From Thaumarchaeota archaeon UBA223 (lineage in GTDB: Archaea; Thermoproteota; Nitrososphaeria; Nitrososphaerales; UBA57): DNA of 64,000 nt. The position numbers were made by a program, and so were the translations under genes. How positions within the stretch are numbered: position 1 is the stretch's first letter; each line of letters starts with the position of its first letter. Below are positions 1 through 64,000 of the stretch, one piece after another. The notes below the pieces were generated by a model. That model saw nothing but the letters and a program-made list of their open reading frames with translations, was not told the origin of the DNA and did no database searches. The stretch spans positions 1,008 to 65,007 of the forward strand of contig DAHJ01000022.1 in NCBI GenBank assembly GCA_002495905.1. The letters are read 5' to 3'.

Positions 1-1145
1 GAGGTTTTAGATAAAATTGAATTAATTTCTTCTACATTAGCATCTGTACGAAAACCAGTAGAGTGTAAAATAGTTTTTGAAGAAAGAAAGTTATTTTCTT
101 TTAATTTTGATAGAATAGTTTCAACCGGAAAGGATGAGATTTTAAGATTTTGAGATATAGTATCTGTGACATAATACAAAGGAGGTAAAGAAGATTCTGA
201 AATTGCATTTCTATATAATTTAACCAAATTTGAATCATCAGTATTATTAATAGCAATATTAAGAAAAGATTTATCGAAGATATCTCCAATCCATAGTGGG
301 CCTGCAATTTTGTTGTTTGAAGAACAAAGATTACAGGATAGAATAGGAAGTTCTGAAATAACACGGTTTTGACAGGTAGAACAATGTCCAATGAAACCAA
401 TTCTATTTTCAGTATCAGATATTGAATCAGTAATTTGAACATAAGCTTGAATATAGTGTTTATCAGTATGACAAAATAAAGGTTTGATTCCTAATTCATA
501 ATGAGATGATATTGAAGCTAAAGAAAATATTAAGATACGTAATGCTGTTTCGTTGAAGTATTCTGTATTGAGAGATAGACTTCCATATTTTCGTAGACAT
601 ACTTTTGGATACACGCCACAAAGAACAGCACCGTCAGTTGCAGTAAGAGATAGAACACCATTAATTTTTAACGCTCGAACAGCAGAATCAACATATTGAA
701 TAGGAGAACCAAATGGATCAAGGTCAATAAAATCAAATCGAACATCACGATTGGTAAAATTAGATAAAAATTTATGAGCTTCATTTATAGAAACTTCAGT
801 AGTGGAATCCAAATTGTTATGTGTAATAGATGTTTGTAATAATTCAGAAGCATTAATATTTGCATCATTAAAGTAGATTTTTTTAACATATTCTGATTCG
901 TTTGCAAGGCGGATTCCTGTTGCTCCAACACCCGACAATGTATCGGAAAAAGTAAGTTTATGTCCAGATTGAGATGCATGACTATTAAAAATTGAGATCA
1001 ATAAATCACGTTTGAATTTAGCCATAGTATTGAAAAAGACAGGTGTACGAGGAGGAGGAATTTGAGTGAGGCTGTTTTTTGGAACATAAAATTCAGTATT
1101 ACCTTCGAGGAATAACGTAGTTGAATCAATTAGGTTGGTGGACAT
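1..1145 (-). CDS. trm1: tRNA (guanine26-N2)-dimethyltransferase Trm1, C-terminus cut by the window edge
   Basis: Not in the ORF track because it runs off the left edge. My own minus-strand translation from the ATG at 1145 gives MSTNLIDSTTLFLEGNTEFYVPKN...RFDFIDLDPFGSPIQYVDSAVRALK...GHCSTCQNR...CNLCSS. The DLDPFGSP motif and the Cys cluster are Trm1 hallmarks. Track ORFs 101..442 and 785..979 are out-of-frame shadows. Confidence 0.85.
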   Translation of the reverse strand, partial: MSTNLIDSTTLFLEGNTEFYVPKNSLTQIPPPRTPVFFNTMAKFKRDLLISIFNSHASQSGHKLTFSDTLSGVGATGIRLANESEYVKKIYFNDANINASELLQTSITHNNLDSTTEVSINEAHKFLSNFTNRDVRFDFIDLDPFGSPIQYVDSAVRALKINGVLSLTATDGAVLCGVYPKVCLRKYGSLSLNTEYFNETALRILIFSLASISSHYELGIKPLFCHTDKHYIQAYVQITDSISDTENRIGFIGHCSTCQNRVISELPILSCNLCSSNNKIAGPLWIGDIFDKSFLNIAINNTDDSNLVKLYRNAISESSLPPLYYVTDTISQNLKISSFPVETILSKLKENNFLSSKTILHSTGFRTDANVEEINSILSKT

Positions 1146-1151
1146 GAATAA

Positions 1152-1454
1152 TCATTTAGAAGACTTTTTAGATTCGCCTTTAACGATAGTAAGCATTTTG
1201 GCTAAATCTTGAAGTACATTAGTTTTTTTATTTTTCTTATCAATAGATATGTATCCAGAATTAACAGAAGATCGTTTAGGATGTATAACTTCATGGCCGA
1301 CAGGATTAAGATTCAGGCGTTTTGCTGCTTCAAGAAGGTCAGATAAAACAGGATTTTTTATAGAGCGATTACGAGAAACACGTCTTCCTTGAGAACGTGA
1401 ATAAGATGAATTGAAATAATCCAACCATATTACTTGTTTTTCGTAGTCTTTCAT
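1152..1454 (-). CDS. srp19: signal recognition particle protein SRP19
   Basis: 100 aa. IWLDYFNSSYSRSQGRRVSR matches the SRP19 W-x-x-YFD...SR-x-x-GRRV core. Size and archaeal context fit. Confidence 0.85.
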   Translation of the reverse strand: MKDYEKQVIWLDYFNSSYSRSQGRRVSRNRSIKNPVLSDLLEAAKRLNLNPVGHEVIHPKRSSVNSGYISIDKKNKKTNVLQDLAKMLTIVKGESKKSSK

Positions 1455-1508
1455 AAGAAATTACACCAAGATGATTAAAGTATTGTAAGTAGAATATATA
1501 ATCAATAA

Positions 1509-1652
1509 TTAAGACTTAGATTGTTTACCTAAGTACCACCACATAAACCAAAAACCTAGTGATAACAATAAAACAACGATACCTATGCCCCAAGACACTA
1601 CTTCTTGAAGAAATGAATTAGAACCAACAAATACTTGCGCTAAAAATTTCAT
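1509..1652 (-). CDS. small (47 aa) single-pass membrane protein, hypothetical
   Basis: Own translation: MKFLAQVFVGSNSFLQEVVSWGIGIVVLLLSLGFWFMWWYLGKQSKS. It fills an otherwise empty gap between srp19 and rps8e on the same strand and has one clear TM helix. It is below the track's size cutoff. Confidence 0.35.
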   Translation of the reverse strand: MKFLAQVFVGSNSFLQEVVSWGIGIVVLLLSLGFWFMWWYLGKQSKS

Positions 1653-1667
1653 ATCATAAATCTCCAA

Positions 1668-2054
1668 TTATTCATTAATAAGTATTCCATCAATAATTCC
1701 TGATTGGCCAGGACGTGATAATACACGAACCTTACCAAGTTCAGTATCAAGAATTGCACCTCTAGTAATTACACCACGTCTTTCATAATCCCTATTAGAA
1801 GGATTCTTGAGAACACGAGTAATGGTAACTCTTTTGATAGTATTATTTGATTTATCAATTACATTAACAGAATTATCGGATACAAGAGATACTTTTACAT
1901 TACCGCCACGTGAGTTTTTAACACGAATAGAATGATCTCCTAACAAAGTATCAACGGAAAATGAGTCTTTTTCATCAGAACGTCGGCTACGAGTATGTTT
2001 GATACGACCGCCTGTATGTTTGCGTTTTCTGATATTTTCTAATGCTTTTACCAT
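1668..2054 (-). CDS. rps8e: 30S ribosomal protein S8e
   Basis: 128 aa. The basic N-terminus (KRKHTGGRIKHTRSRR) and ...RRGVITRGAILDTELGKVRVLSRPGQSGIIDG are typical of archaeal S8e. Confidence 0.9.
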   Translation of the reverse strand: MVKALENIRKRKHTGGRIKHTRSRRSDEKDSFSVDTLLGDHSIRVKNSRGGNVKVSLVSDNSVNVIDKSNNTIKRVTITRVLKNPSNRDYERRGVITRGAILDTELGKVRVLSRPGQSGIIDGILINE

Positions 2055-2089
2055 TTACATCATATTAGATATTTCAATCTTATATAATT

Positions 2090-2668
2090 TTATGGTTTAT
2101 TTGGAGAAGTCTGAATAACAGGGGCTTTTTTTGGTTTAAAACCGTATTTTATTAGTTGTTGTTTCAAGATAGCAGGATCATTAGCAATTCCAAAATATTC
2201 AGCAAGTCTACTTGTTGTGCTGAAAATCTTAGTACGTCCACTAGGTTCAGCTTTTATAAAGCCAAGTTGTTTAAGTGTCCTTACATGTTGATAAGAATTA
2301 GGTCCACGCCTATCGGCCAAATCTTTTCCAGAAATTGGTTGGAAATAAACGATAAAAGATAATGTTTTCAATTCTGCAGTAGATAACAATGGCCTTGAAG
2401 AGAATTTTCTAGCAGATGTGGTGAAATCAGATTTTAGTTGAATTACGAATCTTTCTCCTTCAAGTTCAAACATTTGTATTGCTTCAAATGTTGAATTTAT
2501 TTTTGACATAAGATTTCTAGCAATATTTGATGATTTGATAGTAGAAGTAATACCTGCAGCTTTAGCTAATTCAAATTTAGATAAGGGTCTTCCAGCAGCA
2601 TATAAAGCAGCTTCAATTTTTGCTTGAAGAAGTTTATCATTAGAGACAGAAGTGTTATAATCAGTCAT
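2090..2668 (-). CDS. scpB: segregation and condensation protein B (ScpB)
   Basis: 192 aa. IEAALYAAGRPLSKFELAKAAG is a winged-helix N-terminus typical of ScpB. It overlaps scpA by 4 nt and lies downstream of smc. Confidence 0.85.
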   Translation of the reverse strand: MTDYNTSVSNDKLLQAKIEAALYAAGRPLSKFELAKAAGITSTIKSSNIARNLMSKINSTFEAIQMFELEGERFVIQLKSDFTTSARKFSSRPLLSTAELKTLSFIVYFQPISGKDLADRRGPNSYQHVRTLKQLGFIKAEPSGRTKIFSTTSRLAEYFGIANDPAILKQQLIKYGFKPKKAPVIQTSPNKP

Positions 2669-3333
2669 TGCAATACACGTGTTATTATAATGTCAGATTC
2701 AAGAGAATCTGGAGATTCTAGTTGTTCCAAGCTAACTACATCATCTACTGCAACGAACAATAATAATAAGAATGATCTAGCTTTTTCTATGGCAGATTTA
2801 TCTTTGATAAGTTCGCTAAAGAGCATTTTGTCTTTATTAGATAATTTAGTAATAAGTTCAGTTTTAAATTCTTTTGCAAGTTCTTCAAATTTTACAACAT
2901 ATTTATCAAAATCAGGTTCTGAATCAGGAATAAGTTGAGATGATTTATCTTTTCTTTCAATATCTTGTCTAGAAACATCTTCAAGAATCTTTTCAAGATT
3001 TATGATTAGATCATCAATGGATGTAGAATATAATTCATAACGGAAAGGTAACACAATAATACTGGGTGGGCCATTTCGAGAAATACGAGGACGTTTGACT
3101 TTAAGCTTTTCAAAGTAAAACAGAGTCTCTACTTTAAATCGATATAATACAGCAGAAGAAAGAGCGGCAGTTCCACATAATCGTAAATCAGGATTATTTT
3201 TAGCAATTATTTGCTTCAGGAAGATATCAAGTAAGTCTGCAATGTCGATTTCCCAAGGTTTTCCTTTTCGGGCAGTTTTTGGATTAACTAGCAAGTTCAA
3301 TGGTGCTTTTGAGAGTTGGTTAGAATCTTTCAT
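2665..3333 (-). CDS. scpA: segregation and condensation protein A (ScpA, kleisin)
   Basis: 222 aa. The N-terminal GKPWEIDIADLLDIFL segment is kleisin-like. The gene sits between smc and scpB. Confidence 0.8.
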   Translation of the reverse strand: MKDSNQLSKAPLNLLVNPKTARKGKPWEIDIADLLDIFLKQIIAKNNPDLRLCGTAALSSAVLYRFKVETLFYFEKLKVKRPRISRNGPPSIIVLPFRYELYSTSIDDLIINLEKILEDVSRQDIERKDKSSQLIPDSEPDFDKYVVKFEELAKEFKTELITKLSNKDKMLFSELIKDKSAIEKARSFLLLLFVAVDDVVSLEQLESPDSLESDIIITRVLQ

Positions 3334-3340
3334 TCAAGCA

Positions 3341-6300
3341 TCAATCCTTTACTATATTTGAGATTTTCATTTCTTTAGGTTTATTTTCTTTAAGTCTGTG
3401 TTTAACAATTTTAGTGATACTTCGTTCATGATATACGCCGTACATATTGTCAACACGAGAAAGTATTGTATCTTTAAGAGTAATCATTATAACTTGAGAT
3501 TTGGAAGTTCTGTTTTCTAATATTTCAGCTAATTTAGTAGAATTAACAGCGTCAAGGGCGGCATCTATTTCATCAAAAACATAAAATGGAGCAGGTTTGA
3601 CACCTTGAATAGCAAGTATCAGACATAATGCAGCAATGGTTTTTTCTCCTCCACTACAGATTACAATGTCTCGTGGAACTTTGTTTGGGAATGTAGCCAT
3701 AAGTGTAACTCCTGCACTAAAAATTTCATCAGGATTATCTAATTCAAGCCAAGCATCTCCATGCAAGAGTCTGCCCGGTGGACAATTCTCATGTTTACAA
3801 ACTCCATCGTCACGCGTAGTAAGTTGTGCAAAAATACTTCTAAATTCTTTATCAATTTTTTGGTACGCATCAAGAAATGCATCACGTTTTTCTGAATCAA
3901 TTCCTTCAATAAATTCTACAATAGCAATTCTTTCTTTTTGTAGTTGATTCTTTCTTTCAGAAAATCCTTTATAACCAAAATAAATATCACGATATTGTTC
4001 GTCAGCTAGAAGATTAACACGTGTTCGCAGATAATTATATTCTTTATCAAGTTCAAGAAGAAGATTTTCGGCACCTGAAAAGTATTCCATTATTTTATTT
4101 CTACCTAATTCATTAAGATTATTTTTATAAGTGTTGATAGAATCAGATAAACGAGAAGTATTGTTTTCAGTATTTTGTGATTTTGAAGTATTTTCCATTA
4201 TGCGTTTTTGAATTGATTCTTTATTTTTAGTATGAGATTTTATTTCTTTATCAAGAGCATCAAGTATTGGCTTCATTTTTCTTGATTCATCAGACAATAG
4301 TTTTTCTTGATCGGTAAGAGATTCAACATTAGTTTTAAGATCTGCAAGTATCTGGTCACTAGTATTAAGAAATTCATTTTTATCTTTTAGTTCTTGTTCC
4401 AATGTAGTAATTTCTTGAGTAAGTTGTAATTTTTGATTTTTTAGATTGTGTTCAAGATTACCGCGTTCTTTAGTGACTGTAGATTCATTATTACGAATTG
4501 TTTCAGATAATTCATCAATACTAGTAGATAATCGAGTCTTTTCATCGTCAAGAGAGTTCAATTTATTTTTTTGTGAGTCTAATGAGGATTGAGAATCAAC
4601 TTTAGTCTTTTGTTCCTTAATGAGATTATCAACCTCCAGAAGATTATTTTCTTGAGTTATAATGATGGAAGAAACAGTTGAGAGTTGATTATTAAGATGA
4701 TTAACAGTTTTAGTAGTTTTTTCAATTACTTTTAGATAACGATCTTTCATATTTTGGAGATTTTTTAGTTCTGAAGTTACTTTTGTAATACCTAAATTTT
4801 GTGTTTGTTGATCAGATTCCATTTCTTTGACTTTAGAATTAAGATTTGTTATTACTGATTTACGTTTTTGAATAGAGTCTCTAAGATTATTAACACTAGA
4901 TTTAATTTGAGAAAGTGATTTAGAGTCAAAAAAGAGATTAGCGAGTGGAGAAATACTACCAGTTTCAAATACTGAACCTCCTGGTTCAAATAAATCACCA
5001 GAAATACTAACAGTTCGATATCCTTTTTGAGATAATATGTATCCTGCCTTAGCGGAAGAAACTAGAAGTGTATCGCCAAAAATGAAATTTTTAATTCCTA
5101 GATATTTAGGGTCGACTTTGATAAAATCAGCTAATGATCCAAGAACATCTTTATTTTTAGGAGTTTTAGCCTTTTCAAAATCTGCAACGTCAGAAAGAGG
5201 AATTAATGCAACACGTCCAAGTTTGTGTTTTTTGATTAATGTAACCACTTTAAAAAGAGATGGCATATCTTCAACGAAAACGGCATTAGACCAGCGTTTT
5301 GAAGCAGCCTCTAGAGCTGTTTTATATTTATCAGAATAATTAAAAAGATCTTTAGTGCCACCAAGATAACCAGTAACTGAATTTTCATCGACAATAGATT
5401 TGATTTTAGTCTGTACGTTTTGTTTGGATGTTATTTCTTTAGCTGCTTCAACTTTTGATTCATGCTTAATGACTTGTTGATTAGCCTTAGTTAGAATATC
5501 AACAGCTTTTGATAATTCAGATTCAATTTGTGCTCGTCGAGTGGCAAGTTTAGAATTAGAGTCGTGTAAATAAGAAAGAGATTCTTCTTGATTAGACTTT
5601 AAAGACTCCAATTTAGAAATAGAATTAGATATCAAATTAATGACGGTTTCTGTTTCAATCTTCTTTTTCTGATTATTTGAGATTTTTTCAGTCAGAATTA
5701 ATTTCTTTGCATTTGAATCAGAGAGTAATTTATTAAGTTTATTTTTTTTATCAAATGAAGTACGTAATTGTTGATTTATATTTGATAATAGTTTTTCTTC
5801 TTCAATTATAGAATATCGAAGTTTGTTTCTTTGTGAATCACAATCTTTCATATTATTGTTTAATTTGTCAAGATCATTTTGATCTCTAGTAAGAGTTTCC
5901 GTGAGTGTATTAATTGTAACTTCAGATTGATTAGCAGTTTTAACATTTTCAGAAAGCATTTCATTAAGATATGGTAAAGAATCGTTAATTTTCTTTGTAG
6001 CAGTTGTGTATTCTTCAATCTGATTTTTTAGTTTAATGAGTTGATCCTTTTTAGTTGAAAGATTAATTTGAACGTCTAATAGTTCATCAGATGCACCTCC
6101 AATTGCTTGAGATAGAGTTGTTTGTTTTTTAGTTTCCACGTCTTTAATTTGTTGATTGATTGAGTTTAATTCTTCATCAAGTTTTATTTTTTCATTTGAT
6201 AGTTGAATAATTAATTGATTATTAGTTTCAATTGATGTTTTTGTATCTTCAAGTTTTTGATTAATGATAGAAGATTTAATATTATTTCGTTCGTTTTCTA

Positions 6301-6955
6301 AATAATGTAAACGTAACTGATCATTTCTTTCTCCTTCTAAAGAATCAATTTTTTTCTTGACTTCTCCAATTTTTGCCATTGCAACTTCAAGTTTTCTATC
6401 AGCAATATCAAGTTGTTTTAACGCATCCTCCTTTTTTTCATCGAATTGAGCAACACCTACAACTTCCTCAATTAAGATACGTTTTTCATCTGAATCTTTA
6501 TCAGCTATACTTGTGACCATTCCCTGAGGAACGAAATTTAGTCCGTCAGAATTAATTAAAGCTAAACGTAATAACTCCGATAAGGTGCTTTTTTGTATTT
6601 TCTTACCATTTAATAGGTAGACACTATCTCCTCCTGAACGAATTTCGCGTGTTAAAGTTACACGATCATTATCAACTGAGATTTCACGGTCGGTATTATC
6701 AAGAGTAATTGTGACTCGAGCAGACGTAGAAGGGTTTTGGCCAGCTCCATCAAAGATTAGACCACTAAGTTTTGGAACACGCATCATCCGAGGTCGATTT
6801 TCGCCTATTGCGAAAAGAATTGCATCTATAATATTACTTTTACCAGATCCGTTTGGGCCAGTAATTCCAATGAATTGACCTTCAAAATTCACAGTAACAG
6901 GTCTGGAGCCAAATGATTTGAAACCTCTAGTTTCGACTTTTTTAATATATACCAT
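3341..6955 (-). CDS. smc: chromosome segregation ATPase SMC
   Basis: 1204 aa. Walker A GPNGSGKSN, ABC signature SGGEKTIAAL and Walker B FYVFDEIDAALD are present. Two long heptad-rich arms flank a central hinge, and ScpA/ScpB lie immediately downstream. Confidence 0.95.
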   Translation of the reverse strand: MVYIKKVETRGFKSFGSRPVTVNFEGQFIGITGPNGSGKSNIIDAILFAIGENRPRMMRVPKLSGLIFDGAGQNPSTSARVTITLDNTDREISVDNDRVTLTREIRSGGDSVYLLNGKKIQKSTLSELLRLALINSDGLNFVPQGMVTSIADKDSDEKRILIEEVVGVAQFDEKKEDALKQLDIADRKLEVAMAKIGEVKKKIDSLEGERNDQLRLHYLENERNNIKSSIINQKLEDTKTSIETNNQLIIQLSNEKIKLDEELNSINQQIKDVETKKQTTLSQAIGGASDELLDVQINLSTKKDQLIKLKNQIEEYTTATKKINDSLPYLNEMLSENVKTANQSEVTINTLTETLTRDQNDLDKLNNNMKDCDSQRNKLRYSIIEEEKLLSNINQQLRTSFDKKNKLNKLLSDSNAKKLILTEKISNNQKKKIETETVINLISNSISKLESLKSNQEESLSYLHDSNSKLATRRAQIESELSKAVDILTKANQQVIKHESKVEAAKEITSKQNVQTKIKSIVDENSVTGYLGGTKDLFNYSDKYKTALEAASKRWSNAVFVEDMPSLFKVVTLIKKHKLGRVALIPLSDVADFEKAKTPKNKDVLGSLADFIKVDPKYLGIKNFIFGDTLLVSSAKAGYILSQKGYRTVSISGDLFEPGGSVFETGSISPLANLFFDSKSLSQIKSSVNNLRDSIQKRKSVITNLNSKVKEMESDQQTQNLGITKVTSELKNLQNMKDRYLKVIEKTTKTVNHLNNQLSTVSSIIITQENNLLEVDNLIKEQKTKVDSQSSLDSQKNKLNSLDDEKTRLSTSIDELSETIRNNESTVTKERGNLEHNLKNQKLQLTQEITTLEQELKDKNEFLNTSDQILADLKTNVESLTDQEKLLSDESRKMKPILDALDKEIKSHTKNKESIQKRIMENTSKSQNTENNTSRLSDSINTYKNNLNELGRNKIMEYFSGAENLLLELDKEYNYLRTRVNLLADEQYRDIYFGYKGFSERKNQLQKERIAIVEFIEGIDSEKRDAFLDAYQKIDKEFRSIFAQLTTRDDGVCKHENCPPGRLLHGDAWLELDNPDEIFSAGVTLMATFPNKVPRDIVICSGGEKTIAALCLILAIQGVKPAPFYVFDEIDAALDAVNSTKLAEILENRTSKSQVIMITLKDTILSRVDNMYGVYHERSITKIVKHRLKENKPKEMKISNIVKD

Positions 6956-7100
6956 TTACATCAGTCGGATTAACACTACAATGTGTGCTAATATTTTTAC
7001 AAATATTTCATATATAAATCCGGACAATGAAATAATGTTTACTGAATAGAAAAGAGATTGAATTATTTTCTATAATATTGAATAATTTAGGAATAAAAAG

Positions 7101-8267
7101 TTACTTAGAATGATTTTTTATGAGGATTTTGAGATCTTTAAGAAAATTATCAACATGTTTACGATTTATGTGTGGCATTGAGACAAATCGAATATGCGTT
7201 GGGAATATAGATATAGACCAACCTTTTTGTCGAAGAGCTTTAACAATTAATCTATGATTATAATTAATCTTGAATCCAACAATATTTAGAGTAGGTTTGT
7301 TGATTATTGTGATGTTGGGTATTTTTAATAATTCATTATAAAGATAATTCGTATTATTCATACAACGAACAGCAGTTTTACGATAACCAAGTTGACCATG
7401 AAAGTTTAGAAGAGTCCAAAGAGAAATAATTGATGCGCCAGGACTTGTACCAAGTAAAGTAGGTCGAGGTTCATTTCCTCCAGATAAATAACCAACATTA
7501 ATTTTTATATCGCGGATTAAATTTTTATTGCGAAAGAGAATACAACTTGATGGAATAGGAGCAGAACCCATTTTATGTGAATCAAGGCTGATGGAAGTGA
7601 CTCCAGGGAATTTGAAAGAATAAAGAGGTAAATCATAATTACTGTCTTTAAGAAAAGGAATAATAAAACCACCAAAAGAAGCGTCAATATGAAGTAATAT
7701 AGAATTATCACGTGCAATATCAGATAATTCAGGAATAGGATCAATCAATCCAAGTGGAGTAGTACCAGCCACGCCAACAATCATTATAGTATTTTGATTT
7801 ATTCGTTTTTCAAGAGAATTACAGTCAACAATACCATCAAGACAGGGTATTTTTACCAATTTAATACCAAGAAGATCAGCAGCTTTGTCAAAAGAATGAT
7901 GAGAATGGGATGGAATTAATACTTCTGGATGTTTTTGATTGGAATAATTACGAGCAGACCACATAGACATAATATTTGCTTCAGTACCGCCAGAAACAAC
8001 AAATCCACTACAACGGGGATAGAAAAGTAATTTTCCAAGTTGATGAATTATTTGTTTTTCAAGCAATAGAGTTCCTTTGAATAAACCTGGATCACCGATA
8101 TTTTTTTCAAGAAATTTAGAATAAATATATTTAGAATAAGAATCAGGTTCAGTACACATAGAACCAATAATTTTGCCTGAAGTAAAGGTTTCGTCAAGAG
8201 ATAATAAAGAATTTAATTTTTTAGATATTTCATTTTTAGTGAGGCCATATTCATTCATTAACATCAC
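7101..8267 (-). CDS. mfnA: PLP-dependent group II decarboxylase (MfnA-like), probably the aspartate decarboxylase making beta-alanine for CoA
   Basis: 388 aa. The PLP-lysine motif is SLDSHKMG. SGGTEANI and the overall pattern match the archaeal tyrosine/aspartate decarboxylase family. It is the last gene of the PoK-PPS-panB string. Confidence 0.8.
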   Translation of the reverse strand: MMLMNEYGLTKNEISKKLNSLLSLDETFTSGKIIGSMCTEPDSYSKYIYSKFLEKNIGDPGLFKGTLLLEKQIIHQLGKLLFYPRCSGFVVSGGTEANIMSMWSARNYSNQKHPEVLIPSHSHHSFDKAADLLGIKLVKIPCLDGIVDCNSLEKRINQNTIMIVGVAGTTPLGLIDPIPELSDIARDNSILLHIDASFGGFIIPFLKDSNYDLPLYSFKFPGVTSISLDSHKMGSAPIPSSCILFRNKNLIRDIKINVGYLSGGNEPRPTLLGTSPGASIISLWTLLNFHGQLGYRKTAVRCMNNTNYLYNELLKIPNITIINKPTLNIVGFKINYNHRLIVKALRQKGWSISIFPTHIRFVSMPHINRKHVDNFLKDLKILIKNHSK

Positions 8268-8272
8268 ATGAA

Positions 8273-9136
8273 TTATAATTTATTTTTTTTAATTAGGCCA
8301 AGATATTTTTGTAGTTTTTTGAGTTCGGATGATTCCATAGACCAAGAATGAGAAGAAGTAGGAAAATTATTTGTGTTAATATCATCTTTATAATCACTAA
8401 GGGCATTCTGAGTTTGTGTCTTTAAGTCGGCATATTGCTTAACAAATTTAGGATTTAATGAATCATTAAGATTTAGTAAGTCATGTAAAACAATAATTTG
8501 ACCATCACAATAACGACCAGAACCAATACCAATAGTAGGAATAGTTAGAGATTCAGAAATGATTTTTGATACTTCTTCGGTGATCATTTCAAGAACAATG
8601 CAGAAAGCTCCAGCTTGTTCAAGTTCATGTGCGTCTTCTATCAATTGTTTTGCTGAAGAATAACTAGATCCATGAACTTTGTATCCATCCCAAGATTGTG
8701 CCATTTGTGGTTGTAAACCAATATGACCCATAACAGGTATACCTGCTTTTGTTATTGCACGAATTGTTTTTGCAAGATGTCTATCTCCTTCAATTTTAAC
8801 GGCTTGCATGCCTCCTTCTTTTATAAAACGACCTGCGTTACGAATAGCATCGTCAACAGATGCATGATAAGACATGAAAGGCATATCCCCAACGAGAAGT
8901 GAGTTAGTAGCTCCACGTGAAACTGCTTTAGACATAAGGAGCATTTCTTCCATAGTAGCAGGAGAAGTGGTTTCATATCCAAACATTACCATTGCTCCTG
9001 AATCCCCAACAAGAATTACATCAATTTCAGAGTCATTCGCAATTTTCGCAAATGAATAATCATAGGCAGTAATTGCAGAGATTTTCTGAGAATTTGCTTT
9101 CATATTGGATAATTTTTGGACATTCAACAGCAACAC
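8273..9136 (-). CDS. panB: 3-methyl-2-oxobutanoate hydroxymethyltransferase (ketopantoate hydroxymethyltransferase)
   Basis: 287 aa. KISAITAYDY, VGDSGAMV and AVKIEGD motifs are present. The start at 9136 is GTG. Confidence 0.9.
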   Translation of the reverse strand: MLLLNVQKLSNMKANSQKISAITAYDYSFAKIANDSEIDVILVGDSGAMVMFGYETTSPATMEEMLLMSKAVSRGATNSLLVGDMPFMSYHASVDDAIRNAGRFIKEGGMQAVKIEGDRHLAKTIRAITKAGIPVMGHIGLQPQMAQSWDGYKVHGSSYSSAKQLIEDAHELEQAGAFCIVLEMITEEVSKIISESLTIPTIGIGSGRYCDGQIIVLHDLLNLNDSLNPKFVKQYADLKTQTQNALSDYKDDINTNNFPTSSHSWSMESSELKKLQKYLGLIKKNKL

Positions 9137-9149
9137 CTGTAATTAAGTA

Positions 9150-9911
9150 TTAAGTAGACAAATCTATTAATCTTTTAGACATGAATCGTAGTATTAATTG
9201 TAATTGTTTTTGATTATTGAATTTGTTTACTATTTTTTGAAGGTCGTCGAGTGAAAGATTTGACATATTTTCTGATTGATTAACCATTTCAGGAATGACA
9301 CGAATTATATTATCAATAATACTAATATCAGACATAATTGAAGTACGAGATAGTGGATTTAAATCAACAGTAATTACTGTTTTATTCATTTTTTTCAAGA
9401 ATTCAGTTCTATCGCCATCTTCTAATGGAACAAAAATTACATCGGCAGAAAATATTCCTCTTTTATCAATAAATTTTCGATCACTTTTTAGATTAGGAAT
9501 CTGAGTAAGAAATTTTTTATTTATACCATAAATATCCATAGCGCCATGATTTTTCAATAATTGAGAAATCTTCTTTGCCCTAGTTGAACTTTTATGGAAT
9601 AGATTGATTTCAATTTTTGAATTAGTTAATTTAGCTAAATTAACTAATTCTTTAGAACATAAAGCAGCAGAATTTCCATTAACAGAAATTACAGAATTAG
9701 ATAATAGTAACAATGCAGTTGCAACCCGAATTGTTTTGAGTGAAATTTTATTGGTAGTTTCTCCTAAGATATAATCAAATGCTTCACCACGGCCATGGGC
9801 AATTAAACCGTATTGAGAAAGGATACCAGAGTCGTAAGAATCAATCATCGTATTTCTAATCTTAAGTGAATGGGCACGAGGATGATCTTTAGGAATATTA
9901 TGTTTAGTCAA
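9150..9911 (-). CDS. 4-phosphopantoate--beta-alanine ligase (archaeal phosphopantothenate synthetase, PPS)
   Basis: IPKDHPRAHSL... and HGRGEAFDYILGE are family hallmarks. The track ORF extends to 10037 with a hydrophobic, low-complexity N-terminus overlapping the upstream gene. I place the start at the TTG at 9911, which overlaps the PoK stop (ATTGACTAA). Confidence 0.8.
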   Translation of the reverse strand: MTKHNIPKDHPRAHSLKIRNTMIDSYDSGILSQYGLIAHGRGEAFDYILGETTNKISLKTIRVATALLLLSNSVISVNGNSAALCSKELVNLAKLTNSKIEINLFHKSSTRAKKISQLLKNHGAMDIYGINKKFLTQIPNLKSDRKFIDKRGIFSADVIFVPLEDGDRTEFLKKMNKTVITVDLNPLSRTSIMSDISIIDNIIRVIPEMVNQSENMSNLSLDDLQKIVNKFNNQKQLQLILRFMSKRLIDLST

Positions 9912-10803
9912 TGACTCTTGCTCCTGTATGATTAATTGGAGAGAACAAAATATGACCAGTAATATTAGATTTGAGGAATAAATTATAAAATTCATTAGTT
10001 TCATTAACATTAAGAATAGAGAAAAGTGAATTGCCAAACAGATTCATACTACAAGTCATATCAAATCTATCAGCAAGTTTCATAAATTTATAAAATTCTG
10101 ATGGAAAGAAATTAATTTGTAAAGAGAAGTTTCTAGATAATTCCAAGAATTTATCAGGACTAGGATCATTAGTTAAATGTTGTAAAGAATTTTTACCAGC
10201 CATATTAATTAATTTAATTAGTTTCTGATTATTTAGAATATTAGAAGTGGACAATGAACCTGAAGTAAAGGATACTACAACTTTATTATTGCCAACGGGA
10301 ATTTGTCTAACTTTACCAATTCCTGGAGCGCCTGGATGGGAACGAATTTGTACACCTCCATGATATGCGCCTAAAACAGTTCCTAAACCTGTTCTGCAAT
10401 AGATTTCAGCAATGTGAGCTTTCTGAGCTGCTTCAGTTTTAGTAAAACCAAGATTAAGTAATTCATTAAGCGCATAAGAAAGACTAAGTGCAGAAGAACC
10501 ACTAGAACCATATCCAGATAGAATCGGAATATTGACAAAATGATTAATGACAATTTCATGTTGGAAATTTGAGTGGTTAATCATTTGATTTACAACGGAT
10601 TTAGAAACAATGGCATTGGGATAAGGTACTCCATTGATATTAATTCTTAATTTGAATTTATTAGAAGGTAAAGCATCAACAGTAGTCTCAACACCTTTTT
10701 CAAGACAAACACCTGCTCCAGTAGAACCAGTTAATAATTGATTTTTTGAATGATTAACTTTAAAGAAACCTGTAATGTAGCCGGGAGAAAATGAAGTAAT
10801 CAA
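9904..10803 (-). CDS. pantoate kinase (archaeal PoK, GHMP kinase family)
   Basis: 299 aa. The GHMP motif is SGYGSSGSSALSLSYAL. The gene is adjacent and translationally coupled to PPS. Confidence 0.8.
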   Translation of the reverse strand: MITSFSPGYITGFFKVNHSKNQLLTGSTGAGVCLEKGVETTVDALPSNKFKLRININGVPYPNAIVSKSVVNQMINHSNFQHEIVINHFVNIPILSGYGSSGSSALSLSYALNELLNLGFTKTEAAQKAHIAEIYCRTGLGTVLGAYHGGVQIRSHPGAPGIGKVRQIPVGNNKVVVSFTSGSLSTSNILNNQKLIKLINMAGKNSLQHLTNDPSPDKFLELSRNFSLQINFFPSEFYKFMKLADRFDMTCSMNLFGNSLFSILNVNETNEFYNLFLKSNITGHILFSPINHTGARVID

Positions 10804-10898
10804 GATATAATTACAATATACAGCGATATTAATTAAAATTAATCAGGATTTAGTTAGATTTTCGAAAATGTTAAAACTAATAGCAGTTATTTCCTAAT

Positions 10899-12545
10899 AT
10901 GCAGACTAATAAGCAAAATTTGGGTCGGCAAAATAAATTCATATTTGTAACTGGCGGAGTGCTTTCCGGAATAGGAAAGGGAATTGTTACAGCGTCTATA
11001 GCAAAACTTCTTGATTTATATGGAATATCTACTACTTGTGTAAAAATTGATCCTTACCTAAATGTTGATGCAGGGACAATGAATCCATTTGCGCATGGTG
11101 AGGTATTTGTAACAGATGATGGAGGAGAAACGGATATGGACATTGGAACATATGAAAGGTTTTTGAATAAAGAATTATCAAAAATTCATAATTTAACTAC
11201 TGGACAGGTTTATTTAGATGTAATTGAATCAGAACGAAAGGGAGATTTTCTAGGTGAATGTGTACAAATTATTCCGAATATAACAAATTCAATAAAAGAA
11301 AAAATAAGACGAGTTGCGGAAGTTCAAGAAAATGGAATTGTATTAGTAGAATGTGGAGGAACTGTAGGAGATATTGAGAGTTTACCATTTGTAGAGGCGA
11401 TAAGGCAATTAAGATTAGAACTTGGTAAAGAGAACTCCATATTTATTCATGTAACATTAGCGCCAATAATGGGTCCAGTTGGTGAAGAAAAGACAAAACC
11501 AACTCAACATAGTGTTCAAGAATTAAGGAGAATAGGCATACAGCCAGATATAATTGTGGTGAGAAGTGATAAACAATTATCATCTACATCCAAAAAGAAG
11601 ATTTCATTATTTACAAGTGTAGAATTAGAGAGTATAATTTCTAATCCTGATGCAGAATCAATTTACAGTGTTCCTGAAAATTTGTATAATGATGGAATAA
11701 TTACGTCAATTATTGATAAATTGAAATTACCATCTAGAGAAATGAATTGGAAGGATTGGAAGGCAGTTTCGAAGACATTTGGTAAGAATAAGAAAACTAT
11801 CAATATTGGAATGGTAGGTAAATATGTATCATTAACAGATAGCTATGTCAGTGTAAATGAAGCATTATCACATGCAGTAGCAAGTATGAATTGCAATATT
11901 AAATTGGAATGGGTTGAAAGTGAAGATTTTGAGAATGATATAGAAAATCTAAAGAAATTAGACAAATATGATGGAATAATTGTGCCTGGAGGATTTGGAA
12001 AAAGAGGAACAGATGGAATAATGTTAGCGGCAGATTATGCGAGGAATAATGCAATACCGTTCTTAGGATTATGTTTTGGTTTCCAATTAGCACTAATTGC
12101 ATTTGCTAGATATGTATGTGGATTAGATGATGCAAATTCAATAGAATTAGATCCAAAAACAAAAAATCCTATTATTAACATATTGCCATCACAAAAAAAG
12201 ATTAAAGAAAAAGGTGGAAGTATGAGATTAGGAGGCCACGATATAGAATTAGTTAAAGGTACACTTGCGCATAAAATTTATGGGAAAAATATGATTAGAC
12301 AACGACATAGACACAGATTTGAATTTAATAAAGAATATCAAGAATTGTTTGAAAAAAATAATATTACATTATCTGGTTTTAGTGATGGGGGAAGACGTAC
12401 AGAAATATTAGAAATTTCTAATCATCCATTCTACATGGCTACACAATATCATCCAGAATTTCTAAGTAGACCAGGTGAACCTGAACCGATTTATAATAAT
12501 TTCATCAAAGCGGTAATTGAAAAGAAGAATTCAATGAAAAAATAA
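10899..12545 (+). CDS. pyrG: CTP synthase
   Basis: 548 aa. FIFVTGGVLSGIGKGI at the N-terminus; the glutamine amidotransferase domain carries GLCFGFQ and YHPEF. Confidence 0.97.
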   Translation: MQTNKQNLGRQNKFIFVTGGVLSGIGKGIVTASIAKLLDLYGISTTCVKIDPYLNVDAGTMNPFAHGEVFVTDDGGETDMDIGTYERFLNKELSKIHNLTTGQVYLDVIESERKGDFLGECVQIIPNITNSIKEKIRRVAEVQENGIVLVECGGTVGDIESLPFVEAIRQLRLELGKENSIFIHVTLAPIMGPVGEEKTKPTQHSVQELRRIGIQPDIIVVRSDKQLSSTSKKKISLFTSVELESIISNPDAESIYSVPENLYNDGIITSIIDKLKLPSREMNWKDWKAVSKTFGKNKKTINIGMVGKYVSLTDSYVSVNEALSHAVASMNCNIKLEWVESEDFENDIENLKKLDKYDGIIVPGGFGKRGTDGIMLAADYARNNAIPFLGLCFGFQLALIAFARYVCGLDDANSIELDPKTKNPIINILPSQKKIKEKGGSMRLGGHDIELVKGTLAHKIYGKNMIRQRHRHRFEFNKEYQELFEKNNITLSGFSDGGRRTEILEISNHPFYMATQYHPEFLSRPGEPEPIYNNFIKAVIEKKNSMKK

Positions 12546-12851
12546 TCACTCAGTATTAGAATTAAGTAGAATAAACAATTTACCATAATATCCGAGATTA
12601 AATTGAATTTGATTTCGAAATTCATTAATGTAGCCTTTTTCAAGTCTTATTTCAGAATTTATTTTAATTTTTTCAATCATTGATCCCCATATATTAACAG
12701 GAATAGAACCAGAGTCATCTTGAACAGTTATAGTTGTAACTTTTTCTACACTACCGGATTTTAGAGAGACGTCACGAGATTGTCCAACATAGGTAACAAC
12801 TCCTCCAATGTTTACGTTTTTTTGATCGTTTTGAAGTTCAGAGATTCTCAC
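12546..12851 (-). CDS. single OB-fold nucleic-acid-binding protein (SSB/RPA-like)
   Basis: 101 aa. The pattern VNIGGVVTYVG...VTTITVQDDSGSIPVNIWG is typical of a tRNA-anticodon/RPA-type OB fold. It overlaps pdxT by 4 nt. Confidence 0.55.
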   Translation of the reverse strand: MRISELQNDQKNVNIGGVVTYVGQSRDVSLKSGSVEKVTTITVQDDSGSIPVNIWGSMIEKIKINSEIRLEKGYINEFRNQIQFNLGYYGKLFILLNSNTE

Positions 12852-13465
12852 AGTGTTTCTCGAACCAATTCAATAAGGTATTTATGAAATATTACAGTGT
12901 TGGAGAGTTCTGGATGAAAACAAGTTCCAATAATATTCCCTTGTTTAACAGCTACAATTTCATCATTCAACTTTGCGAGGATTTCAACGTTTGAACCAAT
13001 ACTTCTTATACGTGGTGCACGAATGAAAACACCTGTAAATTTATCCAAGCCAAATTTAGGAATTGGGAATTCAGATTGAAAAGATTCATGCTGACGGCCA
13101 AATGCATTACGTTCAGTTTCAATATCAAGTGATCCTAGAAGTTTTTGTGATGTATTTGAAGAATTTTGAACAATTTGGTTTGATAAGAAAATCAATCCTG
13201 CACAAGTACCTAAAACAGGCATACCTTGAGTAATCTTCTTTTTAATAGAAGAATGAAAGTCAGAGACGTTAGATAATTTGCCAATAGAAGTGCTTTCGCC
13301 TCCAGGAATAATTAATCCATTAATTGAGTCAATTTCTTCTGGATATTTGATTACACTAACAATTCCGTCAATAGTAATTTCGTGGAATGCAGATTTGATA
13401 GAAGCAACATGTTCTTCTACGTCGCCTTGTACACCAAGAATTCCAATGTTAACTTTTTTCATCAT
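12848..13465 (-). CDS. pdxT: pyridoxal 5'-phosphate synthase, glutaminase subunit PdxT
   Basis: 205 aa. [18 protein letters not shown] (catalytic Cys) and FHPE are present. Confidence 0.93.
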
Positions 13466-14415
13466 ATACCACGGTCCTGCATTTTAAAGTCTAAGTTATC
13501 TCCAAGTCCAACCATAGATTTTTTTTCATCAATCATTTCTTGTGCTTCAGCAACCACGTCAACTTTATCATAAAAAGTAGTAGCAAGTACAATCGCAGAT
13601 GCTCTTTCCAAAGGATCAGAAGATTTGTAAATTCCTGAACCAACAAAAACCCCGTCGCAACCAAGTTTCATCATTAGTGCTGCATCAGCAGGAGTTGTTA
13701 TTCCACCTGCAGCAAAATTTACAACAGGTAGTTTGCCAAGACGGCCAGTTTCAGCAACAAGTTCATAAGAGGTATTTAGTTCTTTAGAAATACGGAATAA
13801 TTCTTGTTTATCTTGTTTTTGATAGAAGTAAGATATTTTTGCAATGTCTTGATTAATTGCACGCATATGTCTAACAGCTTCCACGACATTTCCTGTACCT
13901 GGTTCGCCTTTAGTACGCATCATAGATGCTCCTTCTTCAATACGGCGAAGAGCTTGTCCTAAATCTTTAGCGCCGTCGACAAACGGAGTAGTAAAATCCC
14001 ATTTCCAAATATGAGAAGATTCATCTGCAGGAGTTAAGACTTCTGATTCATCAATCATATCAACACCAGAATTTTCAAGTATGATAGCTTCAGAAATATG
14101 ACCTATTCGGCATTTAGCCATAACAGGAATAGAAACACTATTAACTACATCTTTAATGATTTTCATGCCTGCAGTTCGTGCAACGCCGCCAGATTGACGT
14201 ACTTCAACAGGTAATTTATCAAGAACCATAACAGCTACTGCGCCAGCTTCTTCAGCAATTTGAGCTTGATTAACATCAGTAACATCCATAATAACTCCAT
14301 GTTTAAGCATATGAGCAAAACCACGTTTCAGTAAAATGGTGCCAGTTTGAGAATTAAGATTATCAGAATGTTTTCGAGAAAGTAAAGGATTTTGTGGTCC
14401 AACTAATGAGATCAT
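13462..14415 (-). CDS. pdxS: pyridoxal 5'-phosphate synthase, lyase subunit PdxS
   Basis: 317 aa. [31 protein letters not shown] and [11 protein letters not shown] motifs are present. Confidence 0.96.
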
Positions 14416-14483
14416 TCTTATTCAATATCTCATAGATATAATAAGTAAAAAGTATTTTTTTGTTATTTAACTCAATTAATAAA

Positions 14484-15584
14484 TTATAACTTTTCGGATT
14501 TTTCCCAAGGAACATTTTTATTACCAAAATGTCCATAGATGCAATTTTTTGAATATTCGGTGAAATTGAATAAATCAAATTTTCGAATGATGCCGAGAGG
14601 TGTCAAGTCTTGAGATTCAGTTATCAAATCAGCAATTGATTGATTATCTCCATTAGAATCAACATAAAGTGAAGTAGGCTCTTTAATACCTATAGCATAA
14701 CTCAATTGTATACTGCACCAATCTGCAAGTTCGCTTAAGACAACATTTTTGGCAAGCCAACGAGCCATATATGCAGCTGATCGATCTACTTTAGTTGGAT
14801 CTTTACCCGAGAATGCGCCACCGCCATGAGGAGCATATCCTCCATAAGTATCTGCAATAATTTTTCTTCCCGTAAGGCCGGAATCACCTTGAGGACCACC
14901 AATAACAAAGTTGCCAGTTGGATTAATTAGAAATTCAGTACGAGTACGATCGATTAGATTACCGCAGGATTCTAGAATAGCAGTTTCAGCAAGTTCCTTG
15001 GCAGAATTATTAGCGCCGTTAGCATGTTGAGTTGAAACTACAACTTTGGCTATGTGTTCAGGAACATTATCTCTATAAACAATACTTACTTGACTTTTAG
15101 AATCAGGGCCAAGAATATCAGGATTTTTATTTCGAAGAATTTGTAAATGTTTCAATATTTCATGTGAATAATGGATAGGGGCAGGAAGAAGAGAAGGAGT
15201 ATCTTTACATGCATAGCCAAACATTAAACCTTGATCTCCTGCACCAAAATCATCAGTTCCTAATGCAATATCAGCCGATTGGTTATGCAAACGATTATCA
15301 ATTTTCAGATTTTTCCAATGAAAGCCGTCTTGTTCATAACCTATCTCGCGAACTTTATCGCGAATAATAGATTCGACTTCATCATTATCGGGATTAAAGT
15401 TTTTAGTTTCACCGAAGACAAGTACATAATTAGTAGTATTAGCAGTTTCAATACCACAACGAGTAGTTTCATCACCTGAAGACAATGCAGCATCAACTAG
15501 TGCATCGCTAATTTGATCAGCGACTTTGTCAGGATGTCCTGAAGATACTGATTCGGAGGTAAAAGTAAAATTATTATTATTCAT
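14484..15584 (-). CDS. metK: S-adenosylmethionine synthetase, bacterial/eukaryotic type
   Basis: 366 aa. SESVSSGHPDKVADQISDA, GAGDQGLMFGYA and GGGAFSGKDPTKVDRSAAY are present. Confidence 0.95.
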   Translation of the reverse strand: MNNNNFTFTSESVSSGHPDKVADQISDALVDAALSSGDETTRCGIETANTTNYVLVFGETKNFNPDNDEVESIIRDKVREIGYEQDGFHWKNLKIDNRLHNQSADIALGTDDFGAGDQGLMFGYACKDTPSLLPAPIHYSHEILKHLQILRNKNPDILGPDSKSQVSIVYRDNVPEHIAKVVVSTQHANGANNSAKELAETAILESCGNLIDRTRTEFLINPTGNFVIGGPQGDSGLTGRKIIADTYGGYAPHGGGAFSGKDPTKVDRSAAYMARWLAKNVVLSELADWCSIQLSYAIGIKEPTSLYVDSNGDNQSIADLITESQDLTPLGIIRKFDLFNFTEYSKNCIYGHFGNKNVPWEKSEKL

Positions 15585-15596
15585 AATGAAATAATG

Positions 15597-15866
15597 TCAC
15601 ATTAGTATATCAGGTCTAATATTAATAAATAAAACATTATTTCCACGGATAACAACTTTGCCAAAGTTTGCAGACAATGACCCATCGGCAAATTCTTCTG
15701 CGTCATTCAGAATTACATTCATATAAGCATCGACATTAGTCATTTTGCCACGATATTCAATATCATTTTTTAATCGAACCATGACATTTTTGTTAACGGA
15801 TCTTTGTAACTTGTTAAGTGGCTTTGTTATCTTTGTGTCTGAATTGTTGTTAAAGTTGTTACTCAT
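15597..15866 (-). CDS. archaeal Sm-like (LSm) protein
   Basis: 89 aa. The Sm1/Sm2 pattern is VMVRLKNDIEYRGKMTNVDAYMNVILNDAEE...VVIRGNNVLFI. Confidence 0.85.
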   Translation of the reverse strand: MSNNFNNNSDTKITKPLNKLQRSVNKNVMVRLKNDIEYRGKMTNVDAYMNVILNDAEEFADGSLSANFGKVVIRGNNVLFINIRPDILM

Positions 15867-15901
15867 CTAAGAAAAAAACACGTAAACAAAAATAAAAAGC
15901 T

Positions 15902-15920
15902 TGGTATTCTATAAATACCA
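15902..15920. promoter_or_regulatory. 7-bp inverted repeat TGGTATT-ctata-AATACCA overlapping a TATA-like box upstream of the radB-like gene
   Basis: Read directly. The arms are 15902-15908 and 15914-15920, and the spacer ctata plus aaata forms CTATAAATA. This lies about 28 nt upstream of the ATG at 15941, in the divergent Sm/radB-like spacer. Confidence 0.35.
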
Positions 15921-15940
15921 TATATTTAAGGAAGATTCAG

Positions 15941-16666
15941 ATGAATGACTATTTTGCCAATATTAGCGGATTTGAATTATTAGATCATAAAAAACAAAGA
16001 AAGATAACAAGGCATAAAACAGGATTAAAGGAACTAGATGTGGTTACATATGGATTTCCAACAGGTACAATTATAGATTTGTTTGGACCCAATTCTTCAG
16101 GTAAATCACAAATCTTATTCCAAACAGCGGTAAATACATCAATTAAGAATAAAAAAATTCTATTTATTGATTCATCAGGAAATTTTCGACCTGAAAGAAT
16201 TATTCAACTCAGTGAAGCAAAGAATTATGATTCCAAACTAGTCTTGGATAATATTTACACTTATAGATGTAATTCGTTAGATAAACAATTAGAAACTATT
16301 TCTATGATTAAGGAATTTATTGACAACAACAAAATAACTTGTGTAATGATAGATGATTTAACAAGGAATTTTACTGAACATCAATTTGAATTAAAGAATG
16401 AGATGCGTAATATATTAAGAAGTTATATTAGAGAACTATCAGATTTAGCATGGAATAGAAATATTGCAATAATAACAACAAATACTATAAGAGCAAGAAT
16501 TGACAATTCAAACTTGAAAGAACATGAAACATATGATTTCTTAATAAATAGACTAATACATCTGAAAGTTAGTTTAAAAAGAATGGATGACATATGGTTA
16601 GCAAGAAATAATGATGGAAAACAATGTATTTTTAATATTTCAAAAGAGGGGATAGGTAAAGTCTAA
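15941..16666 (+). CDS. RadB-like RecA-superfamily ATPase (Rad51/RadA paralog)
   Basis: 241 aa. Walker A is LFGPNSSGKSQ and Walker B-like is CVMIDDL. The size and single-domain layout are typical of archaeal RadB-type paralogs. Confidence 0.65.
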   Translation: MNDYFANISGFELLDHKKQRKITRHKTGLKELDVVTYGFPTGTIIDLFGPNSSGKSQILFQTAVNTSIKNKKILFIDSSGNFRPERIIQLSEAKNYDSKLVLDNIYTYRCNSLDKQLETISMIKEFIDNNKITCVMIDDLTRNFTEHQFELKNEMRNILRSYIRELSDLAWNRNIAIITTNTIRARIDNSNLKEHETYDFLINRLIHLKVSLKRMDDIWLARNNDGKQCIFNISKEGIGKV

Positions 16667-17049
16667 TGTCAAAAGAATCAATTAATGAATGTATAGAAAA
16701 GATTATTGCAAAAGATTTTACTCGTGCAAAAGCAATAATATCAGAACATCTGAAGAATTCAAAAAATGATAAAATAATTGGTTCTACTTTTGCGTTAGAA
16801 GGTATAATCACAAAATATTCAGATAAAAATTTAAACATAGAGGATTCATTAGAAGATTTTAAAGTAATGAAGAAAAGTATTAATTCAAAATTATCATCGG
16901 TGTGGATAGATGATTTTGAAAAAGGTTACTTTTCAGTGTGGAAGATATTTACAAAAAATGCAGTAGAAGAACTAGATAAAGAAAGTATTGTAGATAATCC
17001 AAGTGAAAAGGAACAATCCGATGAAACTGCCGATTCCAGTAGTGAATAA
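16666..17049 (+). CDS. hypothetical helical protein with acidic tail, translationally coupled to the radB-like gene
   Basis: 127 aa. Its ATG overlaps the upstream stop (TAATG). I recognise no family. The C-terminal 26 codons overlap the convergent membrane-protein gene. Confidence 0.45.
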   Translation: MSKESINECIEKIIAKDFTRAKAIISEHLKNSKNDKIIGSTFALEGIITKYSDKNLNIEDSLEDFKVMKKSINSKLSSVWIDDFEKGYFSVWKIFTKNAVEELDKESIVDNPSEKEQSDETADSSSE

Positions 17050-17262
17050 TTTAAGACGTTCACCTTCTTTGATTTTTGACAGAAACATCTGACGAACTAT
17101 TGCAGTACTGAGTAAATACATAGAAATTCCAAAGAATATACCCATATTAGCGTCTGGATTGTCAGATGTAAAACCAAGAAAGCCAGCAGAAAAACCAGAA
17201 ATTATGCCAAAAGCGACTCTTATCCAGAAAATCATATTAAATACAAAGTTAGAATCAGACAT
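16972..17262 (-). CDS. small membrane protein with 2-3 TM segments, EMC6/Rab5ip-like pattern (tentative)
   Basis: 96 aa. Gly-rich TM FGIISGFSAGFLGFT, a second TM GIFFGISMYLLSTAIV, a basic loop, and a third segment LFTTGIGSFIGLFLFTWIIYNTF. Confidence 0.6.
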   Translation of the reverse strand: MSDSNFVFNMIFWIRVAFGIISGFSAGFLGFTSDNPDANMGIFFGISMYLLSTAIVRQMFLSKIKEGERLKLFTTGIGSFIGLFLFTWIIYNTFFI

Positions 17263-17329
17263 GTTAATAATTTAATATAAAAATACAAGAAGATATAAAA
17301 CTATATGAATAATATTAATTGGGATTCGA

Positions 17330-19225
17330 ATGGAATTATCATCGATCGAACTATTCAAGATAATTTCTATATTGAATAAGGAAATAGAATCAGACAATTT
17401 GTATTTGAATAATATCTATCAAGTTATGAATGATTCATATTTATTTAAGTTACATCAAGTAGGAAAACCAAAGAAATACGTTATGATAAATCCAAAAATT
17501 GGAATATGGGCGTCAAAATATGATATAGAAAAAGACGAATCTACAGGATATGTAACATCATTGAGAAAGAATTTACTCAGGGCAAGATTGATTAAATTTG
17601 AACAGCCACCAGGTGAGAGAATATGCATAATGCATTTTGAAACAAAGAAAGGAAAGAGAAAAGTGATTTGTGAATTCTTTAGAGAAGGTAACATAGTCGT
17701 AGTAGATGAAAATAATAAAATTTTATCATGTTTAAAAAAATTAAAAGTTCGTCATAGAGAAATATTTCCTGGAAACATATATGAATTTCCTCCTTTAAGA
17801 GCTACATCAATAGAGAATTTTGAAATAGAAGATTTAAAGAGTATTTATGAAACAGATTTAGAAATAGCAAAGTGGATCGGAAGGAATTATTCTTTATCAA
17901 AGAAATATATTGAAGAAATACTTGAAAAGACAGATATAGATAAGAAAAAAGAATGTAATAAATTATCAAGTGAAGAAGTAAATAGATTAGAAAAAGAGAT
18001 ATTAGAATTAGTTAAGATAATAAAATCTCATGATTTAAATGTCTGGGTTGCAAAAGATGGAGAATTAATTGAAGATATTTCATTGATAAATTTGGATCAT
18101 AGTAAAGAAAAGAAATATTACGAGTCAGAGTCAATGATGGATGAATTAGACAGTTATATAACCTTGAATTTATCAAAGGATCAAACAGTAATCAAACAAG
18201 AACCAATTAATAAGAAGATAATTGAACTAGAAAAATCTATTAAATCTCAGGAAGAAGCGTATAATAATAACAAGAATAAAGCAATAGAATTAAGAGATTT
18301 AGCAATAGAACTGAGTAAAGCAAATTCATATAATGAAATTTTGACTGGAAAGGAGATAGAGATAATCAATTATAGGAGTAATATAATTAAAATACCGTTT
18401 ATTGACTCAGAGTTAGAGATTGATAAAGAAATTTCAGCTATAAAGTTATCTTCTTTATGTTTTGATCAGGCTAAATTACTAGAAAGGAAGATTAAATCAA
18501 TAGAAATTGCTTCATTGAAATTAAAAAAGGATCTTGACAAGATTAGGAAAAAAAGAGAAGTGCAAGAAGAGAATAAATCGTCAATCAAAATTAAAGAAGA
18601 AACATTATGGTTTGAGAAGTTTAGATGGTTTATTTCATTAGAAGGAGATTTAGTAATTGGAGGTAGAGATTCACAATCTAATGTTAATATAATTAAGAAA
18701 TATGCAAAACAAAATGATTTGGTTTTTCATTCGGAAATTGTCGGATCCCCATTTTTCATTATAAAAGAAGGAGTAAGTGATACAACTATAACGGAGATTG
18801 CTACGGCAACTGCTTCATTCAGTAGAGCATGGAAATCAGAAAGTTCTGTTGATGTTTATTATGTCAGATATGAACAAGTAAAGAAAGGAGCTCCTAGTGG
18901 AATGTCAATGCCAAAAGGTAGTTTTATGATAGAGGGTAAAAAAACTATATTAAAAAAAGTGAAATTAGAATTAGCAATAGGTGCAGTAATTCATAATGGA
19001 AGACATACAATCATGAGTGGACCTATAGATGCAGTAATGAGAAAAGCATCAGCATATGTAATTATACGACCAGGAAAACGAAAATCATCAGATATTGCAA
19101 AGCTAATAAAAAATGATTTTATTTCAAAATTAGATAACGATATATCAGAAATATACAAAGGAAAATCAATTGATGAATATTTACGAGTATTGCCGCCTGG
19201 AGGGGCAGAAATAGTAGATAATTAG
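17330..19225 (+). CDS. NFACT-family protein (archaeal Rqc2/RqcH homolog, ribosome quality control)
   Basis: 631 aa. N-terminal NFACT-N-like region, a long Lys/Glu-rich coiled coil, then the NFACT-R (DUF814) block GGRDSQSNVNIIKKYAKQNDLVFHSEIVGSPFFIIK. Confidence 0.8.
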   Translation: MELSSIELFKIISILNKEIESDNLYLNNIYQVMNDSYLFKLHQVGKPKKYVMINPKIGIWASKYDIEKDESTGYVTSLRKNLLRARLIKFEQPPGERICIMHFETKKGKRKVICEFFREGNIVVVDENNKILSCLKKLKVRHREIFPGNIYEFPPLRATSIENFEIEDLKSIYETDLEIAKWIGRNYSLSKKYIEEILEKTDIDKKKECNKLSSEEVNRLEKEILELVKIIKSHDLNVWVAKDGELIEDISLINLDHSKEKKYYESESMMDELDSYITLNLSKDQTVIKQEPINKKIIELEKSIKSQEEAYNNNKNKAIELRDLAIELSKANSYNEILTGKEIEIINYRSNIIKIPFIDSELEIDKEISAIKLSSLCFDQAKLLERKIKSIEIASLKLKKDLDKIRKKREVQEENKSSIKIKEETLWFEKFRWFISLEGDLVIGGRDSQSNVNIIKKYAKQNDLVFHSEIVGSPFFIIKEGVSDTTITEIATATASFSRAWKSESSVDVYYVRYEQVKKGAPSGMSMPKGSFMIEGKKTILKKVKLELAIGAVIHNGRHTIMSGPIDAVMRKASAYVIIRPGKRKSSDIAKLIKNDFISKLDNDISEIYKGKSIDEYLRVLPPGGAEIVDN

Positions 19226-19232
19226 GAAGGAA

Positions 19233-20498
19233 ATGTACATGGATGTGAATATAATTAATGGAAGAGTGTGGATAAACGGAAATCTAGAAGAAGCAAATAT
19301 ATCAATTAATAATGGGAAAATATCAAAACTGACAAATAAGGAAAATATACAAGAAGCTGATGAGACAATCGATGCAAAAGAAAACATAGTTTTTCCTGGA
19401 TTTGTGGATGTGCATACACACCTAAGAGATTCAGAGTTTTCTTATAAAGAAGATTTTGATTCAGGGACTAAAGCGGCAATAGCAGGTGGATTCACAACAA
19501 TTTTAGATATGCCAAACACGAACCCTCCCATAACTAATGTAGCAGAATTGAATAACAGACAAAAACGTGCAAATAATAATATTTTTTGCAATGTCGGATT
19601 TTATTGTTCGCCTGTGAATGCAAATGATATAAATGAATTAAAAATATCAAATGCAATTGGATATAAAATATATTTACACAAACCATTTCCAGATCAAGAT
19701 TTGTCAGACAAAAATTTAATTGAAATTATGTATAAGATAAAAGAAAACAACGGAATATTAGCAATACATGCAGAGGATCATAATTGGTTTGATGGAATTA
19801 TCCATACTAATGAAGCAGAGATTAAAGCAATAAAGAGAATTACAGATTTAGCAAAATTAACAAAATGTAAAATACATTTTGTGCATGTTTCGACAAAAGA
19901 GGGGTTAGGCATAATTAAACAGAATAAAAAAGAATTAGATGTTTCATGTGAAGCAACTCCACATCATACAATTTTAAACACAGATAAAATAAAAGGTAGA
20001 GAATATTATTGTGAACCACCTTTAAGAGATAAAGAAAATCAAGAATCAATTCTCAACAGTATAATAGAAGGAGACATAGATATGATAGCTACAGATCATG
20101 CACCTCATTCAATACAAGATAAAAAAGAAGGAAAGCCAGGTTTTTCAGGTTTAGAAATTACTGCCCCTTTGATAATCGATTTATACAAAAAAGATAAGAT
20201 TACTTTAAAGAGAATATATGAGATTTTAGTATGGAATCCAATTATGAGATTTGGGATAAAGAATAGAGGAAAAATAAAAGAAGGCTATATTGCAGATTTA
20301 GTAGTTTTTGATGAGAATAAGGAGCAAATAATCAATGTTAACAAGTTCTTTTCTAAAGGAAAGAATTCACCATTTGATGGAATGAAGATAACAGGTTCAA
20401 TTACAAAGACAATAGTGAATGGAAAGATGGTATTTGATGGAAAGAACATAATTAATTCAGGTATGGGTAAAGTATTACAGAATCAATTAGATTTTTAG
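19233..20498 (+). CDS. pyrC: dihydroorotase (amidohydrolase superfamily)
   Basis: 421 aa. The metal ligands FPGFVDVHTHLRD, the ...ATDHAPH motif and the cyclic amidohydrolase length are present. Confidence 0.85.
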   Translation: MYMDVNIINGRVWINGNLEEANISINNGKISKLTNKENIQEADETIDAKENIVFPGFVDVHTHLRDSEFSYKEDFDSGTKAAIAGGFTTILDMPNTNPPITNVAELNNRQKRANNNIFCNVGFYCSPVNANDINELKISNAIGYKIYLHKPFPDQDLSDKNLIEIMYKIKENNGILAIHAEDHNWFDGIIHTNEAEIKAIKRITDLAKLTKCKIHFVHVSTKEGLGIIKQNKKELDVSCEATPHHTILNTDKIKGREYYCEPPLRDKENQESILNSIIEGDIDMIATDHAPHSIQDKKEGKPGFSGLEITAPLIIDLYKKDKITLKRIYEILVWNPIMRFGIKNRGKIKEGYIADLVVFDENKEQIINVNKFFSKGKNSPFDGMKITGSITKTIVNGKMVFDGKNIINSGMGKVLQNQLDF

Positions 20499-20507
20499 TA
20501 TTTTTGT

Positions 20508-21665
20508 TTGAGTGATAACATGAGGGAAAAGAAAGTATATTTTCCAACATTTGGATCAGGAGTAGGACACGCAAGTAGAGCTTCCATAATTGCAAGTTCT
20601 TTAGAAGATAATTTTTCTTATAGATTTAGTTCGTTTAAAGATGGTTATGAATTTCTAGTGGCAAATAAATTTCAGTGTAAAGATATTTATCCTTTAGATA
20701 TATCATGGAAAAAAGATGGAAAAGTTTCAACAACAAAGACAATAATAAGGTCTCCATTATTATCAGGAATTTTTTTATATCATCTGAAAGAAGAGTATGG
20801 TTTTTTAAAAAAATACCAACCAGACTTAGTATTTAGTGATTCCAGATTATCACCAATATTATGTGCTAATAAACTAAAAATTCCATCAATGGTAATTCTA
20901 AATCAGATCAAGCTATTGGTTGAGATTAGAGATAAAAGAAGGAAAAGATTAGAAACATTAAATGGTCGAATTTTAGGGAAGTTTTGGGATTATGCAAATG
21001 AGATATTCATTCCAGATTTACCTCCTCCCTATACAATATGTAAAGAGAATATAGAAGGAGTAGATTCAATAAAAGATAAAATAACATATATTGGATTTAT
21101 ATCGAGACGACCAGACAAGAAGAAGAGATATTCAATAGTTAATGAATTAGACATCGATAAAGACAAAAAAACAATATATGTTCAAATTAGTGGTCCAAAA
21201 CAATCTAGGCTCAGCGTATATCAAAGAATAATTAGACAAATTGAACCAATAAAGAATGAATATAACATAATAATTTCAAAGGGAGATCCAAATGGAACTT
21301 CAAAACCGAAAAAAATGGAATATTGGACAGAATTTGAATGGTGTCCATGGATAGAGATGTTTGAGATATCTGATTGTGTAGTAATGCGAGGTGGTCATTC
21401 TACTATTGGAAATGCAATATCAGCAGGTAAGCCATCAATAATAATTCCAATAGAAAATCAGAGTGAACAAATACAAAATGCAATAAGAGTAAACGAATTA
21501 GATTTAGGAATTCATATGATAGATGATAACGAATCTTTGGTTAGAAACATCAAATCAGTATTAAATGAAAGTCGATATAAAAATGCTACAAAGAAGTTCA
21601 AAGAATTGTCGAGTGAATATAATGGAATAGAGATATGTAAAGAAAAGATCAAAGAATATTCATGA
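20508..21665 (+). CDS. MurG-like GT-B glycosyltransferase (GT28 C-terminal domain type)
   Basis: 385 aa. N-terminal FGSGVGHASRA and C-terminal VMRGGHSTIGNAISAGKPSIIIP...EQ..NA are present. The track start is TTG; an ATG 4 codons downstream is an alternative. Confidence 0.7.
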   Translation: MSDNMREKKVYFPTFGSGVGHASRASIIASSLEDNFSYRFSSFKDGYEFLVANKFQCKDIYPLDISWKKDGKVSTTKTIIRSPLLSGIFLYHLKEEYGFLKKYQPDLVFSDSRLSPILCANKLKIPSMVILNQIKLLVEIRDKRRKRLETLNGRILGKFWDYANEIFIPDLPPPYTICKENIEGVDSIKDKITYIGFISRRPDKKKRYSIVNELDIDKDKKTIYVQISGPKQSRLSVYQRIIRQIEPIKNEYNIIISKGDPNGTSKPKKMEYWTEFEWCPWIEMFEISDCVVMRGGHSTIGNAISAGKPSIIIPIENQSEQIQNAIRVNELDLGIHMIDDNESLVRNIKSVLNESRYKNATKKFKELSSEYNGIEICKEKIKEYS

Positions 21666-22541
21666 TTATTTTTTGTTAGAAAATTTCTTTTCTAATTTGA
21701 TTAATTCATCGTAATTAACAATTTTATTAAATTTATCAAAAGGTATTAACTGGTCTTCAATTCCAACTGAAGTTTGATGTTTTTTAAGGTAAGATAAGGA
21801 ATCAAATATAGCTTTAGCAGACGAGTATAATGATGTTAAAGGAAATAAAATGATTTTGAATCCAATATTTTTTGCCTCTTCCATTGTAATTAAGGGAGTA
21901 CTTCCTCCTTCAAGTTGATTTAATAATAAAGGTAATTTTACTTGTTTTGCAATAAGTTCTAGTTCATCAATTTTATTAGGAGCTTCGATGAATAATACGT
22001 CCGCACCTGCTTTATGATAACGTTTGACTCTATCGATAGCTTGTTCGACACCTTCAATAGCAAGACTGTCAGTACGGCCAACAATAACCAGATCAGATTT
22101 TTCTTCTTTACGACTTTGTGATGCAGCTTTTATTTTAGATTCCATTTCATCTATTGGAATAACCGCTTTACCTTTCATATGTCCGCATTTTTTTGGCCAT
22201 ACTTGATCTTCTAAAATAAGTCCTGAAGCACCAGAACGAATGTAATCTTTAACAGTTCTCATAGTATTCAAAGAATTTCCATATCCAGTATCAGCATCGG
22301 CAACTACAGGAATATCAATGGAATTGCAAATATTAGAAACTCTTTCTTTCATTTCAGAGAAGCTTACTAAACCTATATCAGGGACCCCTAGTAGAGTTGC
22401 AGCAGTACCATAACCTGTATGAAAAACTGCTTTAAATCCAACTTGTTGTGCAATTTTCGCACTTAATGCATCATATATTCCAGGTACCAATATGGGTTCA
22501 TTAGTTTCAAGAAGTTTACGTAAAGAGTTCGGTTTACCCAT
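21666..22541 (-). CDS. isocitrate lyase/PEP mutase superfamily enzyme, methylisocitrate-lyase-like
   Basis: 291 aa. DADTGYG and EDQVWPKKCGHMKGK are present. The KKCGH signature marks the lyase branch rather than the EDK...NS motif of true PEP mutases. Confidence 0.75.
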   Translation of the reverse strand: MGKPNSLRKLLETNEPILVPGIYDALSAKIAQQVGFKAVFHTGYGTAATLLGVPDIGLVSFSEMKERVSNICNSIDIPVVADADTGYGNSLNTMRTVKDYIRSGASGLILEDQVWPKKCGHMKGKAVIPIDEMESKIKAASQSRKEEKSDLVIVGRTDSLAIEGVEQAIDRVKRYHKAGADVLFIEAPNKIDELELIAKQVKLPLLLNQLEGGSTPLITMEEAKNIGFKIILFPLTSLYSSAKAIFDSLSYLKKHQTSVGIEDQLIPFDKFNKIVNYDELIKLEKKFSNKK

Positions 22542-22624
22542 ATTCTACATTAATGTTAGTCATTATTAATTATAACATATAATAAACTAATATTTTATTA
22601 TACAAGGATAATATTGAGATAGTT

Positions 22625-23248
22625 ATGGAATTTAATGAAGATAATTATAGACGATCAAGAATCCCACAAACTACATGGACTATTCGATTTATAGTTATAT
22701 CAATCGTATTTTTTGTATTGCAAAATATTCTTGGGCCAGAAATTTGGCAATATTTTGCATTCTTTCCAGCATTAGCAATAAAATGGCCTTGGACTTTAAT
22801 AACATCGGTATTTCTACATGCAGATTTTAATCACCTATTATTCAACATGTTTGCATTGTTTTTCTTTGGTTCATATCTTGAGAGATTACTTGGAAGTAAT
22901 AGATTTCTAATAATTTTCATAGCAGCAGGAATAGTTGGAAATATTGGATATTTCGTGACTGCCCCCAATAACATGATTCCCGCAATAGGTGCATCGGGTG
23001 CTGCATATGGATTAATGGGAACATTAGCAGTACTTGCGCCATTTATGTCAGTATATGTTTGGGGTCTTCTTCCTGTACCAATGGTAATATTAACAGCAGG
23101 TTATGCATTTGTTGATATAATTGGTTTAACTTCTCCATCAGGAATAGCTCATGGAGCTCATCTAGCAGGATTAATAGTAGGAGTAGCTTTTGGATTATAT
23201 TTACGTCCTTATTTTGGTTACCGAAGACAAAGAGATATAGACATGTAA
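22625..23248 (+). CDS. rhomboid-family intramembrane serine protease
   Basis: 207 aa with about 6 TM segments. HADFNHLLFNM, the catalytic GASGAAYGLMG and HGAHLAGLIVG are present. Confidence 0.9.
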   Translation: MEFNEDNYRRSRIPQTTWTIRFIVISIVFFVLQNILGPEIWQYFAFFPALAIKWPWTLITSVFLHADFNHLLFNMFALFFFGSYLERLLGSNRFLIIFIAAGIVGNIGYFVTAPNNMIPAIGASGAAYGLMGTLAVLAPFMSVYVWGLLPVPMVILTAGYAFVDIIGLTSPSGIAHGAHLAGLIVGVAFGLYLRPYFGYRRQRDIDM

Positions 23249-24394
23249 TTATTTTTTTGTATAAGCTCGATCACGCCAAACAAATTTAGAATTTGAATAA
23301 ATTTTGAACACAGATATAATTATATTAAGAAATAGAATAAAATTGGTAAATGGTTGAAATAGAATATAGAATTTTGAATGTCGAATATCAGTAAATTCAA
23401 TAAGATATGACATGGCCATAAATGAAATTGTGAAAAAAATTAGAATTGAATAGAATAAGTTGAACGAATTTACAAAAATAAGTAATAAATAAGGAAAAAC
23501 AAGGCCAATAAAGGCAAAGAATATTGAAAATAGTCCAATAATAAAATTTAATTCAATAAATGAAGTAGAAGTAGCACGTTGTATGGCATCGAGATTATTA
23601 GAATATCCTACATTAGAATAAGTAGAGACAAGACTATTGGAACGTACAAGTCTTAGATTAAAACCAGAATTCTTAACAAGTTCTCCTAATGATTTGTCTT
23701 CAACAAAAGATGACTTAACACTTTCATGACCTCCTATAGAATCATATGTTTGTTTCTTAATTAGAATAAATGCGCCAATAAGATATGCAATTGGAGTGTG
23801 TTTTGAATTTAGAAATAAAGGAGAATATACAATGTTAATCATAGAAATTAAAATTGGAAGGATAAGTTTTCCCCAGAAGTCAGGACATATTAATTGTGGT
23901 AAAGTAGTAAGTACATCTAGATTATTCTGTTGCATATATGAAAAAGATGATAGAACTGAATTAGAATGATGTTCAGTATCTGCGTCGATAAATAATAAAA
24001 TGGAACCATTAGATTTTTTATATCCTTTATGACATGCATAGTTTTTTCCAACCCAATCAGGATTATCATGATTTATTTTTACAATAGAGAATCGATCATC
24101 GTTTTGACAGAATTTTTTTGTAATTTCATATGTATCATCTGTAGAATTATCATCAACAATAATTACTTCATAATTACTATAACTTTGATTTTTTATAGAT
24201 TGTAAACAACGTTTGATATTGCTACTTTCATTTCGTGCGGGAATTATAATTGATATTAGGGGTTGAGACAAAGTTTCAGTTTTTAATTTTAATTTATCAA
24301 TTTTGAAATAACTAAATATTCTAAAAAGAAGAATTATTAACCAAGATAATGTAATTACAGGGATAACAAATTCAACAAATGTATAGAGCATCAC
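23249..24394 (-). CDS. membrane-embedded family-2 glycosyltransferase
   Basis: 381 aa. An N-terminal TM is followed by ISIIIPARNES, VDDNSTDDT and FIDADT, then about 4 C-terminal TM helices. The architecture resembles lipid- or polyprenol-directed GT2 enzymes. Confidence 0.8.
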   Translation of the reverse strand: MMLYTFVEFVIPVITLSWLIILLFRIFSYFKIDKLKLKTETLSQPLISIIIPARNESSNIKRCLQSIKNQSYSNYEVIIVDDNSTDDTYEITKKFCQNDDRFSIVKINHDNPDWVGKNYACHKGYKKSNGSILLFIDADTEHHSNSVLSSFSYMQQNNLDVLTTLPQLICPDFWGKLILPILISMINIVYSPLFLNSKHTPIAYLIGAFILIKKQTYDSIGGHESVKSSFVEDKSLGELVKNSGFNLRLVRSNSLVSTYSNVGYSNNLDAIQRATSTSFIELNFIIGLFSIFFAFIGLVFPYLLLIFVNSFNLFYSILIFFTISFMAMSYLIEFTDIRHSKFYILFQPFTNFILFLNIIISVFKIYSNSKFVWRDRAYTKK

Positions 24395-24461
24395 ATTATT
24401 ATCAAGAATTTGAATTATTTATCTAACAAGGTTTATTTATTACCATAGTACAGTGGTAATT

Positions 24462-24797
24462 ATGAGTGAACAAAATTTTCCAGTATCTGGAATAGCATGT
24501 GATTTACAAGGAACTATAACCGAATTTGGCAAAGGTGCTGAAGAATTATTCGGGTATACAAAAGAAGAATTAATAGGAAAAGGTAATGTAGGAATGTTTC
24601 ATATAGAAGAAAACTTGCAAACATTAGTTCCTTTATTGCTTAAAACTGCTTCAGAAAAAGGAGAATGGGAAGACATAGTAGAATTAGTACGAAAAGACGG
24701 ATCTCACTTCAAAGGAAGATTAAATGTCAAACCATTAATGGAAGATGGTCAACAAATTGGTTTTATGGGTAAAACAGAGTTTGTTGAGAACGTCTAA
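24462..24797 (+). CDS. stand-alone PAS-domain protein
   Basis: About 111 aa. D..G.ITEFGKGAEELFGYTKEELIGK ... RKDGSHF is a typical PAS core. The track ORF starts at a GTG at 24453; the ATG at 24462 is preferred. Confidence 0.7.
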   Translation: MSEQNFPVSGIACDLQGTITEFGKGAEELFGYTKEELIGKGNVGMFHIEENLQTLVPLLLKTASEKGEWEDIVELVRKDGSHFKGRLNVKPLMEDGQQIGFMGKTEFVENV

Positions 24798-24815
24798 AAA
24801 GAATTAGGTGATTAA

Positions 24816-25796
24816 TTGAAATTAGAAGTCTGGGCAAAAGAATTAAGGATTCCATTTCTCAGCCTTCCAGCAATTTTTGTGCCACTAGGAATAACTGTAG
24901 CTTTACTAGACGGCTATTTTAATTTAGTTTATGGCATACTAACATTAATTGGAATTGTCTGCTTGCATGCAAGTGTTAATGTCTTAAATGATTATTTTGA
25001 TTTCAAGAGTGGAATAGACACAACTACAACACCAACACCGTTTAGTGGTGGAAGTAGAGTATTACCAGAAAAACTTTTAGAGCCAAGGAGTGTTCTGATT
25101 GGCGGAATTATTTTATTGGCAATTGGATCATTAATAGGATTGTATTTCTTATATGTATTTAATTTCCCGTTATTACTAATTGCTATTATTGCAATTGCAA
25201 TTATTTCAGCAGTAGCATATTCACCATTACTATCAACAATCGGATTAGGAGAAGTTTTTGTATTTTTGAATTTCGGTCCGTTATTATTCACAGGTATATA
25301 CTATATTCAAAGTGGTGGATTAATCACTACAGAACCAATCATTGTTGGATCAATTGTAGGATTAATGACTACCGGAATACTTTACATTAATGAATTTCCA
25401 GATACAGATGCTGATAAATCAAAAGGAAGATTTCATTTAGTTGCAAGATTAGGAAAAGAAAAAGCCGTAGGATTATATAATATAATAATGGGATTAAGTT
25501 ACGTTATCATAGTCATAGGAGTAATTTCATCATTTGTAATTGGAGTAGGAATTCCACCTACATGCATTATAGCATTAGGTACTTTTTCATTAACTCCAAA
25601 AGGAAATTTCCGAACCGCTTCAAAAATTTTAAGTAAAGAATATGATAAAATAATGGAATTAATCCCTGCTATGGGAAATACTGTAATGACAACAATACAA
25701 ACTGGAGTACTGTTATTGGTAGGTTATTTAATTTGGTATTTCTTATCAATTTATTTCCCTGGAACAACAACAATTCTTCCTGGAAATATCAGCTAA
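24816..25796 (+). CDS. menA: UbiA-family prenyltransferase, 1,4-dihydroxy-2-naphthoate polyprenyltransferase-like
   Basis: 326 aa with about 9 TM segments. The first Asp-rich motif is NVLNDYFDFKSGID and the second is NEFPDTDADK. The start is TTG. Confidence 0.8.
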   Translation: MKLEVWAKELRIPFLSLPAIFVPLGITVALLDGYFNLVYGILTLIGIVCLHASVNVLNDYFDFKSGIDTTTTPTPFSGGSRVLPEKLLEPRSVLIGGIILLAIGSLIGLYFLYVFNFPLLLIAIIAIAIISAVAYSPLLSTIGLGEVFVFLNFGPLLFTGIYYIQSGGLITTEPIIVGSIVGLMTTGILYINEFPDTDADKSKGRFHLVARLGKEKAVGLYNIIMGLSYVIIVIGVISSFVIGVGIPPTCIIALGTFSLTPKGNFRTASKILSKEYDKIMELIPAMGNTVMTTIQTGVLLLVGYLIWYFLSIYFPGTTTILPGNIS

Positions 25797-25849
25797 TCTT
25801 TAAAAAACCAACAATAAAGATTATATCGAAGAAGTCATTTCTGATTACT

Positions 25850-26119
25850 ATGAGACAATTTAGAATTGTAGCAGAACAATCTAAAAAAGCATTTGAAGAA
25901 GAATTAAATAAACTATCAGAAGATGGATGGGAAATAATCCATTATGGAAGTTCAGTGAGTGTTGGTTCAACGCGCTCCAATACAGTAGTATTATTCAGTG
26001 CTGTATTAGAAAAAGAAAAAATTGTTTCTGCAAAGAGAAAATCTAAGTCTTCGTCAAGTAAGAAAAAAGTACCTGCAAAAACAGTTATTGATTCTACTCC
26101 AAATACAAATGAGTTTTAA
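25850..26119 (+). CDS. small DUF4177-like protein with Lys/Ser-rich tail
   Basis: The track ORF (25733..) overlaps the menA 3' end. The ATG at 25850 gives MRQFRIVAEQSKKAFEEELNKLSEDGWEIIHYG..., a compact alpha/beta-looking unit, followed by KRKSKSSSSKKK. Confidence 0.5.
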   Translation: MRQFRIVAEQSKKAFEEELNKLSEDGWEIIHYGSSVSVGSTRSNTVVLFSAVLEKEKIVSAKRKSKSSSSKKKVPAKTVIDSTPNTNEF

Positions 26120-26124
26120 TTAGA

Positions 26125-26928
26125 TTAACTTTCAATTGGGAGATCTTCTCTAGTACTCCAATCGGCAAATGATCTGTCATAAATTTTAACATTATCATAT
26201 CCGCATATTTGTAATGCTACAAAAGTATGAGAAGCTCTTTCTCCAACTTGGCAATAACAAATTATTTCTTTATCTTTAGTAATTCCAGACTCTTCAAAGA
26301 GACTATTCATCTGTTCTAGATCTTTGAAAATATAACCTTCGTTACCTACTGCAATTTCCCAAGGAAAGTTTTTGGAGTTTGGAATCCTACCCGATTTAGG
26401 TCCTGCTGCAATGATTCCATTAAATTCTTCAGGACTGCGAGTATCAACCAATACAGAATTAGAATCATTGATTTTAGATAGTACATATTCATGATCAACT
26501 TTGAAATCAAGTTGAGATTGATTAATAATAAAATTAGAATTTTCAATTATTTCAACTTTATCAGTAACAGGATATCCTAATGACATCCATTTAGAGAAAC
26601 TAATATCAAGAAATTGAACAGTGAGGCCATAATACGCAAGAGACCAGAATAAGCGGGCTGCAGTAGCACCTCCTCGATCACCGCATATTATAAGCGTAGA
26701 TTCGTTTTTTATACCAAGAATACTAAGTAATTCTTCTATTTGTTCCTTAGAAGCCAAGTCAAAATATGATGTAGAATCGGTAAAACTCAAGATTTTATCA
26801 TAAGGAACGAGTCTAGAATTAGGAATATGAGCAGAATTGTATTCACGAGGGGAACGAATATCAAGTACTACAAAATTAGGATCATTAAGATTTTCTTTTA
26901 ACCATAGAGAATCCAATAAAATAGACAT
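26125..26928 (-). CDS. two-domain rhodanese sulfurtransferase
   Basis: 267 aa. Domain 1 has the loop IICGDRGGATAAR and domain 2 has the catalytic loop CYCQVGERASH. There is a conserved Trp near the C-terminus (FADWS). Confidence 0.88.
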   Translation of the reverse strand: MSILLDSLWLKENLNDPNFVVLDIRSPREYNSAHIPNSRLVPYDKILSFTDSTSYFDLASKEQIEELLSILGIKNESTLIICGDRGGATAARLFWSLAYYGLTVQFLDISFSKWMSLGYPVTDKVEIIENSNFIINQSQLDFKVDHEYVLSKINDSNSVLVDTRSPEEFNGIIAAGPKSGRIPNSKNFPWEIAVGNEGYIFKDLEQMNSLFEESGITKDKEIICYCQVGERASHTFVALQICGYDNVKIYDRSFADWSTREDLPIES

Positions 26929-26930
26929 AA

Positions 26931-27173
26931 TTATTTTTTCCTCAAAATAAATTTAAAGTAATTATCTTCTTCATTAATCTCAATAATTTCATGGCCTACA
27001 CGATTAGCCCATGCAGGGATATCTTCTTTAGATGCAGGATCAGTAGCTGAAATTTCAAGAACTTGTCCACTTTCCATTTTAGAAATAAATTGCTTAGTTT
27101 TAAGAACAGGGATAGGACAAACTAAACCTTTAACATCAAGAGATTGATCGATTTTCAAAGAAAGATTCACCAA
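26931..27173 (-). CDS. TusA/SirA/YedF-like sulfur carrier
   Basis: 80 aa. LDVKGLVCPIPVLKTK carries the CPxP motif. The start at 27173 is TTG. Confidence 0.85.
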   Translation of the reverse strand: MVNLSLKIDQSLDVKGLVCPIPVLKTKQFISKMESGQVLEISATDPASKEDIPAWANRVGHEIIEINEEDNYFKFILRKK

Positions 27174-27181
27174 ATAAACGA

Positions 27182-27427
27182 TTAGTTATTGTTATTTTTT
27201 ATAGAAATTTTAAAAACTCCTTCGTCAGTTTCTTCGGAGCTAAGAACTTCATGTCCATCTTTTTTAACAGCTGAAGGAATATTTATTGTAGAAGGTAGAT
27301 GATCAACTGTGACTTCCAATATTTCTCCGTCTTCTAATTTTTTAAGTTCTTTAACAGTATTAATTACTGGCCAAGGACATACTTGTCCAATAAGATCGAG
27401 TTTCTTACTTTGTTGTTGCATAATCAT
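27182..27427 (-). CDS. TusA/SirA/YedF-like sulfur carrier
   Basis: 81 aa. LDLIGQVCPWPVINTVKE carries the CPxP motif. It overlaps the upstream SelD-like gene by 4 nt. Confidence 0.85.
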   Translation of the reverse strand: MIMQQQSKKLDLIGQVCPWPVINTVKELKKLEDGEILEVTVDHLPSTINIPSAVKKDGHEVLSSEETDEGVFKISIKNNNN

Positions 27428-28854
27428 TCATTCCCTATAGTCAATTGATTTAATAATACATCAGATGCAATCATATCATTTACGTCTTTCGAAATTTTTA
27501 CTGTGCCGTTTCCTTTCCCTAAAACAGTACCGATAACATGTGGATCATAACCTGATGATTTAAGTTCAGAGCTAATATTTGATATAATATTAGGAGAAGC
27601 AATTACTGCAACAGCTCCATTTGTACCTGCAGTAGCATTATCCATAAGAAAGTTATCAGTAGCATATTTAACAAATTCAGGATAACGTAAAGGAAGATTG
27701 TCAAGAGAGATATCAACCCCTGCATTATTTGCATGTTCTTTGAATATCATTATACCAGGACCAGATAGATCACCTGTAGCTAAAACATGTTCATTTATAT
27801 CAAAAGAACTTCCAAATTCAGGTAAATACTTGTTAATAATCTCTGCAACCTTCAAATTAGGTTGGTTCATAGTACTAATAACAGAATTTTTAGCGTTTTG
27901 AACGTCGTTAAGAGAATAACCAGTTTTTTCTAAGTCTTGAAGAAATGTTTCGTCAGCAACGCAGGACAAGAATACATTAATTGGAGCTAAATCTCCAAAA
28001 GGTCTAGTAACCAAGATTTGCATTCCAGTATCTAGAAGATCAAGTTTAGTAGGAGGTTCCTTTCGAAGAGTACCAAAAAGTGTGGCTCCAATCAATAGCT
28101 TTCCACGTTGTGGTGATTCGGAAGGAAGTAATTCAATACCATATTGATTAGCAAATGTTTTCATATTTTTAGAAATATTATTTTGAATTTCTTCATTTGG
28201 TGCATCGACAACTGGAGAAACTTTTAATTCTTCATAACAACCAAGAGAAATTAAATCATTAAGTGAATTTGATATAGCAACATTAGTCTGTTGTTCAGAA
28301 GATGGATCAGCAGTCGGATCAATAATTTGAATAGTATCATTATTAGATAGGCACCAGCCATCAGATCGTCCTTCTTCATAGGAAATAAAGTCAAATAATG
28401 CAAATTCAGCTTCTGGAAAACCGGTAATAATTGAATGTCCTTTTCCAACAGCAAAATGAACATCAGATTTAGATATTGATGTGTAAAGAGTGTCCAATAA
28501 TGCTTGGAATTTTTCTTGTTTTTCGGCATTTTTCTGAAATACTTGTAATAAAGAAATAGCACGCTTAGGATTGATTTGTTTTAAGTCATCGAGATCAATT
28601 TGTGGATCTGAAGGATTGTAAATTCTACGAGTAATAGTTGGTCCATCTCCAGTTAATGGAAATATATCAGCATCAACACGTTCGCCTAAAGATATTCCCA
28701 TTTGTTTAAGTCGAGGTTTTAGATTATGTAAACTAGGATAAACAACAGTGTCAAGATCTACTTTAACAGCACATCCTGCAACCCATCGAAGTGGATCCAT
28801 TCCCATTTCTCTATATTTGGAAACATTGTCCCAAAATTCTTGTTTTGTACTCAA
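27424..28854 (-). CDS. atypical long SelD-like (selenide/water dikinase-like) PurM-superfamily protein
   Basis: N-terminal WVAGCAVKVD resembles the SelD G-x-G-C-x-x-K loop. QQTNVAISNSLNDLISLG, GMQILVTRPFG and ATGDLSGPGIMIF...AGVD align by eye to SelD blocks. The start is uncertain: the track says 28959, which overlaps the divergent gene. I prefer the TTG at 28854; ATGs occur at 28806 and 28800. Confidence 0.65.
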   Translation of the reverse strand: MSTKQEFWDNVSKYREMGMDPLRWVAGCAVKVDLDTVVYPSLHNLKPRLKQMGISLGERVDADIFPLTGDGPTITRRIYNPSDPQIDLDDLKQINPKRAISLLQVFQKNAEKQEKFQALLDTLYTSISKSDVHFAVGKGHSIITGFPEAEFALFDFISYEEGRSDGWCLSNNDTIQIIDPTADPSSEQQTNVAISNSLNDLISLGCYEELKVSPVVDAPNEEIQNNISKNMKTFANQYGIELLPSESPQRGKLLIGATLFGTLRKEPPTKLDLLDTGMQILVTRPFGDLAPINVFLSCVADETFLQDLEKTGYSLNDVQNAKNSVISTMNQPNLKVAEIINKYLPEFGSSFDINEHVLATGDLSGPGIMIFKEHANNAGVDISLDNLPLRYPEFVKYATDNFLMDNATAGTNGAVAVIASPNIISNISSELKSSGYDPHVIGTVLGKGNGTVKISKDVNDMIASDVLLNQLTIGNE

Positions 28855-28921
28855 TGTAAAACAATTAATCGAATGTCGAAAGATATATAAATATAACGGC
28901 ATTATAAAATATCGATATAAG

Positions 28922-30136
28922 ATGTCAGATACAACAGTAAATAGAAGAGATTTCATCAAGTATATCGGGGGAGCTGCTGTAGGTTTAGGAATAGGAGGAG
29001 CAGGTTATCTTTCTGCCAATTCCCAAGTAAATACAGTAACAAGTGAACTTGAGAATGCTAATAGTGAACTCGATCAAATAAAAGAAGAACTTAAAGGAAG
29101 AGGACATTTAGGATATGTCTTTGGTGCGGAAGGATCGATTACAACACTTGATCTAGCACGTGGAAAAATCCTAGCTACATCCGGACCAACTTGGATTGCA
29201 GAAGCAGGAAGTATTGATTGGTGTAATCATTTTCCAGATGCTAATGGAAACATATGGGGACTAGTTAGAAAACCAGGTCAAGTAGGATCTACAATTGCAG
29301 TAAATCCAACTACTAATGAATTAGTTCATGATGTTCCATTAGAAGGTAGATGGAGAATAAGATTAGGAGAAACCGATGAAGAAGGAAAATATGGATACAT
29401 GTTAAATGGATATATTGCCGATAAATATGATTCAGAAAAATTCAATGCATCGAGAGATGAATTTGAAATTCCATATGAAGATATAGATCCAGGAGAAATT
29501 CATAAAATCGATCTTCTTAAGGGAGAAGTAGTCGATGTATTACCTGTTCCGAAATTCTGTTGTGATGTTGCAATAGCGCCAGATGGCAAATTATGGCTCG
29601 TAAATCAATTAGAGAGTTTGATTTCAGTAGTAGATACAAAGACATTCACAATTGAAGAACATTTAGCTACAGAATACTCTGACTATGGTGCAAGTATGAT
29701 AACAATTTCGCCTAACAATGATGTTGCATTTATCGAAGTAAATTCAGCAGGAAATTGGTCGAATGCAGGTGGATTCAAAAACTTTGATCCAATCGAGATG
29801 GTATGGGACATTAAAAATAAAGAAATGATAAAAGAATTTCCATTAGAAGCAGGTCCTCGTACTAGTGAATTTACACCAGATGGAAAATACTGTGTTGTTA
29901 GAACCAGACCAGCATCAATAGTATATGATGTTGAGAATTTGAGTGAAGTAAGAAAGATAGAAGTTGAGAACACTGGACACCCAGCTTTTAGTCCTGACAG
30001 CACTCTTGCATATATACCAAACCCTGGAAACAGTTCAATTGACGTATTTGAAGTTGGATCTTGGAAAGAGGTAGATAGTTTGAAAGTGCCTTATTCACCA
30101 TCAAAGATTGTTCCAATCAACACAAACAACTACTAA
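28922..30136 (+). CDS. Tat-signal YVTN-type beta-propeller protein
   Basis: The ATG at 28922 gives MSDTTVNRRDFIKYIGGAAVGLGIGGAG, a twin-arginine motif plus h-region. A short coiled segment follows, then repeated ...P.G...(Y/F)V.N...S.(I/V)SV(I/V)D-like blades (e.g. FSPDSTLAYIPNPGNSSIDVFEV). The track ORF start at 28748 is an upstream extension. Confidence 0.7.
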   Translation: MSDTTVNRRDFIKYIGGAAVGLGIGGAGYLSANSQVNTVTSELENANSELDQIKEELKGRGHLGYVFGAEGSITTLDLARGKILATSGPTWIAEAGSIDWCNHFPDANGNIWGLVRKPGQVGSTIAVNPTTNELVHDVPLEGRWRIRLGETDEEGKYGYMLNGYIADKYDSEKFNASRDEFEIPYEDIDPGEIHKIDLLKGEVVDVLPVPKFCCDVAIAPDGKLWLVNQLESLISVVDTKTFTIEEHLATEYSDYGASMITISPNNDVAFIEVNSAGNWSNAGGFKNFDPIEMVWDIKNKEMIKEFPLEAGPRTSEFTPDGKYCVVRTRPASIVYDVENLSEVRKIEVENTGHPAFSPDSTLAYIPNPGNSSIDVFEVGSWKEVDSLKVPYSPSKIVPINTNNY

Positions 30137-30145
30137 GTGGAATAG

Positions 30146-31216
30146 TTGTCAGAACAAGATAATCAAAGGATGCTATTAGTTAGCGCAATAATAACAGCGC
30201 TAACAATAGGTTTTTTGATTGGAGGAACTTTTGTTTATCATACAACCAAAGAAGTAGAAGTTGAACAATATCAAGCAGTAGTGTTCAACACTATTGGTAA
30301 AACAGCAACTGTAATAGACAATCATCTTCTTACTAGTTTAACAAACATCAATATTGAGATAGAAGAGGGTCAATATGGCGCACATTATAATGAAAAGAAT
30401 AACAAATTATATCTTATTCATGATGGTGAATCGGAATTGTTAACATTAGATCCACAATCACTAATAATACAATCAAGGGTTAGAGTGGGTCCAAATCTTC
30501 AACATGCAGGAATATTTGATGATAAAGGAGAGATATTTTTCTTAATCAGTAGAGATTCGAATTCATTGGTAATGATCAATACAACGACAGACAGGATAAT
30601 ATCAAGAATTGAAGTGCAAGAACAACCGCATCATGTAGCGTTGTTAGAAGATTCTGTTGCAGTTACAAATACAGAATCACAATCAATATCCATTGTAGAT
30701 CTCAAAGAATTAGAAGTAGTCAATAACATAAAGATTGATGCAGAACCTTTAATGATAGTATCAGATAATAATGAAAGAATTTTTGTTGGTGCAATAAGAC
30801 CTGCAAAGCTATTTTTCATAGATAATTATGAAGTAAAAAATAGTATTAATTTAGAATCAGATCCACACGGAATGGCATTAACTGGAGATGGAGAAAACAT
30901 CATTGTGACATTACCTGAAGAAAACAAGGTTTTGATTATAAGTATGAAGGGAGAGGTAATTAAGGAGCTGAAAACAGGGGATTTTCCTCATAATATCGAT
31001 ATTGAACCTAACGGAAACTATGGATATATCAGCAATAGTAATGATGCCACTGTATCTGTAATTGATTTGATTAAGTTCGAGATTGTTGCAACAATAGAAA
31101 CAGGAAATGGTTCTCATAATGTGCAATTTTACAACATAATGAACAGTAATACAGAATTAAACGTCGCAAAAGATGATTCAAAAATTGTTAGTGCGAATTT
31201 TAATTGTGGAGGTTAG
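30146..31216 (+). CDS. N-terminally membrane-anchored YVTN-type beta-propeller protein
   Basis: 356 aa. TM LLVSAIITALTIGFLIGGTFVY is followed by repeated blades (NSLVMINTTTDRII, SQSISIVDLKELEVV, NKVLIISMKGEVI, NDATVSVIDLIKFEIV). The start is TTG, with an alternative ATG at 30170. Confidence 0.7.
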   Translation: MSEQDNQRMLLVSAIITALTIGFLIGGTFVYHTTKEVEVEQYQAVVFNTIGKTATVIDNHLLTSLTNINIEIEEGQYGAHYNEKNNKLYLIHDGESELLTLDPQSLIIQSRVRVGPNLQHAGIFDDKGEIFFLISRDSNSLVMINTTTDRIISRIEVQEQPHHVALLEDSVAVTNTESQSISIVDLKELEVVNNIKIDAEPLMIVSDNNERIFVGAIRPAKLFFIDNYEVKNSINLESDPHGMALTGDGENIIVTLPEENKVLIISMKGEVIKELKTGDFPHNIDIEPNGNYGYISNSNDATVSVIDLIKFEIVATIETGNGSHNVQFYNIMNSNTELNVAKDDSKIVSANFNCGG

Positions 31217-31219
31217 ATA

Positions 31220-32317
31220 ATGTTAGAATATAATAATATTTTCTCACTTAGTGCAACTTTGCTTATTGGATTAGGATTTGGAATACTTTTACAGAAAGGA
31301 CGTTTCTGTTTTACTAGTGCATTAAGAGATTTTATTGCATTCAAAGATACAAGAGTACTAAATGGAGTAATTATTGGAATTGTAACAATGATGTTGGGTA
31401 CAAGTATAGCATATGTATTAGGGATTTCTAGCTCTAATTTTTGGGTTTCAAATTATGGTCTTTCGAACATAATTGGAGGATTCGTATTTGGAATTGGAAT
31501 GGTCTATGGAGGTGGATGTGCATCAGGTACATTATATCGTGCAGGAGAAGGATACATACATTACTGGTTGGTATTAATTTCAGCTTGTGTAGGATACATA
31601 GCTTTTGCTGCACTATTTCCAGAAATCTTTCTACCATATTTCTTCGTTCCATTACAAATTTTTGATGGTTACAGTGTCATTTCGAGTTTAGAATTATTCT
31701 CGCCGATTGTTCCAGTGTTATTAATTTTCGCATCAGTATTATATTTACGAAATAGAAATAAATTAATTATAAATCAAACAATTCAAAGTCTAAAATTATC
31801 AAATATTTCATCCAATAGTCTCAAGGCAGAATGGGATACAAAATTAGTGGGTGTTGGAATGGGAGTATTAGCAACATTGTGGTTTGTAATCTGGGGAACA
31901 TTAAGTGTGACAGGACCGCAAGCAAGATGGACAGGGTTAGTTTATAGCGAGTTATTTGGAATAGAAACTCTTCAGAACAATATTTACTGGAACAGTGTTG
32001 TATTTCGAGATGGAATATTTTCAATTAGTTTAGACATGATATTATTTATGAGTCTAATTTTTGGAGCATTTATTTCTGCATATTTGAGTGGAGATTTTAA
32101 AATAAGAACGATAAAAACGTCAAGAATTCCGAATGCAGTGATTGGTGGGCTAATAATGGGGTTTGGATCAAGAATGGCTCCAGGATGTAACATCAGTAAC
32201 ACGTTTAGTGGATTGGCATTTTTATCAGTAGCAGGTTTTATAACATCATTAGGTCTATTATTAGGAGTATATGTTGCAACACATTGGATGTTTAGAAAAT
32301 CCGGTTGTGCCATTTAG
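31220..32317 (+). CDS. yeeE: YeeE/YedE-family sulfur-compound (thiosulfate-type) permease
   Basis: 365 aa and polytopic. All three Cys-containing family motifs are present: KGRFCFTSALRDF, GGGCASGTLYRAGEG and PGCNISNTFSG. Confidence 0.88.
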   Translation: MLEYNNIFSLSATLLIGLGFGILLQKGRFCFTSALRDFIAFKDTRVLNGVIIGIVTMMLGTSIAYVLGISSSNFWVSNYGLSNIIGGFVFGIGMVYGGGCASGTLYRAGEGYIHYWLVLISACVGYIAFAALFPEIFLPYFFVPLQIFDGYSVISSLELFSPIVPVLLIFASVLYLRNRNKLIINQTIQSLKLSNISSNSLKAEWDTKLVGVGMGVLATLWFVIWGTLSVTGPQARWTGLVYSELFGIETLQNNIYWNSVVFRDGIFSISLDMILFMSLIFGAFISAYLSGDFKIRTIKTSRIPNAVIGGLIMGFGSRMAPGCNISNTFSGLAFLSVAGFITSLGLLLGVYVATHWMFRKSGCAI

Positions 32318-32322
32318 ATTAG

Positions 32323-32601
32323 GTGAACATGATGGAAGAAAGAACAGTTAATGACGAAGATTTGAAAGAAATTGAACAGAATGCAGTAATGATCGATATG
32401 GAGGGAGAAGTATGTCCTTATCCACAGATTATTGCACGAGAAGAAATAAAAAAGATTGAATCTGGGAAAATTGTAGTGATAAAAACGGATCACGTAATGG
32501 CAACAAAAGCTGTTCCTCAATCAGTGAGTAATGATGTTTCATATTTTGGGATATGGAAATCAGGTTCAGGTCAGTATAAAATAATACTATGGAAGAAATA
32601 A
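32323..32601 (+). CDS. TusA/YedF-like sulfur carrier (YeeE partner)
   Basis: 92 aa. IDMEGEVCPYPQIIAREE carries the CPxP motif. It begins 6 nt after yeeE. The track start is GTG, with an ATG 2 codons downstream. Confidence 0.8.
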   Translation: MNMMEERTVNDEDLKEIEQNAVMIDMEGEVCPYPQIIAREEIKKIESGKIVVIKTDHVMATKAVPQSVSNDVSYFGIWKSGSGQYKIILWKK

Positions 32602-32657
32602 CAATGTGGCATTTATGAATAGAATTATTAAGAATACAAGTTAAATAGAATTATAAG

Positions 32658-34148
32658 TTGACTTTAAGAATAGCATATGCAGGAATAATTCAATTAGTTG
32701 CACAATTTGCGACTTTATTAACAGGATTAATTTTTGTAACAATTGTAACAAGAAATCTTAGTGTAGATGAATTTGGTTTATGGCAAACATTAGGAAGTTC
32801 TGTAGGGCTATTATTAATTCCACTAGCGCCAATTAATTATTGGGCATTAAGATATTCAGCAAGAAATCAAGATGTAGGGAAAACATCACTATTGTCAGGA
32901 ATAATCACAATACCAATATTTGTATTAATTTACATAGGTATTGCACTTTCTGCTTCAGTTTCAATTGAATCAATATTAGTATATGTATTAATTTACAGTG
33001 TTCAGATTCCAATGCTATGTATTTGGGAAGTTACAAGACCAATTGCAAGATCATATAAACCTGAATATTTAGGATATGCAACAATTGGACTAGAAATAGG
33101 AAAAGTTCTTGCAGCATATTATACAATTAGCATACTCAGAATGGGATTAACAGGTGCAATTTTATCTTTAGCAGTAGGACAATTGCTGCAAATAATTATT
33201 ATTTGTTATATTATTAGACCTAAAATTAGGGGAAGATTTCATTTTCCAATTATTAAGAAATGGTATAAATCAGCATTGATACCAATCTCCAACGTATCAA
33301 TATCAAGATTGTCAATATCTGATTCGATTGTGGTATCACTTATGCTTGGATCCACAGCAGTAGTAGGAATATTTCAAGCAAGTAAGATATTTACATTAAT
33401 CATAAGATATAGCGAGACATTTGTACGAATTTTATATCCAAAGCTAATTCGAGATAAAATGAATTCAGATATTACATTAACAATAAAATTACAAAGTTTT
33501 TTCCTAGTTCCATTAGTAGTTGGCGCCTTAACTCTTTCAGAATCATTACTAGGTGTTCTTGGGCAGCAATATTCAGCAACAGGTAGCATACTAAGAATAC
33601 TAACAATAGTAGCAATAATGGAAGGCATAGAATTCGTTGTATGGAACATATTGACAGGAATTGAACAAATTGACGAGAATAGTGAAAATTTGGAATTTAA
33701 AAAATTAAGAAATAGCTGGTTGGTAAGACTTCCTTTAATTGATATATCAAAAAGTGTTGTGTATTTTGCGATTCTAGGAACTGTGATGTACAGTTATAGA
33801 GATTTAGGAAATCAACTAACACTAGCAACATATTGGTCGGTGATTTTACTTTTAATCACTTTGCCAGTAATGATCTATAAAATAATGCTATTAAGAAAAA
33901 CAATAACATTTGAATTTCCTACAAAATCGATAATTAGATACTTAGGATCAGGAATTGTTATGTCGGCATTTCTTTATTTCTATCAACAGATATTTGTTAG
34001 AACCGAAACAACAGCAATAGAATCTATCACATATCTAATAATACCTGGAACATCATCAGTGTTAATTTATTTAATCATAGTGTATTTGATTGATCCATTT
34101 ATTAGAAAATCAATATTAGAAGTAAAATCTACAATATTGAAAAAATAA
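32658..34148 (+). CDS. polysaccharide/oligosaccharide flippase (Wzx-like, MOP superfamily)
   Basis: 496 aa with about 12-14 TM helices. The N-terminal pattern (...LLTGLIFVTIVTRNLSVDEFGLWQ) is typical of polysaccharide biosynthesis exporters. The start is TTG. Confidence 0.65.
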   Translation: MTLRIAYAGIIQLVAQFATLLTGLIFVTIVTRNLSVDEFGLWQTLGSSVGLLLIPLAPINYWALRYSARNQDVGKTSLLSGIITIPIFVLIYIGIALSASVSIESILVYVLIYSVQIPMLCIWEVTRPIARSYKPEYLGYATIGLEIGKVLAAYYTISILRMGLTGAILSLAVGQLLQIIIICYIIRPKIRGRFHFPIIKKWYKSALIPISNVSISRLSISDSIVVSLMLGSTAVVGIFQASKIFTLIIRYSETFVRILYPKLIRDKMNSDITLTIKLQSFFLVPLVVGALTLSESLLGVLGQQYSATGSILRILTIVAIMEGIEFVVWNILTGIEQIDENSENLEFKKLRNSWLVRLPLIDISKSVVYFAILGTVMYSYRDLGNQLTLATYWSVILLLITLPVMIYKIMLLRKTITFEFPTKSIIRYLGSGIVMSAFLYFYQQIFVRTETTAIESITYLIIPGTSSVLIYLIIVYLIDPFIRKSILEVKSTILKK

Positions 34149-34159
34149 GATATAATAAA

Positions 34160-34235
34160 CAGGCCCGGAGAGACTTGAACTCCCGGTCTCCAGCTCCGCA
34201 AGCTGACGCCTTAATCCAATCTAGGCTACGGGCCT
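34160..34235 (-). tRNA. tRNA-Arg (anticodon GCG)
   Basis: The reverse complement folds by hand into a cloverleaf: acceptor AGGCCCG/CGGGCCU, D stem GCCU/AGGC, anticodon stem UCAGC/GCUGG with loop UU-GCG-GA, 5-nt variable loop, T arm GGGAG-UUCAAGU-CUCUC, and discriminator G. No CCA is encoded and there is no intron. Confidence 0.9.
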
Positions 34236-34258
34236 ACATATACTGGATGCAATAACTA

Positions 34259-34270
34259 GAATATAAAATC
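34259..34270 (-). promoter_or_regulatory. TATA-like box for tRNA-Arg
   Basis: On the minus strand, GATTTTATATTC is centred about 29 nt upstream of the tRNA 5' end at 34235. That is the usual archaeal TATA-to-start spacing. Confidence 0.4.
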
Positions 34271-34300
34271 AAATATAGATGAGAATGAGATATAGATATT

Positions 34301-35581
34301 GTGAGCTTGTCAAAAACAAAGGAATATGTAATACAATTTTTAACAAAATCAATTGGAATTCCAAATGAATTAGAACATATTTATGAAGATATACCAGAGG
34401 ATATAATAAAACAAATTTCTACATCATTAACTGGAAATGATATAGAAACAGAGACATTTGATCATAATTCCGCGCCTGAAGTTGATGAATTTATTATATG
34501 GGCAAAAGAGATTTACGAAGAAATTTGTAAAGATAATAACATACCTGCAATATGGAAGAGCAAATGGCCTAACGGAAAGAAATTTGCAGTTGCGTTGACT
34601 CATGATTCAGATAGTATAGAGGTTACGGAAGAACACCTGCAAGAAGTAAAAGAGAGATTCAGTGAAGAGGATTTGAAGGAATCACTAAATAATAAAAAGA
34701 ATTTGTATTGGAATGTAGAAAGGATAAAAGAAGTTGAAGATAAATTTAATTTTAAATCATCTTTTTATTTTTTAACGAGTGAATATAATGTTTCTAAATA
34801 CAAAGACACATTAAATGAATTGAATAGGGATGGTTGGGAAATTGGTCTTCATGCAGGATTTGAGACGCATGAAGATGGAGACAAAATGAATAATGATATA
34901 GAAGAATTCAAGAAACAATTAGAGATTCAGCCAATCGGTGTTCGTGAACATTATTTACAGTTCAATTATCATAAAACACTTGATTTTTTAGAAAGAAATA
35001 ATTTTGTATATGATACTTCACTAGGTTTTAGAGAACATCCAGGATTTCTATTAGGAACATCATTGCCGTTCAACCCTCCAAATGAGAATTGGGAAAAGAG
35101 AGACATATTAGAATTACCTTTAATCATAATGGACACAAGTTTATGGGGATATATGAAATTAGATGAGAATGAAGGAATGAAATTAATTGAGAATTATATA
35201 GAAAATACCAAAGAGTATGGAGGATTGCTTACTCTACTATGGCATCAAGAAGCATTTTTGATGAAAAAGGGCAATATTTATCCAAAGATACTAGAGAGAT
35301 TATCCAAAGAAGAGTGTTTTGTTTCTTCTGGAATTGGAATAGCAAGATGGTGGAATTCAAGAAGTGATGTAATTATAACAGTAATGAGCGATAGTGAGAA
35401 AGGATGGAAATGCATAATCAAGAATGTAGTAAAAGGGACTTGTATAGAAATGAAGAATTTTGATTTATCAAAGGAAATTTCGATAAATGGTAAAGGAAGG
35501 ATAATTCATAAATCAGAAGCAAATGGAGAGATATACTATAGGATTGAATTAGAAGGAGATTGTGAATTATTCTATGTCTAA
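34301..35581 (+). CDS. polysaccharide deacetylase-like (carbohydrate esterase 4-like) protein
   Basis: 426 aa. WPNGKKFAVALTHDSD, ...GWEIGLHAGFETHED and VREHYLQF resemble the NodB-type Asp/His motif series. The start is GTG. Confidence 0.5.
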   Translation: MSLSKTKEYVIQFLTKSIGIPNELEHIYEDIPEDIIKQISTSLTGNDIETETFDHNSAPEVDEFIIWAKEIYEEICKDNNIPAIWKSKWPNGKKFAVALTHDSDSIEVTEEHLQEVKERFSEEDLKESLNNKKNLYWNVERIKEVEDKFNFKSSFYFLTSEYNVSKYKDTLNELNRDGWEIGLHAGFETHEDGDKMNNDIEEFKKQLEIQPIGVREHYLQFNYHKTLDFLERNNFVYDTSLGFREHPGFLLGTSLPFNPPNENWEKRDILELPLIIMDTSLWGYMKLDENEGMKLIENYIENTKEYGGLLTLLWHQEAFLMKKGNIYPKILERLSKEECFVSSGIGIARWWNSRSDVIITVMSDSEKGWKCIIKNVVKGTCIEMKNFDLSKEISINGKGRIIHKSEANGEIYYRIELEGDCELFYV

Positions 35582-36650
35582 AAATGTATTAGTAACAGGC
35601 TCGGGAGGAATAGGAGGAGTAAATTTTGTTAATGCGTTAAGAGTTGCTAAGAGAGAATATTCAATTTCAGGAACAGACTATAACAAATACTATTTAGAAT
35701 TACCAGAGCTTAATTCAAGATATAGAACTCCAAAACACACAGATCCTAAATTTCTAGAGAAAATCAAAGAGATAATACATGAAGATAAGATAGATTTCTT
35801 ACATCCGAGTCCACATTCAGAAGCTAGTGTGATTGCAAAGGAAATAGATAGTATAAACACTGCGACATATTTACCGAGTTATGAAGTAATAATAAGAGAT
35901 AAATTAGAAACACAAGAGATATTAGAAAAAAATCAGATTCCTGTAGCAAAAACTAGAAAAATTAGTTCGTTAAATGAGATCAAATCTATAATTGAAGGAT
36001 TTAATGATGAAAAGGTCTGGGTTAGAATGAAAAGTGGTGCAGGAGGAAAACTAAGTTTATTATGTGAAACCGAAGAACAAATAGAAGATTGGATAAGAAT
36101 ATGGGTAAATAGAGGGATTGCAGAATATTCAGATTTTATGATTCAAGAATATCTACCAGGTAAAAATATTGCATGCGATAGTCTTTGGCATAATGGAAAA
36201 ATGATTGCGTCATTTACAAGAGAAAGGTTAGAATATCCATTCAAACATATATCGCCATCAGGAATTACGGGTACGCCAACAGTATCGAGAATCATTGTAG
36301 ATGAGCAAGTTAATGAAATTTCAAAAAAAGCAATTTTAGCTTCAGATTCGAATCCAAATGGAAGTTATGCAGTTGATTTGAAAGGAAATAAGGAAGACAA
36401 TCCAACTGTAACTGAAATAGATTCTGGAAAATTCCATACCACTACTGCATTGTGGGGGATAGTAGCAAACAAACTTGGATTAGATGAAAAGAAGAATTTA
36501 GCTGATTATTATTGTGCAATAGGAATGAATGACGTAGAACCAGAAAATCTTGGTTCAGACATCTATCCAGAGAATCTCTACTTAATTAGGCACATAGATA
36601 CAGGAACATGGATTTGGAAAGAGGATGGATATAAGGTAAGGATACTTTGA
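35574..36650 (+). CDS. ATP-grasp ligase
   Basis: MSKNVLVTGSGGIGGVNFVNALR is followed by a central ATP-grasp pattern (...VWVRMKSGAGGK...IQEYLPGKNIACDSLW...). The ATG at 35574 overlaps the upstream stop. The track uses the GTG at 35562. Confidence 0.65.
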   Translation: MSKNVLVTGSGGIGGVNFVNALRVAKREYSISGTDYNKYYLELPELNSRYRTPKHTDPKFLEKIKEIIHEDKIDFLHPSPHSEASVIAKEIDSINTATYLPSYEVIIRDKLETQEILEKNQIPVAKTRKISSLNEIKSIIEGFNDEKVWVRMKSGAGGKLSLLCETEEQIEDWIRIWVNRGIAEYSDFMIQEYLPGKNIACDSLWHNGKMIASFTRERLEYPFKHISPSGITGTPTVSRIIVDEQVNEISKKAILASDSNPNGSYAVDLKGNKEDNPTVTEIDSGKFHTTTALWGIVANKLGLDEKKNLADYYCAIGMNDVEPENLGSDIYPENLYLIRHIDTGTWIWKEDGYKVRIL

Positions 36651-37240
36651 TTGAATTAGTTATTTTTGATTTAGATGGAACGTTAATTAAATTACCGGTA
36701 AGATATGATTTACTAAGGAATGAATTAAAGGACAGGTTTGGAATACAAGGAGAATCATTCCTCATTCCGATGATATTAGAAAATACAAAAGATAACAATG
36801 AAATAAAAAATCAAGCATTCGATCTTATTTGTAAAGAAGAATGTAATGCAATAAATGATTTAGAAATACATGAAGGTGCAATTGAAGTAATAAAAGAGAT
36901 TCATTCAAAGAATAAAAAAATTGCACTAGTTACACTACAATGTGAACGTGCTGCAAATCAAATTTTAGACATTATGGGAATTAAAGAGTTATTTTCGAAC
37001 ATACTTACACGAGACAACTATACAGACAGATATGAACAAATAATCAAGACAATGGAAGAATTCAACAGTAATGCAGGAAAAACTTTGATGATAGGAGACA
37101 GGATTAATGATTTTGATTCGGCTGAAAAGGCAGGTTGTGAATCAATAATTATAAGACGAGGAGATCAACAAGGAAATGAGAGAATGAATTGGGTAAAAGA
37201 CAACATACAGCTCAGAGATGAATTAAGTAAGATTTTGTAG
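36647..37240 (+). CDS. HAD-superfamily phosphatase
   Basis: 197 aa. Motif I is VIFDLDGTLI, motif II is ALVTLQ and motif III/IV is MIGDRINDFDSA. The TTG start overlaps the upstream TGA (TTGA). Confidence 0.8.
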   Translation: MIELVIFDLDGTLIKLPVRYDLLRNELKDRFGIQGESFLIPMILENTKDNNEIKNQAFDLICKEECNAINDLEIHEGAIEVIKEIHSKNKKIALVTLQCERAANQILDIMGIKELFSNILTRDNYTDRYEQIIKTMEEFNSNAGKTLMIGDRINDFDSAEKAGCESIIIRRGDQQGNERMNWVKDNIQLRDELSKIL

Positions 37241-37242
37241 AA

Positions 37243-38259
37243 TTAATTCGAGTCAAGTTGCCAGTTTATAGTTTTAGCAAGACCTTTATCAAGTTTAACG
37301 CGAGGTTTAAAGTCAATCAGTTGCTTTGCTTTAGTGATTTTTGGAATACGGCGTCGAGGGTCGTTATCAGGCATGGGTAGGTATTTGAATTTGGATTTGC
37401 TGTTCGTAATGTCAACAATCGTATTCGCTAAATCGATAATTCGGGTTTCTTTCGGATTTCCAAGGTTAAAGGTTTCGCCTTTAGTTTTGTTAATAAGTAA
37501 TGAGGCCATCAAGCCATTAATCATATCAGTGATATAACAAAAAGATCTAGTTTGTTTTCCGTTGCCCCAAATTGTGATATTTTTGTTGTTGATAGATTGC
37601 CAAATGAATCGAGAAAGAGCTCTGCCATAAGTTCCGTCACCGCGAAGTCTAGGACCATATGTATTGAACAATCTAACTATTCTTAGGTTAATGCCGTAGG
37701 TCCTGTAATATGCCATACATAAAGATTCACACAGTCGTTTACTTTCGTCATAACATGCTCTAGGTCCAGACGGGTTGACGTTGCCGTAATAAGTTTCAGG
37801 AGTTGGAAAAACAGTTGCTTCACCATAAACTTCTGAAGTAGATGTGAACAAAAGTTTTGCACCGGTTTTTCTAGTTAATTCAAGAATTTTCCTGGTTCCT
37901 TCAGTATTTGTATCAATAGTTTGGATTTCATTGTTAAGATAATCATCAGGAGAAGGTCTACTTGCTAGATGAAAGATATAATCAGGTTTTAGATTAATTG
38001 GTGTTTTTGTGATGTCGTGTTTTTTAAATACAAAGGACTTGTTTGATAAAAGGTGTTTAATATTCTCAGCGCGTCCAGAAGACAAATTATCAATACAATG
38101 TACTTTAGCATTTTTAGCGATTAGAATATCACACAACCAGCTTCCGAGAAATCCTGCACCTCCAGTTACCAAGAATTTTTTTCCAGAAATACGGAATTTT
38201 TTATTGTCAGATAGAAGAGATTCTATATCAGAATCAATAATAGTATTCATTACATCCAA
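37243..38259 (-). CDS. uxs: UDP-glucuronate decarboxylase (UDP-xylose synthase)-like SDR
   Basis: 338 aa. VTGGAGFLGSWLCD, the catalytic YDESKR, and the length and pattern match the UXS/ArnA-decarboxylase type of extended SDR. It is adjacent to ugd and galU. Confidence 0.75.
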   Translation of the reverse strand: MDVMNTIIDSDIESLLSDNKKFRISGKKFLVTGGAGFLGSWLCDILIAKNAKVHCIDNLSSGRAENIKHLLSNKSFVFKKHDITKTPINLKPDYIFHLASRPSPDDYLNNEIQTIDTNTEGTRKILELTRKTGAKLLFTSTSEVYGEATVFPTPETYYGNVNPSGPRACYDESKRLCESLCMAYYRTYGINLRIVRLFNTYGPRLRGDGTYGRALSRFIWQSINNKNITIWGNGKQTRSFCYITDMINGLMASLLINKTKGETFNLGNPKETRIIDLANTIVDITNSKSKFKYLPMPDNDPRRRIPKITKAKQLIDFKPRVKLDKGLAKTINWQLDSN

Positions 38260-39128
38260 CCTTTAGAAGCGAGTTTTTTAGAATGTTGTTGTGCATGCCA
38301 ATATGTATCAGGAGTACCAATATCTAGGCGGGTACAAGAATGATGATATTCATATCCTAGAACGTTCATTTGTGTATCAACCATATGTTGTATGGCGTCA
38401 GTAATTTGTATTTCGCCTCCGTAACCAGCAGGAATTTTCTTTAGTATTTTTATAACGTCAGGAGTGAATTTATTCAATGCCATAATAGCAAGATTAGAAA
38501 TCTTTTTTGATGGTTTTTCAACAGCTTGACTTATTTTGTATACTTTATCATTCGAAGGAAGTGAATATTTACTTGTACGTTTGCCTACAATAACCCCATA
38601 AGCACTAGGCTCAGAAATTTTTTCTAATGCAACAACGCAATCAGCATGTTTAGATAATTTATCTAAATCGTTAAGATGTCGATTATTTGGTTGTACAATT
38701 AAAGTATCTCCAGCATGTAAGATAAAATCGTCTTTACCGACGAAAGAAGATGCTAATGAAACAGCATGACCATAACCTAATTGATTATTTTGATTTATCC
38801 ATTTAATATTTGATTTTTCTATTCTTTTGTAAAAAGATTTCATATCCTTAAATGAAATTTTATGTTTTTGACTTGATAGATTGTCAAGAGAAGAATAATC
38901 AAGTGAGAAATGATCTTTAATTGCACGCTTTTCTTTTCCTACAATAAAACAAAAATCACGAATGCCAAAATCAAATAATTGTTCATAAATAAGCTGGACC
39001 ATAGGTTTGAGCAAGATATCACCTCGAGAGGAAGAGAAGACAGGAAGCATTTCTTTCGGTTGAACTTTTGTAGTAGGTAGCAATCTAGTTCCACGACCTG
39101 CAACAGGAATAACCACTTTTTTCAACAT
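38250..39128 (-). CDS. galU: UTP--glucose-1-phosphate uridylyltransferase (GalU-type sugar nucleotidyltransferase)
   Basis: 292 aa. VVIPVAGRGTRLLPTTKVQPKEMLPV is the nucleotidyltransferase signature. Confidence 0.8.
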   Translation of the reverse strand: MLKKVVIPVAGRGTRLLPTTKVQPKEMLPVFSSSRGDILLKPMVQLIYEQLFDFGIRDFCFIVGKEKRAIKDHFSLDYSSLDNLSSQKHKISFKDMKSFYKRIEKSNIKWINQNNQLGYGHAVSLASSFVGKDDFILHAGDTLIVQPNNRHLNDLDKLSKHADCVVALEKISEPSAYGVIVGKRTSKYSLPSNDKVYKISQAVEKPSKKISNLAIMALNKFTPDVIKILKKIPAGYGGEIQITDAIQHMVDTQMNVLGYEYHHSCTRLDIGTPDTYWHAQQHSKKLASKGWM

Positions 39129-39186
39129 TATTAGTCCCTATAATATTCTCATAATCCATTTATTTCAATGTATCATCAGAATATGT

Positions 39187-40506
39187 ATGGAATATGACGT
39201 AGCCTTTGTAGGTCTTGGATATGTAGGCCTTTCTTCTGCAGTTTGTTTTGCAGATAGAGGAATAAACGTACTAGGTATAGAGATTGATAGTAAGAAACTC
39301 AATATGATAAAGAAGTCAAATTCACCTATTCATGAGAAAAATATCAATGAGTTACTGCAGAAATCAATCAAAAAGAAGAAATTATCATTTAGTAAAGAAT
39401 TGAAGGATGTTACAAAAACAAAGATAATATTTCTTACAGTAGGAACGCCAAGTCGTAAAGATGGTTCAATAGATCTAAAATACATAAATCAAGCAACAAA
39501 AGACATAGCTATTGCAATAAAAAATATTCAAGAATATTTTGTAATAGTAGTAAAAAGTACAGTAGTTCCAGGAACTGCATTAAAAATTGTGAAGAATTTA
39601 GAGAGATATTCTGGAAAAAAGAATTCAATAGATTTTGGAGTAGTAGTTAATCCTGAATTTTTACAAGAAGGAAACGCAATAAATGATTCATTAAAACCAG
39701 ATAAGATTGTATTAGGAATTAATTCAGAGAAGGATAAGAAAATAATGTTTAATTTGTTTAAGAAGATTTATAGAAAAAATCTTCCAATAGTTTATACAAC
39801 GCCAAGTAATGCAGAATTAATTAAATATGCTAACAATTCGTTATTAGCAACAAAAATAAGTTTTATGAATTACATTGCAAGGATAGCTGAACAGATTCCA
39901 GACGGTGATGTAGAAGAAATTAAGAATGCGATTGGTATGGATAAAAGAATATCAGAATCATTTTTGAACGCAGGATTGGGATTTGGTGGTTCGTGTTTTC
40001 CAAAGGATGTAAAGGCACTCATTGCATTTAGTAAAGAAATGAATATTAATTCGGATATCTTGCAATCAGTATTAACAATAAATGATACACAATTTATGAG
40101 TGTATTTGACATATTAAAGAAAGAATTAGGGTCGTTGCAAGGAAAGAAGATATCAATTTTGGGACTTTCATTTAAACCTGAAACTGACGATATACGTGAT
40201 GCAATATCATTGAAGATAATCAAGAAGCTACTAGACAAGAAAGCTACAATAAGAGTATACGATCCAATAGCAAATGACAATGTAAGGGATATTTTTGGTA
40301 AGTCTATATCATATGCGTCAAATTCAGAATCGTGTATAAAGGGGTCTGAATGCTGTATTATTGTAACAGAATGGAAAGAATTCAAGAACATTAAACCTAA
40401 AGATTTTACCAGATTAATGAAAAGACCACTAATAATTGACGGTAGAAGAATTTTTTCGAAAAAGAAATTTAATAAATTAGAATATCATGCAATAGGTTTG
40501 GGATAA
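39187..40506 (+). CDS. ugd: UDP-glucose 6-dehydrogenase
   Basis: 439 aa. FVGLGYVGL (NAD-binding), the catalytic GFGGSCFPKD, and the C-terminal UDP-binding domain are present. Confidence 0.92.
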   Translation: MEYDVAFVGLGYVGLSSAVCFADRGINVLGIEIDSKKLNMIKKSNSPIHEKNINELLQKSIKKKKLSFSKELKDVTKTKIIFLTVGTPSRKDGSIDLKYINQATKDIAIAIKNIQEYFVIVVKSTVVPGTALKIVKNLERYSGKKNSIDFGVVVNPEFLQEGNAINDSLKPDKIVLGINSEKDKKIMFNLFKKIYRKNLPIVYTTPSNAELIKYANNSLLATKISFMNYIARIAEQIPDGDVEEIKNAIGMDKRISESFLNAGLGFGGSCFPKDVKALIAFSKEMNINSDILQSVLTINDTQFMSVFDILKKELGSLQGKKISILGLSFKPETDDIRDAISLKIIKKLLDKKATIRVYDPIANDNVRDIFGKSISYASNSESCIKGSECCIIVTEWKEFKNIKPKDFTRLMKRPLIIDGRRIFSKKKFNKLEYHAIGLG

Positions 40507-40543
40507 TCTAATTAAGATGGAAATAGTCAATATATAGTAACAT

Positions 40544-40924
40544 ATGACAGTATTGAAAGTGAATAGGCGAATACTAAAGAAGATAACAAATCCGTCGGTA
40601 GAGCCGTATGAAATTGAGATTGACACTCCAGAGTTTACATTTTATGGTGCAAAAAATCAACCAGATTTTGCGTCAATAAATATAAGCATGATTCCAGGCA
40701 AAACTGTAATAGAATTAAAATCGTTTAAGTTATATTTACATCAATATAGAAACAAACTTGCATCGTATGAAAGAATAATTAATGCAATTTATGATGATTT
40801 AATACAAGTATACAAACCTAAGAGACTAGTAATTGAAATGAAATTTAACCCTCGAGGAGGAATATCTTCTAAACTTACAATAGACTCATTCGAACGTGAA
40901 TTATTTATTGAGCGAAAAGCCTAA
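40544..40924 (+). CDS. QueF-family T-fold protein lacking the catalytic cysteine
   Basis: 126 aa. PEFTFYGAKNQPDFASINISMIPGKTVIELKSFKLYLHQYRN...FNPRGGIS aligns by eye with unimodular QueF, including the E-x-K-S-x-K-L-Y motif. The protein contains no Cys at all. Confidence 0.7.
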   Translation: MTVLKVNRRILKKITNPSVEPYEIEIDTPEFTFYGAKNQPDFASINISMIPGKTVIELKSFKLYLHQYRNKLASYERIINAIYDDLIQVYKPKRLVIEMKFNPRGGISSKLTIDSFERELFIERKA

Positions 40925-41153
40925 ATTTAGAATTATAAGAACCGTAAAAGGATCAAAATGCCCTGCCTGTGATTCAAAAGGGGAAACTGCAGGGGAAGAA
41001 GTAGGTTCATTAAGAGTAACCATGGACCCAAAATTTAGTTTTATTAGGGTAATATGTGGTTCTTGTGGGTTCAAGTCAAAAGTATACTATAAAGATATAT
41101 TGGAAATTGATGGAATTCTAGACAAACATGGAAAAGAACTAAAATACGAATAA
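40896..41153 (+). CDS. small zinc-ribbon protein (CPAC...CGSC)
   Basis: About 80-85 aa. Two CxxC pairs are spaced 34 aa apart. Only GTG (40896) or TTG (40908) starts keep both pairs, and both overlap the QueF-like gene's end. Confidence 0.45.
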   Translation: MNYLLSEKPKFRIIRTVKGSKCPACDSKGETAGEEVGSLRVTMDPKFSFIRVICGSCGFKSKVYYKDILEIDGILDKHGKELKYE

Positions 41154-41159
41154 ATAATA

Positions 41160-41942
41160 TTAAAGCCAGTCTTTATTAATTGGTTTTAGTTCAAGGGTAG
41201 ATTCATCTAAAATACTGTAAAATTGTTCAACTATGTCTTTTTCAGAATTCAAAGGTTGCCGTTTTGAAAGTAATATAGAATACCACATTTGATTTTTTAT
41301 GAATTGTTTACGATTTAATGCGGCATGATGAAGTAATATTATATCACTTTCAAGAGTTTTACCAGAAATACCGGTGATAGGTTCTCTGCCAAAATATGGT
41401 CGGAGTTTTTCACGACCTTGTAAATGTTTAATCAACCTTTTCCATAAAGTTCCAGCAGGATTAGGAAAATGAAGAGACGGATTATAACGTACTAAATAGC
41501 TATTATATGCAAAAGTTGAGAATTTTTCAGGTCTGTCAGAACGATATTGGTCATTAGATTTCCAAAGCCAGTATCTTTGGAATTTATACATTCCTGCGTC
41601 TTTGTCTTTAATATGTTCGCGAATAGAAACTTTGAATCTAGGTTCAAATGTCTCGTCTGCATCCATAAAGAGTATCCAATCAGCACCATGCTTCTTTGCC
41701 ATATTTAAAAGAGAATTCATGTCATTCCATTCTATACGCGTACGATTATCAGAGTAAAAATCAGTTTCGACCACTTTGTTGCAATTTTTAATGATTTGCA
41801 TACTATCGTCTGAAACATTTCCTCCAACAAGAACTATTTCATCTACAATTTCAGACATGTTAGAAAGACTTGTATTTAATATCCAGGAACAATCGCCGCC
41901 AACTTGCATACAACCAATTATTTTCATACAATCACATTTCAT
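41160..41942 (-). CDS. GT2-like glycosyltransferase (soluble, short)
   Basis: 260 aa. ...DEIVLVGGNVSDDS... and WILFMDADETFEP (DxD-type motif) are present. The start may be the second ATG at 41927. Confidence 0.55.
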   Translation of the reverse strand: MKCDCMKIIGCMQVGGDCSWILNTSLSNMSEIVDEIVLVGGNVSDDSMQIIKNCNKVVETDFYSDNRTRIEWNDMNSLLNMAKKHGADWILFMDADETFEPRFKVSIREHIKDKDAGMYKFQRYWLWKSNDQYRSDRPEKFSTFAYNSYLVRYNPSLHFPNPAGTLWKRLIKHLQGREKLRPYFGREPITGISGKTLESDIILLHHAALNRKQFIKNQMWYSILLSKRQPLNSEKDIVEQFYSILDESTLELKPINKDWL

Positions 41943-41981
41943 GAAGATTCATATATAATGTATTGGAATTTGAGAGTATTA

Positions 41982-42893
41982 ATGAAAAGATATCTAATCG
42001 TTGGAGGATCAGGTTTTCTTGGTTCGCATGTATTATCTGAATTGTTAGAAAGACAGGCACAAGTTTCAGTCTCCGATATAATTGGTCCTCAATATGCAAA
42101 TCGATTAAAAAATAAAATGGATTCTATAAATTATATTTGGAAAAGTGCCGAAGATCTTAATGAAAGAGACATTTCGGATGTAGACTGTATATTATTTTTA
42201 GCAGCACAAGCAGATGTTCCTTTAGTTTTGTCTTCTCCAAAATATTCATTTCATACAAATACTGCAGGTTTAATAAATGTCTTAGAATTAATTAGAGCAA
42301 AAAAGAATACGCAATTAATTTTTATGAGTAGCAAAAATGTTTATGGAAAACCAGATAAATCACTAGTAACGGAAGATGATGTATTAAAACCAACTGACCC
42401 TTATGGAGCTGGTAAAGCAGCTGCAGACTTAATGTGTCAAAGTTATGCAGAATCATTTGGACTATCAATATCAGTAATCAGAAGTAGTGGATTATTTGGT
42501 CCTAATTCTAGATTACAACAAGTTATACCAATTTTCATTCAACAGGCTTTGAAGGATTTACCAATAACTATAGAAGGAGATGGTAGTCAATCAACAGACT
42601 TCAATTATGTAATGAATTTAGTAGATGCAATAATAACAATGGCGGAATCAGATGTTAAGGGAGTGTATAACATTGCATATGGAACAGACTATTCAATAAA
42701 AGACATAGCAGATTTAATTATTAAACAAACAAATAGTAAATCAGAGATAAATAATCTACCGTGGAGATCAGGTGAAAAAGGAATGAAATTATCACTTTCA
42801 ATAGAAAAGGCAAAAAGTGAATTTGGATATAATCCCAAAGTATCATTTGAGGAAGGAATAGGAAAAACAATAGATTGGATGAGGAATTTGTAA
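41982..42893 (+). CDS. NAD-dependent sugar-nucleotide epimerase/dehydratase (extended SDR)
   Basis: The ATG at 41982 gives MKRYLIVGGSGFLGSHV, and the catalytic YGAGKAA is present. The track ORF's 26 extra N-terminal codons overlap the divergent gene. Confidence 0.8.
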   Translation: MKRYLIVGGSGFLGSHVLSELLERQAQVSVSDIIGPQYANRLKNKMDSINYIWKSAEDLNERDISDVDCILFLAAQADVPLVLSSPKYSFHTNTAGLINVLELIRAKKNTQLIFMSSKNVYGKPDKSLVTEDDVLKPTDPYGAGKAAADLMCQSYAESFGLSISVIRSSGLFGPNSRLQQVIPIFIQQALKDLPITIEGDGSQSTDFNYVMNLVDAIITMAESDVKGVYNIAYGTDYSIKDIADLIIKQTNSKSEINNLPWRSGEKGMKLSLSIEKAKSEFGYNPKVSFEEGIGKTIDWMRNL

Positions 42894-43264
42894 TGGTAAT
42901 AAAAGTAATTAAAATAAAAGATTCGTTCATAGATAAAAGAGGAAAGATTACGAATATTTTAGAAAAACCTGTAACAAGTATTGTTATTATAACATCAAGA
43001 AAGGGGGCAATAAGGGCAAATCATTATCATAAAAGAGATTCACATTGGTCTTACATAATTAAAGGAAAAATGGAATATTATGAAGAAAGAAAAAGTGGAA
43101 AGATAGAAAAAGCTATTGTTAAAGAAGGGGAAATGGTTTACAGTGCACCAGGAGTTCCTCATGCAATGAAGTTTCTAGAGAGTTCAATATTTTTAGCAAT
43201 GACAACTCAAAAGAGACTTAAAGGAAAATACGATAAAGATACAATACCACATGATATAATATGA
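42893..43264 (+). CDS. cupin-fold sugar-nucleotide isomerase/epimerase (FdtA/WxcM-C-like)
   Basis: FIDKRGKITNILE...ANHYHKRDSHWSYIIKGKMEYY...PGVPHAM is present. The ATG overlaps the upstream TAA (TAATG). Confidence 0.6.
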   Translation: MVIKVIKIKDSFIDKRGKITNILEKPVTSIVIITSRKGAIRANHYHKRDSHWSYIIKGKMEYYEERKSGKIEKAIVKEGEMVYSAPGVPHAMKFLESSIFLAMTTQKRLKGKYDKDTIPHDII

Positions 43265-43986
43265 AAGCATTTGAAGACAAAGTAGTTATTATAACAGGAG
43301 CATCTAGCGGAATAGGATATTCGTTATTAAATTATTTCATCAGAGAAGGAGCTATAGTTTATGCTGTTTCAAGAAATGAAAGAGAAATAAATGAAAAAGA
43401 TAAACAACTGTGTAATTTTGAGTTATTAGATTTATCTGAAGAAGTGAATGTTGAGAAATATACAAAAAAAGTGTTGCAAAAAGAGAATCGCGTAGATATT
43501 TTAATTAATAACGCAGGAGTTGCACATAATTTAGCTTCGATAGAAGAAATGAATTGGGAGATGTTTAATTCAATTATAAAAGATAATTTAATGCCAACAT
43601 TTAATATGATAAAATATATAATGCCAATCATGAAAAAAAATAATTCGGGGACGATAATTAATATATCGTCAAGAGCAGGACGAAGGGCAGTACCTAAATT
43701 GTCAGCATATACGGCTGCAAAATTTGCTGTAAGAGGATTAACAGAATCTGTATCTAAAGAAGTAGAGGAAACAGGAATAAAATGTGTAACTATTTCCCCT
43801 GCAGGAGTGAATACAGGCATGAGAGCAATGGTATTTGGAAAAGATGATGCTGAAAATCAACAAGACGCTTCCAGAATAACAGAAATAATATCAAAGGTTT
43901 TACTAGGAGAATTACAAGTTTCAAATGGATCAGATATTGTAATAATAAAGGATAAAGAACCAATAATAAGGGTGCCAGAAGTTTGA
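43261..43986 (+). CDS. classical short-chain dehydrogenase/reductase (likely sugar ketoreductase)
   Basis: 241 aa. ITGASSGIG, NNAG and the catalytic S...YTAAK are present. It overlaps the upstream gene with ATGA. Confidence 0.8.
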   Translation: MKAFEDKVVIITGASSGIGYSLLNYFIREGAIVYAVSRNEREINEKDKQLCNFELLDLSEEVNVEKYTKKVLQKENRVDILINNAGVAHNLASIEEMNWEMFNSIIKDNLMPTFNMIKYIMPIMKKNNSGTIINISSRAGRRAVPKLSAYTAAKFAVRGLTESVSKEVEETGIKCVTISPAGVNTGMRAMVFGKDDAENQQDASRITEIISKVLLGELQVSNGSDIVIIKDKEPIIRVPEV

Positions 43987-45194
43987 AGTGTAGATCTTGT
44001 AATAAAGAAGATTTTTTAGATTTTATTTCACTAAATAAACAACCACCTGCAAATGCTTTTCTTAAAGAAAGTGACTTTAAGCAAGAAACAGCATATCCTT
44101 TAGATGTAACATGTTGTAAAGATTGTTTACTTGTACAGTTAACTGATGAAAGTTACATACCAAGAGACAAATTATTCTTAGATTATGCCTATGCGTCATC
44201 GATTTCAGGAGGATTAAGAAATCATTTTAATCAATTAGCTAAGAAGATAAAATCTGAATTCAATACCAAATTAGTAGTAGATATTGGTTCCAATGATGGA
44301 GTATTATTGAAACCATTGATTGAATCAGGATGTAGTGTAGTAGGTGTAGAACCTGCAAGAAATTTAGCAGAACAAGCTAATGATAACGGGCTGGATACAA
44401 TTTGTTCATATTTTAATAAAGAGACCGTAAACAAAATAATATCTGATAAAGGAAAAGCTGATGTAATAGTAGCATCAAATGTTTTTGCACATTTAGAAGA
44501 ATATCACATCATAATTGAAGATGTTAAATCATTATTATCTGATAATGGAACATACATTGTTGAAGTACAGTATTTTGCCGATATGATTGAGGAGATGACA
44601 TTTGATAATATATATCACGAACATGTATTGTATTATACATTACATTCAATGAGAAATTTATTCAATAAACATAACATGAATGTATACAGAGTGGAAAGGA
44701 TTGCAACACATGGAGGATCAATTCGGGCATATATATCAAAAAATAGAGATACGGAACAAAGTGTTATTGATTTGATTAATCAGGAAAAACAAAACGGAAT
44801 AGATAATTTTAGGACTATGGAAGATTTTAATGACAAGCTTCAAAGAAATATGAATGAGATAAGAGAATTATTTGAGAGATTAAACAAAGAAAATAAAAAG
44901 ATATTTGGATATGGGGCACCTGCTAAATCAAGTACTATGATTAATTCAATTGGTTTGAATAACAAAGATATTGATTTAATAATAGAAGATTCACCGTTAA
45001 AACAAGGATTATTTACACCGGGAAGTCACATTCCAATAACTTCTCCCGACATATTAAAAACAGAAACACCAGATTACTTGATGATTTTTGCTTGGAATTA
45101 TTCTGATGAAATAATAAAAAAAGTTGAAGATAAATATCAAAAATTAAATTACATAGTGCCAATGCCGGAATTAAAGGTTATTTTAAAGGAGTAA
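43983..45194 (+). CDS. NDP-hexose C-methyltransferase (TylC3-type) with N-terminal zinc ribbon
   Basis: 403 aa. CRSC...CKDC Zn-ribbon, YAYASS, the SAM motif VVDIGSNDG, and a C-terminal C-methyltransferase-type domain (...GYGAPAKSSTMIN...). The TTG start overlaps the upstream TGA. Confidence 0.75.
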   Translation: MKCRSCNKEDFLDFISLNKQPPANAFLKESDFKQETAYPLDVTCCKDCLLVQLTDESYIPRDKLFLDYAYASSISGGLRNHFNQLAKKIKSEFNTKLVVDIGSNDGVLLKPLIESGCSVVGVEPARNLAEQANDNGLDTICSYFNKETVNKIISDKGKADVIVASNVFAHLEEYHIIIEDVKSLLSDNGTYIVEVQYFADMIEEMTFDNIYHEHVLYYTLHSMRNLFNKHNMNVYRVERIATHGGSIRAYISKNRDTEQSVIDLINQEKQNGIDNFRTMEDFNDKLQRNMNEIRELFERLNKENKKIFGYGAPAKSSTMINSIGLNNKDIDLIIEDSPLKQGLFTPGSHIPITSPDILKTETPDYLMIFAWNYSDEIIKKVEDKYQKLNYIVPMPELKVILKE

Positions 45195-45202
45195 TTTGTG
45201 AT

Positions 45203-45817
45203 ATGCCGTGGAATAGATATGTAAATCATCATTTATCAGAATGGATAGAAAAACTAGAATCATGTACAATTGTAGATGCTGGAATGGGATTTGGAAGGTT
45301 AGGATTTGCAATAAAATTAGACTATCCGCAAAAAGATTTGGAGATATTTGGCTATGATTGTTACCAACCAGCATTAGATTATGCAAAATCACTGGGAAAT
45401 GCATATACAAAAATTGAGAATTTGGATATTGGAAAAGAGAGATTACCACATGGCGATAAAAGTGTCGATATAGCAATAGCAAGTGGAGTATTAGCTCATT
45501 TACATAAAGAAGAAGGTAGGCATTTAATGGATGAATTAGATAGAATATCAAATCACCACATAGTAACAGCTCCAACCACATTACATCATCATAAAAAGAG
45601 TTTGTGTAATGATCCAGATATAGAACCATTGGCTCATAAATCATTTTGGACTAAGAATGATTTTATGGAAAAGAAATATATGATGAGAGGATTTGGAGTA
45701 AAAGGTAGAGAAAATCAAACTATATTTGATACAATAATTTTTCCATACATATTCATTTTATCAGCTATAAATCCAAGATTTTGTTCATTAGCTGGAACAA
45801 TAGTAGCGTGGAAATAA
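45203..45817 (+). CDS. class I SAM-dependent methyltransferase
   Basis: 204 aa. Motif I is IVDAGMGFGRLG, with an acidic residue after beta-2 (FGYD) and the motif IASGVLAHL. Confidence 0.65.
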   Translation: MPWNRYVNHHLSEWIEKLESCTIVDAGMGFGRLGFAIKLDYPQKDLEIFGYDCYQPALDYAKSLGNAYTKIENLDIGKERLPHGDKSVDIAIASGVLAHLHKEEGRHLMDELDRISNHHIVTAPTTLHHHKKSLCNDPDIEPLAHKSFWTKNDFMEKKYMMRGFGVKGRENQTIFDTIIFPYIFILSAINPRFCSLAGTIVAWK

Positions 45818-45841
45818 AAATTACAAAAGTATACACTAAGT

Positions 45842-45883
45842 AAAAAAAAATAAAAAAAAAGAAATGGAGCGCGTAAACGCGCT
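45842..45883 (-). terminator. hairpin plus oligo-U terminator after the envelope-protein genes
   Basis: On the minus strand, 9 nt after the TAG (45892-45894), AGCGCG-uuua-CGCGCU forms a perfect 6-bp GC stem (45868-45873 with 45878-45883). It is followed by UUUCUUUUUUUUUAUUUUUUUUU (45842-45864). It is the only GC-rich hairpin in this AT-rich spacer. Confidence 0.7.
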
Positions 45884-45891
45884 ACATTTAT

Positions 45892-46974
45892 CTAGTTTTT
45901 GAGGACGTTTCCTCTAACGATTACGACTACTTGTAGTATTACTGCAATTGCTGCAAGAACTGCTGCAATTAGAGCTGTAGATGAAGCTTGTGCAGAACCT
46001 TCGGCTGCTGCATCTGCATTCTCAACTATGCCTCCAATAGCATCTTCGATGTCGTCTTCAGTTTCTTCGACTCCATCTTCAATTGCTGCTTGACTGCCTG
46101 AGATTGCTGATGTTACATCGGCAACTGCTGCATCTAATGCACTACTAATCTGTCCAATGGTTACACCCTCAGGTGTTTCCTTGTCTGCAATTTCGTGGAC
46201 TTCACCGTCGATGTGCTCTAGCTCATCGGCGACGTCGCCAACATCACTTGCAAGATTAGCAATTGCGCTGAGTATAGGTGCATTACTTTCTGCTTCAGGG
46301 ATGTCTATTTGGACACCTGATGAAACTTGGAATGAACCCAAGGCCCATACGCCTCCAGCTTGAACGGCAACTCCGTAAGAGCCGACATTACCTGCTGTAA
46401 TTGTACATTGTTGCAAACCATTGATGGTGGTACTTGAGCATGTGTTTGTAATTGTTTCTGAACCGCCAGGTCCTGAGACTTTGGCGACAGTAATTGCTGA
46501 GTCTTGTGCTACTCCACCGGTTGTGGTCAATACGAAGATTGTTACTGTATCTCCAGGATTATATGTTCCATCGGCTGATACAGCGACTGAGACTCCTCCG
46601 CTCTCACTAGCTGCAGGTGCGGCTGCAGATTCTTCTGTAAATGTTACAGTCAAGTCTGCTGTTCCTTCATCTGCGGTTGCAGTTACAGTATAACTTCCAA
46701 ATGGGAATGTACTGGTGGCTTTGCTTGGGAATCTCAATAATGTTACTGAGTAATCACCGTTTGAGTCAGCAGCAGTTTGACCTACTGCAACTTGTGCACC
46801 ATTAGGGTTTGAAACCTTGAATGTAATATCCGCATTTGGTCCAGCTGTACCACTAACGGTTAACTGATCTCCAGGAGTGTATTCCTCGTCACCAGTTAAA
46901 GTGAGTGCTAAAGCAAATGGAATTGCTGCAACGAGCATCAACGCTGACAATACTACTGCTAGTCCTACGTTCAT
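45892..46974 (-). CDS. secreted, C-terminally membrane-anchored acidic envelope protein (candidate S-layer stalk/anchor)
   Basis: The ATG at 46974 gives the signal peptide MNVGLAVVLSALMLVAAIPFALA. This is followed by Thr/Gly/Val-rich beta-type domains, an Ala/Asp/Glu-rich segment of about 115 aa, a TM helix ALIAAVLAAIAVILQVVVIV and the tail RGNVLKN. The track start (TTG at 47010) lies inside a hairpin. Confidence 0.75.
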   Translation of the reverse strand: MNVGLAVVLSALMLVAAIPFALALTLTGDEEYTPGDQLTVSGTAGPNADITFKVSNPNGAQVAVGQTAADSNGDYSVTLLRFPSKATSTFPFGSYTVTATADEGTADLTVTFTEESAAAPAASESGGVSVAVSADGTYNPGDTVTIFVLTTTGGVAQDSAITVAKVSGPGGSETITNTCSSTTINGLQQCTITAGNVGSYGVAVQAGGVWALGSFQVSSGVQIDIPEAESNAPILSAIANLASDVGDVADELEHIDGEVHEIADKETPEGVTIGQISSALDAAVADVTSAISGSQAAIEDGVEETEDDIEDAIGGIVENADAAAEGSAQASSTALIAAVLAAIAVILQVVVIVRGNVLKN

Positions 46975-47026
46975 TTTTCCAGACTGGAAAAATAAGAGGG
47001 GGGAGGTCAACTTATGTTGTCCTCTC

Positions 47027-50000
47027 CTATGCGATTGTGAAGGTTACGCTCTTCACTGGTGATAGAGCTTCTGCTTCACTTATGCTTGTCCATACGTAGA
47101 CTTCTGCTGTGTATGTTCCTGCAGAGTCAGGTAGCCAGGATAGACCTGGTGTCTGAGATTCATCTACTGCGAGTTCGATGTCTCTTACCCATCCGAGGTT
47201 GACAACTTCACCAGCTGAATTCTTGATTTGTACCAAGAATGTTACTGTGTGAGCAACGTCATCATCGTTTGTGACACTAGCCTGTACGATTACGATGTCT
47301 CCAACACTTGGAGCAGCGAATGCGTCACCTGCTGTATCGACGATCTCAGGAGTACCTGCTGGAACTTGTTCAGTCTTCGATAGTGCTTGACCAATCTTCG
47401 TTGTTACTTCAATGGTACACTTCTTGTTAGTGTCACAAAGTGTATCTGTGTACTTGATGGTGACAACATCACCAACAGTTGCGGATACTTGTGAACTTGA
47501 AGGTACACCCTTTGAGGTAGCAATGAATTCAATCTTGCCTGTGAAGGTTGAACTATCAGCTGCAGATTCTTGTAGTGTTATACTAGTTCCGATTTCCCAA
47601 CTATCTGTAATTACTTTAACAGTAATTGATTGTTTGGAATCTGGACTTGTATTAGCGTCAAGATCTACGACAGTAATTTCTGCGAAGTCACCGACTAGAT
47701 AGTTTGCCTTGTCAGTTGTTATTGCACCAGATTCTGTCTTGACATTCAATGATGCTTTAACGACTTGTAAGGTTCCACTTACATCAGCTGTATCTGAATA
47801 ATAGAAGTATATTGTATCAGATGCATTGACATGAAGTGTTCCATCTTCGTTAGTTGGTGTTCCAGTTGATCTGGCCATTGTGATACCGAACCAGTATGTA
47901 CCTGTAGAGGTTGTTCCATTGGAGGCGTATGGTTTTTCAATATCGCCTGTACCGTTGGAGGTCACCTGTGTCAATTGTACACTGCTAGCTGCAGTTGTCA
48001 TTAAGTCAGGATCAACAAGTTTCACATAGATCTTACCATCAGGACCAACATCTGTACTTGGTGTAACAGTTAGTTCAGCTGTTGTACTTTGTACAGTGAT
48101 TGCTGCTGTAGCAGATGCACGTGCTAATCCTGAGCCTGAATAGAAGCTGTTGGATGTAGCATTGTCTCTGACACGTAGTCTGATGTATTGGTTAGCCGCC
48201 AATGTTGTACCAAATGGTGACTTTCCTGGTTCTAATGTGATTGTCTTTGTGAACTCGCCTGTATTAACGCCAGTTTCTGTAAGTGCAATTGTAGAATTGT
48301 ACTTAGCAGTATCTGTTTCTGCCGGTGCAGTTTGCTTTGCTGTACCAATCAATAGTATGTATAGCTTGTCTGCAACTTCTACATCTCTGTTGAAGTCAGG
48401 TTCAGTAGCTGTTACAGTGAATGTATCACCTAATTTACCTGTACTGATAGAGGATGAGATTGTTGCATCATGTCCTTTAATATCAAGACATTTTGCTACA
48501 CCTTTTACCGCAGTGTTAGTAGTTGTTGAACTATCAACATTACGGGCTATTGTGATATTAGTACTTGAAGCACCATCTGCCCATTCGAAACAAATCTGTC
48601 CGCCAACCATATCTTGCATCTTATCGAGAGATTCTTGTTCTCGTGTAGGTGAAGAATAGTTAAGAACTGTTGGGATATCACTGTTTGAATCACCCCAGTT
48701 AATACCGAACTTCAATGTGAATACACCAGTATTTACACCAGTTTCGGTGGCTGTAACATTATACCATGACAAGTGACCAAGGGCTCCTTGTACAGGGTTA
48801 ATTGCGTTACCTCCAGATGTGGTTCCGACTTGACCGCCAGTTGCGTTCTTGATAATCATACGTAATGTTGCATTATCACGAGCGTTGACGTTAGTGTTCT
48901 TATCAGCGTCAGTTAGAGTTACTGTTGCGTTAACACGGGACACGTTAGTTCCAGATGTAGCATGGGATGGTGAAATTGGGAAGTCAGTACGATCAAAGCT
49001 TAATGCTCCTACTGTTCCGCCAATTGTAACTGTTACATTAGCAGTTGTACCATCAAATCTGTCTTTGACAGTGAATACCAAACTATCTCCGGCTGCAAGT
49101 CCTAGTGGTCCTGATCCGCCTCTTAAGTCTAATGCAGTTCGTAATGAACTAATTGAGACTGAGGTTGTCCAGACACCAGTGTTTACACCAGTTTCTAATA
49201 CTAAGGCTGAGTGGTTTCGTATATCATGATAACCGTTTGTTCCGTTGATAGATGTAATTGTGAAGTTAGCTAACCTCTTTGCATTACATGTACTTCCAAC
49301 GAAAATACCAGAACATGTTCTGTCACCTGCGGTAGTACCTTCACGAGATGAATAGTGTTTCTGTCTCGTAGAGTTGAATAATATCTGCTCTTTTGATGCA
49401 GAATTATCGTTACCATCAGGATCAGTGTATGTTAACTTGATACTTGAAGCGGTTTCGTCATACGATGCTTTGTCAGTGGCTACTGTTGCTGCGGTTGTAG
49501 TAAAGTCAACTGTTGCTGCTGCAGTGGTTCCTCCATACTTGTCTTGATATGTAATATCAAATACAGAGTTCTTTGCATTAGCTGGACTGACTGTACATGT
49601 CAACCTGTTGGCAGTAGTACTATATGAACAACCAGATGTGTAAGCACCAATTGTATTACGAATTGTGAACTTGAAGACACTTGTGTTTGTACCGGTTTCA
49701 GTTGCTGTGACAGTAACTGGTGAACTGTTATTGAGTTCGACGAATACTTTGTTTATTGTATCTTTCTTTTCTGGATCGTGGTTCATGTCAGCATCAGTAA
49801 TTTCTACTGTAACATCAGAAGATGATGTAACAGCTGTTGCTGATGTTGTCATAGTACCAACAGTTTCTTGAATAGTAAGAGTCAATGACGTTGCATTGTA
49901 ACATGAAGATCGAGGACCGTCAACTCCACATTGTGTTGAATTATAACCGAATCGGATATTCTGAATCGGTGTAAATGCCAACTTGAATGTGTCGCCATTC

Positions 50001-51214
50001 TTCCAACCTGAACTTCCTGTATTATCGGAAGTGTAGTTCCAGGTAGGACGTGAGTCCCAATCACCTTGTGCTTTACCTGCAGTTCTCAAAGTCTTGTTTG
50101 TGTTAACGTTAGTATCGCCTGCATTTGTGTTATTGAAGTAGAATCTTTCCATTTCAAGACATGGTGAGGTAGCTACAGTGTTTGCACACTTGAATATACC
50201 AGTGTTTACACCAGTTTCAGTAAAGTTCAATCTGAACTCTGCTGCACCAGTTCCACCAGTGATTCTGTTACCTGAGCCATAATAGCTCATTGTCTTGTTG
50301 ACGATATTCTGTAATGTAGCGTTTGACGATGTTACGATCGTTGCTTGGAATCCGTTAGTGTTATTTGTAACTAAGAAACTTTCTTTTTCTGTTGGATCTT
50401 GATTAAGATCGTTATGGTTTAGGTACAATCTTAGTGATGCACCAGGGGTTACCGTTGTCTGTTTAGACTCGGTATTATATAATGTGGCTTTTGTCTCTTT
50501 GTAGAGCAATGTCTGTGAAACATCTTTCGCTGCACCAGTTGAATCAGATGCATCTTTGTACGTGATTGTCATTGTATGACCTCGGGTCATGTTCATACCA
50601 TGGATCATTGGTGATGAAGCTATACTGTGTGTTGCAGATAACTTGGATTGTGATCCACCACGGTATGTGTGGTTTGAGTATGTACGTGTCGATGGAACAC
50701 CATTTGCTAAGTGGCCTGTGTTGATGTAGTTCTTTGCACATGAGCCGACTGCGAGTCCGTTAGAACCCTGTCCTGCTGGTGCGTGACCTGCATGAAATAC
50801 TGCGTGAGAAGCATTGTGTGCTTTATCACTTGCAGTTACGTTCAATTGGGTACTACATCCATAGACTACATAAAGTGCATCAGTTGCATAAGCAACCCAT
50901 GAACCTCCCGTATTCTGTGTGACGTTGAGTGTGTATGTATTTGTTGCATTAGTCCATTGAAGGACGACGCTTGGATTGTATGTGTCTTTCATTTCTTGAA
51001 CACCGATATCACTATCAGTGATTGTCATAGAAACGGTTTGGTTTCCAAAGATTTGCGAAGATGATAGTGTAAGAGTTCCAGTTGCTGCAGCTTGTGCTGA
51101 TGGAGCTATTGGTAAGCCCATCATCATAAGCATACTAGCAGCTAGTAACAAGGTTGCAGTTGCAGCCTTGAATTGCTTAGAGAATAGCCAATTTGTATTT
51201 AGACTATAGTTCAT
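47027..51214 (-). CDS. large secreted repeat-domain glycoprotein, candidate major S-layer protein
   Basis: 1395 aa. The signal peptide ends ...PSAQA. The protein is rich in Thr/Ser/Asn/Gly/Ala/Val and carries about 37 N-x-S/T sequons by my count. An ETG(V/T)NTG-x-(F/W) motif recurs every 150-200 aa, consistent with tandem Ig-like domains. There is no C-terminal TM. Confidence 0.75.
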   Translation of the reverse strand: MNYSLNTNWLFSKQFKAATATLLLAASMLMMMGLPIAPSAQAAATGTLTLSSSQIFGNQTVSMTITDSDIGVQEMKDTYNPSVVLQWTNATNTYTLNVTQNTGGSWVAYATDALYVVYGCSTQLNVTASDKAHNASHAVFHAGHAPAGQGSNGLAVGSCAKNYINTGHLANGVPSTRTYSNHTYRGGSQSKLSATHSIASSPMIHGMNMTRGHTMTITYKDASDSTGAAKDVSQTLLYKETKATLYNTESKQTTVTPGASLRLYLNHNDLNQDPTEKESFLVTNNTNGFQATIVTSSNATLQNIVNKTMSYYGSGNRITGGTGAAEFRLNFTETGVNTGIFKCANTVATSPCLEMERFYFNNTNAGDTNVNTNKTLRTAGKAQGDWDSRPTWNYTSDNTGSSGWKNGDTFKLAFTPIQNIRFGYNSTQCGVDGPRSSCYNATSLTLTIQETVGTMTTSATAVTSSSDVTVEITDADMNHDPEKKDTINKVFVELNNSSPVTVTATETGTNTSVFKFTIRNTIGAYTSGCSYSTTANRLTCTVSPANAKNSVFDITYQDKYGGTTAAATVDFTTTAATVATDKASYDETASSIKLTYTDPDGNDNSASKEQILFNSTRQKHYSSREGTTAGDRTCSGIFVGSTCNAKRLANFTITSINGTNGYHDIRNHSALVLETGVNTGVWTTSVSISSLRTALDLRGGSGPLGLAAGDSLVFTVKDRFDGTTANVTVTIGGTVGALSFDRTDFPISPSHATSGTNVSRVNATVTLTDADKNTNVNARDNATLRMIIKNATGGQVGTTSGGNAINPVQGALGHLSWYNVTATETGVNTGVFTLKFGINWGDSNSDIPTVLNYSSPTREQESLDKMQDMVGGQICFEWADGASSTNITIARNVDSSTTTNTAVKGVAKCLDIKGHDATISSSISTGKLGDTFTVTATEPDFNRDVEVADKLYILLIGTAKQTAPAETDTAKYNSTIALTETGVNTGEFTKTITLEPGKSPFGTTLAANQYIRLRVRDNATSNSFYSGSGLARASATAAITVQSTTAELTVTPSTDVGPDGKIYVKLVDPDLMTTAASSVQLTQVTSNGTGDIEKPYASNGTTSTGTYWFGITMARSTGTPTNEDGTLHVNASDTIYFYYSDTADVSGTLQVVKASLNVKTESGAITTDKANYLVGDFAEITVVDLDANTSPDSKQSITVKVITDSWEIGTSITLQESAADSSTFTGKIEFIATSKGVPSSSQVSATVGDVVTIKYTDTLCDTNKKCTIEVTTKIGQALSKTEQVPAGTPEIVDTAGDAFAAPSVGDIVIVQASVTNDDDVAHTVTFLVQIKNSAGEVVNLGWVRDIELAVDESQTPGLSWLPDSAGTYTAEVYVWTSISEAEALSPVKSVTFTIA
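48257..50218 (-). repeat. dispersed intragenic ~21-nt repeats encoding the ETG(V/T)NTG motif
   Basis: On the plus strand, accagtgtttacaccagtttc occurs identically at 50198..50218 and 49175..49195. A copy with 1 mismatch lies at 48725..48745. Diverged copies lie at 49679..49699 and 48257..48277. Confidence 0.8.
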
Positions 51215-51223
51215 ACTATTATA

Positions 51224-51259
51224 CTCCTTAAACGGATTTTGATAATTTTAATATATAAG
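51224..51259 (-). promoter_or_regulatory. Shine-Dalgarno-like AAGGAG and TATA-like box upstream of the large envelope-protein gene
   Basis: The minus strand reads ...GCTTATATATTAAAATTATCAAAATCCGTTTAAGGAGTATAATAGT-ATG. The GGAG lies about 10 nt before the ATG at 51214, and the TATA-like TTATATATTAAAA (51246-51259) lies about 35-45 nt upstream. Confidence 0.45.
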
Positions 51260-51403
51260 CATTGTGGATAAATTGTCTATCGCGGGAAAAAATAAAGAGT
51301 AATTTAGGTTAACGGTCAATAATACACTGCTTTTGTAAAAATAATAAAAAAACATTATGGATAAAATGAATCAGAGAAGTATCCGGTAATTATGTATGAA
51401 AAT

Positions 51404-52486
51404 CTAGAAGAACCAAGCAAATAAAAGAGAAAGGCCAAAGATAAGATAGAGAAAACCGAACAAAGGAAGTAATTTGTTGTTTAAAGTTAATCCAGGAATT
51501 TTATATAAATAAGGAATCATTGATGCGAATCGAAAATATCCAGAGAAGAAAGAATATGCAGGCTGTAAAACAGATCCAAAAACAATTAATGATAAACTAA
51601 AGTAATCAAGATGTTTTTTCTTGTAAATAAAATAGATAGATAAAATTAAAGCAAAGAAAATTGACCAAGTTAGGAACTCGTTGATTAAATAATTTAGACC
51701 TGTAATCGCAGGAGTATTAACTCCTCCAAAGAAACGATTTTGAAAGAATGTTTGAAATGGAATTCCAATCATACTATGTGGAAATCCGGAATCTACACCT
51801 GAAGTAAAACGTAAGAAATGTTCTAAACCAAATCTGTAAATTAGATGCAATCCGTGAATTGAAATTGTAATAAAAGGAATTATAAAATATTTAAGAAATT
51901 TACGATCTTTTGTGAGTAAAAAGTATGGAAATGAGAAAATTACAAAATCTGGACGAGCTAATGAAGCGAATGCAAGAAAAATTGCAGAAATCTTAAAATT
52001 ATCAGTTCGAAAATAATACAACGCACCAAACATGAATGTGAAAAATAATGGTTCATTCATGCCTCCATGTGTAGAGATGAGAAGAATAGGATTGAATGCA
52101 TAAAATAAAACAGATGATTTAATGTTATCTAAAGAAACAACACGAGAGAACATTACCACGCTAAAAGAAAATGCAGTAATATTGATTAGTTCCATTGTCA
52201 AGGCAGTAGCAAAAGGATTTCCTTGTGCAATAAGATATGTAATTAAAGGATAAAGAAATGTTGCATGACGAAAGCCACTTTCTTCAGGAGAAGATGAAAA
52301 AGGATCAAGTGCTATATTATAATAAGAAGTTCCGTCAGTATCTGCTTTATCAGCAAAATGATGAACATCATAACCTAAAGCTAACCCAAAAATAAAGAAA
52401 AAGAGATTGAAACTAAAGATTAAGAGAAATAATTTTCGTTCATCCTTTAGTTGTTCAGATAAGTAATCAATTATTTGTATAGCCAC
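51404..52486 (-). CDS. polytopic membrane protein, GT-C-type (PIG-V/DUF2029-like) glycosyltransferase candidate
   Basis: 360 aa with about 9-10 TM segments. The first extracytoplasmic loop carries the acidic motif HHFADKADTDGTSYYNIALDPF, which resembles the D..(H/Y)Y..IA loop of mannosyltransferase-like GT-C families. The start is GTG. Confidence 0.45.
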   Translation of the reverse strand: MAIQIIDYLSEQLKDERKLFLLIFSFNLFFFIFGLALGYDVHHFADKADTDGTSYYNIALDPFSSSPEESGFRHATFLYPLITYLIAQGNPFATALTMELINITAFSFSVVMFSRVVSLDNIKSSVLFYAFNPILLISTHGGMNEPLFFTFMFGALYYFRTDNFKISAIFLAFASLARPDFVIFSFPYFLLTKDRKFLKYFIIPFITISIHGLHLIYRFGLEHFLRFTSGVDSGFPHSMIGIPFQTFFQNRFFGGVNTPAITGLNYLINEFLTWSIFFALILSIYFIYKKKHLDYFSLSLIVFGSVLQPAYSFFSGYFRFASMIPYLYKIPGLTLNNKLLPLFGFLYLIFGLSLLFAWFF

Positions 52487-52579
52487 GTCTACCCATATAT
52501 GAAAAAAGTTTCTATAAAAGCGTATACAAAAGACTTTTACAAAGACGAAAGATAGAAAGAAGTAAAGGAAGTTAAAAAA

Positions 52580-53578
52580 ATGGAAAGTAAATTAACCGCT
52601 ATTGCTCCACATAGGATTAGTATTTGTGGTGGAGGAACAGATTTTCCTTCATTCTATAATAACCACAATGGAGCAGTAATCAATTTTGCAATAACAAGAT
52701 TTTCAAAAATTAGATTAAGAGTATTAAAAAATAAATATGTAGTAATTGCCAGTGATGTAGATGAATATTTTGAAGGTAGTAAAGATGAATTATTAAAAAT
52801 AAAAAATTCTTCAATGCCATTATATATGATAATGAAAAAAGGAATTCCTTCCAAGATTTCAATAAAAAGTGATGTACCTCCTGGAAGTGGTTTAGGATCT
52901 TCAGGTACATTAGCTGTAAACTTAGTTAATGCATTTCATCATATAGATAATAAAAAAAAGATTAAACCATTAGAGCTATCAGAAAAAGCTTACAAATTAG
53001 AAGCTGAAATATTTAAAAAAGCAATAGGAAAACAAGATCATATGCCAGCAGCATTTGGAGGATTTAATTTCATAGAATATAGAAAAAATAAAATTGTTGT
53101 AACACCATTTAAAAATAAAATATCTAATGCATTAACAGAAAATTGTTTACTTTTTTATTTAGGTATGACAAGAGATGCAGATAAAATATTACGAAGACAA
53201 GAAAAAAGAGTACAAAGTAATTCAGATGAAATGATTGATGTTCTAAAAACAATGAATAAATTAACAAGAAAAATGAGAAATGATCTTAATGATGGAAACT
53301 TTAAAGAAGTCGGAAACACATTAGAAATTGCGTGGGAATTGAAAAAGAAATTTACTAAAGGTGTTTCAAATAAATTTATTGACAAAGTACATGATCTTGC
53401 TATTGAATCAGGCGCATATGGTGCAAAAATCACTGGCGCGGGAGGAGGAGGTCATTTTTTGGTAATTGCAGATAAATCAAATCATAAGAACATTATAAAA
53501 AATATACATAGTACGGGATGCAAGAGAGTTTTATTTGATGTTTCACTAAAAGGAGCTGTGGTAAATTATGGAAAATGA
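52580..53578 (+). CDS. hddA: D-glycero-alpha-D-manno-heptose 7-phosphate kinase (GHMP family, HddA-type)
   Basis: 332 aa. HRISICGGGTDFPSFY, the GHMP motif PPGSGLGSSGTLAV and TGAGGGGHF are present. It is directly followed by gmhA and gmhB. Confidence 0.8.
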   Translation: MESKLTAIAPHRISICGGGTDFPSFYNNHNGAVINFAITRFSKIRLRVLKNKYVVIASDVDEYFEGSKDELLKIKNSSMPLYMIMKKGIPSKISIKSDVPPGSGLGSSGTLAVNLVNAFHHIDNKKKIKPLELSEKAYKLEAEIFKKAIGKQDHMPAAFGGFNFIEYRKNKIVVTPFKNKISNALTENCLLFYLGMTRDADKILRRQEKRVQSNSDEMIDVLKTMNKLTRKMRNDLNDGNFKEVGNTLEIAWELKKKFTKGVSNKFIDKVHDLAIESGAYGAKITGAGGGGHFLVIADKSNHKNIIKNIHSTGCKRVLFDVSLKGAVVNYGK

Positions 53579-54116
53579 AAAATTTTTACAGGATTCGAAA
53601 AAATCTATAGATAGTCTTATAGAAAACAATGATAAGATTTCTGAAATGATCAATGTATTGCAAGAAGTACGCAATAATAAAAGAAATGTTTTTGTAATTG
53701 GAAATGGTGGGAGTTCTTCAACTGCTTCACATTTTGTTTGTGATTTATTAAAAACTTCAATGAATGATAAACAACCAAGATTTAGAGCGCAATGTTTTAC
53801 CGATAATACACCAGTAATGACTGCATGGTCGAATGATGTTTCTTACGATGATATTTTTTCAGAACAGTTAAAGAATTTTGTTGAACAAGGTGATATTTTG
53901 ATTGCAATAAGTTGTAGTGGTAATTCACCTAATATTTTAAAAGCAGTAGACCAAGCTAAGAAAAATGGAATAAAAACAATAGGATTGACAGGTCAATCAG
54001 GTAAATTAAGTAATATAACTGATTTGGCAATCAAAGTACCTTCGGATAATATATTATTAATAGAAGGAGTTCACTCAGTTTTATTACATTATATAACAGA
54101 AAGATTACGAGGATGA
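53568..54116 (+). CDS. gmhA: phosphoheptose (sedoheptulose-7-phosphate) isomerase, SIS domain
   Basis: 182 aa. VFVIGNGGSSSTASHFVCDL and ISCSGNSPNI are present. Confidence 0.85.
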   Translation: MENEKFLQDSKKSIDSLIENNDKISEMINVLQEVRNNKRNVFVIGNGGSSSTASHFVCDLLKTSMNDKQPRFRAQCFTDNTPVMTAWSNDVSYDDIFSEQLKNFVEQGDILIAISCSGNSPNILKAVDQAKKNGIKTIGLTGQSGKLSNITDLAIKVPSDNILLIEGVHSVLLHYITERLRG

Positions 54117-54559
54117 AATCACCCGCTTTATTTATCGACAGAGATGGAACAATAATTAAACAAATAGATGGGCATTATATATCATCTATAAAACAAATTG
54201 AATTAATAGAAAATATTTTTCCAGCAGTTCTAATGTTGCAGAATGAAGGATATTTGATAATAATGGTAACAAATCAAGCAGGAATAAATAAAGGAATACT
54301 AAGTAACCAACTGGTAGATGAAATCAATCAGCATATAGTGAAATTGTTAAAGAAACGAGGAATAGATGTAACGGCAGTATATGTATGTCCACATAAACCT
54401 GAAGAACAATGTAAATGTAGGAAACCCCAACCTGGATTACTACTTAAAGCTGCTAAAGAACATAATATTGATTTAGAGAATAGCGTGATAATTGGCGATA
54501 CTGATAAAGATACTGAAGCAGGTCTCAATGCAGGTTTAAAGAAAGTGATTAAAATTTGA
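54113..54559 (+). CDS. gmhB: D,D-heptose 1,7-bisphosphate phosphatase (HAD IIIA)
   Basis: 148 aa. ALFIDRDGTII, VTNQAGI, the zinc-site pattern CPH...C.CRKPQPGL and GDTDKD are present. Confidence 0.85.
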   Translation: MKSPALFIDRDGTIIKQIDGHYISSIKQIELIENIFPAVLMLQNEGYLIIMVTNQAGINKGILSNQLVDEINQHIVKLLKKRGIDVTAVYVCPHKPEEQCKCRKPQPGLLLKAAKEHNIDLENSVIIGDTDKDTEAGLNAGLKKVIKI

Positions 54560-55335
54560 AGATTACAATAATTACGCCAATACATGGAAAGAAAAAACAT
54601 TATGCAAACATGATTCAAAAGATTGGATCAAGATTAAATGAACAAACAGTGAAACCTTTTGAATGGATTATTGTCTGTGATGATAAATCCACATGGGTAA
54701 AAGATTTAGAAATACCCAAATTTACTACAATAAAAATTGCTGAGAAGAATAATATTTCATTAAAAAGAAACCTTGCATTAGATAGTGTTAATGGGAATTA
54801 TGTATTATTATTAGATTCCGATCAAATACCAGAATCAAATGAATTAATTGCAGATTGTATAAAGAAATCTGAAGAAGGATTTAATCTAATTAGGATTCCA
54901 GAAAAATTTTCAGGAACTGGAGGATATTTGAAGAGAAGTTATCATCAACTTAGAGGTCTGTATTGGGAAAAGAGTGATGAAGGAATTCCAAGATTTGTTA
55001 AAACTGAATTAGTAAAAAATAAAAGATTTGATCCAGAACGTTTACATTTTGAAGATGAGTTATTTTTTGAAGAACTAAGAACAGTACATAAAGAAGCAAA
55101 AGTTGAAAGTATAATTATTCATAACGAAGGATTTGAATTATATCCTAATTTACGAAAAGCAAGAATCGCACAAAAACAAAGTAAGAGTCATAAGATAAAA
55201 ACGCCATTTAGATTAGATATTAAAACAATAATTTTAGAAACGCCATTGACTTTACTTCCAGGAGTAATTTTCATATTAGGATTAAGAACAATTGCAAAGA
55301 GAATTTTACCAGTAGAATCGGGAACATCAAGATAA
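54556..55335 (+). CDS. GT2-like glycosyltransferase with C-terminal TM segment
   Basis: 259 aa. ITIITPIHG, VLLLDSDQIP (DxD) and a C-terminal hydrophobic LTLLPGVIFILGL are present. The TTG start overlaps the gmhB TGA. Confidence 0.6.
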   Translation: MKITIITPIHGKKKHYANMIQKIGSRLNEQTVKPFEWIIVCDDKSTWVKDLEIPKFTTIKIAEKNNISLKRNLALDSVNGNYVLLLDSDQIPESNELIADCIKKSEEGFNLIRIPEKFSGTGGYLKRSYHQLRGLYWEKSDEGIPRFVKTELVKNKRFDPERLHFEDELFFEELRTVHKEAKVESIIIHNEGFELYPNLRKARIAQKQSKSHKIKTPFRLDIKTIILETPLTLLPGVIFILGLRTIAKRILPVESGTSR

Positions 55336-55374
55336 TCATCTGGGTTAAATACGAAGATTTCAGACATAATATTA

Positions 55375-55866
55375 ATGAAAGGGAAGACTGTAAAAGAATC
55401 AACAATTACCTCATCACACTTAATGCTGATAAAAGACTCGGGAAATTTTATTTTCGAGGCAGGAAAAACAATTCCAATGGTTCATGGTGGAATACTTATG
55501 ACATTAATGGATGAGATAGCTGGAATGGTAGCAACTAAACATTCTGGAACTCAAGTTGCCACAGCATGCATAGATATGCAATTTGTATCCCCTGCATTTG
55601 CAGGAAATAGAATGATTTTAAAATCGTCTGTTAATTACACAACTAAAACATCTATGGAAATAGGCGTAAGAATTGAGGCTGAAGATATGAAAACTGGAGT
55701 AATAAAACATACAAATTCATGTTATTTAGTAGCAGTTGCAATAGATAATGCTGGAAAACCAACCAATATACCTGCAATAATACCTGAGACTAAAGATGAA
55801 CAAAGACGCTTTAATGAAGCAAAGGCAAGAAATGAAGAAAGACTGAAAAAAAGAATTAAAAATTAA
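55375..55866 (+). CDS. hotdog-fold acyl-CoA thioesterase
   Basis: 163 aa. VHGGILMTLMDEIAGMVA and the overall 4HBT/YciA-like pattern are present. Confidence 0.75.
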   Translation: MKGKTVKESTITSSHLMLIKDSGNFIFEAGKTIPMVHGGILMTLMDEIAGMVATKHSGTQVATACIDMQFVSPAFAGNRMILKSSVNYTTKTSMEIGVRIEAEDMKTGVIKHTNSCYLVAVAIDNAGKPTNIPAIIPETKDEQRRFNEAKARNEERLKKRIKN

Positions 55867-55867
55867 A

Positions 55868-57082
55868 TTATTTCTTGATTAATTTCTGAATTTCATCTAT
55901 ATTAGAAGAGACTTCAGTGGGTTTTTCAACAAATTTAGTAATTATATCAGGATCTTTTAATCCATGACCTGTAGCTATACAAACTACTTCTTCATCACTG
56001 GAAATAGTGCCATTACGAAGTAACTTTTTCAATGCTGCAATAGGGGCGGCGCTAGCAGGTTCTATGAATAAACCTTCAAGTTTAGCAAGATTCATCTGGC
56101 CTTCAAGAATTTCTTTATCAGAAACAGTGGTAGCCAAACCGTTTGAATCGTAAATTGCTCGTAAAGCTTTTTTCCAACTAGCAGGAGCGCCAATTCGTAT
56201 TGCAGTAGCCAAGGTTTCAGGTTTTTGAACATTATTGACTTCCATTTTCCCTTCGGAAAACGCGGCAGAAATAGGAGAAGAACCTTCTGCTTGAACTCCT
56301 ACAAGTTTAGGAAGTTTATCAATTATACCTAGTTGAAGGAATTCATTCAGTCCTTTCCAAATGGCACTAACATTTCCAGCATTGCCAACAGGAACAATTA
56401 TCCAATCAGGAATATGACCTAATTGTTCAAAGATTTCAAAGACAATAGTTTTTTGTCCTTCAAGTCGGAAAGGGTTAATTGAATTAACAAGATAGATATC
56501 GTCGTATTTTCTAGATAGTTCTACAACTACTTCAAGACATTTATCAAAATTTCCATCAATTTGTAAAACATGAGCACCACAAATCATAGCTTGAGATAAT
56601 TTTCCATAAGCAACTTTTCCAGATGGAATTAATACAATTCGTTTTAAACCACCACGAGCTCCATATGCTGCAAGAGATGCAGAAGTATTACCAGTAGATG
56701 CACAAGAAATAATTTTTGCGCCTAATTGTTTAGCTTTAGTAACTGCAACAGTCATACCACGATCTTTAAAAGATGCAGTCGGATTGTCTCCTTCATTTTT
56801 AATATGCAAATTATCTATACCAAAAAAGCTGGAAAGTTTTTTAGAATTATGTAAACGAGTACCGCCTTCTCTAAGTGTAACACGTTCAACACCAGAAGGA
56901 ATAGGTAAGAAATCTTCATATTTCCATACAGATAAAGGAGAATCACGCCAATTAGAACCTAAATTATTAGATATTTTATCTAAATCATATTCAACTTCAA
57001 GTAAATCATTACATTTTGAACAATTGTATAATATAGAATCTGTATCAAACAATGAAGAACAATTAATACATTTTAAATCCAT
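55868..57082 (-). CDS. thrC: threonine synthase
   Basis: 404 aa. The N-terminal Zn-ribbon CINCS...CSKCN, the PLP-lysine motif NPTASFKDRG and GNAGN are present. Confidence 0.93.
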   Translation of the reverse strand: MDLKCINCSSLFDTDSILYNCSKCNDLLEVEYDLDKISNNLGSNWRDSPLSVWKYEDFLPIPSGVERVTLREGGTRLHNSKKLSSFFGIDNLHIKNEGDNPTASFKDRGMTVAVTKAKQLGAKIISCASTGNTSASLAAYGARGGLKRIVLIPSGKVAYGKLSQAMICGAHVLQIDGNFDKCLEVVVELSRKYDDIYLVNSINPFRLEGQKTIVFEIFEQLGHIPDWIIVPVGNAGNVSAIWKGLNEFLQLGIIDKLPKLVGVQAEGSSPISAAFSEGKMEVNNVQKPETLATAIRIGAPASWKKALRAIYDSNGLATTVSDKEILEGQMNLAKLEGLFIEPASAAPIAALKKLLRNGTISSDEEVVCIATGHGLKDPDIITKFVEKPTEVSSNIDEIQKLIKK

Positions 57083-58020
57083 TATCTAATAACACGAGCT
57101 CCTTTTCCAATCTTAGTAAATATTACTGAAGAATCAAAACCTGCAGATTTAAATTGTTTTTTGAAACATTGTTTAATTTTTGGAAATAGTTTTTTATTGT
57201 CAGTAAATGATATAATTGAAGGTCCAGCACCGCTGATTGTAACTCCAAGAGTGCCAATATCTAATAATTCTGATTTGATTTTATTATAATTTGGAATAGT
57301 ACTAGAACGAGCAGATTCTACAATATTGTCGTTCATTGATTTTCCAATGAGTTGTTTATTTCCATTGGAGAATCCAGCTACCATCATAGAAGCATATGAC
57401 GCATTCGCTACAGAATCAGTAAATTTTACTTTAGATGGAATTAATTTTCTTGCTTTACCAGTCTTTTTTGCGACAGATTTCGTTTTAGGGATACCAATAC
57501 AAACATGAAGGTTTTTAGGAGGAGAAAATGAGACAATATCTTCACAGGTAGATGAATTAATTACAACAAAACCACCGAATAGTGATCCCGCAACGTTATC
57601 AGCATGACTAATTCCTGCAGAAGCAACTTCGCCACTAGCTGCAAATTTTAATTTTTCTGTATCAGACAATTTAAGAGAAAACAATCTATCTAGTCCAACA
57701 GTGACAGCAGCTGCAGTTGCAGCACTACTACCAAGGCCTTTTCCAGGAGGAACTCCTTTTTTCACAGTTAGATCAATACCGGGTAAATTAAATTCTTTAA
57801 GAATATTGATTGCAACTATTCCGCCAGTATGTTCTTCAGGTTTAGTAGATATGCCAGATTTTAATCCAAGATTCTTTATAGATATTACAGAATTATCATT
57901 CCTTGATATTTTGACTGTGTCAAATAAGTTGTCCAAGGATATGGCAAAACAATCAAAACCAGAACCAAGATTTGCACTAGAAGCAGGTCCTAAAGCAGTA
58001 ATATTCTTTGTATTTTTCAA
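57082..58020 (-). CDS. thrB: homoserine kinase
   Basis: 312 aa. The GHMP motif PPGKGLGSSAATAAA and ISGAGPS are present. It overlaps thrC by 1 nt. Confidence 0.9.
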   Translation of the reverse strand: MKNTKNITALGPASSANLGSGFDCFAISLDNLFDTVKISRNDNSVISIKNLGLKSGISTKPEEHTGGIVAINILKEFNLPGIDLTVKKGVPPGKGLGSSAATAAAVTVGLDRLFSLKLSDTEKLKFAASGEVASAGISHADNVAGSLFGGFVVINSSTCEDIVSFSPPKNLHVCIGIPKTKSVAKKTGKARKLIPSKVKFTDSVANASYASMMVAGFSNGNKQLIGKSMNDNIVESARSSTIPNYNKIKSELLDIGTLGVTISGAGPSIISFTDNKKLFPKIKQCFKKQFKSAGFDSSVIFTKIGKGARVIR

Positions 58021-58131
58021 TATATGCTAGTAATGTTTGAATAATATAATAATATATTCATATTTTACTCATAAAATATAAGGAATATTCGATATATTGA
58101 GAAATTGTTAATATGTTCGAGTAGGTAGATT

Positions 58132-58137
58132 AAGGAG
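58132..58137 (+). promoter_or_regulatory. Shine-Dalgarno-like AAGGAG supporting the TTG start of hom
   Basis: The sequence taAGGAGaataataaaTTG places GGAG 9 nt upstream of the TTG at 58147. Confidence 0.4.
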
Positions 58138-58146
58138 AATAATAAA

Positions 58147-59157
58147 TTGAGAACTATATTAATTGGACTTGGAACAATTGGTCAAAGTTATTGTCAATTA
58201 TTAGAAAATAGAAAAGAAGATTTACTTAGAAATTATGGAATTGATTCGAAGATTGTTGCAGTTGCAGATTCAAAAGGAGTTGCAATAAATGAAAAAGGTA
58301 TCAATATAAATGAGATATTAGAAATTAAAAACAAGAATAAATCAGTATCAGATCTTAGTATTGGTGATAAGAATAAAACATCTATTGATTTGATTAATGA
58401 GATTGATGCAGAATTATTAGTAGATGCAACACCAACAAATATACAAGATGGAGAGCCATCGGCAAGTCTATTAGAAAGTGCAATGAAAACAAAAAAGAAT
58501 ATAATAACAGCAAATAAAGGTCCATTAGCACTTGCATTTTCTTCAGTAATTGAAAAAGCAGAATATAATAACGTAGTTTTGAAGTATAGTGCAACAGTGG
58601 GCGGAGGAACACCGGTATTAGAATTTGGACGAAAATGTTTAGAAGCAGATAGGATATTGGAAATGCATGCAATATTAAATGGTACAACTAATTATATGCT
58701 AACGGAAATGGATAATAGAGGATTAAGTTATCAAGAAGCCTTACAAGAGGCGCAAGAATTAGGATATGCAGAAACAGATCCAACATTGGATGTTGATGGT
58801 TTTGATGCAGCTGCAAAGTTAGTCATAATGGGTAATTTATTACTCGATAAGGAATTAGCATTAAAAGATTTAAAAATAGAAGGAATAAGAGACATAACAC
58901 AAAAAGATATTACTAAGGCAAAAGATAATGGAGATACAATAAAATTGATTGCAAGTGTGAATGATATGGCAAAAGTTGAACCAGTAAGAATATCGAAGAA
59001 CGATCCAATGTCAGTAACGGGTGCATTATGTTCAGTGAAATTTGTTTCAGAATTTGCAGGTGAAGAAGTAATAATAGGAAAGGGAGCAGGCGGTATGGAA
59101 ACTGCAAGTGCTATGATTCGAGATTTAGTTGAAATCAAACAAAATATGAGGGTTTAG
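58147..59157 (+). CDS. hom: homoserine dehydrogenase
   Basis: 336 aa. ILIGLGTIGQ (NAD-binding), ...ANKGPLA... and GYAETDPTLDVDGFDAAAK are present. The start is TTG. Confidence 0.9.
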   Translation: MRTILIGLGTIGQSYCQLLENRKEDLLRNYGIDSKIVAVADSKGVAINEKGININEILEIKNKNKSVSDLSIGDKNKTSIDLINEIDAELLVDATPTNIQDGEPSASLLESAMKTKKNIITANKGPLALAFSSVIEKAEYNNVVLKYSATVGGGTPVLEFGRKCLEADRILEMHAILNGTTNYMLTEMDNRGLSYQEALQEAQELGYAETDPTLDVDGFDAAAKLVIMGNLLLDKELALKDLKIEGIRDITQKDITKAKDNGDTIKLIASVNDMAKVEPVRISKNDPMSVTGALCSVKFVSEFAGEEVIIGKGAGGMETASAMIRDLVEIKQNMRV

Positions 59158-59159
59158 AA

Positions 59160-60548
59160 ATGAAATTAGTATTAAAATTTGGAGGTACTTCAGTAGGAAA
59201 TGGAACAAAAATTAGCAATGTATGTGAAATTGTCAAGAAGGTTAAAGAAGATAATCAAGTTATAGTAGTTTCATCTGCATTACAATCAACAACTGATGAA
59301 TTATTAGAATTAGCTGAATATGCAAAGAAGGGAAATGTTAACGAGAAGATCATTGATGAGATATCTCAAAGACATCATGGAGCAATTAAAGAGATAATCA
59401 AGAATAATGAAATACAAAATGAGGTTTCTGGAATAATAAGTCAATTAATTAATGAATTAAAAAAGACAGTTGATGGAGTAATAATTGTTAAAGAACTTAG
59501 TGATAAAACTGAAGATAAGATTGTTTCTTTTGGAGAACGTTTAGCAGTACCAATTATATCTGCAAAACTTAGAGACATGGGAATAGAATCTAAATTTTTT
59601 ACAGGAGGAGACGTAGGAATAATGACCGATGATAATTTTGGAAATGCATCACCAATGATGAAAGTTACTCAACATAATGTTAAAAATAATTTATCAGAAT
59701 TAATTGAACATACAGTACCTGTAATTACAGGATTTATTGGGGAAACACAACAAGGAGACATATCAACAATAGGTAGAGGCGGATCAGATTTTTCTGCATC
59801 ACTAATAGGGATGTGTTTAGGCGTTGATGAAATATGGTTTATGACGGATGTAGATGGTTTACTAACAGCAAATCCAAAAATTTATCCAACTGCAAAAACT
59901 ATTCCACAATTATCTTATAATGAAGCTGTAGAAATGGCAACCATGGGAGCAAAAGGAATGCATGCACGAGCACTTGAACCTGCAAAAGATGCAAATATTC
60001 CTGTAAGGATAAAAAATACATTCAAACCGGAAGTAGATGGTACTTTAATCAATGATGAAGTGATTGTAAAACCTGATGAAATAACAAAAGCTGTTGCATC
60101 ACTAAATGGATTAGCAATGATTACTATTGCTGGAATGAATATGGTTGGAAACCCGGGAACAGCAGGAGAGATATTCAGTATGTTAGGCAGAAACAAGATA
60201 AACATAATAATGATTTCACAAAGTATTTCAGAGGCAAACATAACGTTTTTAATTAAACGTGAAAATTTAAGAAAAGCTGTAAGCGTTCTTCAAGTTAGTT
60301 TGTTAGGAAAGAGTTCTGTAACAGATGTTACATCAGATGATGAAGTATGTGTAGTATCAATCGTGGGAGCTGGAATGAAAGGAACAAGCGGAGTAGCAGC
60401 AAAGTTATTTAGTGCTATATCTGAAGTGAACATAAATGTAAAGATGATAGCTCAGGGATCTTCAGAGCAAAATATATCATTCGTAGTACAAGAAACTGAT
60501 TTAAAACAAACAATCGAAGCAATTCATAAAGAATTCAAGATGGATTAA
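59160..60548 (+). CDS. lysC: aspartate kinase
   Basis: 462 aa. LKFGGTSVG, GRGGSDFSA and two C-terminal ACT-like repeats are present. Confidence 0.93.
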   Translation: MKLVLKFGGTSVGNGTKISNVCEIVKKVKEDNQVIVVSSALQSTTDELLELAEYAKKGNVNEKIIDEISQRHHGAIKEIIKNNEIQNEVSGIISQLINELKKTVDGVIIVKELSDKTEDKIVSFGERLAVPIISAKLRDMGIESKFFTGGDVGIMTDDNFGNASPMMKVTQHNVKNNLSELIEHTVPVITGFIGETQQGDISTIGRGGSDFSASLIGMCLGVDEIWFMTDVDGLLTANPKIYPTAKTIPQLSYNEAVEMATMGAKGMHARALEPAKDANIPVRIKNTFKPEVDGTLINDEVIVKPDEITKAVASLNGLAMITIAGMNMVGNPGTAGEIFSMLGRNKINIIMISQSISEANITFLIKRENLRKAVSVLQVSLLGKSSVTDVTSDDEVCVVSIVGAGMKGTSGVAAKLFSAISEVNINVKMIAQGSSEQNISFVVQETDLKQTIEAIHKEFKMD

Positions 60549-60599
60549 TAAGATTTAAAACAATACTCTTAAATTTTCTAAAATGTTCTTGAAGATAAG

Positions 60600-61673
60600 A
60601 TGTACAAAATTGCAATTTTAGGTTCTACTGGAATGGTTGGGCAGCAATTTATTTCAGGTTTACAGAATCATCCATGGTTTGAAGTAACATGTTTAGCAGC
60701 GTCTGAGAGATCTGCAGGTAAGAAATACATAGATGCCATAAAGAACAGTGCAGGTTCTATTCAATGGTTTGGAGAAGGTGAAATAAATGAAAACATTAAG
60801 AATATGACAGTTAAGAATGTTAACGAAATTGATCCATCAGAATTTGATATTGCTTATTCAGCATTAGAAGCAGGAGCTGCTCAAATTGAATCTAAATTTG
60901 CAGAGCATATTCCTGTTTTAAGTACAGCGTCAGCTTATAGGTATGAGGAAGACGTACCAATATTAATTCCAACAGTAAATGACGAACATGTACCGCTATT
61001 AGAAAAACAAAAGAAAAGAGGATGGAAAGGATTTGTTGCGCCGCAAGCTAACTGTACAACTACAGGCCTTGTAATAACATTGAAACCCATCTTAGATGAA
61101 TTTGGTATTGATTCAGTGGTAATCACGTCATTACAAGCAGTATCAGGTGCAGGAAGAAATCCAGGAATACCACTTTTTGATTTAGTTGATAATATAATTC
61201 CATACATACCTAAAGAGGAAGAAAAAGTATCAATAGAATTAAAAAAGATTCTTGGTAATTATGATGGAAATAGTATAGTTAATGCAAAATATAATGTGTC
61301 AGCAACTTGTACACGAGTAGGTGTATTAGATGGACATACAGAATCAGTATTAGTAAATACAAAGAAGAAAGCAGAAGTTGAAGATGTAATAAGAGTGATG
61401 GATAAATTTGCAAATTCACTTTCAGATATGGATCTCCCATCAGCTCCGAAGAAATTAATTACAATACATAATGATCCTTTTAGACCACAACCCAGATTGG
61501 ATAGAGAGTTAGAAGGCGGAATGACAACATCAGTAGGAAGGATAAGAAAGGATGAAGTATTTCCTAATGGAATAAAATATGTATTGTTATCTCATAATAC
61601 AAGAATGGGAGCCGCAAAAGGCGTAATTCTTACAAGCGAGATGCTAATTAAATCGAATATAATTAATAATTAG
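60600..61673 (+). CDS. asd: aspartate-semialdehyde dehydrogenase
   Basis: 357 aa. ILGSTGMVGQ, the catalytic-Cys segment QANCTTTGLV and SGAG are present. Confidence 0.9.
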   Translation: MYKIAILGSTGMVGQQFISGLQNHPWFEVTCLAASERSAGKKYIDAIKNSAGSIQWFGEGEINENIKNMTVKNVNEIDPSEFDIAYSALEAGAAQIESKFAEHIPVLSTASAYRYEEDVPILIPTVNDEHVPLLEKQKKRGWKGFVAPQANCTTTGLVITLKPILDEFGIDSVVITSLQAVSGAGRNPGIPLFDLVDNIIPYIPKEEEKVSIELKKILGNYDGNSIVNAKYNVSATCTRVGVLDGHTESVLVNTKKKAEVEDVIRVMDKFANSLSDMDLPSAPKKLITIHNDPFRPQPRLDRELEGGMTTSVGRIRKDEVFPNGIKYVLLSHNTRMGAAKGVILTSEMLIKSNIINN

Positions 61674-61737
61674 ATTTTCACATACTTTTTAATTATAACA
61701 AATATATTTCATAGTATTGAGGAGAAAGTAATCAAAA

Positions 61738-62214
61738 TTGGAAAAATTTGATGAAATAGATGTAAGAATTTTAGCAGAATTAATTCAAGAATCAAACATA
61801 TCGATTCCGAAATTAAGTGATAGAATTGAGATTAATTCATCAGTAGTATATAGTAGAATTAACCGATTAATTAGAAAGGGTTTCATAAAAAAATACACAT
61901 TAGAAGTAGATGAAAATTTATTAGGTTATCCAATAAAAGCAGTAATCGGTTGTAATATTAGTTCGAGGCAACGAGATACGATTTTAAAGGATATTGAACA
62001 AATAAAAGAAACAAGAGAAATTATTGAAATTACAGGTAGATTTGATTTACTGATTTCGGTGAGTGCAGAATCGTTAGATGATTTACACGAATTGGTATCG
62101 AAAAAAGTGTCTCAAATAGACGGAGTTACACATACAGAAACATTTATTGAGATGAAAAGGCATCAATTGAGTTTTATTTCAAGAATAGATACAAATTCAG
62201 ATAGTAAAAAATAA
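61738..62214 (+). CDS. lrp: Lrp/AsnC-family transcriptional regulator
   Basis: 158 aa. An N-terminal HTH (DEIDVRILAELIQESNISIPKLSDRI) is followed by a RAM/AsnC ligand domain (...ITGRFDLLISV...). The start is TTG. Confidence 0.88.
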   Translation: MEKFDEIDVRILAELIQESNISIPKLSDRIEINSSVVYSRINRLIRKGFIKKYTLEVDENLLGYPIKAVIGCNISSRQRDTILKDIEQIKETREIIEITGRFDLLISVSAESLDDLHELVSKKVSQIDGVTHTETFIEMKRHQLSFISRIDTNSDSKK

Positions 62215-62286
62215 GAGAATAATTAACAAATCCGTCTAATTATTTTACACCTATTCCATTAGATTGGATTAAGTAATAAATAAGGT

Positions 62287-63066
62287 ATGCAAAAGGTGGA
62301 TTATGAATCATTTGGAATTTCTAAAGAAAACAACAATCAACCTGAAAAAATCATAAAGGATCCTTTTGGAAAATTCGAGGATGTAAACATACAAAAAGCA
62401 ATTCCAAAGAAGATAATCAAAGATATAAAAAGGAAGAAAGAATTTATTGAAAATGGAATAAACAGAATTGAAGAAGCATCAAAAATACGATATCCTGAAT
62501 ATTATATTGAACCGATTTTACCCATTGCATTTACATCGTTAGAAAGAGGAAGTCCAACTCCATATTTTGCGAGAAATATCTTTCATATTTGGAAAGGAGA
62601 AGTAAGGATAATTATTCAATTATCAGCGCCATTGATAGCATTTGGATTAAAGGGTACAATACAAGCAATATTGGCGCATGAATTTCTTCACTATATAGAA
62701 TATGTTAGAAAATTTGAAAGATTAGATATAATCTCAGATGAAATATCAAGTACTTTATTTGAAGCAAAATATGCAGATGCTTGTAGGTCGTTTAAACCAG
62801 AATTAATTTTTACACACAGTAATAAGGCACCTCAAATTCTGAAACATTTAAGAGAAAAATTTCAGAATCATTCAGTTGGCGAGAGATTAATTAAGAAAAC
62901 AACCGATGATTGGATAAATAAGAGTCTACCTGTACGTCGAGTTAATTTAGAAAATAATGTATCAAGCATTCCAATAGAAACAATTATGAGAACAAGATTT
63001 GATTTAGATATAGGTAAAAGAATTAAAGAGTTAGAACAAAATGCAAAAAAATCAAAATCGAGATAA
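62287..63066 (+). CDS. hypothetical protein with HExxH zinc-metallopeptidase-like motif
   Basis: 259 aa. AILAHEFLHYIEY is the only recognisable motif. The termini are basic and there is no TM or signal peptide. Confidence 0.5.
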   Translation: MQKVDYESFGISKENNNQPEKIIKDPFGKFEDVNIQKAIPKKIIKDIKRKKEFIENGINRIEEASKIRYPEYYIEPILPIAFTSLERGSPTPYFARNIFHIWKGEVRIIIQLSAPLIAFGLKGTIQAILAHEFLHYIEYVRKFERLDIISDEISSTLFEAKYADACRSFKPELIFTHSNKAPQILKHLREKFQNHSVGERLIKKTTDDWINKSLPVRRVNLENNVSSIPIETIMRTRFDLDIGKRIKELEQNAKKSKSR

Positions 63067-63895
63067 GGAAAAAGAAGAAATAATTCGTATAATTAATAAA
63101 GTTGTCAAAGGATTAGACATAGAAGCAGTTTGTATGTATGGATCAAGAATTGCAGGATATGCAAATGAAGAAAGTGATTATGATTTAATCGTTGTAATCA
63201 ACAATTATGCAAAGAAAGTAAGATACAAATATATTTATGATAAGATAGAGATTTCTGCGATTTTTGTTGATAAAAATTCCATAATTACAGATGCAGAAGA
63301 AGGAAGTTTAGGAGAATTTGTCATTGGAAGATTATTAAATCCATATGATGTATTAATAAATCCAGAATTTTTTGATAAGATAGAGATCAAGTATAAGAAG
63401 AGAATAATTTTAGAAATAATAGATAATTTACAAATTAGATATAGAAGTTTAACTGAGTATTTAAGAATACCATCAGAATTTTTCTTATTTAATAGATTAA
63501 GATTCAGAATGAGAATATATCCTCCAGTAAAATACAGCTATATAATGACTTATTCAGGAAAAATTAATTCAAGAAATGTAAAACAAAGTGTAAAAGGTTT
63601 TAACGAGGCTGCCAAGTTATTACAAAAAGACAGTCAGTTACAATACGATAAAGGAGTTGTACGTCTGATTACTAACGGAAAAAATAACCCAATAATACGA
63701 GGATATAGGAAAAACAAGAATCGATTAAAAATCTCTAAGAGAATTATTATTCATTATTACGTACACCTGTTAGCTGGAAGAGTAAATTATAATATCGCAT
63801 TAAAAGAGTTATTTTCAAAAATAAATCGTAAGAAGAATATGAAAGAGGTTCCAGAACACTTGACAGAACCAGAAAAATTATTAAAAATTGTTTAG
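63041..63895 (+). CDS. Pol-beta-superfamily nucleotidyltransferase, possibly Tam41/Mmp37-like
   Basis: 284 aa. The NTase motif is CMYGSRIAGYANEESDYDLIVVI. The downstream LGEFVIGRLLNPYDVL resembles the Tam41 (Y/F)-x-AGRL-x-KP segment. It overlaps the upstream gene by 26 nt. Confidence 0.55.
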   Translation: MQKNQNRDKEKEEIIRIINKVVKGLDIEAVCMYGSRIAGYANEESDYDLIVVINNYAKKVRYKYIYDKIEISAIFVDKNSIITDAEEGSLGEFVIGRLLNPYDVLINPEFFDKIEIKYKKRIILEIIDNLQIRYRSLTEYLRIPSEFFLFNRLRFRMRIYPPVKYSYIMTYSGKINSRNVKQSVKGFNEAAKLLQKDSQLQYDKGVVRLITNGKNNPIIRGYRKNKNRLKISKRIIIHYYVHLLAGRVNYNIALKELFSKINRKKNMKEVPEHLTEPEKLLKIV

Positions 63896-63901
63896 AAAGA
63901 T

Positions 63902-64000
63902 TTAGTTTTTAGTTTTTTTGAAATCTGCATAACCACATTTACCGCAAGATAATCGATCAGAATGTTCAGCTAGGAAATTTCCTTTACCGCAACGAGGACA
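63902..64000 (-). CDS. rps27ae: 30S ribosomal protein S27ae, C-terminal part (N-terminus beyond the window)
   Basis: My own minus-strand translation from the window edge gives [32 protein letters not shown]-stop. This is the S27ae zinc-ribbon pattern CPRCG...H.DR..CGKCG. Confidence 0.8.

Follow-up and report, generated by a model that had tools for sequence, protein, structure and literature searches.

Eight genes in two divergent arms lie between positions 26125 and 32601 of the window, by which we mean the whole 64-kb stretch of DNA that was analysed. The eight open reading frames, their motifs and the 67-bp spacer that separates the arms are all present at the coordinates given in the original prediction, and family profiles together with the ORF coordinates bear out both the gene identities and the divergent two-arm architecture. 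The features are as follows.

26125..26928, minus strand: tandem-domain rhodanese sulfurtransferase, 267 aa (PF00581, 114.6 bits in two stretches)
26931..27173, minus strand: TusA2, TusA-family sulfur carrier, 80 aa, CPIP motif (PF01206, 90.1 bits)
27182..27427, minus strand: TusA1, TusA-family sulfur carrier, 81 aa, CPWP motif (PF01206, 75.4 bits)
27424..28854, minus strand: SelD-related putative sulfur metabolism protein (SelD-like), 476 aa, TTG start (NF038049, 548.4 bits)
28855..28921, no strand: divergent intergenic spacer, 67 bp, putative bidirectional archaeal promoter region
28922..30136, plus strand: prop1, Tat-signal seven-bladed YVTN-type beta-propeller, 404 aa (TIGR01409; AF2/Foldseek)
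30146..31216, plus strand: prop2, membrane-anchored YVTN/YncE-type beta-propeller, 356 aa (TIGR02276, PF21783, PF02239)
31220..32317, plus strand: YeeE/TsuA-type sulfur-compound permease, 365 aa, three relay cysteines (PF04143, 185.2 bits)
32323..32601, plus strand: TusA3, TusA-family carrier, 92 aa, CPYP motif, 5 nt downstream of YeeE (PF01206, 39.9 bits)

The genes are tightly packed: that for TusA1 overlaps the end of the SelD-like gene, at the stop codon, by 4 nt, and other neighbours within an arm are 2-9 nt apart. Within the spacer, a 28-nt block, TATATAAATATAACGGCATTATAAAATA (28884-28911), contains two TATA-like elements. This block is unchanged in six related genomes and carries one mismatch in a seventh (L007), while the surrounding spacer bases diverge (L001-L007). 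Judged from its sequence, the spacer is a putative bidirectional archaeal promoter, from which both arms may be co-regulated.

Host and conservation of the locus

The contigs closest to the window belong to MAGs of heterotrophic marine Thaumarchaeota (HMT), e.g. ASW8 and ATL, and the ammonia-oxidiser-like background first assumed for this DNA was wrong. The host is a deep-sea heterotrophic archaeon. HMT genomes are about 1 Mb in size; sulfite reductase is reported to be missing from this lineage, and Cys and Met to be scarce in it (PMC7300363, PMC13374868). That HMT lack sulfate assimilation is the statement of one paper. Neither a tRNA-Sec nor any further selenium or sulfur gene was found in the 64-kb window.

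Synteny of the eight genes in related genomes, named beforehand as a point to check, holds: the layout recurs collinearly in L001-L007 (69-89% nucleotide identity), L081 and L082-L084, with SelD-like identity down to 60%. Five of these contigs end before all eight genes show, and L009, which completes the set of 12 related contigs, begins within the SelD-like gene and displays the left arm and flank only. Such collinear recurrence excludes a chance arrangement.

The SelD-like protein

The SelD-like protein, a rare relative of the selenium-activating enzyme SelD, belongs clearly to NF038049 (548.4 bits against an NCBIfam cut-off of 250) and is a predicted ATP-utilising enzyme of the PurM superfamily. 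Its score against the HypE equivalog is 21.5 (cut-off 251.6). The start codon is TTG at 28854, where relatives have ATG. Throughout the alignment of the family the loop Gly27-Cys28-x-x-Lys31 is invariant, as are N196, D200 and D362, which HMMER aligned to N87, D91 and D227 of E. coli SelD. The AF2 model has a pLDDT of 92, with low confidence at residues 21-30, which include the Cys28 motif (mean pLDDT 60). Foldseek placed the SelD/SEPHS1 selenophosphate synthetases nearest to this model (E = 1e-15 to 1e-16), followed by HypE (2e-13), ThiL (4e-12) and PurM (2e-10). Placement inside the ThiL, HypE or PurM groups had been set beforehand as the outcome that would count against the original prediction; the protein instead stands in a family of its own, closest in fold to the selenophosphate synthetases.

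The original prediction also held that the gene combination could not be mapped to a described pathway. This was overstated in view of the NF038049 membership, and because Li et al. (2014, PMC4210487) had described the SelD-like family, noted SirA/TusA-like and rhodanese genes beside its members and put forward thiophosphate as a hypothesis; they reported the family in Sulfolobales and Thermoproteales only. It now also appears in MAGs labelled Thaumarchaeota, Desulfurococcales, Pyrodictiaceae, Acidilobaceae, Halobacteria, Hydrothermarchaeales and Methanomethylicia.

Carriers, rhodanese and permease

TusA1 is the paralogue that most resembles the TusA encoded beside SelD-like genes in other archaea (best phmmer match, Thermoproteota loci). 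The TusA2 gene was found in all close relatives, and that for TusA3 is kept beside YeeE in L001-L003, L006, L007, L081, L082 and L084. The position of TusA3 is that of a YeeD/TsuB-like partner.

The tandem rhodanese scores 96.8 against the 3-MST equivalog (cut-off 250). A cysteine in both active-site loops had been noted earlier, which is correct for the present sequence; the first, however, is a recent substitution. The N-domain Cys ('IICGDRGG') is confined to the present sequence and its five nearest relatives (L001-L005), with Tyr in its place in L006-L011, whereas the C-domain Cys (loop C-Q-V-G-E-R-A) is conserved in all tandem homologues. Since its Cys varies, the N-terminal domain is probably inactive, apparently in the ordinary way, and the C-domain loop alone has the look of an active site.

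The permease matches the Sulf_transp family over its full length and contains eight to nine hydrophobic segments. It retains all three of the Cys motifs originally recognised: GRFCFTS, GGGCASG and PGCNISN align with the three cysteines of Spirochaeta thermophila YeeE, a characterised thiosulfate permease (StYeeE, PDB 6leo; E = 5e-27). The statement that YeeE plus TusA is an established thiosulfate-uptake pair is likewise sound. Since the permease scores well under the cut-offs of the curated TsuA equivalogs (131.7 against 400 and 114.8 against 645), a thiosulfate-type substrate is only putative.

Recurrent linkage and the question of selenium

Linkage was counted at 80 species-level archaeal SelD-like loci, and association of the SelD-like gene with genes for TusA, YeeE, rhodanese and acylphosphatase is recurrent. 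A TusA gene lies within 400 bp in 64 of the 80; YeeE is found within 3 kb at 28, 21 of them within 500 bp, usually in the order yeeE-tusA-selD-like; and a rhodanese is found within 3 kb at 23. An acylphosphatase gene, the commonest partner after TusA, adjoins or is fused to the SelD-like gene at 46/80 loci. None is present at our locus or in the 64-kb window, and some of the chemistry that normally goes with the enzyme may thus be absent here or encoded elsewhere. In two groundwater Thaumarchaeota, a NIR_SIR sulfite-reductase-like gene directly follows selD-like-tusA, which ties the module to assimilatory sulfur chemistry.

It could be argued that the permease, a TusA-like carrier and the SelD-like enzyme form an archaeal counterpart of bacterial YedE/YedF/SelD, importing and activating selenium for an unrecognised use. 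That system (Zhang et al. 2008; Lin et al. 2015, PMC5322559) likewise clusters a membrane protein of the YeeE/YedE superfamily with a TusA-like carrier and an ATP enzyme of the SelD superfamily, and the arrangement at our locus parallels the clustering of YedE, SirA-like and SelD genes (PMC5322559). The top NCBIfam match of the permease is the YedE/FdhT model (168 bits), that of TusA1 and TusA3 is YedF, the catalytic residues of SelD are kept, and Li et al. (PMC4210487) left a selenium role possible. However, every selenium-family score lies under its cut-off (168 against 350; 43.7 against 200 for the permease and TIGR04112; 56.8 against 79), and so does the score for the SelD equivalog, at 34.5 (cut-off 291). 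The two-domain TusA+DsrE arrangement that marks YedF is missing from all three TusA proteins, and in archaea YedE usually comes as two genes (PMC5322559), whereas the permease here is encoded by one. The YedE/YedF link to selenium drawn in the original prediction is thus weak. Moreover, the SelD-like family is present in archaea without any known selenium trait (PMC4210487), no tRNA-Sec or further gene of selenium metabolism was found in the window, and the neighbours of SelD-like genes elsewhere are sulfur enzymes (DsrE, SQR/FCSD-like, sulfite-reductase-like, rhodanese). We therefore regard a selenium function as very unlikely.

The two propellers

Prop1 carries a Tat signal (TIGR01409, 19.0; cut-off 16.7) and, in PKFCCDVA, a vicinal cysteine pair of which Cys213 is conserved (Ser in one homologue) and Cys214 invariant. 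Its AF2 model (pLDDT 74.5) matches 1l0q best in Foldseek (4e-17). Only 22 clusters of homologues were found, all at least 59% identical. Prop2 scores 41 against the YVTN repeat TIGR02276 (cut-off 27.85) and above the cut-offs of PF21783 and PF02239. It has a single N-terminal hydrophobic segment (residues 7-32), a His at the 'P-x-G' position of most blades and an invariant NFNCG towards the C-terminus; in a profile comparison with the PDB, 1l0q again ranks first (6e-51). Because a 100%-identical database protein has 348 aa, translation of prop2 may start at the ATG at 30170.

Homologues of both propellers are confined to the HMT clade, and no YeeE, TusA or SelD-like gene was found at 77 distant YVTN loci; the proposal that the propellers are parts of a sulfur locus thus finds no counterpart outside this clade. 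These observations fit a reading in which the left arm is the ancestral module of the Thaumarchaeota, an unrelated surface function falls to the right arm or to its propellers at least, and inherited gene order accounts in part for what looks like an eight-gene system. Consistent with this, the groundwater Thaumarchaeota L008, L010 and L011 carry left-arm genes without YeeE or propellers, the best structural matches of the propellers are generic S-layer, YncE and lactonase propellers, and the right arm adjoins a large region of cell-surface glycan genes. Nevertheless, YeeE is independently linked to SelD-like and TusA genes in 22 distant Thermoproteota species, which indicates that at least the YeeE-TusA3 pair belongs with the left arm; and the propellers lie between the shared promoter block and YeeE with gaps of 3-9 nt, an arrangement kept even at 60% SelD-like identity. 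Two separate units are unlikely in our judgement.

Proposed route and related systems

The locus probably represents the HMT's route for uptake and activation of reduced sulfur, built around the SelD-related enzyme. More specifically, we propose, with a probability of about 0.55, that YeeE and TusA import thiosulfate-type sulfur, that persulfides on the rhodanese and TusA proteins relay it, and that the SelD-like enzyme activates it with ATP, perhaps as thiophosphate. The steps would be: passage of thiosulfate, or a similar sulfane-bearing anion, through the membrane via the YeeE-type permease; capture of the imported sulfur by the CPxP cysteine of TusA3, as by YeeD with bacterial YeeE; transfer of sulfane sulfur as cysteine persulfides by the tandem rhodanese (through its C-domain Cys) and TusA1/TusA2; delivery to the flexible Cys28-x-x-Lys31 loop of the SelD-like enzyme by TusA1, whose translation is coupled to that of the SelD-like gene; and ATP-dependent formation of activated sulfur for biosynthesis, the analogy with selenophosphate suggesting thiophosphate, or a phospho-sulfur intermediate bound to the enzyme, as the most likely product. 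The two exported propellers are a clade-specific addition to the importer arm and would bind or process the extracellular substrate. No electron donor for the two-electron step from persulfide to thiophosphate is evident in the locus.

The thiophosphate product is a hypothesis carried over from the crenarchaeal SelD-like proteins (Li et al. 2014, BMC Genomics 15:908, PMC4210487; NF038049), which belong to the same family, share the Cys-x-x-Lys loop and the SelD-type Asn and Asp, and also have SirA/TusA-like and rhodanese neighbours. Their hosts, however, are hyperthermophilic and sulfur-reducing, whereas the present one is a mesophilic, aerobic, pelagic thaumarchaeon with a genome of about 1 Mb. 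In contrast to the crenarchaeal loci, ours has no fused or adjacent acylphosphatase and no DsrE or 'Prx-like' gene; it has three TusA paralogues, and it stands head-to-head with an operon in which two exported propellers accompany a YeeE importer.

HypE, a PurM-superfamily enzyme, acts on a protein-bound cysteine adduct, and its partner HypF carries an acylphosphatase domain. The SelD-like protein shares this fold superfamily, its likely substrate is also a Cys-bearing carrier, and in most other lineages it too is paired with an acylphosphatase. Its conserved Cys, however, is N-terminal, as in SelD, and not C-terminal as in HypE, and the present locus has no acylphosphatase or hydrogenase genes.

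Several small Cys carriers encoded together with a rhodanese, implying a persulfide or thiosulfonate relay, are also a feature of the TusA/DsrE/rhodanese cascades of sulfur oxidisers (Liu et al. 2014; Tanabe et al. 2024, PMC11094781). It is conceivable that reduced sulfur is imported and processed here as a supplementary electron donor or for detoxification, the SelD-like protein being an accessory. SoxT/YeeE-like importers and TusA/rhodanese (DsrE) cascades serve cytoplasmic sulfur oxidation (PMC11582611, PMC11094781); sulfur strongly induces yeeE in Sulfolobaceae (PMC11323534); and DsrE, HdrB-like CCG and SQR/FCSD-like genes lie near some SelD-like loci (L012, L044, L071). Yet the window and the HMT loci contain no sHdr, Sox, Dsr or SQR gene, and our locus has no DsrE, sHdr/LbpA or other oxidising end-point, its predicted end-point being an ATP-dependent PurM-superfamily enzyme. 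As ATP consumption fits biosynthetic activation better than energy conservation, and HMT are portrayed as obligate organoheterotrophs with no energy metabolism based on sulfur, a dissimilatory or protective role appears quite unlikely.

The biosynthetic route proposed above resembles, at its importing end, the YeeE(TsuA)-YeeD(TsuB) system (Tanaka et al. 2020; Ikei et al. 2024, PMC11073785), with a full-length Sulf_transp protein, three relay cysteines and a single-Cys CPxP TusA-family gene directly downstream of the permease. It differs from that system in the low TsuA scores of the permease, the two co-operonic exported propellers and the coupling of the pair to SelD-like, TusA and rhodanese genes. 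YeeD-type TusA proteins are required partners of YeeE, and the acceptor downstream of them is explicitly an open question (PMC11073785). The SelD-like/TusA/rhodanese set is a candidate for this acceptor and, if the proposed route is true, it would provide a sulfur supply for a lineage reported to be without sulfite reductase.

Organization and conservation of the divergent locus

An ORF listing recovered all eight genes of the divergent locus at the coordinates originally claimed, and the claimed gene families were borne out by Pfam and NCBIfam profile searches.

Genes of the divergent locus (window coordinates, strand, product)
26125-26928, minus strand, rhodanese
26931-27173, minus strand, TusA2 (carrier with a CPIP motif)
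27182-27427, minus strand, TusA1 (carrier with a CPWP motif)
27424-28854, minus strand, SelD-like protein
28922-30136, plus strand, prop1 (first beta-propeller)
30146-31216, plus strand, prop2 (second beta-propeller)
31220-32317, plus strand, YeeE permease
32323-32601, plus strand, TusA3 (carrier with a CPYP motif)

Gene spacing inside each arm is operon-like, with the SelD-like and TusA1 genes overlapping by 4 nt and the other gaps measuring 2-9 nt. Synteny had been named as a test of the original prediction, and the eight-gene divergent layout does recur in related contigs. It is complete in L001-L003, L006 and L007, and L004 and L005 are consistent with it, contig ends interrupting both. 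A metagenome contig whose SelD-like protein is 60% identical (L081) keeps the eight-gene layout and the same flanking genes. Three further metagenome contigs agree with this layout, L082 carrying all eight genes and L083 and L084 one part each, as limited by the contig ends. L081 also encodes an additional 239-aa protein (L081:7228-7947, minus strand) between prop1 and the SelD-like gene, with a Tat signal nearly identical to that of prop1 and no family match.

The spacer between the two arms includes a 28-nt block (28884-28911) that carries two TATA-like elements and is virtually unchanged among the relatives, while the adjacent bases vary; this block probably represents a shared divergent promoter region. 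The start codon of the SelD-like gene (28852-28854) is TTG here and ATG in 7/7 close relatives. The lineage of the window is unusual in three ways: YeeE and the rhodanese occur together, there are three TusA paralogues, and an acylphosphatase is missing. The observation underlying the original prediction is thus confirmed, whereas its interpretation is only partly supported, as the host assignment, the YedE/YedF link and the second rhodanese site did not stand.

The host lineage

An ammonia-oxidizer background had been proposed for the locus, but the nearest contigs belong to metagenome-assembled genomes (MAGs) of heterotrophic marine Thaumarchaeota (HMT). These contigs come from marine Nitrososphaerales/Thaumarchaeota MAGs, including ASW8_bin1 and isolate ATL, with SelD-like proteins 79-97% identical to that of the window, and they are collinear with it for 11-17 kb, where nucleotide identity is 69-89%. 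ASW8 and HMT_ATL are heterotrophic marine Thaumarchaeota with ~1-Mb genomes that do not oxidize ammonia (Aylward and Santoro, PMC7300363); L004, labelled "isolate ATL", is taken to be HMT_ATL from its name. The HMT group occurs worldwide in the dark ocean; a 2026 study reported that it is devoid of sulfite reductase and depleted in Cys and Met (PMC13374868). The main text of three HMT genome papers makes no mention of thiosulfate, TusA, YeeE or rhodanese, and neither expression nor literature evidence for the locus was found in the HMT papers; the supplement of one lists a TusA gene as "sira family, function unknown".

The SelD-like protein is a separate branch close to SelD

A Pfam profile search returned no match for the SelD-like protein. 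In NCBIfam it belongs to NF038049, "SelD-related putative sulfur metabolism protein", scoring 548.4 bits over residues 6-472 of 476, where the cut-off is 250. A true SelD or SenC-type selenophosphate synthetase was ruled out, since the SelD equivalog PRK14105 scores 34.5 bits and its cut-off is 291; in a profile search of PDB sequences the match to E. coli SelD had E = 0.14. Membership of the ThiL, HypE or PurM clades, which had been singled out for testing, was ruled out as well, since equivalog scores were tiny (HypE, 21.5 against 251.6) and the Foldseek ranking agreed in placing SelD first.

The AlphaFold model of the protein (pLDDT 92) has the PurM-superfamily two-domain fold and is nearest to SelD in Foldseek. 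SelD/SEPHS1 chains take up the first 13 places (E = 9e-16 to 1e-13; TM-score normalized to the target, 0.59-0.72), followed by HypE (2e-13), ThiL (4e-12) and PurM (2e-10). Taken together, the family scores and the Foldseek order therefore show that the SelD-like protein is a separate, SelD-proximal branch of the PurM superfamily, being neither ThiL, HypE or PurM nor a true SelD.

In an alignment of 33 diverse members, Gly27-Cys28-x-x-Lys31-x-Asp33, GKGHSI, NNDT, Asn196, Asp200, Asp362 and TGTNG are invariant. HMMER alignments place N196, D200 and D362 opposite the catalytic N87, D91 and D227 of E. coli SelD, and Cys28 is probably the counterpart of SelD Cys17, judging by its position and by Fig. 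2 of Li et al. (PMC4210487). The Cys28 motif falls in a low-confidence stretch of the AlphaFold model (residues 21-30, mean pLDDT 60).

The family is rare: a search of 1.84 billion representative proteins with its profile gave 191 matches at E <= 0.001, and 94 at the stricter limit of E <= 1e-30. This library also holds a tail of full-length SelD-related proteins (P0194-P0265, 430-517 aa) that score 90-220 bits with NF038049, against the cut-off of 250, and could be a sister group that has diverged further.

The family was defined computationally in Sulfolobales and Thermoproteales by Li et al. in 2014, who described SirA/TusA-like, DsrE-type and rhodanese neighbors and hypothesized that the protein makes a thiophosphate compound (PMC4210487). 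One 2022 review and one 2026 review (in the latter, "speculated") still treat its function as speculative, and our literature search found no experimental paper on the family.

Gene neighborhoods of the family across archaea

We surveyed the neighborhoods of 80 loci, one per species. TusA lies within 400 bp of the SelD-like gene in 64/80 loci, and YeeE within 3 kb in 28/80, in 21 of these within 500 bp. A rhodanese is found within 3 kb in 23/80 loci and DsrE nearby in 8/80. An acylphosphatase accompanies the SelD-like gene in 46/80 loci, directly downstream in 37 and fused in 9; minor neighbor sets comprise ThiF, SQR/FCSD-like flavoprotein and PLP-enzyme genes. From these counts it follows that SelD-like plus TusA is the core of the system, with YeeE and rhodanese as recurrent accessories. 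When YeeE is near, the genes are mostly arranged as yeeE-tusA-selD-like; contigs with this order carry the labels Pyrodictiaceae, Desulfurococcales, Acidilobaceae, Thermofilaceae, Ignisphaera, Geothermarchaeota and Methanomethylicia. Neither the YeeE link nor the free-standing acylphosphatase nor the broader taxonomic range appears in Li et al. 2014 (PMC4210487), where only the acylphosphatase fusion is described.

The free-standing acylphosphatase often overlaps the preceding SelD-like gene by 4 nt (37 species among L012-L080). It is missing from this position in all HMT loci and in Sulfolobaceae, and a profile built from 32 neighbors detected none in the 64-kb window. The window has the immediate TusA neighbor expected of NF038049 (TusA1), but not the fused or adjacent acylphosphatase that is frequent, though not universal, in this family. 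The link to acylphosphatases prompted us to consider HypE/HypF-like chemistry on TusA, with carbamoyl or thiocyanate; the data do not support it, and the acylphosphatase is absent from the locus. No DsrE, ThiF or HIT genes were found in the window, and its lone PALP-family match is a probable threonine synthase adjoining a GHMP-family kinase gene.

The selD-like-tusA pair of two groundwater Thaumarchaeota has a NIR_SIR (sulfite/nitrite-reductase-like) gene directly behind it in the same orientation (L010:9900-11834 and L008:9719-10408, both plus strand), which connects the family with the assimilatory chemistry of sulfite. A 406-kb contig labelled Acidobacteriota bacterium (L012, CBDCMH010000005.1) carries a SelD-like gene with 56% identity, together with genes for TusA, rhodanese, acylphosphatase, DsrE, an HdrB-like CCG protein and an SQR/FCSD-like flavoprotein. 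This would be the family's first member from bacteria, unless the contig is archaeal and was misbinned.

Permease, TusA carriers and rhodanese

YeeE is a full-length Sulf_transp protein (PF04143, 185.2 bits, positions 1-310 of 310) with eight to nine hydrophobic segments. It does keep the three Cys motifs originally reported, and these align with the relay cysteines of the crystallized YeeE from Spirochaeta thermophila (6leo, E = 5e-27). TsuA equivalog cut-offs are not reached (NF052577, 131.7 against 400; NF041049, 114.8 against 645). All three TusA proteins have a CPxP motif and exceed the PF01206 cut-off of 28.6 bits (TusA1, 75.4; TusA2, 90.1; TusA3, 39.9), and TusA3 starts 5 nt past the YeeE stop codon, which is the position of a YeeD/TsuB-type partner.

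The rhodanese has two PF00581 stretches, as expected of a tandem-domain protein. The loop of its C-domain, YC(Q/H)VGER(A/S), is conserved in thaumarchaeal homologues, and the Cys of this loop is present in all tandem homologues. A Cys had been pointed out in both active-site loops, but the one in the N-domain is shared only by the window and L001-L005; L006-L011 have Tyr there, and further homologues have other residues. Two active sites were rejected on this ground. As the N-domain Cys is confined to the window and its five closest relatives, the protein looks like an ordinary tandem enzyme with one active site.

A selenium role is very improbable

SelD-like plus TusA, joined by YeeE in more than a third of the species, mirrors the YedE/YedF/SelD arrangement of selenium utilization, and the locus might accordingly be thought to handle selenium. 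Against this, the models for SelD, YedE and YedF all score below cut-off. For the permease, the YedE models gave 43.7 against 200 (TIGR04112) and 168.4 against 350 (NF033796), and for the three TusA proteins the YedF model TIGR03527 gave 36.3, 39.3 and 16.6 against 110. YedF is defined by the fusion of a TusA to a DsrE domain, and in archaea YedE is normally encoded by two separate genes (PMC5322559); here all three TusA proteins are single-domain (80-92 aa), and the fusion signature is missing. The YedE/YedF assignment was rejected on cut-offs and domain architecture, which leaves the selenium link first suggested weak.

The original statement that nothing else in the window serves selenium was upheld by tRNA-Sec, Rfam and Pfam searches alike. 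The 64-kb window has no tRNA-Sec, its only Rfam match is tRNA-Arg, and no selenium trait (SelA/SelB/tRNA-Sec, SelU, YqeB/YqeC) was seen in it; by Pfam, the rest of its genes have housekeeping roles or concern cell-surface glycans. On the family scores and on what the 64-kb window encodes, we consider a selenium role very improbable.

The beta-propellers

Both prop1 and prop2 are seven-bladed YVTN-type propellers. Profile searches with Pfam and NCBIfam detected the Tat signal of prop1, and prop2 has one N-terminal hydrophobic segment and a YVTN repeat (TIGR02276, 41 against 27.85). They most resemble 1l0q, an S-layer propeller of Methanosarcina (prop2, profile 6e-51; prop1, phmmer 4e-10 and Foldseek 4e-17, model pLDDT 74.5), together with hydrazine synthase beta, YncE, NirF and lactonases.

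Only generic YVTN, YncE and lactonase matches came from Pfam, NCBIfam, PDB sequence profiles and Foldseek, and identities as known sulfur, copper or PQQ enzymes, namely tetrathionate hydrolase, thiocyanate dehydrogenase (TcDH), NosZ or selenium-binding protein/methanethiol oxidase, were unsupported. The copper-centre model for L-NosZ (NF052460), whose cut-off is 700 bits, gave 43.6 bits, and 81.7 for the orthologue in L081; of 159 PDB profile matches, the best 60 include neither NosZ nor TcDH.

In prop1, a vicinal Cys pair (PKFCCDVA) has an invariant Cys214, Cys213 being Ser in one homologue. In prop2, most blades carry a His at the "P-x-G" position (GAH, LQH, PHH, PHG, PHN, G(S/P)HN), unlike 1l0q, in which the residues at this position are variable, and the C-terminal NFNCG is invariant. 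The Cys-Cys of prop1 or the His feature of prop2 could mark a metal or redox site.

Homologues of the propellers are confined to the clade (22 clusters for prop1, and 12 plus two remote ones for prop2). Scanning metagenome contigs with the prop2 profile yielded three close relatives that share the locus and 77 distant YVTN loci with no YeeE, TusA, rhodanese or SelD-like gene, and revealed no independent propeller-sulfur linkage. Therefore, the link of the propellers to sulfur is one of position only, namely their fixed place between the shared promoter block and YeeE. The same clade-confined homologues and sulfur-free distant loci would suit propellers, or a right arm as a whole, that function independently of the rest; given the fixed position, we judge this unlikely.

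Other features of the window

The window's only G+C-rich stretch (0.41-0.45, against ~0.31 elsewhere) holds a 1395-aa ORF (47027-51214, minus strand) neighbored by ORFs at 45892-47010 and 51404-52486 (both minus strand); none of the three has a Pfam match. As it adjoins glycan-synthesis genes, the 1395-aa ORF may encode a surface or S-layer protein, or be foreign DNA. An S-adenosylmethionine synthetase gene (14484-15584, minus strand) has the three MetK domains (S-AdoMet_synt_N, _M and _C). Archaea usually rely on a different, archaeal-type enzyme, and this MetK-type gene may therefore have been transferred.

A proposed sulfur import, relay and activation system

With gene identities, conserved residues, fold and linkage established, we infer substrate, direction, product and role as follows. 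The YeeE-type importer and the YeeD-like TusA3 would take up thiosulfate-type sulfur, which the rhodanese, TusA1 and TusA2 would pass on in a persulfide relay; TusA1 would deliver it to the Cys-x-x-Lys loop of the SelD-like protein, and the latter would activate it at the expense of ATP, thiophosphate being the candidate product by analogy with selenophosphate. This would provide a route to biosynthetic sulfur for a lineage reported to be devoid of sulfite reductase. We regard this reading of the whole locus as the best supported and give it a probability of about 0.55. Dissimilatory or protective processing of sulfane sulfur by the same genes appears improbable to us.

The authors of the YeeE-YeeD study stated that the sulfur acceptor downstream of YeeD is unknown (PMC11073785), and because of the yeeE-tusA-selD-like operons the SelD-like protein is a concrete candidate for it. 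The import-relay-activation reading can be carried further: the SelD-like protein would be a thiophosphate/phospho-persulfide synthetase and YeeD's acceptor, YeeE-TusA-SelD-like would be an unrecognized ATP-dependent route to an activated donor, and in the marine clade the exported propellers would produce the substrate or capture it extracellularly. We hold this extended proposal to be doubtful.

The locus is a variant of a known, uncharacterized system, and not categorically new. Even so, it extends the SelD-like family beyond hyperthermophilic sulfur reducers to a mesophilic ocean archaeon, and exposes a recurrent YeeE-TusA-SelD-like(-acylphosphatase) module whose biochemistry is directly testable. 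It also offers a hypothesis for the sulfur supply of the genome-streamlined HMT. If the proposal is true, the SelD-like protein would be the sulfur counterpart of selenophosphate synthetase, and many archaea, including an abundant dark-ocean lineage devoid of sulfite reductase, would activate imported thiosulfate-type sulfur, the activated donor feeding cysteine, Fe-S or thio-cofactor synthesis.

Follow-up and report, generated by a model that had tools for sequence, protein, structure and literature searches.

A SelD-like gene in the 64,000-nucleotide stretch of archaeal DNA analysed here (hereafter the window) encodes a protein that we read, with a probability of roughly one half, as a functional member of its family: a single-chain, ATP-dependent enzyme that would carry out thiophosphate-type activation of sulfur delivered by a relay of carrier proteins. 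This reading builds on family membership, fold, catalytic residues that are conserved and in register with those of SelD, the character of a large insertion, operon structure and conserved synteny, all observed here.

An end-to-end match to the NCBIfam profile NF038049 (548.4 bits against a cutoff of 250, E 1.1e-164; protein residues 6–472 on model positions 2–464 of 465) identifies the protein as a full-length member of an already known family. NF038049 is the "SelD-like" family described by Li et al. 2014 (PMC4210487), for which thiophosphate synthesis was proposed. Given this match and that description, the novelty implied by the first-pass annotation was not borne out. Close homologs already carry the label "SelD-related putative sulfur metabolism protein"; the concern that homologs might be characterised enzymes of another PurM-superfamily branch held only in that they are annotated, since they are not characterised and sit on the SelD side. 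A 2026 review still terms the function of the family speculative, and our literature search for experiments on a thiophosphate synthetase or synthase, or on the SelD-like family, found none. The canonical SelD equivalog model (PRK14105) scored 34.5 bits (cutoff 291), matching only residues 174–459 (model positions 63–341). No Pfam hit was obtained for the protein at E <= 0.01, with AIRS (PF00586) and AIRS_C (PF02769) both undetected; a precomputed PF02769 hit is present in a minority of homologs. A single-sequence phmmer search of the PDB returned nothing relevant, and only a family profile reached SPS1 (E 9e-7, residues 192–453). A look-up of contigs coding for the identical protein gave no record. 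The gene and the motifs discussed below are as follows.

27424–28854, minus strand: SelD-like coding sequence of 476 aa with a TTG start; belongs to NF038049 (SelD_rel_HyperS).
28762–28776, minus strand: Cys-x-x-Lys loop G27-C28-A-V-K31, counterpart of E. coli SelD (EcSelD) G16-C17-G-C-K20.
28666–28680, minus strand: first Asp strand R59-V-D61-A-D63, counterpart of SelD DDAAV (D51) by hhalign.
28357–28656, minus strand: N' module, residues 67–166, the "insertion"; modelled as a duplicated PurM-type N-domain (beta-alpha-beta-alpha-beta-beta).
28429–28446, minus strand: G137-K-G-H140-S-I motif in N', aligned to SelD GGHSID by hhalign.
28315–28344, minus strand: second Asp strand N171-N-D173-T...D179-P, counterpart of SelD TTD...VDDP (D68); invariant.
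28255–28269, minus strand: N196-S-L-N-D200, counterpart of SelD N87/D91; invariant.
28114–28128, minus strand: degenerate canonical GGHS position L243-P-S-E-S247, by hhalign; family consensus unconserved here.
27754–27771, minus strand: D362-L-S-G-P-G in the C-domain, counterpart of SelD TDVTGFG (D227).

The open reading frame and all four SelD-like sequence blocks picked out in the first-pass annotation were found at the positions it named. Its estimate of an excess of about 130–160 aa over SelD also agrees with the lengths, since the protein has 476 aa and E. coli SelD 347 aa (+129 aa). Of the start codons it had left ambiguous, the TTG at 28854 is supported as the true start by comparative sequence evidence, because seven orthologous loci (L007–L013) carry ATG at that very codon. 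Initiation at ATG 28806 or ATG 28800 was rejected, as it would cost the protein a conserved helix at its N-terminus. That helix contains Y14, which does not vary in an alignment of 36 sequences (A1) and is conserved to at least 90% in one of 58 sequences (A2). The reading frame beginning at 28959 was likewise discarded; it overlaps the divergent gene (ATG 28925) and would translate a conserved promoter. We recommend calling the gene from TTG 28854 and annotating its product as "SelD-related putative sulfur metabolism protein"; the name "selenide, water dikinase", which persists in several database entries, should be avoided.

The assignment to the PurM superfamily, with SelD as nearest relative, held in both sequence and structure searches. 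Profile–profile comparison by hhalign gave Prob 96–97% and E 3e-9 to 1e-10 against a SelD alignment whose thinness (Neff 2.4) limits the sensitivity of the method. That alignment comprised SelD from E. coli and five enterics together with the A. aeolicus and human SPS1 sequences, these last two read off PDB alignments; a homolog search with E. coli SelD had yielded only enterobacterial sequences of 77–94% identity. When residues 68–165 were removed, the alignment to SelD ran end to end. It pairs C28, K31, D61, D173, N196, D200 and D362 with EcSelD C17, K20, D51, D68, N87, D91 and D227, respectively, and also TRPFG with TKPLG. All seven paired residues are invariant in the 58 homologs of A2, as are R59, G365 and G367, with D63 at least 90% conserved, and most of the catalytic-residue set persists in clades as distant as E 1e-26. 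The match to the SelD NCBIfam model begins at the second Asp strand.

As the first-pass annotation had proposed, the Cys/Lys pair stands in register with SelD Cys17/Lys20 by hhalign. The N-terminal stretch aligned alone to SelD gave only E 0.029, but the pair is invariant in the family and, like that of SelD, lies in a flexible loop, here of low pLDDT. The G27-C28-A-V-K31 loop is invariant in 58/58 aligned homologs and appears as CGCxxK in divergent clades. It is the lowest-pLDDT block of the AF2 model, which fits a flexible loop. The model as a whole (pLDDT 92.5, pTM 0.91) has the PurM-superfamily fold, with an N-type alpha/beta domain and a C-type domain. Foldseek searches with it retrieved 113 PDB matches at E <= 1e-3; the top 14 were SelD structures (E 5e-17), followed by HypE, ThiL and PurM, and the top 50 were all SelD, HypE, ThiL or PurM.

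One departure from SelD is the insertion of ~100 aa, which structural modelling identifies as a second copy of the PurM-type N-domain. The extra block had been recognised from the sequence and placed before the first PurM domain; it lies instead inside that domain, between the RVDADI and NNDT strands. Structure prediction returned a PurM N-type module for the insert. Modelled alone (residues 64–170), N' reached pLDDT 90 and pTM 0.80, and its top 17 PDB matches were all from the PurM superfamily (HypE, SPS1, PurM and ThiL; E 5e-4 to 3e-3), with TMq up to 0.59 and HypE as the best structural match. A foreign-domain origin was rejected on the basis of these Foldseek matches. By hhalign N' aligned to SelD residues 69–160 with E 0.011. 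Comparison of the insertion with residues 166–476 of the same protein detected no significant internal repeat (E 0.31), so the case for duplication rests on structure and not on self-similarity.

The module carries a motif that had been reported as lacking. The first-pass annotation found no obvious GGH motif; an invariant GKGHS(I) is present at residues 137–142, inside the insertion. Its observation that the canonical site is lost was correct, with LLPSES pairing with EcSelD LAGGHS in the hhalign comparison. G137, K138, G139, H140 and I142 are invariant in A2 and S141 is at least 90% conserved, and the form [GA]K[GA]H[ST] is retained by almost every divergent representative. The residues described as binding the ATP phosphates in Leishmania SEPHS2 include Glu173 (PMC7595633), and by homology to human GGQT and E. 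coli GGHS this residue probably falls within the GGx(S/T) motif. K138 and H140 would likewise be located at the active site, and the candidate catalytic residues now include both, on the duplicated N' module. The N' duplication and the GKGHS motif are additions to the family description of Li et al. 2014 (PMC4210487), from which they are absent.

The SelD-like gene is the first of four tightly packed genes (SelD-like–TusA–TusA–rhodanese) that diverge from a unit containing a YeeE–TusA pair:

26125–26928, minus strand: rhodanese sulfurtransferase with two tandem domains, closing the operon (Pfam Rhodanese E 3e-33 over two stretches).
26931–27173, minus strand: TusA-2, 80 aa, CPIP motif (Pfam TusA E 8e-26).
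27182–27427, minus strand: TusA-1, 81 aa, CPWP motif (Pfam TusA E 3e-21).
28855–28924, no strand: divergent promoter region, 70 bp, with a TA-rich run (28883–28896) and a near-palindrome, ATAAyGsCGTTAT (28893–28905).
28925–30136, plus strand: beta-propeller protein bearing a twin-arginine (TAT) signal (TIGR01409), its propeller matches being weak.
30146–31216, plus strand: YncE-like beta-propeller protein (Pfam YNCE, Cytochrom_D1; NCBIfam beta-propeller repeats).
31220–32317, plus strand: YeeE/YedE-family membrane transporter, Sulf_transp (Pfam E 3e-54).
32323–32601, plus strand: TusA-3, 92 aa, CPYP motif, partner of YeeE (Pfam TusA E 4e-10).

The TusA-1 start overlaps the SelD-like stop codon (ATGA). 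The rhodanese arrangement is repeated in L007–L013 and in one further locus (L015). The divergent promoter is nearly identical in L007–L013, and its core, GCCGTTAT, is retained in more distant thaumarchaeal loci. Against NCBIfam the window YeeE protein scored 168 bits for YedE/FdhT and 132 bits for TsuA, both below cutoffs. A jackhmmer search with DsrE seeds detected no DsrE-type ("Prx-like", COG2210) gene in the 20–36 kb region of the window. The window cluster contains none of the Dsr, Apr, Hdr or Sox genes, and the flanks are unrelated.

This association with sulfur carriers is widespread in the family. TusA lies within 300 bp of the SelD-like gene in 64 of 86 loci, and TusA, rhodanese or DsrE does so in 72/86. 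A YeeE-family gene occurs within 3 kb in 35/86 loci, a DsrE-type gene within the same distance in only 10/86, and 17 loci are collinear, with YeeE–TusA directly upstream of the SelD-like gene. A DsrE-type neighbour belongs to the genomic context of the family and does not define it. On one thaumarchaeal contig (L001) the palindromic promoter motif of the window precedes both the SelD-like gene and a NIR_SIR sulfite reductase, and recurs between a divergent SsuA-like binding-protein gene and ComA; the Pfam matches of the reductase (NIR_SIR and NIR_SIR_ferr) hint at an assimilatory enzyme. Natural partners are now defined, namely two TusA proteins, a rhodanese and YeeE–TusA. The nearest relatives (79–97% identity) come from marine Nitrososphaerales/Nitrosopumilales MAGs, and the family extends to mesophilic marine Nitrososphaerales and to MAGs labelled Bipolaricaulota. 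The original circumscription to hyperthermophilic, sulfur-metabolising Crenarchaeota is too narrow, because the closest loci are these marine MAGs, at 92–97% identity, and the window itself has a GC content of 32%; the family is not confined to hyperthermophiles.

Experiments have established that YeeE and YeeD work as a pair in thiosulfate uptake, the Cys of the TusA-like YeeD becoming modified (PMC11073785). For the window system, substrate, product and direction of sulfur flow are proposed by analogy. A tandem duplication of the N-terminal domain would have produced an N'-N-C architecture in which the N copy keeps three of the SelD Asp/Asn ATP-metal ligands (D173, N196 and D200), the first Asp strand holds D61 shortly before N' begins and the C-domain contributes D362. 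The N' copy would provide the GGHS-type strand (K138 and H140) lost from the N copy, and the flexible N-terminal loop would bear the putative catalytic Cys28 and Lys31. The YeeE-type transporter may admit reduced or sulfane sulfur, which rhodanese and then TusA would relay as persulfide to Cys28. Sulfur at Cys28 would there be phosphorylated by the ATP gamma-phosphate, giving a thiophosphate-type activated sulfur donor for assimilatory or biosynthetic use. Several points sit awkwardly with a thiophosphate product. We know of no acceptor pathway for thiophosphate, the step from persulfide (S0) to thiophosphate (S2-) requires a reductant, and the acylphosphatase fusion of Thermoproteales is not accounted for by a simple SelD-type reaction. 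The full version of the proposal is correspondingly specific: a thiophosphate (or perthiophosphate) synthetase fed by YeeE–rhodanese–TusA, built on an undescribed single-chain N'-N-C pseudo-dimeric PurM fold with motifs split between half-domains, and present in many archaea and some Bipolaricaulota. We put it forward as tentative and, taken whole, rather doubtful.

Four other accounts of the gene were weighed. PurM-type ATP chemistry on a non-chalcogen, either HypE-like dehydration or phosphorylation of a Cys-bound group, carried by the protein itself or by TusA, or an acyl-phosphate-type intermediate, appears unlikely. Among structural matches of the whole protein HypE and ThiL come next after SelD, N' matches HypE best, and C-terminal acylphosphatase fusions in four homologs (P0081, P0097, P0102 and P0106) resemble a domain of HypF. 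HypF is the partner of HypE and contains an acylphosphatase domain. Nevertheless, SelD ranks above HypE and ThiL whether sequences or structures are searched, a hydrogenase-maturation or thiamine context is absent, and within the superfamily the N-terminal Cys-x-x-Lys loop is reported only from SelD and SelD-like proteins (PMC4210487). Involvement in the dissimilatory, energy-yielding metabolism of sulfur-reducing or sulfur-oxidising archaea, as the HyperS name implies, is quite improbable for the window gene. Such a role would suit the co-occurrence with APS reductase in Thermoproteales, the DSR and Fe-S oxidoreductase genes near SelD-like genes (PMC4210487) and, at the Sulfolobus locus L003, a cluster of TusA, FCSD-like oxidoreductase and DsrE 2–4 kb away. 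It fits poorly with the marine origin of the window and its close relatives, the window cluster devoid of Dsr, Apr, Hdr and Sox genes, the restriction of broadly conserved partners to carriers and transporter, and the apparently assimilatory reductase of L001.

We consider it very unlikely that the protein genuinely makes selenophosphate for a selenium trait so far overlooked in these archaea, with YeeE/YedE importing selenium and YedF-like TusA proteins delivering it. The loop and metal ligands are the same as in SelD, the transporter scores higher for YedE/FdhT than for TsuA, the best match of TusA-1 is YedF (below cutoff), and new SelD-dependent pathways are still emerging, such as a three-gene selenium small-molecule cluster (bioRxiv 10.1101/2022.04.13.486033). 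Against this, the SelD equivalog score is far below its cutoff, Li et al. report that none of the selenium traits known in 2014 occurs in the crenarchaeal carriers (PMC4210487), and selA, selB, ybbB, yqeB/C and sen genes were not seen in the window cluster. The conserved partners (rhodanese, DsrE and TusA) form a general sulfur relay, and the promoter motif is common to the SelD-like gene and sulfite reductase. Least credible is a non-catalytic or regulatory relative like animal SPS1, binding only nucleotide or a partner. Degenerate paralogs do exist (P0252, P0261, P0262, P0267, P0268 and P0271, with nearly all motifs lost), but the window protein retains every family-invariant residue, including the seven paired with SelD.

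If thiophosphate-type activation is the true function, the product would be the sulfur counterpart of selenophosphate and a new activated sulfur donor. It would open a new archaeal entry point for inorganic sulfur into biomolecules and bear on the divergence of selenium and sulfur use.

Among known systems, bacterial YeeE/YeeD (TsuA/TsuB) resembles the window unit in having a YeeE-family transporter followed immediately by a TusA-like protein, whereas it lacks a SelD-like partner and the window YeeE falls below the TsuA cutoffs. HypE has the same fold and uses ATP to act on a group carried by a Cys thiol; its reactive Cys is C-terminal, in contrast, and the N-terminal Cys-x-x-Lys loop is absent. 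PurL (FGAM synthetase) has an internal duplication that places two N-type domains in each chain, so that the N–N barrel, homodimeric in other members, is intrachain. The window protein shares the two N-type domains per chain, but PurL duplicates the whole N-C unit (N1-C1-N2-C2) and the window protein only the N-type module (N'-N-C), their sequence relationship being limited to the superfamily. Likeness to SelD/SEPHS extends to the PurM-type N and C domains, the flexible G-C-x-x-K loop, the Asp/Asn ligands in the same order and the genomic link to a membrane protein of the YedE/YeeE type and to a TusA-like partner (bacterial YedF). The differences are the ~129 additional aa with their tandem second N-type module, and the degenerate canonical GGH(S/T) strand (LPSES), the motif standing in N' instead. 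Closest are the SelD-like proteins of Li et al. 2014, which share with the window protein the conserved Cys, Lys, Asp and Asn residues as well as TusA/SirA and rhodanese neighbours. The window locus lacks the DsrE-like neighbour and the acylphosphatase fusion; its host is a mesophilic, AT-rich marine member of the Nitrososphaerales, not a hyperthermophilic member of the Sulfolobales or Thermoproteales, and its cluster adds a YeeE–TusA unit and two beta-propeller proteins.

From end to end, the SelD-like protein (window 27424–28854, minus strand) matched NCBIfam model NF038049 (SelD_rel_HyperS, "SelD-related putative sulfur metabolism protein"), with E 1e-164 and 548 bits vs a cutoff of 250. 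Scores were only 34.5 bits vs a cutoff of 291 with the canonical SelD model and 21.5 bits with the HypE model, and a Pfam search of the protein returned no match. The match to SelD reported in the first-pass annotation was correct and far beyond chance, and its "SelD-like" interpretation is right. The novelty it implied did not hold, as the family has a curated model and a computational description by Li et al. 2014 (PMC4210487). These authors proposed synthesis of a thiophosphate compound, recorded SirA/TusA, "Prx-like" COG2210 and rhodanese as neighbours, saw a fusion to acylphosphatase in Thermoproteales, considered the family confined to Sulfolobales and Thermoproteales, and reported its absence from bacteria; their paper makes no mention of an insertion or duplication. 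Function was still called speculative in a 2026 review, and literature searches found no experimental work on the family. The protein extends a known uncharacterised family by one member and one host lineage. Additions made here are an N' module with a GGHS-type motif, the start codon, synteny statistics, a wider distribution and a candidate sulfur-regulon operator.

Homologs (229 at E ≤ 1e-3) came from Nitrososphaerales, Sulfolobales, Desulfurococcales, Caldisphaera, Vulcanisaeta, Hydrothermarchaeales and MAGs labelled Halobacteria, and carried the NF038049 name or the looser "selenophosphate synthase" and "selenide, water dikinase". Among 1.84 billion cluster representatives searched, only 207 relatives reached E ≤ 1e-3, 96 of these at E ≤ 1e-30, so the family is small. 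Closest genome matches were marine MAGs (Nitrososphaerales ALOHA_A2.5_79 and uncultured Nitrosopumilales, both 97%), and window GC is 32%. The genome scan also gave four MAGs labelled Bipolaricaulota/Acetothermia (L061, L065, L080, L085) and one 406-kb contig labelled Acidobacteriota (L018). Rhodanese, TusA, DsrE or YeeE lay near the gene in four of these five bacteria-labelled loci, with none detected in L080; horizontal transfer or mis-binning could account for them. Given the marine relatives, the GC content and the bacteria-labelled loci, a "hyperthermophile sulfur-reducer" circumscription is too narrow.

An AlphaFold2 model (pLDDT 92.5, pTM 0.91; least confident in the Cys loop block) retrieved SelD structures at Foldseek ranks 1–14 (E 5e-17 to 2e-13), followed by HypE, ThiL and PurM. 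In the PDB, the family profile from 58 sequences (A2) reached human SPS1 with E 9e-7, across residues 192–453 only. Against a small SelD alignment, hhalign placed residues 187–450 on SelD 75–335 (Prob 96%, E 3e-9); with residues 68–165 excised, residue 16 to the end aligned to SelD 5–346 (E 1.6e-10).

Residue pairing of the SelD-like protein with E. coli SelD (hhalign, residues 68–165 excised)
G27-C28-x-x-K31: G16-C17-x-x-K20
D61: D51
D173: D68
N196 / D200: N87 / D91
TRPFG: TKPLG
D362: D227
LLPSES: LAGGHS

The first 72 residues alone gave the same register at only E 0.029. Homology of the Cys/Lys loop to SelD is supported by register, invariance and position in a flexible N-terminal loop, taken together. 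Six divergent full-length representatives (P0252, P0261, P0262, P0267, P0268, P0271) have lost most otherwise conserved motifs (loop Lys K31, GKGHS, NNDT, N..D, TNG); they could be pseudo-enzyme paralogs, or else act as partners to catalytic copies.

The ~120-aa insertion of the first-pass annotation, placed there before the first PurM-type domain, sits inside the N-domain, flanked by the first Asp strand and the NNDT strand (residues 67–166, N'). Its secondary structure is beta-alpha-beta-alpha-beta-beta. Residues 64–170 modelled alone (pLDDT 90, pTM 0.80) gave 17 top PDB matches all from the PurM superfamily (HypE, SPS1, PurM, ThiL; E 5e-4 to 3e-3, TMq up to 0.59). FtsZ and TubZ chains, whose C-terminal domains share the SCOP fold class of the PurM N-domain, appeared further down. 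N' aligned weakly to SelD residues 69–160 (hhalign, E 0.011), with GKGHSI on GGHSID. GKGHS(I) does not vary among close family members, and almost all divergent representatives keep it as [GA]K[GA]H[ST]. The GGH motif is lost from its canonical position, as first noted, and a GGHS-type motif is present in N'. From the superfamily matches, the SelD alignment and this conservation, we read the architecture as N'-N-C, N' being a tandem duplicate of an N-type module that retains the GGHS-type strand lost from the canonical N copy. An eight-stranded barrel forms in SelD from the N-domains of two subunits; N' may stand in for the partner subunit, bringing K138 and H140 into a single active site. The residues listed as binding the ATP phosphates in Leishmania SEPHS2 include Glu173 (PMC7595633); its placement within the GGx motif is ours, inferred by homology with human (GGQT) and E. 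coli (GGHS).

The ORF spans 27424..28959, and the start, initially left ambiguous, is best read as TTG 28854, predicting 476 aa. ATG occupies this codon position (window 28852–28854) in all seven closest orthologous loci (L007–L013, 79–97% protein identity), each followed by MSTKQEFWDN. Upstream lies a conserved AT-rich promoter common to the gene and its divergent neighbour. ATG 28806 and ATG 28800 were ruled out because both are downstream of a conserved N-terminal helix, kept even in Sulfolobales, whose Y14 does not vary across the 36 sequences of alignment A1 and reaches at least 90% conservation in A2. The TTG start may lower translation initiation in the window's strain.

Genes of the SelD-like cluster
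27424–28854, minus strand: SelD-like gene, first gene of a tight operon
27182–27427: TusA, operon gene 2, ATGA stop/start overlap with SelD-like
26931–27173: TusA, operon gene 3
26125–26928: tandem rhodanese, operon gene 4
28925–30136, plus strand: TAT-signal beta-propeller, divergent unit, start ATG 28925
30146–31216, plus strand: YncE-like propeller, divergent unit
31220–32317: YeeE/YedE-family transporter, divergent unit
32323–32601: third TusA, divergent unit

Both propellers, the first with a twin-arginine signal, stand between the SelD-like promoter and YeeE, and gave only weak matches (YncE, hydrazine synthase beta, L-NosZ, PQQ-associated propeller). Spacing to YeeE is unchanged in those marine relatives whose flank was fetched (L007–L009, L011–L013), so the propellers are probably part of the same unit. 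Flanking genes are unrelated (UbiA, glycosyltransferases, polysaccharide genes). Among the glycosyltransferase genes, a PEP mutase/isocitrate lyase family protein (21666–22541, minus strand; Pfam PEP_mutase E 1e-49) suggests possible phosphonate biosynthesis in a marine thaumarchaeon.

Of the 86 loci scored for synteny, one is the window and 85 were fetched; three represent a single contig. TusA lay within 300 bp of the SelD-like gene in 64, and TusA, rhodanese or DsrE in 72. A YeeE-family gene lay within 1.5 kb in 25 and within 3 kb in 35, with collinear YeeE-TusA-SelD-like order in 17/86. The gene accompanies TusA, rhodanese and NIR_SIR sulfite reductase in Thaumarchaeota (L001), and rhodanese, with a TusA/FCSD-like/DsrE cluster nearby, in Sulfolobus (L003). 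A rhodanese gene overlaps it in a MAG labelled Halobacteria (L005). Vulcanisaeta (L004) has DsrE-TusA-SelD-like::acylphosphatase-TusA. C-terminal acylphosphatase (PF00708) fusions of ~575–580 aa occur in Vulcanisaeta and relatives (P0081, P0097, P0102, P0106, P0243; L004 7001–8740), as already noted by Li et al. 2014.

The divergent promoter holds a near-palindrome, ATAACGsCGTTAT, with one mismatch (28893–28905). This single match is not significant on its own (0.9 expected in the window); in 13 thaumarchaeal loci, the core GCCGTTAT is conserved ~45–50 bp upstream of where the SelD-like gene starts. Palindrome or core sites occur in L001 (7956–7968, 9906–9918, 16259–16271), L014, L016, L021, L024 and L035. 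Those in L001 include one 18 bp upstream of NIR_SIR sulfite reductase and one flanked by an SsuA-like ABC binding protein and ComA. We regard the palindrome as a candidate sulfur-regulon operator.

We propose, with a probability of about 0.5, that the protein is an ATP-dependent activator of relay-delivered sulfur. The YeeE transporter would feed a rhodanese/TusA relay delivering persulfide sulfur to Cys28, where it would be phosphorylated from ATP, in a site like that of SelD, to give a thiophosphate-type activated sulfur donor for assimilation or biosynthesis. Family membership, fold, conservation and register of the residues, the nature of the insertion, the operon and its synteny are shown by the analysis; substrate, product, the direction in which sulfur flows and the role of K138/H140 are inferred. 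HypE-like or acyl-phosphate chemistry, at which the acylphosphatase fusions hint, is unlikely; HypF, partner of PurM-fold HypE, has an acylphosphatase domain, a parallel to these fusions. Dissimilatory sulfur metabolism is a little harder to credit, and the distribution in a marine, 32%-GC lineage makes a purely dissimilatory role unlikely for the window's member. Several public records, including the 92%-identical P0001, are still named "selenide, water dikinase" or "selenophosphate synthase"; these names are not supported, because the score stays below the SelD model cutoff. A cryptic selenium function is judged quite improbable. A non-catalytic role seems most improbable.

Experiments have shown that YeeE and YeeD work as a pair in thiosulfate uptake, with modification of the Cys of TusA-like YeeD (PMC11073785). 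The YeeE, TusA and SelD-like triad mirrors the YedE, YedF and SelD (NCBIfam model names) of bacterial selenium metabolism.

Follow-up and report, generated by a model that had tools for sequence, protein, structure and literature searches.

A two-gene locus within the window, the whole 64-kb stretch of DNA that was analysed, is very probably a marine thaumarchaeal S-layer operon, encoding a lattice glycoprotein (SLP) together with a SlaB anchor. The homology, the domain layout, the presence or absence of membrane anchors, the synteny, and an RNA structure with compensatory changes are established for this pair. The original prediction, made from the letters of the window, described a module consisting of an unanchored large lattice glycoprotein and a tail-anchored partner, and the open reading frames, the hydropathy, and the homology all agree with it. 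Such an arrangement is not new and has already been published for Nitrososphaerota, where SlaA/SlaB pairs are listed for about 26 members and SlaB is called a potential anchor (von Kügelgen 2024, PMC11153153); slp and slaB are likewise treated as standard in ammonia oxidisers (PMC11559005). Since the SLP–SlaB pair is known in ammonia-oxidising archaea, the module itself adds little, and the value of the locus lies in its host and its charge pattern.

Gene order and intercistronic RNA structure

Both genes are co-oriented on the minus strand, with the large gene upstream and the small gene downstream (Table 1). The promoter, Shine-Dalgarno motif, and terminator that had been proposed to bracket the pair can be read from the sequence as a TATA-like element containing TTATATAT at 51251..51258, a GGAG motif, and a hairpin followed by T runs. 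Homologues of both proteins are conserved down to 50–60% identity, and the reading frames are thus not chance. The synteny on which the original prediction depended is retained at each of the 10 related loci and at two distant ones (L001–L007, L011–L013, L008, and L010), and in these 12 other loci the large gene precedes the small gene on the same strand with a gap of 14–135 nt.

Table 1 Features of the gene pair, with window coordinates
Feature	Coordinates	Strand	Basis and remarks
TATA-box-like element TTATATATTAAAA	51246..51258	-	~40 nt 5' of large-gene ATG; sequence reading, function inferred from position alone
GGAG, Shine-Dalgarno-like	51224..51227	-	9 nt ahead of large-gene ATG; sequence reading
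S-layer lattice protein gene (NmSLP-type; "SlaA" in PMC11153153)	47027..51214	-	ATG start, 1395 aa
SLP C-terminal half, residues 662–1395	47030..49231	-	Sequence homology, conservation, charge
Intercistronic hairpin 1	47000..47027	-	RNA folding (z = -3.4) and locus comparison
Intercistronic hairpin 2, TTTTTCCAG ... CTGGAAAAA	46974..46992	-	RNA folding and locus comparison
slaB-family gene	45892..47010	-	372 aa from TTG 47010; 360 aa from ATG 46974
SlaB acidic helical stalk, residues 232–329	45988..46281	-	Composition, secondary structure of low-confidence model, heptad-like spacing
SlaB C-terminal TM helix ALIAAVLAAIAVILQVVVIV	45916..45975	-	Hydropathy up to 3.16; conservation
Terminator-like hairpin AGCGCG-TTTA-CGCGCT	45868..45883	-	3' of slaB; then two long T runs down to 45842 (whole element 45842..45883)

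The pair could instead encode a secondary surface protein, such as a minor paralogue within the lattice or a separately anchored adhesin, with the main SLP encoded elsewhere. Several Nitrososphaerota do carry extra SLP paralogues (SlaA1 and SlaA2) that are much less charged, at -63 to -70 (PMC11153153, Suppl. Table 1), and the window covers 64 kb of the genome, so that another, more abundant lattice protein could lie elsewhere. However, slaB adjoins the main SLP gene and not a paralogue in Nitrosopumilus maritimus and in one complete Nitrosopumilus genome, and the position and order of the present pair are unchanged in every related contig. Moreover, its codon and base composition departs from that of its neighbours as expected for highly expressed genes, with GC2 raised to 0.50 in both genes and GC3 at 0.28–0.29 versus 0.13–0.22 in the neighbours, and the TATA-like element and the terminator that bracket it are both strong. 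We therefore consider a secondary surface protein unlikely.

In the S-layer operon proposed here, one promoter and one terminator would be common to both genes. The gap between them had been given as 52 nt, which holds when slaB is counted from ATG 46974, but the true start is probably TTG 47010, leaving 16 nt. This start is favoured because the more distant orthologues L003, L005, and L012 are missing an ATG at the 46974 position and conserve the upstream extension M-x-S-P-L-x-F-F. The linker of the N. maritimus system differs in being 107 nt long with T runs, whereas the 16-nt gap of the window falls within a structured region. Directly 3' of the TAG stop of the large gene, a GGAGAGG Shine-Dalgarno-like motif pairs with CCTCC to form hairpin 1, and the TTG start codon of slaB is located inside the inner stem of the same hairpin. 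In the L003/L005/L012 lineage CAAC/GTTG of this inner stem is replaced by GCA(A)/(T)TGC, and the start codon stays paired. A conserved U-rich tract, CTCTTATTTTT (about 46988..46998), comes after hairpin 1. Hairpin 2 falls in codons 7–12 of the TTG-started frame; its stem is retained in nine loci with a loop of variable length (3 to 7 nt), and in L012 it carries a compensatory C-G to A-U change (CAAG/CTTG). The conserved twin hairpin probably sets the SLP:SlaB ratio. Together with the U-tract, it would occlude the slaB ribosome-binding site along with the weak TTG start codon, most likely keeping SlaB less abundant than the lattice protein.

The large protein resembles the Nitrosopumilus lattice protein

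Judged by sequence comparison, the large protein is distantly related to NmSLP, the lattice protein of N. maritimus (Nmar_1547, PDB 8c8k–8c8r; von Kügelgen et al., Nature 2024, PMC11153153). NmSLP (8c8k) is its only sequence match in the PDB, with E = 2.6e-22 for the single sequence and E = 2e-28 in a profile search, the latter covering the C-terminal part. BLASTP against a Nitrosopumilus SLP gave E = 5e-27 over residues 662–1395, the only part of the protein with detectable similarity to Nitrosopumilus SLPs. No significant sequence match to anything was found for the N-terminal ~660 residues, and hhalign of the N-terminal part against NmSLP returned a nonsignificant probability of 4.6%. The AlphaFold2 model of residues 196–1395 is all-beta and multidomain (pLDDT 67), and its best four Foldseek matches in the PDB are all NmSLP (top E = 3.6e-31), followed by the next family at 4.7e-18. 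A comparison with Nitrosopumilus S-layer proteins, suggested with the original prediction as a check, bears out the relationship by both sequence and predicted structure.

The hydropathy scan agrees with the earlier description of a 1395-aa protein with a signal peptide, an end in ...KSVTFTIA, and no transmembrane (TM) segment. The sole hydrophobic stretch, residues 17–40, belongs to the signal peptide, which is cut between AQA and A at about residue 43, and the scan found no C-terminal TM helix. An anchor of its own, which would have spoken for a different organization, is absent from all 11 full-length orthologues, and the pattern of a signal peptide, N-glycosylation sequons, and no C-terminal TM helix recurs in these 11. 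The SLP of the window contains 38 N-X-S/T sequons as well as six E-T-G-x-N-T-G-x-F-like and five D-x-D-x-N-type motifs. Conservation among the orthologues is 0.73–0.86 in the C-terminal half versus 0.43–0.67 in the N-terminal part.

Both lattice proteins have a signal peptide and N-glycosylation sequons, consist of Ig-like domains in a chain, lack an anchor, and are encoded ahead of slaB on one strand; the C-terminal halves are homologous, and NmSLP is the top structural match. However, the SLP of the window falls 340 aa short of NmSLP in length and shows no detectable sequence similarity to it over the N-terminal ~660 residues; it has 38 sequons compared with 21 in a close NmSLP orthologue, and its net charge is -33 compared with -212. 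A more limited likeness exists to the Kustd1514 family of anammox bacterial S-layer glycoproteins (NCBIfam NF052345), which locally matches SLP residues 1103–1274 (E = 1.4e-14) and has Ig-like domains with D-x-D-x-N and E-T-G-x-N-T-G-x-F-type motifs. This match reaches 52 bits against a cut-off of 1400 bits, with just one or two domains in common, and the family is bacterial and without a SlaB partner. The Sulfolobales SlaA structures (7ZCX, 8AN2, and 8AN3) were not matched in PDB searches with the single sequence or the profile at E up to 1.

The small protein belongs to the SlaB family

On the basis of its sequence, the small protein is a member of the SlaB family, and the likeness of the pair to SlaA/SlaB is one of homology, beyond analogy. 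The original prediction had drawn this parallel and seen no sequence similarity to the Sulfolobales proteins; the parallel holds for architecture and gene order and the lack of similarity holds for Sulfolobus SlaA, but not for the partner, as domain 1 of the small protein is homologous to that of crenarchaeal SlaB. NCBIfam NF040788 ("S-layer protein SlaB") matches residues 8–109 with E = 5.2e-15. Its score of 55 bits covers a single domain and is far under the equivalog cut-off of 700, so membership is at the family and not the orthologue level. In BLASTP, domain 1 is 40% identical over 77 aa to SlaB of Metallosphaera sedula; for the small protein, identities of 36% (90 aa, Ignisphaera SlaB) and 31% (118 aa, Sulfolobus acidocaldarius SlaB) were also obtained, whereas S. 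solfataricus SlaB gave no match. The alignment with N. maritimus SlaB (A9A4Y8) is collinear over the full length (E = 4e-12, hhalign probability 96%), and an ILQ-V-I motif in the TM helix is common to both. In addition, an exhaustive profile search retrieved 402 clusters, which include relatives of both the Nitrosopumilus-type and the Sulfolobales-type SlaB; among the best 150 of these 402, 147 clusters were newly retrieved, and 80 of those combine a signal peptide with a C-terminal TM helix.

In the 360-aa numbering, the protein consists of a signal peptide, two beta-sandwich domains (D1, 23–112; D2, 126–217), the acidic helical stalk (232–329), a TM helix from 334 to about 353–359, and an RGNVLKN tail. 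The hydropathy scan recovers the signal peptide and the C-terminal hydrophobic helix with RGNVLKN after it, and the low-confidence AlphaFold2 model (pLDDT 51) supports the order of two beta-sandwiches, helices, and TM helix. The top Foldseek match is S. acidocaldarius SlaB (8qox_B); with TM-scores of 0.22 and a pLDDT of 51, this structural match is mainly architectural. The acidic segment, for which 28 Asp/Glu, one Lys, and no Arg had been counted, contains 12 Asp, 15 Glu, one Lys, and no Arg within the 110 residues 226–335, and 28 acidic residues with a few positions added. Three helices are predicted in the stalk, broken at the conserved P268/G270 and near residue 303. While the first ~60 stalk residues show heptad-like I/L/V spacing, the conserved Pro/Gly interrupts the helix, and a continuous coiled coil is thus not assured.

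The Sulfolobales system (S. acidocaldarius 7ZCX, 8QOX, and 8QP0; Gambelli et al. 2024, PMC10903991) similarly combines a large anchorless canopy protein with a small partner in which N-terminal beta-sandwich domains precede a long C-terminal helix and a single TM helix. Sulfolobus slaB lies downstream of slaA and is co-transcribed with it (PMC6712394), the same gene order as in the window. However, Sulfolobales SlaB has three beta-sandwich domains instead of two, and the stalk of the window protein is shorter and interrupted; the window SlaB contains no sequons, compared with 14 in S. acidocaldarius SlaB, and in place of the mostly neutral helix described for Sulfolobus it has a highly acidic stalk. 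N. maritimus SlaB is only 23% identical and about half as acidic.

Could the small protein be an independent coiled-coil membrane protein, a sensor or spacer that does not bind the large protein? PDB sequence searches with it returned generic coiled-coil matches alone (e.g., syntaxin and IpaB). The two proteins of the pair are named "hypothetical protein" or not at all in public sources, save for one evident misnaming, and the NCBI name of the Nitrosopumilus SlaB orthologues is "methyl-accepting chemotaxis protein" (MCP). An MCP identity was rejected, as Pfam at E up to 1 revealed no MCPsignal, HAMP, or other sensor domain. Moreover, the small protein is nearly all extracellular, and its cytoplasmic tail of seven residues makes MCP-like signalling impossible. 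Given also the homology of domain 1 to genuine SlaB and the strict adjacency of the small gene to the SLP gene even at 24–26% SLP identity, an independent membrane protein is highly improbable.

As a working model of the SLP–SlaB envelope, we infer that the large protein would be Sec-exported as a chain of roughly nine Ig-like domains of the NmSLP kind, with no membrane anchor of its own, and would form the lattice. Its outward face would consist of the variable, electrically neutral, sequon-rich N-terminal two-thirds, and its membrane-side face of the conserved, mildly acidic C-terminal domains. SlaB, with its signal peptide removed, would be held in the membrane by the single C-terminal helix, and its helical stalk of ~100 residues would span the pseudoperiplasm, probably as an oligomeric coiled coil by analogy with Sulfolobus SlaB. 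The two beta-sandwich domains at the tip of the stalk would then dock on the inner face of the lattice. A point against this model is that SlaB of N. maritimus is far scarcer than the lattice protein and has anchoring only as a proposed role (PMC11153153).

Charge pattern, host lineage, and conserved surfaces

The host is probably a marine thaumarchaeon of the pSL12-like, non-ammonia-oxidising lineage, which distinguishes it from N. maritimus. The closest genomes are ASW8_bin1 and ASW2_bin45, whose flanking genes are 69–92% identical to those of the window and which are reported as pSL12-like Thaumarchaeota without AMO, nirK, or the HP/HB cycle. In the literature searched, no description of the envelope of pSL12-like heterotrophic marine Thaumarchaeota was found. 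The net charge of the SLP by residue count is -33 (mature protein, -35 at pH 7.4, pI 5.0), divided into about -1 for residues 1–800 and about -32 for residues 801–1395, and its orthologues range from -36 to -52. It thus lacks the strong negative net charge of the SLPs of marine ammonia oxidisers (-130 to -285; PMC11153153, Suppl. Table 1), a property that defines the proposed cation- or ammonium-trap function and not the fold family. SlaB, on the other hand, has a net charge of about -38, more negative than any of the SlaB values in the same table (+3.8 to -25.9).

The exceptional charge of SlaB would fit a reading in which its acidic stalk helps to concentrate ammonium, a role proposed for the negatively charged S-layers of ammonia-oxidising archaea, and so would the increase of SLP charge toward the membrane-facing C terminus, a trend also reported for NmSLP. 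We regard this as very unlikely. The ammonium-concentration role attached to the original prediction presumes an ammonia oxidiser, which finds no support in the nearest genomes described without AMO or in so weakly acidic an SLP, and the stalk acidity is unconserved, falling from -38 to -21 within the SlaB subfamily, with the stalk being the least conserved SlaB segment.

A broader reading, tentative and less likely than not, concerns charge, lineage, and RNA structure. The host would belong to a sister group of the ammonia-oxidising archaea that does not itself oxidise ammonia and has retained the ancestral SLP–SlaB envelope. The canopy would be heavily glycosylated and neutral at the protein level, with negative charge confined to the membrane-facing SLP domains and the exceptionally acidic SlaB stalk. 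Should this charge pattern go hand in hand with a lack of ammonia oxidation, the locus would offer a natural negative control for the model of a charged S-layer acting as an ammonium trap, and it would date the gain of canopy charge to the origin, or to the marine radiation, of ammonia oxidisers. Separately, the conserved twin-hairpin linker may serve as a dedicated RNA device for lattice-to-anchor stoichiometry. A marine thaumarchaeal SLP with a nearly uncharged canopy is a direct comparator for the model in which S-layer charge explains why the affinity of marine ammonia oxidisers for ammonium is so high.

The TM helix of SlaB shows 0.85 identity across 34 homologues, and the SLP C terminus and SlaB domain 1 are each the best-conserved extracellular part of the respective protein. 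Conservation across the phylum is confined to SlaB domain 1 and the C-terminal SLP domains, which suggests that they are the docking parts and makes the anchoring question in N. maritimus more testable.

The SLP gene and its SlaB-family partner

The two-gene envelope module of the original prediction, in which a large lattice protein (SLP) is followed by a small tail-anchored partner (SlaB), is present as proposed; both ORFs were confirmed on the minus strand, and the predicted flanking signals are in place at either end. A sigma-70 promoter scan gave background level only and is irrelevant to archaea.

Features of the S-layer locus and its surroundings in the window
Feature	Position	Strand	Description
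Large gene (SLP)	47027..51214	minus	ORF, 1395 aa
Small gene (slaB)	45892..47010	minus	ORF; 372 aa from TTG, 360 aa from ATG 46974
Twin-hairpin and U-tract linker	46974-47027	minus	folds; also in loci L001-L005 and L011-L013
Hairpin with T runs, downstream of slaB	45868..45883 (hairpin)	minus	seen in sequence
TATA-like element and GGAG motif	upstream of large gene	minus	seen in sequence
Polytopic membrane protein	51404-52486	minus	360 aa; directly upstream of SLP gene
Glycan-biosynthesis cluster	32658-45817 and 51404-55335		Wzx-like flippase, VimE-like deacetylase of a diacetamido-glucuronate, ATP-grasp enzyme, HAD phosphatase, epimerases/dehydratases, nucleotidyltransferase, methyltransferases, SDR, heptose-7-phosphate kinase, SIS isomerase, GT2
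UDP-Glc/GDP-Man dehydrogenase	39187-40506		within glycan cluster
Sulfur-related gene group	26125-32317		rhodanese/mercaptopyruvate sulfurtransferase-like; SelD-related putative sulfur metabolism protein (E 1.4e-164); Sulf_transp permease; two beta-propeller proteins, one like the PQQ-catabolism-associated type

The signal peptide, acidic segment, C-terminal helix, and short tail predicted for the partner are all there. The signal peptide is followed by ~200 residues rich in Thr, Gly, Val, and Ala, then by a 110-residue segment with 27 Asp/Glu, one Lys, and no Arg, and finally by a hydrophobic helix, with RGNVLKN as the tail. The partner had been thought to lack sequence similarity to SlaA/SlaB proteins, which is incorrect because SlaB-family matches were obtained by profile, BLASTP, and hhalign. 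The NCBIfam model NF040788 ("S-layer protein SlaB") matches residues 8-109 (E 5.2e-15), and the first domain shares 40% identity with SlaB of M. sedula, 36% with that of Ignisphaera, and 31% with that of S. acidocaldarius. Its alignment with N. maritimus SlaB (A9A4Y8; the sequence comes from the PMC11153153 supplement) is likewise collinear along the entire protein, at 23% identity, E 4e-12, and an hhalign probability of 96.4%. An exhaustive profile search of 1.84 billion representatives retrieved 402 clusters at E<=1e-3, which take in relatives of SlaB of the Nitrosopumilus type as well as of the Sulfolobales type; among the best 150 of these, 80 of the 147 newly retrieved clusters combine a signal peptide with a C-terminal TM helix. 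AlphaFold2 modeled the monomer as two beta-sandwich domains, three helices, and a TM helix at low confidence (pLDDT 51), given which only secondary structure and Foldseek hit ranks were used; the top Foldseek match was S. acidocaldarius SlaB (8QOX chain B). By sequence and predicted fold, the small protein is a member of the SlaB family. Its PDB sequence matches, from single sequence and profile (such as eIF5B, syntaxin, and IpaB), were discarded as composition matches and weak coiled-coil noise.

The predicted signal peptide and missing TM anchor of SLP were both borne out: a hydropathy scan of the whole protein detected a single hydrophobic segment at residues 17-40, a signal peptide whose cleavage motif is AQA|A, and nothing like a C-terminal anchor. 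All 11 full-length orthologs end in ...ALSPVK..TFT.., and a TM helix is found in none (0/11), so that the homologs do not carry an anchor of their own. The Ig-like appearance noted earlier corresponds to repeated domains marked by six E-T-G-x-N-T-G-x-F-like and five D-x-D-x-N-type motifs, and the AlphaFold2 model of residues 196-1395 (pLDDT 67) is all-beta and multi-domain. A Pfam search with SLP returned no match. The only PDB sequence match was the N. maritimus S-layer protein NmSLP (8c8k), which aligned with the last ~250 residues at E 2.6e-22 from the single sequence and reached E 2e-28 with a six-ortholog profile. Using the ortholog from the complete Nitrosopumilus genome in place of the full NmSLP sequence, BLASTP aligned residues 662-1395 (24% identity, E 5e-27). 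In the N-terminal part, similarity to NmSLP was not significant (hhalign probability 4.6% when the ortholog profile was aligned to NmSLP residues 1-399), and the N terminus is therefore left out of the homology claim. When the model was compared with 350,542 PDB chains by Foldseek, NmSLP entries took the top four ranks (best E 3.6e-31), followed by alpha-2-macroglobulin-like proteins as the next family (4.7e-18). Judged by these sequence matches, Foldseek ranks, repeat motifs, and anchorless ortholog ends, the large protein is a lattice protein of the NmSLP type; its outer two-thirds have diverged past sequence recognition.

It was previously reported that a minor SlaB homolog with a C-terminal TM domain, a possible canopy anchor, occurs in most Nitrososphaerota, with SlaA/SlaB pairs tabulated for ~26 species (PMC11153153), and that slp and slaB are standard in ammonia oxidizers (PMC11559005). 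The SLP-SlaB module itself is thus a rediscovery; a probable non-ammonia-oxidizing host, a nearly uncharged canopy, and a structured linker give it modest added interest. In public records, members of this subfamily are unnamed or called "hypothetical protein," save for a single large-protein relative that is evidently misnamed. The Nitrosopumilus SlaB orthologs (P0214, P0227, P0250, and others; 8001-9005 in the complete genome, L010) are named "methyl-accepting chemotaxis protein" by NCBI. They have no MCP-like cytoplasmic part, and the name is apparently a misannotation prompted by the coiled coil. A search started from N. maritimus SlaB gives 4988 protein matches at E<=1e-10.

The intergenic linker and the start of slaB

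The slaB gene likely starts at TTG 47010 (window 47008-47010) rather than at ATG 46974, because the lineage of L003, L005, and L012 has no ATG at the latter position and retains the extension M-x-S-P-L-x-F-F. No entry in the public protein collection corresponds exactly to the 372-aa product, and gene callers therefore seem to choose other starts. Within the resulting 16-nt gap, a Shine-Dalgarno-like GGAGAGG lies immediately 3' of the SLP stop codon. Hairpin 1 (47000..47027) brings this motif and the TTG start into pairing, and a conserved U-tract (~46988..46998) and hairpin 2 (46974..46992) come next (z = -3.4). When each sequence was folded separately with the stop codon as anchor, both hairpins were preserved in nine loci, with differing loop lengths and with compensatory changes between lineages (CAAC/GTTG to GCAA/TTGC in hairpin 1; CCAG/CTGG to CAAG/CTTG in hairpin 2). 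RNAalifold on a MAFFT alignment was dropped, the 5' ends having been misaligned by MAFFT. Linker nucleotides are invariant even though the encoded proteins are only 50-70% identical. The linker most likely serves to keep SlaB output below SLP output. It could do so by translational coupling or masking, or by partial termination at the U-tract, and the data would fit either mode.

Synteny, host lineage, and neighboring genes

The large-then-small order on one strand is kept in the relatives, namely in three GTDB genomes and, within the same subfamily, seven metagenomic contigs (10 loci in all), as well as in two distant loci. One of the latter, L008 2423-7239 (JGI 3300003465), encodes an SLP relative of 26% identity (P0212; 1229 aa, net charge -85, 7 sequons) with a 330-aa Nitrosopumilus-type SlaB 135 nt downstream, and the other is the complete Nitrosopumilus genome. 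In Sulfolobus, slaA likewise precedes slaB, and the two genes are co-transcribed (PMC6712394). The SlaA/SlaB logic of the original prediction is supported, with corrections on homology, prior publication, and the ammonia-oxidizer framing.

The closest genomes to the window are the MAGs ASW8_bin1 and ASW2_bin45 (L001, JACAFS010000014.1, and L002, JACAFT010000020.1, compared with window 43000-54100). ASW8_bin1 is 82% identical in SLP, 73% in SlaB, and 78-92% in six flanking genes. In their published description, both MAGs are marine pSL12-like Thaumarchaeota that lack AMO, nirK, and the HP/HB cycle and are sister to all ammonia oxidizers. Because these nearest MAGs are reported to lack ammonia monooxygenase, the source of the 64-kb window is probably a non-ammonia-oxidizing, heterotrophic thaumarchaeon. 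This placement rests on the two MAG loci and their publication; the threonine synthase is 35% identical to the PALP gene beside Nitrosopumilus SLP, which may be a different paralog and is thus uninformative on placement.

GC content is 0.41-0.46 in both genes, versus ~0.30 for the window. The rise falls chiefly on codon position 2 (GC2 0.50 in both), and GC3 is also higher (0.28-0.29 in the pair versus 0.13-0.22 in neighboring genes), which suggests a Thr/Ala/Gly-rich amino-acid composition plus a codon bias common to the two genes. Horizontal transfer as the source of the raised GC is less likely than composition and expression-linked codon bias, given the GC2 of 0.50 and the pattern common to both genes.

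A glycan-biosynthesis cluster surrounds the S-layer operon. The membrane protein directly upstream of the SLP gene has no Pfam match; in NCBIfam it is matched (E 1.9e-21) by the [quoted passage not shown] Its counterparts in L001 and L002 occupy the same position and share 92% and 73% identity with it, respectively, and in L003 and L005 it is relocated.

Charge, sequons, and conservation

The acidic stalk had been related to negatively charged S-layers that concentrate ammonium in ammonia-oxidizing archaea, a framing that is corrected by the nearest genomes, which are reported to lack AMO, and by an SLP net charge of only -33. In the table of PMC11153153, marine ammonia oxidizers span -130 to -285, and soil or acidophilic ones -39 to -77. 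SLP contains 15.6% Thr and 38 N-X-S/T sequons, 31 of which lie within the first 900 residues; residues 1-800 are roughly neutral, and residues 801-1395 carry about -32. The UDP-sugar dehydrogenase and VimE-like neighbors suggest uronic acids, and sugars of this kind could supply the sequon-rich canopy with the charge missing from its polypeptide.

At about -38, SlaB is more acidic than every SlaB of the same table (+3.8 to -25.9). This acidity fades within the subfamily (-32, -27, -21), and no segment is less conserved than the stalk. Whereas S. acidocaldarius SlaB has 14 sequons (PMC10903991), the SlaB of the window has none. Conservation among orthologs is highest, for extracellular parts, in the SLP C terminus (0.76-0.86) and SlaB domain 1 (0.83-0.88), which would fit a role of these parts as docking surfaces. 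Among the SLP relatives in this analysis, highly charged proteins have few sequons and weakly charged ones have many.
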